A stretch of DNA of 20,000 nt from an uncultured virus (IMG/VR IMGVR_UViG_3300008261_000014) (Duplodnaviria > Heunggongvirae > Uroviricota > Caudoviricetes), in the IMG/VR virus record IMGVR_UViG_3300008261_000014, positions 56,454 to 76,453 of that record, one strand, 5' to 3'. The notes under the pieces were generated by a model. The model searched no databases. It was not told the DNA's origin and was given only the letters and a program-made list of their open reading frames with translations. Of the stretch, positions 1-20,000 are shown in pieces. Within the stretch, counting starts at the first letter, position 1; each line of letters begins with the position of its first letter. The position numbers were made by a program, and so were the translations under genes.

Positions 1-2
1 AT

Positions 3-905
3 CCAATATGTATTGGAACAGTAGCAGACAGCACTGGAAGTGCCTTGAGTTCTGCATATGGAATTAAGTATTTCTTAAACAATACTTTGGTTGCAAACTA
101 TGCAGCATATGCTTCTGGATTTAACGCAGCAACTGCTAGAAAAATAACTATACAGCCAAACTCATCTACACCAGTAAACTACTATTACTTTGACGGCCTT
201 AATGCTGCAAAGGGCAATCAGATTAGAACAATCACCAGGCTGACACAAGCAACATACGACTTTAATATCATTCCAGATTCAATTTACGGATCTGGAAAAG
301 ACGGAACAGTTACAATCTCAGCAAACACAGATCTTACTAGAGATATGTATTATAGTAATCTTACTATTGCCCCAGGCGTACACGTAAACACTAATGGGTA
401 TAGGGTGTTTGTAAGAAATATCCTTACCTTTAGTTCGGCAATTGCCAACCAAGCCACAACAAGTATTGGACTTAAGAATGGTTTTAGTGGTGTTGGATCA
501 CTTCTAGGAGGGTCTGAGGTTAGTGTATCAAATAGTCTAGGAGGAGATGGTCTTGGCTATGCTAGTAGCCTTCCAGTGGTTGCTAACGGTGGTCCTGAGT
601 ACTATAACTTACCAATGAATGCTATTAATGGATATGCTTTTGGTGGATCTTTAACAGTCCCACTGCCATTACGTGGTGGTGCAGGAAACGGAACTCAACC
701 AGGTGGTGGAGTTGTTGTAGTTTCTGCAAGAAAGATGGTTGGATTTGGAACAGTTTATGCAACTGGATACTACAACTCATCTGCAATGGCATACCAAACA
801 GGTGGTGGAGTAATCCTCCTAGTCTCTCAATTTGTAAGACCTTCATCCGTAGCACTTGATGTTACTGGGCATGAAGCAGGAACTATCAAAGAACTATTGG
901 TGTAA
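3..905 (+). CDS. Glycine-rich virion structural / tail-associated protein, 5'-partial
   Basis: Frame is open from the window edge; YGSGKDGTVTIS, GGAGNG, GGGVVVVSA and GGGVILLV segments resemble phage Gly-rich tail-associated domains. Confidence 0.6.
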   Translation, partial: PICIGTVADSTGSALSSAYGIKYFLNNTLVANYAAYASGFNAATARKITIQPNSSTPVNYYYFDGLNAAKGNQIRTITRLTQATYDFNIIPDSIYGSGKDGTVTISANTDLTRDMYYSNLTIAPGVHVNTNGYRVFVRNILTFSSAIANQATTSIGLKNGFSGVGSLLGGSEVSVSNSLGGDGLGYASSLPVVANGGPEYYNLPMNAINGYAFGGSLTVPLPLRGGAGNGTQPGGGVVVVSARKMVGFGTVYATGYYNSSAMAYQTGGGVILLVSQFVRPSSVALDVTGHEAGTIKELLV

Positions 906-907
906 TA

Positions 908-1417
908 ATGGAATTAATCTATTACGTTCCAGAAGGACGAACCCTTGACGAGGATATTCTATTTAAAGCACAGCAATCAGAATGCTCACAAGTTGTTATA
1001 GGTAAATCTGATTTAATTGATTTATATCTTCAAGACCCATCAGAGCCTCAAATTGTATACATTCCAGAAACAAACACTGTGTTTTTAGAAAAAGAAACAT
1101 TTCCTTTAGGAGAAGAAATTGAACTTTATTATTTAAATGAATGGTTAATTTATGAAAAAATGGAAGATTTAAGAATTGAACTTCATTTAGTAGATATGGA
1201 TGATCCAAAAAATATTCAAATAGTAGAGGAGTATCCTTTAGAAAAAGAAGGAGACATTAGGTTTGTAGTTCGTTTTACTCCAAAAACCTTTGGAGAATAT
1301 TACATTAAACTTTATGATAGCAATGGATTCTTGTATAACAAATCTTTAATTGTTTATAAAGAGACTGTTGTAGAAAACAAAGACACAGAAATTGAGGCAC
1401 CAAGATTTGAAGTATAA
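908..1417 (+). CDS. Acidic hypothetical protein
   Basis: 169 aa ORF, ATG 2 nt after the upstream stop. Confidence 0.7.
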   Translation: MELIYYVPEGRTLDEDILFKAQQSECSQVVIGKSDLIDLYLQDPSEPQIVYIPETNTVFLEKETFPLGEEIELYYLNEWLIYEKMEDLRIELHLVDMDDPKNIQIVEEYPLEKEGDIRFVVRFTPKTFGEYYIKLYDSNGFLYNKSLIVYKETVVENKDTEIEAPRFEV

Positions 1418-2003
1418 CATTCTTGCCCCAGGAATTGTAGAATTTCCCGTTGAAGATTTAATTATTGGTGAAGATGGACTGGCTCCACTTGAATTAAAGT
1501 CTAATAGAATCATATCCTCCGATAAAAAAATTAATTACAAATTAGAAAAACTTCAAAAGACTGTGCTAGAGTGCTTGGTTTCTTATTGTGATTTATACAA
1601 AGAGTCTATTCATACCCTACAATGGCAAGAAAAGTATCAATTTTTTGTAATGAATCCAGGATCTGGAATTCAAAATATTAACCTAAATGCATCTTCTTCT
1701 ATCAATGATAAAATAGATTATCTTCCATTTACAAGAAAGATAGCATGCTATGTTTTTCTTAATGACGATTACGAGGGTGGAAGTATTAAATTTGATCAGT
1801 TTGAAGACTTGATATACAAACCTAAAGGTGGTACAATATTATTATTACCAGCAGACTTTATGTATACGCACTCAGTCAACCCAGTCCTGAGTCATTATAG
1901 ATTAAGTCTCTTTACTGCTTTTCACGGTGGTAAAGATATTGATTCAGAGTTGTACGAGAAAGAAAAAGGCATAGGGACAATCTCCCTATCCTATATGAGA
2001 TAA
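1392..2003 (+). CDS. 2OG-Fe(II) oxygenase (prolyl 4-hydroxylase-like), HxD motif not evident
   Basis: R-x-I-A-C-Y-V-F-L-N-D-D-Y-E-G-G, P-A-D-F-M-Y-T-H-S-V-x-P-V and distal R; start codon uncertain. Confidence 0.75.
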   Translation: MRHQDLKYNILAPGIVEFPVEDLIIGEDGLAPLELKSNRIISSDKKINYKLEKLQKTVLECLVSYCDLYKESIHTLQWQEKYQFFVMNPGSGIQNINLNASSSINDKIDYLPFTRKIACYVFLNDDYEGGSIKFDQFEDLIYKPKGGTILLLPADFMYTHSVNPVLSHYRLSLFTAFHGGKDIDSELYEKEKGIGTISLSYMR

Positions 2004-2012
2004 GGGAATAAA

Positions 2013-2678
2013 ATGATTAAAGATATGCCAAAGGAAGTAACCAAGGATATTTTTGGTGGAGCCATTGCAATATACAATGACATCTTTACTAAAGAGCAGG
2101 CTGCAGAAATTATTGCAGCATACGAAGCAATAGATCAAGACGTAACAAGTCAAGTATCTTTTCAGGGTGCAAAAGTAGGTCAGGGACACGACGGTGGTAC
2201 TGTAAGGTCAAACCAAGTGATGGCAATTGACTCTTGTGACATTGTTTCTAAGACTGCAAAAGATATGCAAACGGCAACAGAATTAATTAGAGACAGACTT
2301 GGAGCAAGCGTTAGAGACTATTGTGACTCATTTGATTTACATATTGCATTTGACGAAGGCCTACAACTTTTAAAGTACGGTCCAGGAAAACAATACAAAG
2401 CACATTGCGATAGAGGACCAGGACATGAATACAGAACTCTTTCAGCAGTAATGTATTTAAATCCAAGTGAGTATGAAGGCGGTTCTACCTATTTTGTACA
2501 TCACGATGTAAATATTCATCCACAAACACCTTCTATTGCTTTGTTCCCTTCAGACTATGCATACCTACATCAAGCAAAGCCAGTAATTTCTGGAACTAAA
2601 TATGCTGTTGTAACGTGGTTAGGAGAGCCTGGAACTGAATTTTTATTGGAAGGAAACAGGTTCAGTGGTCAACAGTAA
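2013..2678 (+). CDS. 2OG-Fe(II) oxygenase, prolyl 4-hydroxylase-like
   Basis: LLKY-x-P-G-x-x-Y-K-A-H-C-D, R-x-L-S-A-V-M-Y-L-N, YEGG, H-x-A-x-P-V-x-x-G-x-K-Y: complete HxD...H triad. Confidence 0.9.
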   Translation: MIKDMPKEVTKDIFGGAIAIYNDIFTKEQAAEIIAAYEAIDQDVTSQVSFQGAKVGQGHDGGTVRSNQVMAIDSCDIVSKTAKDMQTATELIRDRLGASVRDYCDSFDLHIAFDEGLQLLKYGPGKQYKAHCDRGPGHEYRTLSAVMYLNPSEYEGGSTYFVHHDVNIHPQTPSIALFPSDYAYLHQAKPVISGTKYAVVTWLGEPGTEFLLEGNRFSGQQ

Positions 2679-3186
2679 GGTTAAAGATCCTTGGATTGTT
2701 GATAATTTTTTCAAGCAATCAGATTATACTTCTATTATAAACAAGATTAATACATTTAATTTTAACCAAGAGTGGCTTTGGTCAAATGATAATATGAATA
2801 GATGGTTTCATAATTCTCCTTATATAACCAATATACTCATAACTAACATTGACAAAGCAAGAAAAGATTTTGGGAGTGAGACATTGCTACCAACTTATGC
2901 TACCGTTGCTCTATACGAAAACGACAAATCGTCTTTGCCATTTCACTATGATAGCAATGCATGCACCTATAGTTACGACGTTTGCCTGTATTCAAAAGAA
3001 CCTTGGCCTGTTACTATTGAAGGTAAAGACTATGTTCTTAAAGCCAATCAGGCTATTGCAATGTACGGTGAAGATCAATTTCATGGCAGACCACCTTTTA
3101 CACCAGGAAATAAAGTATTAATGCTCTTCTTACATTATGCAGAGCCAGACCATTGGTATTTTAACTACAAAGAAAAGACTAGATAA
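2665..3186 (+). CDS. 2OG-Fe(II) oxygenase-like protein
   Basis: L-P-F-H-Y-D-S-N-A-C, Y-x-G-x-x-x-x-H-G-R, and terminal FLHY. Confidence 0.8.
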   Translation: MVNSKVKDPWIVDNFFKQSDYTSIINKINTFNFNQEWLWSNDNMNRWFHNSPYITNILITNIDKARKDFGSETLLPTYATVALYENDKSSLPFHYDSNACTYSYDVCLYSKEPWPVTIEGKDYVLKANQAIAMYGEDQFHGRPPFTPGNKVLMLFLHYAEPDHWYFNYKEKTR

Positions 3187-4457
3187 TGAACATAGCAACC
3201 AGAACAAACTCATTTGAGGGAACAAACTTTGACCCTGAATACTTAGTTGACGAAAGAAAAACTTCTTCTATCTTTGTAAGCATTATTGGAGAAAACGAAG
3301 GTGTTTATGACACTATTGAAAGTTTATATAACAATGCAAGAGATCCAGGAAACCTATTTGTTAGTTGTACTATAGGAATAGTTGGTCATGGATTTCAAAA
3401 CTATATAGGTCTAGAGCCACCAATCAATCATCCAAATTTAAGAATTTCATACGTTCCTACTTCTTATGTTGCTTTGGACGGCAAAGAAAAAAACTATATC
3501 TATGATACCTATGGCAAACTAAGAATGTTTACAGACTCTAAATACAATAATGAAACATACTTCATGACTATAGGATCTGATATGCGTTTTGATCCAGACT
3601 GGGACATTGTTCTACTTAAACAATATCAGTCACTTGCTGAGTTTGATTCAAAGGTTTTGCTTACTGCATTTCCAAGAGCCTATCTGCCACATGACAACGA
3701 AACAGAAGGTTTTAAGTTTTACATGAATCATAAAGAAATGACTACTCTACAAAGAGAAGAGTATGACGGTGCAAGGTATCCAAGTTCTGGCATTATGGAA
3801 AACTCTACTATGGTTAGATTTCTAGACAGCACAGAAGGAATCCAAAAAGATGAAGAGTTAGATGAATTCTATGATGAATTACAAATGCACAAAGACTTTT
3901 TATTTGATAATGGATTCCCATTGTACTATGGACTTAAGTTTAAAGAGAATGAAGTTATAGCAAAAACAAATGCTTTATCTTTATACTTTTTGTTTGGCAA
4001 AGCCAAAGATATTAATAGAATTAATAAAGCATCGGAAAAGACTTTATCAATTCATGAAGACAACTTTAAAACTACTTTAAAGTTTTTTAAAGAAGGTTTT
4101 TCTTTCTACAGTATGAGATGGACACCCATCTATAAGCACTATGGATCAAGGCTGTTCCTTACAAGGACGGGCATTGACTGGGAAGAAACAAAGGTATATG
4201 AAGATTCAAACTTTAAAGATACCGAATCTTATAAAGAAATTAAAGAGATTGTAGATTCTTTTATTGATTCAAAAGATGAAAAATTAATCTTTGATTTTAA
4301 TACTTTCTTTGGTATAGATTGGGAAGGTCTAGTCTTTAAGACAAAGACACATAGGTCAAAAAATAGTCTTGTTAATTTAATTAACTCGATGATTTCAATG
4401 TACTCATTTTCTACACAAGAAAACTCTTTGCATTGGAATAAAAGGTATGTCAAGTAA
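3186..4457 (+). CDS. GT-A glycosyltransferase, Skp1-hydroxyproline GlcNAc-transferase-like, divergent
   Basis: IFVSI...TI-x-x-LY-x-NA-x-x-P...YFMTIGSDMRFDPDWD; paralogous to 9074-10213. Confidence 0.7.
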   Translation: MNIATRTNSFEGTNFDPEYLVDERKTSSIFVSIIGENEGVYDTIESLYNNARDPGNLFVSCTIGIVGHGFQNYIGLEPPINHPNLRISYVPTSYVALDGKEKNYIYDTYGKLRMFTDSKYNNETYFMTIGSDMRFDPDWDIVLLKQYQSLAEFDSKVLLTAFPRAYLPHDNETEGFKFYMNHKEMTTLQREEYDGARYPSSGIMENSTMVRFLDSTEGIQKDEELDEFYDELQMHKDFLFDNGFPLYYGLKFKENEVIAKTNALSLYFLFGKAKDINRINKASEKTLSIHEDNFKTTLKFFKEGFSFYSMRWTPIYKHYGSRLFLTRTGIDWEETKVYEDSNFKDTESYKEIKEIVDSFIDSKDEKLIFDFNTFFGIDWEGLVFKTKTHRSKNSLVNLINSMISMYSFSTQENSLHWNKRYVK

Positions 4458-5148
4458 AAAAATACAATTTTCTTTAATTGATCCACTGTTGTCTGAGGCT
4501 GCACCAAAACCAGAGCCTGCCAATAAGAACCTTCCAGATTGGTATAAGTCTATGGATACTTACATCGGTGGTAAGTTTGATGGAATGAACGCTACTATGA
4601 AAAAATGTGTTCCTATTTTGGATTCATTGTCTACTGGCTATGTAATAAAAACATGGACGGACATCTTGGTTAAAAGAGATGGGCATGGTAACGTAGATGT
4701 TTCCTGGTCTATGGATTACGACACTAAAGCAGTAGAGGGACATACAGACGATCAGGTAATTGGATATCCAGTGCCGTATGGTTATGAAGATACTGTTTTA
4801 AAGTTTATTAATCCTTGGAGAATTACTACCCCAGATGGTTACAGTACAATGTTTTTTCAACCACCACATCGTGAAGATCTTCCATTTAAGATCATTCCAG
4901 GGTTTGTAGACACTGACAGATTTCCTTTAGTCATTAACTTTCCTTTTCACATCAGAAAAGATTTCGCTGGTGTAATCCCTTACGGAACTCCAATATGTCA
5001 CGTTGTGCCATTTAAAAGAGATTCGTTTACTGCTGAGTACTCAGTAGATGAAAGCAGAGGTTATCAACAAACAATGCTTAATAAGCACAACACATCTTTC
5101 GTCAATAGATATAAAAATCTATGGTGGAATAGAAAAGAATATAGATAG
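4447..5148 (+). CDS. Conserved phage protein (possibly DUF6065-like / dUTPase-type beta fold)
   Basis: PEPA-x4-PDWYK, TMKKCVP, NPWRITTPDGYS, GFVDTD, GTPI-x-x-VVPFKR; paralogue of 8337-9074. Confidence 0.65.
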   Translation: MSSKKIQFSLIDPLLSEAAPKPEPANKNLPDWYKSMDTYIGGKFDGMNATMKKCVPILDSLSTGYVIKTWTDILVKRDGHGNVDVSWSMDYDTKAVEGHTDDQVIGYPVPYGYEDTVLKFINPWRITTPDGYSTMFFQPPHREDLPFKIIPGFVDTDRFPLVINFPFHIRKDFAGVIPYGTPICHVVPFKRDSFTAEYSVDESRGYQQTMLNKHNTSFVNRYKNLWWNRKEYR

Positions 5149-5162
5149 GGTATACTACGACA

Positions 5163-5525
5163 ATGATTATTTATGCATACGCACACGACGACTTTAACAG
5201 TTACGCAGACTTTATGCGTGGGCTGACAGTTGCCATTGAAACGTATAAGAATTCTGAGGACAACAGGATCGACATCTGGTGTGGTGGCCCTCACATGTTA
5301 AATGATTTTACTGCAGAGTATTGCAATAGGACTTCGGCTTACTTTAAGCAAAAGAAAATCAAAATAAAGTATCATCGTGTGCCCAAACAACTCTTCCTAG
5401 ATGAACTTGACAAAGGTCCTGTAGAAATGGTATTATATTTTAGTGCTAAAGAGTACAATCCGTATTTTGACCCTATTATGAGTAAGGCTGAAAATATGGA
5501 AATACCTACAAGGATCTATAAATGA
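5163..5525 (+). CDS. Hypothetical protein, possibly SLOG/YspA-like
   Basis: 120 aa; N-terminal strand followed by F-x-x-Y-x-x-F helix; family call weak. Confidence 0.55.
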   Translation: MIIYAYAHDDFNSYADFMRGLTVAIETYKNSEDNRIDIWCGGPHMLNDFTAEYCNRTSAYFKQKKIKIKYHRVPKQLFLDELDKGPVEMVLYFSAKEYNPYFDPIMSKAENMEIPTRIYK

Positions 5526-5755
5526 TCACAAGGAGAGAAATGAAGATTAACAAGTTAGAACAAGCAGAAGCAATCGTTGCAAAGTCTAAGGACCTACATT
5601 GGGACGGCTGGACAATTGTAAAGTTTAAGAGAAGCAAGGCTGCAGAGTTTAGCAAAGATGGAATGCGTTACAAGGGCGTATGGGGCTTTGCGAATAGATA
5701 TGTCCCCACAAAGGACGGATGGAACCTTCCTAATGAATCTATTCGAAGAGACTAA
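5522..5755 (+). CDS. Hypothetical protein
   Basis: ATGA overlap; LHWDGW motif; alternative start at 5540 after AGGAG. Confidence 0.7.
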   Translation: MITRREMKINKLEQAEAIVAKSKDLHWDGWTIVKFKRSKAAEFSKDGMRYKGVWGFANRYVPTKDGWNLPNESIRRD

Positions 5756-6017
5756 TTGGCAAGTTCGAGGAATTTGTCAGGACCTTGAAGTAAATGAATT
5801 CTTTGATAAATATGAGGAAGACAAAGAAGTTGCTGCCTCTACAGATAAGATTTGTATTAACTGCCCTGTTATAAAGCAGTGCTTTGAATATGGAACTAAC
5901 ACTATGTCCTGGGGAGTTTGGGGTGGAGTTTATTTGGCAGATGGAAAGCCAGATAATATGAAGAATGCCCATAAAACTTCAGAGACATGGAATAAGATAA
6001 TCGAGAAGATAGGATAA
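5733..6017 (+). CDS. whiB: WhiB-family Fe-S transcription factor
   Basis: W-x5-C...FF...C-x2-C-P-V-x3-C...G-V-W-G-G; start reassigned to ATG 5733. Confidence 0.92.
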   Translation: MNLFEETNWQVRGICQDLEVNEFFDKYEEDKEVAASTDKICINCPVIKQCFEYGTNTMSWGVWGGVYLADGKPDNMKNAHKTSETWNKIIEKIG

Positions 6018-6020
6018 GAA

Positions 6021-6278
6021 ATGGCTACGAAGTTCACTCCAGAGATGCGAAAGGCTGTTCGAGATTTAAAACCACCTTATGGCGTGGTGATAGATTTTGT
6101 TGAATACCCAGACTACATAGGACTTAGAACTTATGAAAATCAGGTTATGGCTATGAGTGAACAACGACAAGTAGGCCTCATGGAGTATATGCAGATGCTT
6201 AGAAAGATCATTGAAAGTTTTGGTGTCAAGTGTCATTTTGACGGCAAAGCAGGAGATCCACCAAGGGGTAAAAAATGA
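6021..6278 (+). CDS. Hypothetical protein
   Basis: 85 aa ORF in operon, AGGA upstream. Confidence 0.75.
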   Translation: MATKFTPEMRKAVRDLKPPYGVVIDFVEYPDYIGLRTYENQVMAMSEQRQVGLMEYMQMLRKIIESFGVKCHFDGKAGDPPRGKK

Positions 6279-6469
6279 AAGACATTGAACTATCTAGACC
6301 AGTTTGGATCATAGACGAAGAAGTTGTTGGTAATCTAATTAGTGAGGGCGTTCACGCTTCAACCATTGAATGGATTAAAGATGGCATCTATTATAAAGAG
6401 ATGTTAATTATTGAAGAATATAATGAACTGGAAGACTTAGGATTCCCTTACGAAGTAGACGGCGAGTAA
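6275..6469 (+). CDS. Hypothetical protein
   Basis: ATGA overlap, 64 aa acidic. Confidence 0.7.
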   Translation: MKDIELSRPVWIIDEEVVGNLISEGVHASTIEWIKDGIYYKEMLIIEEYNELEDLGFPYEVDGE

Positions 6470-7504
6470 ATGAGAAAGTATAACAACGTTAAGGCACTAT
6501 GCTTTGATGATATTCTTTTGGTGCCACAACAGTCAGGTGTTAAAAGTAGATCAGACGTAGACCTATCTATGACTATTGGAGTTAGGCCAGAAGCACAGAT
6601 CACATTGTCTACTCCAATTATCTCTGCACCTATGGACACTGTTACTGAATGGGAGATGGCTTCTCATATGTCTAGGCTTGGTGGTCTAGGTATAATCCAT
6701 AGGTATATGGATGAGGTAGAGCAGGTAAGACAAGTTAAACTTGTTTCCGAAATGGGATTTGTAGTTGGTGCAGCAGTTGCTGCTACTGGATACTATGAGT
6801 CACACGCCTTAGAATTAGAAGAGGCTGGAGCAAAAGTAATATGTGTTGATACAGCAAATGGTCACAGTGATTATGCACTAGAAGCCGTAAAGAAATTGAG
6901 AGCAGTTTTAAATCCTGCTACACACATTATGGCTGGCAATGTTTCAACAGCAGAAGGATACAAGATGCTATTGCAGATGGGTGCAGACTCTGTTCGTGTT
7001 GGAATTGGTGGTGGTGCAGCCTGCACTACTAGGATTGTAACTGGGCACGGAAGGCCAACCCTACAGTCCATCTTAGATTGCTTTAATGATGAATCAGTAT
7101 CTAATCTGGGAATCATTGCAGATGGTGGAATTAGGAACTCAGGAGATATGGTTAAGTCTTTTGCAGCAGGGGCATCTGCAGTTATGCTAGGATCTGCTTT
7201 GGCAGGACACGACGAGGCTCCAGGAGACATTATTGATGGCTTTAAGTCTTTCCGTGGGATGGCTTCAAGTGAGGCTCAGGAGGCCTGGAGAGGCTATTCT
7301 GCAGGTTCTGAGGGTATATCTACTAAGGTACCATACAAGGGGGCAGTTGAAGATAGTCTAAATAAATTTAGATTAGGCCTAGGCTCAGGGTGTTCTTATT
7401 CTGGATCTCACAGCCTGTCAGATTTGCAAGAAGACTCCGAATATGATACAGTATCTATAGCAAGTTTAAACGAATCCAAACCACACGCAAGGGGATCAGC
7501 ATGA
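6470..7504 (+). CDS. guaB: IMP dehydrogenase / GMP reductase family protein lacking the CBS subdomain
   Basis: FDDILLVP, SAPMDTVTE, GIIHR, DTANGHS, catalytic loop GIGGGAACTTR, IADGGI, FRGMAS, EG; IMPDH versus GMPR activity not resolvable by eye. Confidence 0.9.
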   Translation: MRKYNNVKALCFDDILLVPQQSGVKSRSDVDLSMTIGVRPEAQITLSTPIISAPMDTVTEWEMASHMSRLGGLGIIHRYMDEVEQVRQVKLVSEMGFVVGAAVAATGYYESHALELEEAGAKVICVDTANGHSDYALEAVKKLRAVLNPATHIMAGNVSTAEGYKMLLQMGADSVRVGIGGGAACTTRIVTGHGRPTLQSILDCFNDESVSNLGIIADGGIRNSGDMVKSFAAGASAVMLGSALAGHDEAPGDIIDGFKSFRGMASSEAQEAWRGYSAGSEGISTKVPYKGAVEDSLNKFRLGLGSGCSYSGSHSLSDLQEDSEYDTVSIASLNESKPHARGSA

Positions 7505-8130
7505 CCTGTATAGTCTCAACCGTTAGTTCACAGTATGCAGTATTGGCATCTGATTCTGGTATTACTTGGGATAACATTAAAGCCACACCTACAAATAAAA
7601 TTGTTCAACAAGGCACTTGGCTTATTGGTGCTGCAGGAGCAGATAGAGTTTGCGATGTAGTACAGTTTGGAATTAAGTATCCAGTTGTACCCAAGACAGT
7701 AAACCTTGATGACTACAACGAGGCAATGAAATTTATGGTTACAAAGGTTGTACCATTAATCAGAGATGCAATGTCAGATGAGCAATCATTAAAAACAGAA
7801 AATGGAGTGGCTGGAATACCAGACGACTCATACTTTACTTTAGTAACACACGGAAAGTCTTTCACTGTCAGTGAGACACTTGGAGTTTCAGTCAACAGAG
7901 ATTATTCTGTAATTGGTTCTGGAACAGAGTTGGCAATGGGATATCTAGCACACGGCTGGAAAGATCCAGATTGGGTAAAGAAGCATGACCAGCATGCAGC
8001 ATGGGCAGTTGAGGCTGCAATTAAACACGACACCTATTGTGGAGCACCAGTAATGGCCTACAAGTCATTTCCTTCAGGGGAGGTTAAGATGTATCGTAAG
8101 GGTGTTGGGACTGGCACGGTGGAAAAGTAA
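7501..8130 (+). CDS. Ntn-hydrolase (proteasome beta / HslV-like) protein
   Basis: M-T-C-I-V N-terminal Thr, ASDS, K, IGSG-x-x-x-A-x-G, A-x-x-x-D-x-x-C-G. Confidence 0.85.
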   Translation: MTCIVSTVSSQYAVLASDSGITWDNIKATPTNKIVQQGTWLIGAAGADRVCDVVQFGIKYPVVPKTVNLDDYNEAMKFMVTKVVPLIRDAMSDEQSLKTENGVAGIPDDSYFTLVTHGKSFTVSETLGVSVNRDYSVIGSGTELAMGYLAHGWKDPDWVKKHDQHAAWAVEAAIKHDTYCGAPVMAYKSFPSGEVKMYRKGVGTGTVEK

Positions 8131-8324
8131 TGCCCGTATATGAATACAAATGCTCTGAAGATGATGCACACGCTATAATGTCAGTGCATAGATCAATTAA
8201 AGATGAAGATCCAGGATATACTTGTGTTGAATGTGAAGCAGATATGATTAGATCTTATTCATCATTTGCAATACAATTTAAAGGCTCAGGATTTTACAAA
8301 ACAGATTCAGCAAAAAACAAATAG
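8130..8324 (+). CDS. FmdB-family zinc-ribbon protein
   Basis: MPVYEYKC...C-x2-C...FKGSGFYKTD. Confidence 0.9.
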   Translation: MPVYEYKCSEDDAHAIMSVHRSIKDEDPGYTCVECEADMIRSYSSFAIQFKGSGFYKTDSAKNK

Positions 8325-8336
8325 AAAAGGTAGACA

Positions 8337-9074
8337 ATGTTTAAGAAGAAAAAGTTTAGGCCCTATCAGGACATTACTTTTGTTGCTAGGGATGAGATAA
8401 TCTTACAATCTTGTGAGGCCCCTAAGCCAGCAAGAACTTTAATTCCAGATTGGTATAAAAATATACCTTCTCATCACTCAAAAACAGCAGAGTGGGATGA
8501 TAGATTTGGCAGTGCTAACTCAACACTAAAACAGTGTATGCCGTTCTTTGATGCGTTTACTATGGGATATATTATGACAACCCCTTGTGATATTTATGTA
8601 GAGAGTTCTTTTAATGGAGCAAGTGTAAAGATTAGTTCACACCCATCTTTTAACATAGTTAATACTAGAGGTCCATCAAATAAAACATCTATGCCTATTC
8701 CAGATGAGTACTATGACTGTGAGTTTACTTGGCTTACACACTGGGAAGCAAAGACTCCACCTGGCTACAGTACTTTGTACACACACCCACTAAACAGAGA
8801 TGACCTTCCAATTCATACAGTTTCTGGCGTGATGGATACTGATCACTGGTATGCGACAGGGAACCACCCATTTTTTATTAAAAAGGGATTTGAGGGGGTT
8901 ATTCCAATGGGAACACCAATGATGCAAATCATTCCTTTTAAGCGTGAATCTTGGATGGCTACAGAGCCAAGGGCTATGGGAAAAGATGAATACGAACTAC
9001 TAAACATGAAGGTAAGAAGACATCTTTCCAGTGGCTATAAAAAAGAAATGTGGCAGAAAAAAGAATACATGTAA
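8337..9074 (+). CDS. Conserved phage protein, paralogue of 4447-5148
   Basis: PKPA-x4-PDWYK, TLKQCMPF, TPPGYS, GVMDTD, GTPMMQIIPFKR. Confidence 0.65.
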   Translation: MFKKKKFRPYQDITFVARDEIILQSCEAPKPARTLIPDWYKNIPSHHSKTAEWDDRFGSANSTLKQCMPFFDAFTMGYIMTTPCDIYVESSFNGASVKISSHPSFNIVNTRGPSNKTSMPIPDEYYDCEFTWLTHWEAKTPPGYSTLYTHPLNRDDLPIHTVSGVMDTDHWYATGNHPFFIKKGFEGVIPMGTPMMQIIPFKRESWMATEPRAMGKDEYELLNMKVRRHLSSGYKKEMWQKKEYM

Positions 9075-10213
9075 TGGATCGTAATTTAAAAACTATCTTT
9101 GTTTCGGTTCCTACAATGGAAGACTACGATTATGCTGCAACAATAAAACATTTATTTAAAAATGCAAAGTATCCAGAAAGGGTTTACGTTGGTAGCCCTA
9201 TATATCTTTCTGACTTAGATCAGTTAACAGACCCAGAATATAAAAAGTTTTGGGTTTTAGATTTTGATCCACCAGAGGGAAATTACAAATCAGGATTTTT
9301 TAAACACGCAGACTTCTTTGGTGTAGGAAGAGGTAGGCTAAACGCATTACAATATTACAACAACGAGGATTACTTCTTTCAAATTGATTCCCACATGAGA
9401 TTTAGAAAAGATTGGGATGTAGATATAATCAATGAGTTTGAAGACTGTAAGACATATTTTGGAGAGCGTGTCTTGCTAGGAAACTATGCTCCTGGATTTG
9501 ATGTTGAAACAGGAGAAGATGGCGATGAAGTCTTTACTACAAGGAATGAAAACAAATATGCTTTTTGGCTTTATGACGATAGAAGAAGCCCACACTTTCC
9601 AGTAGGATGGGATCATACAATATATCCAGGTGAACAAAGACACCATTCTCATGGCTGGATAGAAAACAGGTGGCTTCCAGCAATTAAAATTTGTGCACAC
9701 AATATGTTTACTGATGGGCCTATCTGGGTAAACAGTTATCGTACATGCTTAAATGAAGACTTAATATTTTGGGGAGAAGAACTATATCAATCAGCCCTTG
9801 CGTATATGAGGGGGTATGAGTTTTGTCATAGTTCAACCCCATATGTATATCATAGATACGCTGGAACTGTTACGTTTGTAGAAGAAAAAGACTTAGGAGA
9901 CTTGTCTTTTAGGACTGAAGATCCTTCTATTATCAATGATGCTGGTGGTAGAGATTACTTTACAGAGACCAAAAAATACCCTTATAAGCGTTGGTACTCA
10001 TATAAAGAAAGATTAGCAATGGAGTCAGAAAGAATAAACTCATTGATTACTGCAAGTAATGACGAATTTGGATACCTTCCAAGAACATTTAAAGGATATT
10101 TAAAGTATGCAGGCATAGATCTTGAACAAAGAAAGACAAAGAAGGCAAAGCACCTGCCAATAGTAAACCCTGTTTTTAAGAAGAAGGAGAACAAAGATGA
10201 AGCAAAGAATTAG
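9074..10213 (+). CDS. Skp1-hydroxyproline GlcNAc-transferase-like (Gnt1-type) glycosyltransferase
   Basis: TIFVSV, TI-x-x-LF-x-NAKYPERVYVG, G-x-G-x-G-R, QIDSHMRF-x-x-DWD, FWGEE, YH; start set at ATG 9074 overlapping the upstream TAA. Confidence 0.85.
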   Translation: MDRNLKTIFVSVPTMEDYDYAATIKHLFKNAKYPERVYVGSPIYLSDLDQLTDPEYKKFWVLDFDPPEGNYKSGFFKHADFFGVGRGRLNALQYYNNEDYFFQIDSHMRFRKDWDVDIINEFEDCKTYFGERVLLGNYAPGFDVETGEDGDEVFTTRNENKYAFWLYDDRRSPHFPVGWDHTIYPGEQRHHSHGWIENRWLPAIKICAHNMFTDGPIWVNSYRTCLNEDLIFWGEELYQSALAYMRGYEFCHSSTPYVYHRYAGTVTFVEEKDLGDLSFRTEDPSIINDAGGRDYFTETKKYPYKRWYSYKERLAMESERINSLITASNDEFGYLPRTFKGYLKYAGIDLEQRKTKKAKHLPIVNPVFKKKENKDEAKN

Positions 10214-10358
10214 AAACTTTTACGTAAAATGGACGGTATGTAGTAAGATAGGTCATCACCCTTACGAAGCACATTGCCCTTATACTGGTAACACATACGA
10301 AGATTGTACAAGATGTTGGACAAGATTACGTATCTATAAGACAGAAGGGAGTAAGTAA
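10197..10358 (+). CDS. Small Cys/His-rich protein (53 aa)
   Basis: Translated by hand: MKQRIRNFYVKWTVCSKIGHHPYEAHCPYTGNTYEDCTRC...; AGGAG upstream. Confidence 0.65.
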   Translation: MKQRIRNFYVKWTVCSKIGHHPYEAHCPYTGNTYEDCTRCWTRLRIYKTEGSK

Positions 10359-10450
10359 TGTTACACGCACTATGGCTGATCCCTGCATTTATTGCAGGCT
10401 GGACAGTATGTTATATTCAAATGACATACGGCGTAGACCAGGGAGAATAA
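10358..10450 (+). CDS. Small single-TM peptide (30 aa)
   Basis: MLHALWLIPAFIAGWTVCYIQMTYGVDQGE; TAATG coupling, GGAG upstream. Confidence 0.55.
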   Translation: MLHALWLIPAFIAGWTVCYIQMTYGVDQGE

Positions 10451-10452
10451 GT

Positions 10453-10644
10453 ATGGATAAAGAACAAATACTTGAGAGACTCATCAATAGGTATTTAAGA
10501 TGTGAAAACGTATCAGAGCATAATGGTTTACTGTTTTGTTTAGTATGGTGGAAGCACGATGAGTGTTTAATGTTAGAAGAATTATTAAGAGAGATCACAG
10601 GAGATCCTAAGTATGATCACCCAAGGCAGTGGGCAGATGAATAA
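10453..10644 (+). CDS. Hypothetical protein
   Basis: Start reassigned to ATG 10453 (GGAG upstream): MDKEQILERL... Confidence 0.65.
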   Translation: MDKEQILERLINRYLRCENVSEHNGLLFCLVWWKHDECLMLEELLREITGDPKYDHPRQWADE

Positions 10645-10735
10645 GACAGAGATTTGTATGAAATGTTCTACAATGGTAGAAGAGTTAAATGGACGTGGAG
10701 TGTGCTACTCTTGTAATGACTGGGGTGGTGTATAA
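10637..10735 (+). CDS. Small CxxC...CxxC peptide (32 aa)
   Basis: MNKTEICMKCSTMVEELNGRGVCYSCNDWGGV. Confidence 0.5.
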   Translation: MNKTEICMKCSTMVEELNGRGVCYSCNDWGGV

Positions 10736-10742
10736 TACTATT

Positions 10743-11030
10743 ATGGCCTTTGTATCAGAAATCAGAACAAGAAACTTATCATTAAACAGTACTCCACAGG
10801 AGTTAACTGTATACGACTCTGAAGCAAATAGAAAGAACTCACTTTCTGTACAGAATACACATCCCACTGCTATGGTTTACATTGGCACTTCAAGCGTCAG
10901 TTCTACTAACTTTGGACACAAACTATTCCCTAAGCAATCATTCTCAATTGATCTTAATCCTTTGGACAGGATGTATGCAGTTGGTGAGACTGGGGCTACA
11001 GTAGCAGTCTTTATTCAGGAGCAGATTTGA
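10743..11030 (+). CDS. Hypothetical beta-rich protein, probably leaderless
   Basis: TATAAT (10731-10736) lies 6 nt before ATG 10743. Confidence 0.65.
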   Translation: MAFVSEIRTRNLSLNSTPQELTVYDSEANRKNSLSVQNTHPTAMVYIGTSSVSSTNFGHKLFPKQSFSIDLNPLDRMYAVGETGATVAVFIQEQI

Positions 11031-11467
11031 TTCACATTACTGACGTATCAGACGTCTCAGCAGAGTTAGCATTTCCTCTTGGAGTCCAGGGTGGTACCAC
11101 TGAGACACAGCCAACATTCACTGGAGCACCACTATTTACTGGATCTTACATTAGCCTAGGAGACTTAATCCATTTTAGAATTAACGTAGACTTTGATAAT
11201 ATCCTTACCTTTGGTACTGGACAGTATTACCTCAACCTACCTTTTGCAGCAGCCTATGATTACCAGTTTAGAAGTGGTGGAGTTTATGATGCTTCCACAC
11301 AAAGAAACTACTCTATTGGAGGTCACGTAACTGCAGGTAGTATACAAATGTTATTAAACTTTACTGACTCACAAGGTAGAGATACAGCATTTACACATAA
11401 CACGCCATTTGCACTGGCAGTAGAAGACGACTTCCACATTAGTGGAACTTACATAAGGGAGCACTAA
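11027..11467 (+). CDS. Tail-fibre/receptor-binding-like beta domain protein
   Basis: G-S-Y-x-x-x-G-x-L-x-H...GTGQY-x-x-x-LPF...ISGTY pattern typical of phage fibre tip domains. Confidence 0.55.
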   Translation: MIHITDVSDVSAELAFPLGVQGGTTETQPTFTGAPLFTGSYISLGDLIHFRINVDFDNILTFGTGQYYLNLPFAAAYDYQFRSGGVYDASTQRNYSIGGHVTAGSIQMLLNFTDSQGRDTAFTHNTPFALAVEDDFHISGTYIREH

Positions 11468-11611
11468 ATGGGAAAGCATCACAATAAGATCGCAAAATCA
11501 CTTGAAATTAGGCAGTCTAATGTGCCTAACAAGCCTGGCTACAAGAAGCCTGGATCGATGAATAAGAAGAAGACTGGCTACAATAGAGTAAAGGCTAACC
11601 AGGCTAAGTAA
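11468..11611 (+). CDS. Small basic protein (47 aa)
   Basis: MGKHHNKIAKSLEIRQSNVPNKPGYKKPGSMN...; GGAG upstream. Confidence 0.6.
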   Translation: MGKHHNKIAKSLEIRQSNVPNKPGYKKPGSMNKKKTGYNRVKANQAK

Positions 11612-11665
11612 AGGCTAAGGCTGCGAAGCAGTTCGAAAAATTTTGGGGCGTCGAGATACCAATAA

Positions 11666-11680
11666 GCCCTGAAACAGGGC
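11666..11680 (+). terminator. Short GC hairpin, possible terminator
   Basis: GCCCTG-AAA-CAGGGC between gene end and next promoter; no clear U-tract. Confidence 0.35.
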
Positions 11681-11693
11681 AATCTTCTCACAC

Positions 11694-11722
11694 TTGACGG
11701 GGCTTAGGCTATCTGCTATAAT
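11694..11722 (+). promoter_or_regulatory. Sigma70/HrdB-type promoter
   Basis: TTGACG-17 nt-TATAAT with extended TGn. Confidence 0.85.
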
Positions 11723-11749
11723 TGTACCTTAACTAGAGAAAAGGTATAT

Positions 11750-11854
11750 ATGGCTAGGCTAGTGATATGTCCAGACTGTAAACGAGAGATAGAGGTAAGG
11801 TCTGGGTTTGCCCACTTTACCCTATATAACCATATAAAAAAAGAACATAAATGA
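11750..11854 (+). CDS. Small C2H2 zinc-finger peptide (34 aa)
   Basis: MARLVICPDCKREIEVRSGFAHFTLYNHIKKEHK; directly after promoter and AAGG. Confidence 0.65.
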   Translation: MARLVICPDCKREIEVRSGFAHFTLYNHIKKEHK

Positions 11855-12054
11855 TATACGATATACCAGATCCATTTGAGACCTTTGTGGCTAATAAGTA
11901 TGCCAACTTTAAAGGTATGAGATATGACTTTTTTGCTAAAGAATGGTATCTCAAGACTGCTTGCTGTGGGGAAGAACTATATGCCCCTAACAAGAAGATC
12001 ATGAATAAGATCAGGTTATATCATACTAGAAATGAGTGCTTGGGTGGCTATTAG
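11851..12054 (+). CDS. Hypothetical protein
   Basis: ATGA overlap; CCG...H-x4-C. Confidence 0.7.
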   Translation: MIYDIPDPFETFVANKYANFKGMRYDFFAKEWYLKTACCGEELYAPNKKIMNKIRLYHTRNECLGGY

Positions 12055-12232
12055 TTGTATTGAATGCAATATGATGGATACAGAAGAAGAGTTCTGGGAG
12101 GTTCATCAGCAATTGCCTACTAGGCTATGGTGTGTGAATAAGAAGGTAGAAGAGATGACAAGGATGATTGTGAATAGATATAAATCAGAGGTAAGAGCGA
12201 AGTACGGGAATAGAAAGAGGCATAGACAATGA
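12032..12232 (+). CDS. Hypothetical protein
   Basis: 66 aa, CxxC; start uncertain. Confidence 0.55.
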   Translation: MSAWVAISCIECNMMDTEEEFWEVHQQLPTRLWCVNKKVEEMTRMIVNRYKSEVRAKYGNRKRHRQ

Positions 12233-12519
12233 CGTGGGATTGGGCTTTAGGCATAGTAGGAGTAACAGGTATATTTTTGGTCGGCAGGAAGACTATCTGG
12301 GGATGGCTAGTACTACTACTCAATGAATGCCTATGGATAGCATATGCACTTATTACTGATCAGTATGGATTTATGGCTATGGCTATTGCCTATGGTATTG
12401 TATATATAAAGTCATACTTTGGGTGGCGTAGGGAAGATAGACTCTCTAGATCTATTAAGAGACTACAGAAGGATAAAGTATTCAATATGGACAAGTATGA
12501 GGTATTGACAGAGTTATGA
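12229..12519 (+). CDS. PnuC-like (nicotinamide riboside transporter-like) small membrane protein
   Basis: Three hydrophobic segments, WGW, W-x-x-Y, QYG, Y-x-x-W. Confidence 0.6.
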   Translation: MTWDWALGIVGVTGIFLVGRKTIWGWLVLLLNECLWIAYALITDQYGFMAMAIAYGIVYIKSYFGWRREDRLSRSIKRLQKDKVFNMDKYEVLTEL

Positions 12520-12710
12520 TAACTGACAAGGAATTACTACGTAGGATAGCAGCATATAAAGAAGAAGGACCTACTAACCTAACTTGGCTAGATGACGACG
12601 GCTTATGGAGAGGATGGACTTATAACCCTGATAAGAAGAGATACTACTTTGACGATATAGGGAATGAATCCATTATGGGCTTATGGGAAGATCAATGGGC
12701 AAGAGAATGA
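12516..12710 (+). CDS. Hypothetical protein
   Basis: ATGA overlap, Trp-rich 64 aa. Confidence 0.65.
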   Translation: MITDKELLRRIAAYKEEGPTNLTWLDDDGLWRGWTYNPDKKRYYFDDIGNESIMGLWEDQWARE

Positions 12711-12820
12711 TATATGATATGGACTGGAGAGCACTGGGGTATTGGCCTATATGGAAAGATGGAAAGAAGATATGGGAAAAGGAAGTATGTCTGCCCACGG
12801 TTGCTGATGATGTGGAGTAA
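12707..12820 (+). CDS. Small hypothetical protein (37 aa)
   Basis: MIYDMDWRALGYWPIWKDGKKIWEKEV...; ATGA overlap. Confidence 0.5.
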   Translation: MIYDMDWRALGYWPIWKDGKKIWEKEVCLPTVADDVE

Positions 12821-12837
12821 AGTGGAGTATAGTGGAT
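12812..12837 (+). promoter_or_regulatory. MraZ-operator-like triple direct repeat
   Basis: GTGGAG-TAAA-GTGGAG-TATA-GTGGAT, 10-bp period. Confidence 0.5.
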
Positions 12838-12921
12838 ATTTAAGTAAATAAATACTTATTGTTATGTCTATATGTAGTACTAGTATGGAAGTCTAATACT
12901 ATATATGGGTATTAATGAGAG

Positions 12922-13057
12922 TTATCCACATAATCGTAATACTTTTCCACAGTTCCCCCTATACTTATCCACACTTATATCCTATTTATCCACATTTTAT
13001 ACCTATTTATCCACATATTATTATAAGTTATCCACATATATATGCAAGTTATCCACA
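12922..13057 (+). repeat. Array of seven co-oriented DnaA boxes
   Basis: TTATCCACA at 12922, 12965, 12986, 13007, 13028, 13049 and TTTTCCACA at 12943, in AT-rich non-coding DNA. Confidence 0.9.
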
Positions 13058-13151
13058 TATTATCCCTATATTTCTATATAAAAATATATAAAAAAATACA
13101 CATAAACACTTGACATTTCAGTGATTATGTGTATATTATCGTAATGTTATA

Positions 13152-13328
13152 TTATAAATATCTTAGATATCCAGAGAGAGTATCATAGAATACTCTTGGG
13201 TGTGTATTACATGTATATATCTTATATTGAGGATCAAGGTAATCTTCTACCACCGCCGCCTGCTCGTAGCACCACGGACAAATTCCAGTGATATTTTTCG
13301 GCAGATCGTAATCTATCTTATTTGTCAT
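13152..13328 (-). CDS. Hypothetical protein (CxxC...CxxH)
   Basis: MTNKIDYDLPKNITGICPWC...CNTH; start reassigned to 13328. Confidence 0.5.
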   Translation of the reverse strand: MTNKIDYDLPKNITGICPWCYEQAAVVEDYLDPQYKIYTCNTHPRVFYDTLSGYLRYL

Positions 13329-13485
13329 TCTGAGGGCGGCTAACTGAATATGATCCTCTATTACTATATAGAGTATTACTAAAGGATACTTTGTTATTAG
13401 GATTACGTCCAGGATGTCTATGATTAAAGGCATCTATACTATATGGCTGTTTACCCTGAGATAAAGATTTCTTAACTCTCTTCAT
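13318..13485 (-). CDS. Small basic hypothetical protein
   Basis: AAGGA + ATG 13485 downstream of promoter; MKRVKKSLSQGKQ... Confidence 0.5.
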   Translation of the reverse strand: MKRVKKSLSQGKQPYSIDAFNHRHPGRNPNNKVSFSNTLYSNRGSYSVSRPQNDK

Positions 13486-13519
13486 ATCTTCCTTATAAGA
13501 CCAATATAGCAAAAACCCT

Positions 13520-13548
13520 AGTATAACATATACAATAGCGATTGTCAA
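13520..13548 (-). promoter_or_regulatory. Sigma70-type promoter
   Basis: TTGACA-17 nt-TATACT with TGn. Confidence 0.8.
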
Positions 13549-13644
13549 GAGTATAGGAGTATTAATGAGAAGCCTCCAAAATTCCAGTGATATTTTTCAT
13601 ATGATCGTAATGAGTTATTAAATAACTTCTCTGACCGCCCCCTC

Positions 13645-13965
13645 TTAGGCGTCATCCTCATCTTCAAAAATTGTTTCCATCAAATCATTTACTGATTCGA
13701 TTTTATCTACACCAAGTGCAGCACATAAAGATTTGTAAGTTGTATCGATTGTTTCCCAACCTGATTCAGTCAAACCTTCTTCTTTGATATCTTTTGTTTC
13801 GATACCAAGTGCGTATGGAATTCCTAGATTGTTTTCTAAGATCCAATCTTCCCAAGAGTGTGCTTCTACTTCATTGATGATTGCAAATGCAGATGCAATG
13901 ATTGCAGTCTTTCGCTTTGTAGCCATCCACTCTTTTTGTTTTGCTGTTACTTCTTCTGTTGCCAT
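13645..13965 (-). CDS. Hypothetical protein
   Basis: 106 aa, GAGGAG RBS. Confidence 0.75.
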   Translation of the reverse strand: MATEEVTAKQKEWMATKRKTAIIASAFAIINEVEAHSWEDWILENNLGIPYALGIETKDIKEEGLTESGWETIDTTYKSLCAALGVDKIESVNDLMETIFEDEDDA

Positions 13966-14174
13966 TATTCATACTCCTCTAAGTTGATTGCAGGTTGCTC
14001 GTAGGGACTTGGTTGGAAATTCTTTGTAGCATTATGCCACGCCAGCCAAGATGTTGCTTTATCTTCTATTGTATCACTAAAAAGGATAGCAGTTTGATGA
14101 GCCAGTTCTATCTCATTGACACGGGTGTCAGCGAAGATGTCTGCTAACTTTTGTGCTAGTCTTTTCTCCTTCAT
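13965..14174 (-). CDS. Hypothetical protein
   Basis: 69 aa, AGGAG RBS after promoter. Confidence 0.75.
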   Translation of the reverse strand: MKEKRLAQKLADIFADTRVNEIELAHQTAILFSDTIEDKATSWLAWHNATKNFQPSPYEQPAINLEEYE

Positions 14175-14191
14175 ATACTCTCCTTTTCTCC

Positions 14192-14220
14192 ATTATACCA
14201 AATGGGAGAGTGGCTGTCAA
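14192..14220 (-). promoter_or_regulatory. Consensus sigma70-type promoter
   Basis: TTGACA-17 nt-TATAAT with TGn. Confidence 0.9.
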
Positions 14221-14248
14221 TGTAACACAGCCACCCCCCACTGGTGGC

Positions 14249-14617
14249 CTAGACCCCTACCAAAAGGTCTGGCTCTTCCCCTATCGCATAAGCGTTAATA
14301 AATGCATCCCAGGACACAGATACATTGTCAGTTACAGTCTTGGTAATGAAATCAATGATGACTGTTTGCTCTCCTAGGTCGTAACCGTCTTGGTCAATTG
14401 CATAGATACCAAAACCAGTCTCGTCCATAATAGAATCCTTGATCAAATAACTAATCATCATACGTGTCCCATATGAAGAATCTTGCCAGCGTGGCTTAGA
14501 ATGCTGCAGGGCTGCTGCAATATCCGTCTGCCATTCAGTCTGGCCCCAATGGCTGTATAAGACAACCAATGGACCCTTCTCTGAGTCTTTAAATACAAAG
14601 TTAATACGTGCTCCCAT
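14249..14617 (-). CDS. Conserved phage hypothetical protein
   Basis: MGARINFVF...LYSHWG...RW-x-D-x-x-Y-x-x-R; start reassigned to 14617 (TAATG coupling). Confidence 0.75.
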   Translation of the reverse strand: MGARINFVFKDSEKGPLVVLYSHWGQTEWQTDIAAALQHSKPRWQDSSYGTRMMISYLIKDSIMDETGFGIYAIDQDGYDLGEQTVIIDFITKTVTDNVSVSWDAFINAYAIGEEPDLLVGV

Positions 14618-14799
14618 TATTCTTCTTCTTCCTCGTCGATAGTAGTAATTTCTAACGGATACCAATCAATGGCATATATTTCAACATCCTCATCACGTTC
14701 GATTCTTTCAATCTCTGCGATGGCTTCATCTTCAGTGTCTGCCTCAATCTCAAAATCATAATTGACTTCTCGTGTGGCAGTTATTTTATACATTGGCAT
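14617..14799 (-). CDS. Small acidic protein (EA-x-x-E-x-EA motif)
   Basis: 60 aa, GGAG upstream. Confidence 0.7.
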   Translation of the reverse strand: MPMYKITATREVNYDFEIEADTEDEAIAEIERIERDEDVEIYAIDWYPLEITTIDEEEEE

Positions 14800-15235
14800 T
14801 GGCAGGCTCCAATCCTACTAGGGTTAGTTCTTCAATGGTAGCACATTGTGTGCATTTCTCCAAATCGTGTTCATCAAATGCATCTCTGATTAGATTATCA
14901 GGGTCCTCAAACTCAGCACTACAGTTCTCACAGTAGAACCAATTGTGGCTAACTCTGATTTGGATATCTGTATCAGGTGGGCACGGCACTTCAGTTATAA
15001 AGTATCCTATCCTATTAATGAAATGCCAACCATTCCATACATAGGAACCACCGTCGTCTCCATCCCCATACATCCAGATATGATTCTCAGGCTGTTGTTT
15101 GACGAACTCTACTTCATCACCATAGGTCTCAAACATTGCTCCATCAAAGGAGGCATTTGAATCTAGATGATTAGTAATAGGCTTGTAAGTGTCACACCAC
15201 TCATCGAATTCCATTTCGATAAACTTACTTGACAC
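14786..15235 (-). CDS. Hypothetical protein with C-terminal CxxC...CxxC
   Basis: FETYG, GWHFINRIGY; start probably GTG 15235. Confidence 0.75.
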   Translation of the reverse strand: MSSKFIEMEFDEWCDTYKPITNHLDSNASFDGAMFETYGDEVEFVKQQPENHIWMYGDGDDGGSYVWNGWHFINRIGYFITEVPCPPDTDIQIRVSHNWFYCENCSAEFEDPDNLIRDAFDEHDLEKCTQCATIEELTLVGLEPANANV

Positions 15236-15380
15236 TTTCTGCACCTGCCTTATAGATTTCAACAAGACGCTTTAAGACAGCCTTGGTGGCCTTATCTTCA
15301 CTTGACATTGCTGCCTCAAAGTAAATGATTTGGCTTGCTTGGTCCTCTAGTTCTTCCATTATGTGCTTAGGGATTTTCAT
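15225..15380 (-). CDS. Small hypothetical protein (51 aa)
   Basis: AAGGAG + MKIPKHIMEELEDQASQIIYFE... Confidence 0.7.
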   Translation of the reverse strand: MKIPKHIMEELEDQASQIIYFEAAMSSEDKATKAVLKRLVEIYKAGAESVK

Positions 15381-15390
15381 ATTACTCCTT

Positions 15391-15630
15391 TTATTTGGTA
15401 GGGACGCCTAGTATATCAGCAGCCACTGACAATAAATGGGCAGTAGCAATAATCTGACCGTTGGTAGAGATATCCTCTATCTCTAGAGTTCTGTAGTCAT
15501 CATCCTCATAGTTAGAATAAGAATCCATCTGCTTTTCAAGGTAGGCAGAGTCTTGCTCTAGACTAAGTAGATGTAACTTCATATACTCTACAAGTTGGGT
15601 GGTGCGATCAATGTATGCTGATTCCATCAT
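15391..15630 (-). CDS. Hypothetical protein
   Basis: 79 aa, coupled to the upstream stop. Confidence 0.7.
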   Translation of the reverse strand: MMESAYIDRTTQLVEYMKLHLLSLEQDSAYLEKQMDSYSNYEDDDYRTLEIEDISTNGQIIATAHLLSVAADILGVPTK

Positions 15631-15788
15631 TCACCCCAATACTTGACAATAGTATTCATAGTAGTATGAAGGGAACAATCACAGTCTCCACCGTTCATAT
15701 TTTCCATAAACTCAAAGTGTGAGTAGTTATCCTCGTAGATTTCATTTACGAGTTCATTAATTGTGTAGGGCTTATAGGTAGTGCTCAT
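15627..15788 (-). CDS. Small hypothetical protein (53 aa)
   Basis: MSTTYKPYTINELVNEIYEDNYSH...CDCSLH; fills gap with ATGA overlaps at both ends. Confidence 0.65.
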   Translation of the reverse strand: MSTTYKPYTINELVNEIYEDNYSHFEFMENMNGGDCDCSLHTTMNTIVKYWGE

Positions 15789-16027
15789 TCTTCTACCCAA
15801 CACTGTAACTCAGGCACAAACTTGTTAGTGATAATACCCCATTGGGCATCGTCCCAACTAACTTCATCGTCCATTACCTTAGCAATCTCATCTATGAAGG
15901 TTTGCATAACGGCTTCTGCGTGGTGTGCATTCTTAGCCTTGATATTTGTAATAGAGATAGCAAGGTCGCAAGAATAGTAGTCTGCATACATTTCAGGGTT
16001 TTCTAGGTAGTCTGCATTATTTTCCAT
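15785..16027 (-). CDS. Hypothetical protein
   Basis: 80 aa acidic, GAGGA RBS. Confidence 0.7.
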   Translation of the reverse strand: MENNADYLENPEMYADYYSCDLAISITNIKAKNAHHAEAVMQTFIDEIAKVMDDEVSWDDAQWGIITNKFVPELQCWVEE

Positions 16028-16292
16028 TTATAATGTCCTCTCTCTCAAAGATTAAACTAGTTAATGTGGAATAGATTTGGACATATGCGTCCATACGCCC
16101 TGTGAGTTCTAGTCTTTGAATTGTATCTTCATACTCTTCATCTGACCCAATCTCTTCGCTATTGGCTAGCAAGGGAATTAGTTCTGTTTCTGTCTCATAC
16201 ATAGCATTTTTAAGATAGCCGTGCAATAAGTCGTGGATAGGTATTGACAGGTCTGCTAGGGCTTTATCGTTTACCCCATATACTTTATTCAT
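16017..16292 (-). CDS. Hypothetical protein
   Basis: 91 aa ORF in operon. Confidence 0.7.
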   Translation of the reverse strand: MNKVYGVNDKALADLSIPIHDLLHGYLKNAMYETETELIPLLANSEEIGSDEEYEDTIQRLELTGRMDAYVQIYSTLTSLIFEREDIINGK

Positions 16293-16308
16293 AGGTAGTT
16301 CCGTTCTG

Positions 16309-16494
16309 TTAGAGGATAGTATATTTTACACTATGGGGACCACTCTTGTCAAGTAGGTCAGGGCTGATAAATCTATCAGTTACAAATTCTTTAATGACTT
16401 CGAACGTGAGTTCGTAATCACCTACGTAATCCTTTATTTCAGGGAGTAATTTGTCTACGTCGTAATCAACTGTATAGGTCATTCTCAGTTTCAT
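16309..16494 (-). CDS. Hypothetical protein
   Basis: 61 aa, GAGGA RBS. Confidence 0.65.
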   Translation of the reverse strand: MKLRMTYTVDYDVDKLLPEIKDYVGDYELTFEVIKEFVTDRFISPDLLDKSGPHSVKYTIL

Positions 16495-16640
16495 TATTCA
16501 TCCTCTCCTTCTAGCCAAGCGTGTAAGTGGTGTTGCTCAATTATAGCCCATACAGGGGCAGTCTGTCTATTCTTATACATAACTTGAAAGTCGTTAATTA
16601 ATGGCATTTGGATCTCTTCATCCCATAGTTCTTCTTTAGC
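16494..16640 (-). pseudogene. Apparent 3' remnant of a phage gene
   Basis: AKEELWDEEIQMP...APVWAIIEQHHLHAWLEGEDE*, preceded by an in-frame TAA; stop coupled to the next ATG. Confidence 0.5.
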
Positions 16641-16648
16641 TTAATCAA

Positions 16649-16664
16649 TGTGATCAATATCACA
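16649..16664. promoter_or_regulatory. CRP/GlxR-type box
   Basis: TGTGA-TCAATA-TCACA. Confidence 0.7.
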
Positions 16665-16677
16665 TCGGGCGGTAAAG

Positions 16678-16749
16678 TCCCCTTAGAAGGATTCGAACCT
16701 CCGACCAAACGGGTAGAAACCGTTGACTCTTCCTCTGAGTTATAAGGGG
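16678..16749 (-). tRNA. tRNA-Arg (anticodon UCU), CCA not encoded
   Basis: CCCCTTA/TAAGGGG acceptor, ACTC/GAGT D-stem, AACGG-TTTCTAC-CCGTT anticodon arm, GGAGG-TTCGAAT-CCTTC T arm. Confidence 0.93.
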
Positions 16750-16753
16750 CAAA

Positions 16754-16781
16754 GAGCAGTTTTGAATCGTGCTCAGGATTT
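16754..16781 (-). ncRNA. Small H-type pseudoknot motif, copy A
   Basis: AATC-CTGAGCAC-GATT-CAAAAC-TGCTC. Confidence 0.65.
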
Positions 16782-16796
16782 ATTAGTAGCCCCCTA

Positions 16797-17213
16797 CTAA
16801 ATATCTATTCTATCTATTGAGGCTGATATCCAACTTACTTTGTCAGTGTCGTATGAAATTGCTTCAAAGTCAATGTCATTTACTACATCTTCTGCTTCTT
16901 CATTGTGAGCAAGTTGCAAAGTCATATTGTAAGTAACAGTTACTTCAACTTCAACTTCCTTAGACAATTCGAATCCACAAATCTCAGCAATTTCCTCTGC
17001 CTGTGATTCTGTGATACCATTGTCTTCTAATTCCTTCATAGTCCATTCGTGCATCTTATCACGCATAGTCTGTAGGTTTGCAGCAGTTGCATAATCACGT
17101 TGTGTTACACGCTGAATGTGCTCATCTTTGCTTTTGATTATTTCTTGAAACTGAACAATCTGTCCTTCAAGAAACTCTCGTGTCATATAGTGCTGGTCTG
17201 GCGTCTGGTCCAT
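16797..17213 (-). CDS. Acidic hypothetical protein
   Basis: 138 aa, GAGG RBS after promoter. Confidence 0.75.
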   Translation of the reverse strand: MDQTPDQHYMTREFLEGQIVQFQEIIKSKDEHIQRVTQRDYATAANLQTMRDKMHEWTMKELEDNGITESQAEEIAEICGFELSKEVEVEVTVTYNMTLQLAHNEEAEDVVNDIDFEAISYDTDKVSWISASIDRIDI

Positions 17214-17244
17214 AGGGGGCCTCTTTCTGTTAGGTTATGGTGCA

Positions 17245-17273
17245 ATTATAGCAAATTCCTGCGACATTTTCAA
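17245..17273 (-). promoter_or_regulatory. Sigma70-type promoter
   Basis: TTGAAA-17 nt-TATAAT with TGn. Confidence 0.85.
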
Positions 17274-17293
17274 ATCCTACTTAATAGTAACCG

Positions 17294-17309
17294 TGTGATG
17301 TTGGTCACA
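17294..17309. promoter_or_regulatory. CRP/GlxR-type box
   Basis: TGTGA-TGTTGG-TCACA. Confidence 0.75.
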
Positions 17310-17322
17310 TTTTACCGCCCCC

Positions 17323-17354
17323 AAATATTTATGCACGATCACGCATAAATATTT
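17323..17354 (-). terminator. 12-bp inverted repeat, possible terminator
   Basis: AAATATTTATGC-N8-GCATAAATATTT downstream of the DUF932 gene. Confidence 0.5.
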
Positions 17355-17358
17355 AGAG

Positions 17359-17387
17359 TGAGCAGTTTCAATTCTTGCTCAGGAATT
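17359..17387 (-). ncRNA. Small H-type pseudoknot motif, copy B
   Basis: AATTC-CTGAGCAA-GAATT-GAAAC-TGCTCA. Confidence 0.7.
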
Positions 17388-17392
17388 TATTT

Positions 17393-18394
17393 TTATTTAC
17401 TCGCTGCAAATGCTTTTACAGTTTGGTAAATTTTATTTTTCTCTGCGTTGATAACAGGGTCAAAACCAGATGCAGATGCAAATGTGTTTTCGCTGTTGCC
17501 ACCACGAGATGTGCGATACCAATCTAAACGCTCAGTGAGTGCATTGAGTCCTGCCCACGCTGTGCCTTGAATGTTTGCATTAGTAGGTGATGCAAGAATT
17601 TCTTGCAATGAAACCATTTTGTTTTCCCATTTCTTGAAAGAGCCTTTTGCATCTTTTTCAGGCTTAGGGTAAATGGTGTTTACGATTTTGATAAATTCTG
17701 CTTCGGTCATTGACTTTTGATACAATGCCTGTGCTTCCTTTTCAAATGTGTCCATATAGGCAAATGACATTCCAAGAGCCTCACGAGCAGCAGCAACTTT
17801 TCCGTCAGCAGATTGTGTATGACGAATTTTGAATGATTGCTTTACACTACGCAATGCAAGGTTTAGTGTATTTTGGCAGACAACACGAACAGGTGTGATG
17901 CTTGCTTGAATTGACACAGAACCATCGTGTGATGTGTGCAATAGCAAATAAGTTTTTGTCTGGTCGTTTGCCCCTTGTGCATCAAGAGTGATTGTCTTAT
18001 CCAATGCAAGAGCACCAAATACAACTGTTCCCTTTTTGATTGAGCCAGCAGTTTCCCACACGCCTCCACCATCAAGAATTGAATCACCGAATGAAAATAA
18101 ATCTTCATTCTGAACTACATTGTATCTATCTCCAACAATTCCCAAAACATCATTTTGGTTATCTTCAAATGGATTGTTGCGAACAACCATAAAATTGTTT
18201 TTGACAGATGTGTAAGTGTCTGGTAGAATTACATCTTCAAGACGCACATTCCAATTTGACAAATGTGCAAGGTCTAACATTTCTGATGTTGTAACCTCAT
18301 CTTGAAACACTGTTCCAAGATTGTGCCAAGCAGGTTCACGCAATGATGCAAATGCAACTTCGCCGTTTGAACCTTCTTCTAGTAAATGAGCCAT
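17393..18394 (-). CDS. DUF932 family phage/plasmid protein (TIGR03299-like)
   Basis: MAH, PAWH-x-LG, LG-x-VG-x-x-Y-x-x-x-QN, ETAG, SHDGS, TPVRVVCQNTL, RHT, GTAW-x-x-x-NA-x-x-E. Confidence 0.92.
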   Translation of the reverse strand: MAHLLEEGSNGEVAFASLREPAWHNLGTVFQDEVTTSEMLDLAHLSNWNVRLEDVILPDTYTSVKNNFMVVRNNPFEDNQNDVLGIVGDRYNVVQNEDLFSFGDSILDGGGVWETAGSIKKGTVVFGALALDKTITLDAQGANDQTKTYLLLHTSHDGSVSIQASITPVRVVCQNTLNLALRSVKQSFKIRHTQSADGKVAAAREALGMSFAYMDTFEKEAQALYQKSMTEAEFIKIVNTIYPKPEKDAKGSFKKWENKMVSLQEILASPTNANIQGTAWAGLNALTERLDWYRTSRGGNSENTFASASGFDPVINAEKNKIYQTVKAFAASK

Positions 18395-18426
18395 ATATTT
18401 ATTGCCTTTCTGTTGTTGTTACCCCA

Positions 18427-18455
18427 AGTATAACAGAACGGGCTGACATTATCAA
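18427..18455 (-). promoter_or_regulatory. Sigma70-type promoter
   Basis: TTGATA-17 nt-TATACT with TGn. Confidence 0.85.
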
Positions 18456-18485
18456 ATCCAATCCTTGAAATGTCCGATTTATTCC

Positions 18486-18501
18486 TGTGAGAAAAATCAC
18501 A
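18486..18501. promoter_or_regulatory. CRP/GlxR-type box
   Basis: TGTGA-GAAAAA-TCACA. Confidence 0.75.
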
Positions 18502-18513
18502 TCCTCGTAAACC

Positions 18514-18533
18514 TGTGGATAACCTGTGGATAG
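18514..18533 (-). promoter_or_regulatory. Pair of DnaA boxes
   Basis: TGTGGATAA (perfect) and TGTGGATAG, starts 11 bp apart. Confidence 0.7.
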
Positions 18534-18549
18534 GGGCGGCTGGCCCGAT

Positions 18550-18702
18550 CTAGCAGGTGCCCATTAAAAAATCTTCATCCGTGTATCCATATTTAACTAG
18601 AGTGTGATCACTATAGCAAGAATGACATAACGGAATATCATCTTCAATGTAACCTTCAAGATACATAGGCTGAGGACAGTTTAAACATTTTTGATTTATC
18701 AT
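18550..18702 (-). CDS. Small CxxC...CxxC protein
   Basis: MINQKCLNC...CHSC; start reassigned to 18702 (TAATG coupling). Confidence 0.6.
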   Translation of the reverse strand: MINQKCLNCPQPMYLEGYIEDDIPLCHSCYSDHTLVKYGYTDEDFLMGTC

Positions 18703-18773
18703 TAGAATAACTTTTCTGCTAGCCAAAAACAAATCATAAATAAAATTAAAGTGCCAATTGTTAGTTGATACAC
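18702..18773 (-). CDS. Tiny hydrophobic peptide (23 aa)
   Basis: AGGAG + GTG; YQLTIGTLILFMICFWLAEKLF. Confidence 0.45.
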   Translation of the reverse strand: MYQLTIGTLILFMICFWLAEKLF

Positions 18774-18780
18774 GTTGCTC

Positions 18781-18993
18781 CTATTTCTTAGTTGCACTAA
18801 ATAAAATATCATTGCGTTGGAATACGCATTGCCCACACGAGACACACGCACTACCATTCGTAGATATTAGTGGAATTTTCTTATTGTTTTCAGGACAACG
18901 GACGGCTGTCTTGTTGACCAATTCTAGCATATCTGCCTTGCCTATGTCAAATGTCTTAGCAAGGTAGGCTAACTTGCGTAGTAGTTTAGTCAT
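18781..18993 (-). CDS. Cys-rich protein resembling the C-terminus of phage Gp88-like proteins; possibly internally deleted
   Basis: CPE-x4-IPL-x6-AC-x2-C-x2-C tail directly after MTKLLR. Confidence 0.55.
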   Translation of the reverse strand: MTKLLRKLAYLAKTFDIGKADMLELVNKTAVRCPENNKKIPLISTNGSACVSCGQCVFQRNDILFSATKK

Positions 18994-19118
18994 TAGTTAT
19001 ACCCCTTAGTGCATTCAGTGCAGATAGAGTAGTTAGTGCAATAGCAAGAGTTTATATCATTCATAACCTCATAGCCTTGCTCATAGAGTTTATCATAGAA
19101 CTCATCGTTGTATTCCAT
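18993..19118 (-). CDS. Small Cys-rich protein (41 aa)
   Basis: MEYNDEFYDKLYE...CYCTNYSICTEC; GAAGG upstream, TAATG coupling. Confidence 0.6.
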   Translation of the reverse strand: MEYNDEFYDKLYEQGYEVMNDINSCYCTNYSICTECTKGYN

Positions 19119-19149
19119 AGGGGCCTTCTTTCTAACTTGGTAGGTTTAG

Positions 19150-19178
19150 ATTATATCAGGGGGGACTGACATTTATGC
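19150..19178 (-). promoter_or_regulatory. Extended -10 promoter with poor -35
   Basis: GCATAA-ATGTCAGTCCCCCCTGA-TATAAT. Confidence 0.65.
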
Positions 19179-19291
19179 TTATTCTTTCTAGAATAAACTT
19201 TCTTAGACTTTATAGGGGATGAGGCATTGCACCTACGCAACTCCATAAGCCTACGTAAGGCTTCTTTATCCTTTTTAGTCTTGTGATTCAT
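19151..19291 (-). CDS. Small basic ArfA-like peptide (46 aa), probably leaderless
   Basis: MNHKTKKDKEALRRLMELRRCNASSPIKSKKVYSRKNKHKCQSPLI; ATG 7 nt after TATAAT. Confidence 0.6.
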   Translation of the reverse strand: MNHKTKKDKEALRRLMELRRCNASSPIKSKKVYSRKNKHKCQSPLI

Positions 19292-19298
19292 ACTTGCA

Positions 19299-19327
19299 AT
19301 TATAGCAAAATAACTCAGCCGTGTCAA
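19299..19327 (-). promoter_or_regulatory. Consensus sigma70-type promoter
   Basis: TTGACA-17 nt-TATAAT with TGn. Confidence 0.9.
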
Positions 19328-19337
19328 CTCAAATTCC

Positions 19338-19353
19338 TGTGATAAATCTCACA
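19338..19353. promoter_or_regulatory. CRP/GlxR-type box
   Basis: TGTGA-TAAATC-TCACA. Confidence 0.75.
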
Positions 19354-19413
19354 TCCTCGTAATTACGACACGCCCGACTGCGTGGGGGCGGCAAATTGTC
19401 GACAATTGCAAAG

Positions 19414-19443
19414 TGAGCCTTTTTGATTCTTGCTCAGGAATTT
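19414..19443 (-). ncRNA. Small H-type pseudoknot motif, copy C
   Basis: ATTC-CTGAGCAA-GAAT-CAAAAAG-GCTCA. Confidence 0.7.
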
Positions 19444-19563
19444 ACACCTCTTGCAGTTGGTGTGAACTGTGCTCTATAGTATTTTTATAATCGCCCTAAT
19501 CAGCCTGGCGAAATATTTGGGAGCAGGCACCTAGGTTAGTTTGAAACCCACTCCCAAATAATT

Positions 19564-19734
19564 TTACTTAGATGTTTTTACCATTGCAAATCGTTTTGAT
19601 CCGTTTGCTAATTGTAATCCAACACGAGTAACTGTTTTGCTTACAGGTGCAAAAGAATAAATTCTGCCTGTAACGCCTGTCTTACTTGTTGTAAATAAAT
19701 CTCCAACTTGGTAAGTGTATCCTGATAGTGTCAT
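19564..19734 (-). CDS. Small hypothetical protein (SH3/KOW-like)
   Basis: AAGGA + MTLSGYTYQVGDLFTTSKTGVTGRI...; start reassigned to 19734. Confidence 0.7.
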   Translation of the reverse strand: MTLSGYTYQVGDLFTTSKTGVTGRIYSFAPVSKTVTRVGLQLANGSKRFAMVKTSK

Positions 19735-19763
19735 TTGTTTTTCCTTTGGTAGTAGTTTGGGGT

Positions 19764-19792
19764 TGAGCCTTTTCACAACTTGCTCAGGTTGT
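19764..19792 (-). ncRNA. Small H-type pseudoknot motif, copy D
   Basis: ACAAC-CTGAGCAA-GTTGT-GAAAAG-GCTCA. Confidence 0.7.
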
Positions 19793-19856
19793 AGAGTTCT
19801 TACTTACGACATTGGACTAGAACACTCTAGAAACTGTCCCTGTTTCGATTATCTAA

Positions 19857-20000
19857 TTACAGATAACGAGCAATAGCATTGTAAGTGCTTGTGCTTACAA
19901 CTTCCTCATCTGTCATTTTGAGAATACGGATTGCGTTTGTAAGTTCCTCTTTCATCTCATTGTATGAGTGAGTATGGATTACCTCGAAATCCTTTTCAGG
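19857..20000 (-). CDS. Hypothetical protein, 5'-partial
   Basis: Open from the window edge: ...EMKEELTNAIRILKMTDEEVVSTSTYNAIARYL*. Confidence 0.7.
   Translation of the reverse strand, partial: PEKDFEVIHTHSYNEMKEELTNAIRILKMTDEEVVSTSTYNAIARYL

What the first reader, a model, noticed from the sequence alone, without database searches (positions are those of the whole stretch)
16754..19792. Four dispersed copies of a ~29-nt H-type pseudoknot with a covarying stem
Seen: on the minus (transcribed) strand, four intergenic copies (16754-16781, 17359-17387, 19414-19443, 19764-19792) read S1-CUGAGCA(A/C)-S1'-A-rich linker-(U/G)GCUC. Stem 1 changes sequence but keeps pairing (AAUC/GAUU, AAUUC/GAAUU, AUUC/GAAU, ACAAC/GUUGU). 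The loop is conserved and its GAGC pairs with the 3' GCUC. Two copies start about 5-15 nt after a stop codon, one ends 4 nt before the tRNA 5' end, and one sits just upstream of an RBS. Inference: a functional RNA element rather than a DNA repeat, such as an exonuclease block, processing signal, or protein/ligand-binding aptamer on early transcripts. I cannot assign it to a named family.
Basis: partly seen in the sequence, partly recalled or inferred. Interest (0 to 1): 0.85.

Follow-up and report, generated by a model that had tools for sequence, protein, structure and literature searches.

The report
Phage mRNA pseudoknot with tRNA-like tail
The four repeats are real copies of an uncatalogued, roughly 30-base knotted RNA fold that many phages place just after genes and just before their tRNAs, probably to mark and protect the ends of their messages.

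Summary
The four minus-strand copies are exact (4 matches, 0 in 200 shuffles). They belong to a large phage RNA family.

In 80 related IMG/VR loci the motif occurs 311 times on the gene-sense strand and never on the other. Both helices covary. Stem 1 is paired in 95% of cells. Stem 2 is paired in 99.5%, with two-sided changes at all four pairs (GAGC/GCUC, AAGC/GCUU, GGCC/GGCC and others). It is therefore an H-type pseudoknot with fixed loop letters: L1 C-U, one A, and L3 AAAC.

No Rfam 15 family matches. The family also occurs in diverse IMG/VR phages and once each in three cultured phages (Mycobacterium phage Labelle, Paracoccus phage ParKuw1, Erwinia phage Berlingot). Matches in bacterial genomes are at chance level.

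Position rules:
- It usually starts 5-19 nt after a stop codon.
- It ends 4-5 nt before the 5' end of several different phage tRNAs.
- It is followed by an A-C/U-rich, G-poor tail.

The function is inferred, not shown. The best reading is an end-defining, exonuclease-blocking mark on phage transcripts that imitates a tRNA acceptor end and may engage RNase P. Rivals are a loop-1 RNase P substrate, a protein operator, a ribozyme and a terminator.

The parts
19764..19792 (-). Pseudoknot copy A: S1a 19792-19788 (ACAAC), L1 19787-19786 (CU), S2a 19785-19782 (GAGC), A 19781, junction nt 19780, S1b 19779-19775 (GUUGU), L3 19774-19769 (GAAAAG), S2b 19768-19765 (GCUC), +1 A 19764
   Evidence: Sequence read. 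Pattern match. CM R1 scores it 33.5 bits. It lies 64 nt after the stop at 19857-19859 and 30 nt before the ATG at 19734. An exact RNA-library contig (X15 record 5, 19748-19828) spans it.
19414..19441 (-). Pseudoknot copy B: S1a 19441-19438 (AUUC), L1 19437-19436, S2a 19435-19432, A 19431, junction 19430, S1b 19429-19426 (GAAU), L3 19425-19419 (CAAAAAG), S2b 19418-19415 (GCUC), +1 A 19414
   Evidence: CM R1 37.0 bits. About 90 nt upstream of the 12/12 sigma-70-like promoter at 19327-19299.
17359..17387 (-). Pseudoknot copy C: S1a 17387-17383 (AAUUC), L1 17382-17381, S2a 17380-17377, A 17376, junction 17375, S1b 17374-17370 (GAAUU), L3 17369-17364 (GAAACU; U17364 can pair with A17376), S2b 17363-17360 (GCUC), +1 A 17359
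   Evidence: CM R1 41.3 bits. It starts 5 nt after the TAA (17395-17393) of the DUF932 gene. It is followed by a 12-bp AU-rich hairpin at 17354-17323 and the promoter at 17273-17245.
16753..16780 (-). Pseudoknot copy D: S1a 16780-16777 (AAUC), L1 16776-16775, S2a 16774-16771, A 16770, junction 16769 (C), S1b 16768-16765 (GAUU), L3 16764-16758 (CAAAACU), S2b 16757-16754 (GCUC), then the 4-nt tail UUUG 16753-16750
   Evidence: CM R1 38.1 bits. It starts 16 nt after the TAG at 16799-16797. The tRNA starts 4 nt after S2b.
16677..16749 (-). tRNA-Arg(TCT) whose 5' end lies 4 nt downstream of copy D. No CCA is encoded.
   Evidence: ARAGORN. Rfam tRNA 61.3 bits. 3' flank read.
17393..18394 (-). DUF932 gene (333 aa) whose stop precedes copy C. 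It was used to collect relatives.
   Evidence: Pfam PF06067 E 6.6e-55. PHROG 1221. 248 relatives in IMG/VR.
16797..17213 (-). 138-aa ORF whose stop codon, inside the hairpin UAGUAG-GGGG-CUACUA (16799-16784), precedes copy D
   Evidence: The same stop-codon hairpin precedes the pseudoknot in relatives.

Best explanation
The element is a cis-acting RNA of about 28-36 nt that folds into a compact H-type pseudoknot.

Layout, 5' to 3':
- stem 1, 3-6 bp, closed by C-G;
- loop 1, C-U;
- stem 2, 4 covarying bp flanked by an optional U-A and an A-U pair;
- one unpaired junction base;
- loop 3, ending AAAC;
- a tail starting with A, then C/U-rich and G-poor.

The structure is shown by covariation. The function below is inferred.

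Phages place the element at the 3' end of cistrons. There it most likely serves as transcript punctuation. It would be a mechanically stable knot that stops 3'-to-5' exonucleases and defines RNA ends.

Its stem 2 plus A-C-C tail imitates a tRNA acceptor end. The host tRNA-processing enzymes would then create and respect that end. RNase P does this where a tRNA follows 4-5 nt downstream. Elsewhere, an endonuclease cut followed by exonuclease trimming would do it.
For: Structure:
- With stem 2 fixed by the pattern and stem 1 left free, stem-1 pairs 7-18 and 6-19 are paired in 101 of 102 and 102 of 102 unique copies. They use 4-5 pair types.
- With stem 2 left free, 199 of 211 unique copies pair 4 of 4. 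The permutation mean is 131.7 and the maximum 142.
- On 138 rows, stem 2 is 99.5% paired, with two-sided changes at all 4 pairs. The covariation score is 0.556, against 0.194 for shuffles and at most 0.085 for slid partners.
- The closing pair also flips to G-C in 23 copies.
- G34 is kept in 133 of 138 rows while its partner alternates C/U. This fits a base triple with the loop-1 C.

RNA rather than DNA:
- 311 sense versus 0 antisense copies in 882 kb.
- In the own genome there are 4 copies on the minus strand among minus-strand genes and 1 on the plus strand among plus-strand genes.
- The plus-strand copies in G001 and G003 follow plus-strand ORFs.
- Lake metatranscriptome contigs cover the region and one spans copy A. 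This is weak evidence.

Position:
- 147 of 228 unique copies begin 5-19 nt after the stop of an ORF of at least 50 aa. The mode is 5-7 nt and none is closer than 3 nt.
- The distance to the next ORF is broad.
- tRNAs Arg, Gln, Asp, Leu, Glu and Tyr start 4-5 nt after stem 2 in several lineages. Among 25 unique tRNA-adjacent cases the gap is 4 nt in 15.

Tail:
- +1 is A in 64%, +2 is C in 62% and +3 is C in 59% of copies. G is 1-10% at +1 to +7.
- +1 is A in 82% of the IMG/VR-wide set.

Breadth and specificity:
- 126 of 126 IMG/VR pattern matches have stem 1 although the pattern did not ask for it.
- Only 21 of 120 chance-level matches in bacterial genomes have it.
- It is present in phages with their own RNA polymerase (Autographiviridae, ParKuw1) and in phages of Actinobacteria and Proteobacteria.

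Feasibility:
- RNase P cleaves small H-type pseudoknots that carry a 3' RCCA (PMC12710915, passages read).
- The T4 gene 32 leader pseudoknot is likewise followed by ACCA.
Against: - No RNA ends were mapped. Only contigs were available, so neither a 3' end at the knot nor any cleavage is shown.
- The A-C-C tail is only about 60% conserved in this family. In the wider set it weakens to A-Y-Y (+2 C 42%, +3 C 32%).
- The 4-nt tails before tRNAs are mostly GCAA, GCAU or ACAU, not NCCA.
- 23 of the 25 unique tRNA-adjacent cases in the DUF932 loci are one syntenic tRNA-Asp slot. Independent cases are therefore few.
- Many copies are followed by another hairpin, which makes a 3' block look redundant.
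- The cultured phages carry a single copy each. A general punctuation role does not predict that.
- The coaxial stack is 8-11 bp, shorter than the 12 bp of a tRNA acceptor/T arm.
Confidence: 0.45

Rival explanations
1. The knot is a true RNase P substrate and is cut inside loop 1, between the invariant U and the first base of stem 2. This would separate the upstream cistron from what follows. The downstream RNA would begin with a stem-2 hairpin, and the upstream mRNA would be exposed to decay.
For: The determinants match those of pre-tRNAs and of the artificial pseudoknot substrate:
- an invariant U at the position equivalent to -1;
- G-C (110 of 138) or A-U (25 of 138) as the first stem-2 pair;
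- A at '73' and C at '74/75' in about 60% of copies.
PMC12710915 (passages) shows loop-1 cleavage of an H-type pseudoknot that depends on a 3' RCC motif. The phage tRNAs themselves do not encode CCA, so the ACC tail is not just a local composition habit.
Against: - Cleavage was not observed, and one RNA-library contig spans copy A uncut.
- CC is weak outside this phage family.
- U10 can pair with A at +1 in 70-82% of copies, which would bury the site.
- There is no obvious benefit in removing protection from the upstream mRNA.
Confidence: 0.15
2. The knot is a binding site (operator) for a protein. It could work like the T4 gene 32 leader pseudoknot, which nucleates binding of a phage protein onto the unstructured RNA that follows and so controls translation. 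Alternatively it could bind a host factor such as ribosomal protein S1.
For: - The unpaired letters (C-U, A, AAAC) stay invariant while the helices vary.
- A G-poor, unstructured tail follows.
- Some copies lie 15-45 nt before an SD and ATG. Copy A is one, and its arrangement before the MTLSGYTYQ ORF is kept in relatives.
- The T4 gene 32 pseudoknot has the same architecture and an ACCA tail.
Against: - Position is tied to the upstream stop, not to the downstream start.
- Copies precede tRNAs and promoters.
- The family spans very different phages with no shared neighbouring gene.
- The fixed letters can also be explained as structural triples.
Confidence: 0.12
3. The knot is a very small self-cleaving ribozyme that cuts polycistronic phage RNA at gene borders and next to tRNAs.
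For: - There are strictly conserved unpaired nucleotides in a tiny pseudoknot.
- It occurs in intergenic slots and next to tRNAs. Small ribozymes (theta/HDV-like) are known to sit next to phage tRNAs (PMC10879173, abstract and outline read).
- It works in hosts of many phyla and so needs no special host factor.
Against: - No known ribozyme family matches.
- 30 nt with two short helices is smaller than any known natural self-cleaver (recalled).
- The gap to the tRNA varies (4, 5, 7, 8, 9 and 23 nt), so RNase P is still needed.
- An uncut contig spans copy A.
Confidence: 0.07
4. The knot is a transcription termination or pause signal, with stem 2 acting as the terminator hairpin.
For: - A U-run of at least 4 follows within 12 nt in 31 of 219 and 28 of 109 unique copies, against 3.9% of random 12-mers.
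- One copy with a U-run sits at a convergent gene junction in G001.
- Copies B, C and D lie upstream of the next promoter, and no canonical terminator is found there.
Against: - Most copies (74-86%) have no U-run.
- tRNAs that must be co-transcribed start 4-5 nt downstream.
- It occurs in a T7-like phage with its own polymerase.
Confidence: 0.1
5. It is a DNA-level signal, a hairpin or knot in single-stranded DNA used in replication or packaging, and its strand bias follows replication rather than transcription.
For: The only strand switch seen in the own genome also lies across the DnaA-box array at 12922-13057. Strand bias alone therefore does not separate replication from transcription.
Against: - It is strictly intergenic, lies 5-19 nt after stop codons, and lies 4-5 nt before tRNA 5' ends.
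- G-U pairs (47 U-G at one stem-2 pair) are tolerated in RNA.
- It occurs as a single copy in unrelated phages, between genes and in the sense orientation.
Confidence: 0.03

Closest known systems
T2/T4 gene 32 mRNA leader pseudoknot
   Same: It is a phage mRNA H-type pseudoknot with a one- or two-base loop 1 and a short A-rich loop 3. It is followed by ACCA and an unstructured, G-poor stretch (T4 sequence read). PMC12710915 notes the ACCA and a claimed RNase P sensitivity.
   Different: - No sequence or CM similarity: R1 finds nothing in T4.
- T4 has one copy, tied to the start of the SSB gene. Here there are 3-6 copies per genome, tied to upstream stop codons and tRNA 5' ends.
- Stem 2 is 7 bp in T4 and 4-6 bp here.
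- The fixed loop letters differ.
Pseudoknotted acceptor arm of TYMV-type tRNA-like structures, and the artificial pseudoknot+RCCA substrates of RNase P (PMC12710915)
   Same: The 3' strand of stem 2 is followed by a discriminator-like A and C-C. Loop 1 leads into the 5' end of that helix. A U sits at the position equivalent to -1.
   Different: - It is only about 30 nt, with no T-, D- or anticodon-like domains.
- The tail is internal to the transcript as encoded.
- CC is conserved in only about 60% of copies, and less in other lineages.
- Neither cleavage nor aminoacylation was tested.
MALAT1/MEN-beta 3' end module (triple helix followed by a tRNA-like RNA cut by RNase P), recalled and not tested
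   Same: In both, an A-rich compact triplex-type structure sits immediately upstream of a tRNA or tRNA-like RNA. RNase P cutting would leave a protected 3' end.
   Different: MALAT1 is a eukaryotic nuclear lncRNA with a U-A-U triple helix of different architecture. Here only a minority of copies (38 of 299) precede a tRNA.
Luteovirus-type compact frameshift pseudoknots (BWYV, ScYLV), recalled
   Same: The size and layout are the same: a C in loop 1, a single extruded junction base, and an A-rich loop 3 ending in A or C that lies in the stem-1 minor groove.
   Different: There is no slippery site or overlapping frame. The knots follow stop codons and are followed by tRNAs, promoters or hairpins.
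T7 intercistronic RNase III sites and REP-type 3' stabiliser hairpins, recalled
   Same: Both are structured elements between cistrons that define or protect mRNA 3' ends.
   Different: Those are simple or bulged hairpins cut or bound by known enzymes. This is a pseudoknot with fixed loop letters.

Membership tests
Any Rfam 15 family | Covariance-model score at or above the family's gathering score | tested here: not met
   cmscan of 13000-20000 at E<=10 finds only the tRNA. 56-nt windows around copies C and B give only CRISPR-DR18/DR7 at 14.9 and 13.3 bits, against cut-offs of 50 and 37, or nothing.
T4 gene 32 leader pseudoknot | H-type pseudoknot followed by ACCA and an unstructured leader | tested here: met
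   The architecture is shown by covariation. The tail is A-C-C in about 60% of copies and G-poor. The T4 sequence was read for comparison.
T4 gene 32 leader pseudoknot | Sits a fixed distance upstream of the SSB gene start and is related in sequence | tested here: not met
   Position is tied to upstream stops. R1 finds no match in T4.
TYMV-type tRNA-like structure | Pseudoknot forms an acceptor helix ending in NCCA at the RNA's 3' terminus | tested here: inconclusive
   The A-C-C tail is partly conserved. A 4-nt tail would be left by RNase P before tRNAs. The real 3' ends are unknown because only contigs were available.
TYMV-type tRNA-like structure | Full L-shaped mimic with T-, D- and anticodon-like domains | tested here: not met
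   Conservation ends at the roughly 30-nt knot and its flanks are not conserved.
RNase P pseudoknot substrates | Cleavage in loop 1 that depends on a 3' RCC(A) | not testable with these tools
   Only the sequence determinants could be compared.
Programmed -1 frameshift or readthrough pseudoknot | Slippery site or leaky stop 5-9 nt upstream, and an ORF continuing through the knot | tested here: not met
   Spacing to the stop is often 5-9 nt. What follows, however, is a tRNA, hairpin or promoter. In copy C a second in-frame stop follows at once.
preQ1-I type riboswitch | Rfam RF00522 match and a place in the 5' UTR of queuosine-related genes | tested here: not met
   There is no Rfam match. The element is anchored after stop codons and before tRNAs.
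Intrinsic terminator | Stable hairpin immediately followed by a U-run | tested here: not met
   A U-run of at least 4 occurs in 31 of 219 and 28 of 109 copies only. None of the four window copies was called by the terminator scan.
Known small self-cleaving ribozymes (hammerhead, twister, pistol, hatchet, HDV-like) | Match to the family model | tested here: not met
   None was found in 11 related loci, 143 kb.
CRISPR repeat or solitary repeat unit | Repeat-like hairpin ending in AUUGAAAC/G that matches a repeat family | tested here: not met
   Only copy C gives weak sub-threshold hits, E 0.93 and 1.9. The stem-2 partner after AAAC is foreign to CRISPR repeats.

The most novel reading that the evidence does not exclude
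Phages of many lineages carry a 30-nt imitation of the tRNA acceptor end that recruits the host's tRNA-maturation enzymes to cut and cap their messenger RNAs. Those enzymes would be RNase P above all, then the 3' trimming exonucleases and possibly the CCA-adding enzyme. This would be the first natural family of pseudoknot substrates or ligands of RNase P acting in vivo. It would also be a bacterial-virus counterpart of the MALAT1 triple-helix/mascRNA arrangement.
Probability: 0.25. Interest if true: 0.88.

Novelty: new variant of a known kind. Interest (0 to 1): 0.78.

Why it matters
If the reading holds, this is an uncatalogued, very small and widespread phage RNA fold whose two helices are both proven by natural compensatory changes.

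- It has simple positional rules and occurs in cultured, tractable phages (M. smegmatis phage Labelle, Paracoccus phage ParKuw1, Erwinia phage Berlingot).
- The authors of PMC12710915 call it an open question whether RNase P targets pseudoknots in mRNAs in vivo. This family makes that question directly testable.
- It would add a new way in which phages shape the stability and processing of their messages.
- A 30-nt portable knot that blocks exonucleases or directs cutting would also be a useful insulator part for synthetic operons.

Tried and rejected
- Rfam at relaxed thresholds gave nothing usable. The weak CRISPR-repeat resemblance of copy C was rejected because it is sub-threshold and is not shared by the other copies.
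- The strand asymmetry of CCTGAGC in the whole genome (11 versus 0) was rejected as part of the motif. The other 7 sites are inside coding DNA and lack the rest of the motif.
- megablast of the region against cultured phages found no match.
- Streptomyces phage Jay2Jay is the closest cultured relative by DUF932 (59% identity). It has no copy in 14.6 kb or in the whole record.
- The scan of bacterial genomes gave 120 matches at the chance rate. Only 21 have stem-1 pairing. Its value is as a control, and only a few look real (for example the Lacticaseibacillus contig L230, identical to IMG/VR locus L159).
- RNA runs were kept only as contigs at low depth, so no starts, ends or cuts can be read. 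Contig stops near 19792-19799 come partly from relatives with a different sequence downstream and were not used.
- Nested folding finds only the stem-2 hairpin (-4.8 to -6.2 kcal/mol, z -0.03 to -2.3). The tool cannot score pseudoknots.
- The supplements of PMC10690425 (8,495 candidate viral RNAs) could not be searched in full, because the files that could not be searched are too large. The motif may be among them. The 6 files that were searched hold no occurrence.
- Literal motif strings find no relevant paper. Three further topic searches and one search found no description of this element.
- No shared neighbouring protein family was found among Labelle, ParKuw1 and the window.
- No Rfam ribozyme occupies equivalent slots in 11 related loci.
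- The geometry-only scan was mostly noise from conserved coding DNA. It yielded only the G-C closing-pair variant.

Full report
**1. Observation**

The window is the last 20 kb of a 76,453-nt IMG/VR virus record, 69% complete by CheckV. On its minus strand the pattern CTGAGCAMG-N8-14-GCTC occurs four times. It occurs in none of 200 dinucleotide-preserving shuffles.

Reading the sequence, each copy has this layout:
- a 4-5 bp stem 1 (ACAAC/GUUGU, AUUC/GAAU, AAUUC/GAAUU, AAUC/GAUU) closed by C-G;
- an 8-nt loop, C-U-GAGC-A-N;
- an A-rich linker;
- GCUC.

The stated contexts also hold:
- Copy C starts 5 nt after the stop of the DUF932 gene.
- Copy D starts 16 nt after a stop and ends 4 nt before tRNA-Arg(TCT).
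- Copy A ends 30 nt before an ATG.

A covariance model built later finds a fifth copy in the same genome outside the window. It lies at G000:C1:40243-40276 on the plus strand, 30 nt after the stop of an endolysin-like ORF and 20 nt before an HNH endonuclease gene.

**2. Is it a structure?**

The 333-aa DUF932 protein has 248 relatives in IMG/VR. The best 80 loci (882 kb) were fetched and turned so that the gene is on the plus strand. Three tests were run, each leaving one helix free of the selection.

(a) Pattern with stem 2 fixed and stem 1 free.
- There are 102 unique copies.
- The two pairs next to the closing pair are paired in 101 of 102 and 102 of 102 copies. The pair types are UA 54, AU 44, GC 2 and CG 1 at one pair, and AU 40, GC 24, UA 19, CG 16 and GU 3 at the other.
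- The fourth pair is paired in 81 of 102 and the fifth in 38 of 102.

(b) Pattern with the fixed loop letters and two stem-1 pairs, and stem 2 free.
- There are 311 copies on the plus strand and 0 on the minus strand.
- Of 211 unique copies, 199 pair 4 of 4 in stem 2. The permutation mean is 131.7 and the maximum 142 in 1000 permutations.
- Of the 12 misses, 7 are another hairpin, 2 are artefacts of the expression, and 3 are a shifted, mismatched or chance case.

(c) Alignment A2.
- It holds 138 of the 148 selected rows. Ten were dropped as just described.
- Stem 2 is 99.5% paired, and each of its four pairs shows changes on both sides. The types include GC 110 / AU 25; AU 107 / GC 30; GC 123 / CG 12 / AU 2; and CG 86 / UG 47 / UA 4.
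- Whole-structure covariation is 0.556, against 0.194 in shuffles (0 of 500 reach it) and at most 0.085 with slid partners.

The stem-2 variants seen are GAGC/GCUC, GAGU/GCUC, GAGU/ACUC, AAGC/GCUU, GGCC/GGCC, GGGC/GCCC, AGGC/GCCU, GGAC/GUCC, GACC/GGUC and UAGC/GCUA, plus GAAC/GUUC. The closing pair also flips to G-C in 23 copies.

The two helices interleave, so the fold is an H-type pseudoknot. The letters that stay fixed are:
- the loop-1 C-U;
- the A after stem 2, which can pair with the U before the 3' strand in 127 of 138 rows;
- loop 3 ending AAAC (or AAAAG in about 11% of copies);
- G34, kept in 133 of 138 rows while its partner alternates C/U. This is what a base triple with the loop-1 C would require (inference).

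Nested folding cannot see the knot and gives only a weak stem-2 hairpin.

**3. Specificity and spread**

- 78 of the 80 loci carry at least one copy, mostly 3-6 per locus of at most 13 kb.
- Five complete relatives (108-116 kb) have 3-6 model hits each. These are mostly clustered in the DUF932 region. A few lie elsewhere on the other strand, and there they follow ORFs of that strand.
All 126 matches have stem-1 pairing.
- The same pattern in 596 Gb of bacterial genomes gives 120 matches, roughly my estimate of chance. Only 21 of the 120 have stem-1 pairing. That is a clean negative control.
- One copy each is present in cultured phages of three families:
  - Mycobacterium phage Labelle: 45 bits, 9 nt after the stop of gp85.
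  - Paracoccus phage ParKuw1, an Autographiviridae: 32 bits, 24 nt before the ATG of a P-loop kinase-like gene.
  - Erwinia phage Berlingot, Chaseviridae: 29 bits, inside a 1.5-kb stretch without annotated genes.
- T4 and Streptomyces phage Jay2Jay have none.
- No Rfam 15 family matches.
- Searches of the paper library for the literal motif and for the topic found no description. The large alignment supplements of PMC10690425 could not be searched.

**4. Position rules**

- 147 of 228 unique copies begin 5-19 nt after the stop of an ORF of at least 50 aa. With ORFs of at least 60 aa, the spacing from the stop to the first paired base has its mode at 5-7 nt and is never under 3.
- The distance to the next ORF start is broad. 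12 of 231 copies lie inside an ORF of at least 50 aa.
- In the 80 loci, 38 of the 42 plus-strand tRNAs have a knot ending 4-9 nt upstream. These are largely one syntenic tRNA-Asp slot: 23 of 25 unique cases, with gaps of 4 nt in 15, 7 nt in 6, 5 nt in 2, and 8 and 9 nt once each.
- Independent cases are tRNA-Arg (this window), tRNA-Gln, and in other lineages tRNA-Leu (5 nt), tRNA-Glu (4), tRNA-Tyr (5) and tRNA-Thr (23).
- The gap-7 tails begin ACCA. The gap-4 tails are mostly GCAA, GCAU or ACAU.
- Downstream of stem 2 in the non-tRNA copies, +1 is A in 64%, +2 is C in 62% and +3 is C in 59%. G is 1-10% at +1 to +7. In the IMG/VR-wide set, +1 is A in 82%, then C/U, and again almost no G.
- A U-run of at least 4 follows in 14% and 26% of copies, against 3.9% of random 12-mers.
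- In the window, copies B, C and D lie upstream of the next sigma-70-like promoter. The simple scan calls no canonical terminator there.

**5. Expression**

Four lake or freshwater metatranscriptome runs from three studies hold contigs matching parts of 16794-20000. One exact contig spans copy A. The runs are kept as contigs, so they show neither ends nor strand. This is weak support for transcription and says nothing about cutting.

**6. What it most likely does**

Shown:
- It is a conserved RNA pseudoknot.
- It is always in the sense orientation.
- It is anchored to the 3' end of cistrons.
- It often lies immediately before tRNAs.

Inferred: a compact, triplex-stabilised knot placed as close to the stop codon as a terminating ribosome allows is best explained as a barrier and end-mark for the upstream RNA.

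Where a tRNA follows, RNase P would leave the knot with a 4-5-nt single-stranded tail, the length of a tRNA's NCCA end. Elsewhere the A-C-C (A-Y-Y), G-free tail resembles the discriminator-CCA region. That is where tRNA precursors are cut and trimming exonucleases stop (established knowledge, recalled; the abstract of PMC2190699 in the listing states that RNase E cuts 1-3 nt after encoded CCA).

The same features are the determinants of RNase P substrates: U at '-1', G-C as the first pair, and A-C-C. PMC12710915 (passages read) shows that RNase P cuts small H-type pseudoknots in loop 1 only if an RCC motif follows. The authors state that in vivo targeting of mRNA pseudoknots is an open question and point to the T4 gene 32 pseudoknot followed by ACCA. 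I confirmed the ACCA on the T4 sequence.

Two things remain open: whether the phage knots are cut in loop 1 or only bound and capped, and whether a protein reads the fixed letters.

The main arguments against my reading are:
- the weak CC outside this family;
- the non-CCA tails before tRNAs;
- the redundancy with downstream hairpins;
- the single copy in cultured phages.

**7. Rivals**

The rivals are, with my odds:
- a loop-1 RNase P substrate (0.15);
- a protein operator of the gene 32 type (0.12);
- a terminator or pause element (0.10);
- a minimal ribozyme (0.07);
- a DNA-level signal (0.03).

The evidence is listed under each rival. A riboswitch is rejected on position and on the lack of any Rfam match.

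**8. Earlier notes of this scan**

Two earlier notes describe other phage pseudoknots ending in CCA or ACCA, read in the same way. They concern other sequences (one search found no look-alike) and are not independent evidence.

**9. Verdict**

It is a new, widespread phage RNA family with both helices proven by covariation. The kind of fold is known. The family and its positional rules appear undescribed. The function is unproven.

Noticed in passing
window 12922-13057 (+): An array of seven DnaA-box nonamers, six exact TTATCCACA and one with one mismatch, spaced 21-22 nt apart. It lies exactly where the plus-strand and minus-strand gene blocks converge. It may be a replication origin or a DnaA-titrating locus of the phage.
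   Followed up: partly
window 18514-18533 (-): Two more adjacent DnaA-box-like nonamers (TTATCCACA and CTATCCACA) upstream of the DUF932 promoter. Similar tandem boxes are seen at the same place in relatives.
   Followed up: no
window 16649-16664, 17294-17309, 18486-18501, 19338-19353: Four perfect TGTGA-N6-TCACA palindromes (CRP-type consensus, recalled), against 0.03 expected by chance. Each lies upstream of a sigma-70-like promoter of the minus-strand genes. The one checked by hand is centred about 60-65 nt upstream of the likely start.
   Followed up: partly
window 17265-17259 and 18447-18441 (-), and relatives: A conserved ATGTCAG/ATGTCGC box lies just downstream of the -35 position, about 11-13 nt before the -10 hexamer. 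It is present even where no -35 hexamer is recognisable in relatives. It is reminiscent of an activator box of middle promoters (seen by eye).
   Followed up: no
window 16784-16799 (-): The hairpin UAGUAG-GGGG-CUACUA contains the stop codon and a second in-frame stop of the 138-aa ORF, directly before pseudoknot D. It is conserved with the same sequence in many relatives.
   Followed up: no
relatives, e.g. L006:5735-5790, L024:4150-4185, L074:5775-5825: Hairpins whose stems covary while the loop keeps UAUCCUUUCU, complementary to the AAGAAAGGA-type ribosome-binding sites of these phages. They sit directly upstream of some pseudoknots and may be a second RNA motif.
   Followed up: no
window 17323-17354 (-): A 12-bp AU-rich perfect hairpin (AAAUAUUUAUGC / GCAUAAAUAUUU) with a loop containing GATC. 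It lies immediately after pseudoknot C and is followed by GGGGG rather than a U-run.
   Followed up: no
G000:C1:40243-40276 (+), outside the window: The fifth pseudoknot copy of the same genome, with a GAGU/GCUC stem 2, lies between an endolysin-like gene and an HNH endonuclease gene.
   Followed up: yes
L335:1910-3430 (Erwinia phage Berlingot OQ818695, 4124-5644): A 1.5-kb stretch without annotated genes holds the pseudoknot and several tRNA-like 3' halves (T-arm-like GGTTCGATTCC followed by an acceptor strand and CCA or CACC). ARAGORN calls none of them.
   Followed up: no
window 1392-10213 (+): A cluster of auxiliary genes: two 2OG-Fe(II) oxygenases, two GlcNAc-type glycosyltransferases, a GMP reductase/IMPDH-family enzyme, and two paralogues of PHROG 7084.
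   Followed up: no
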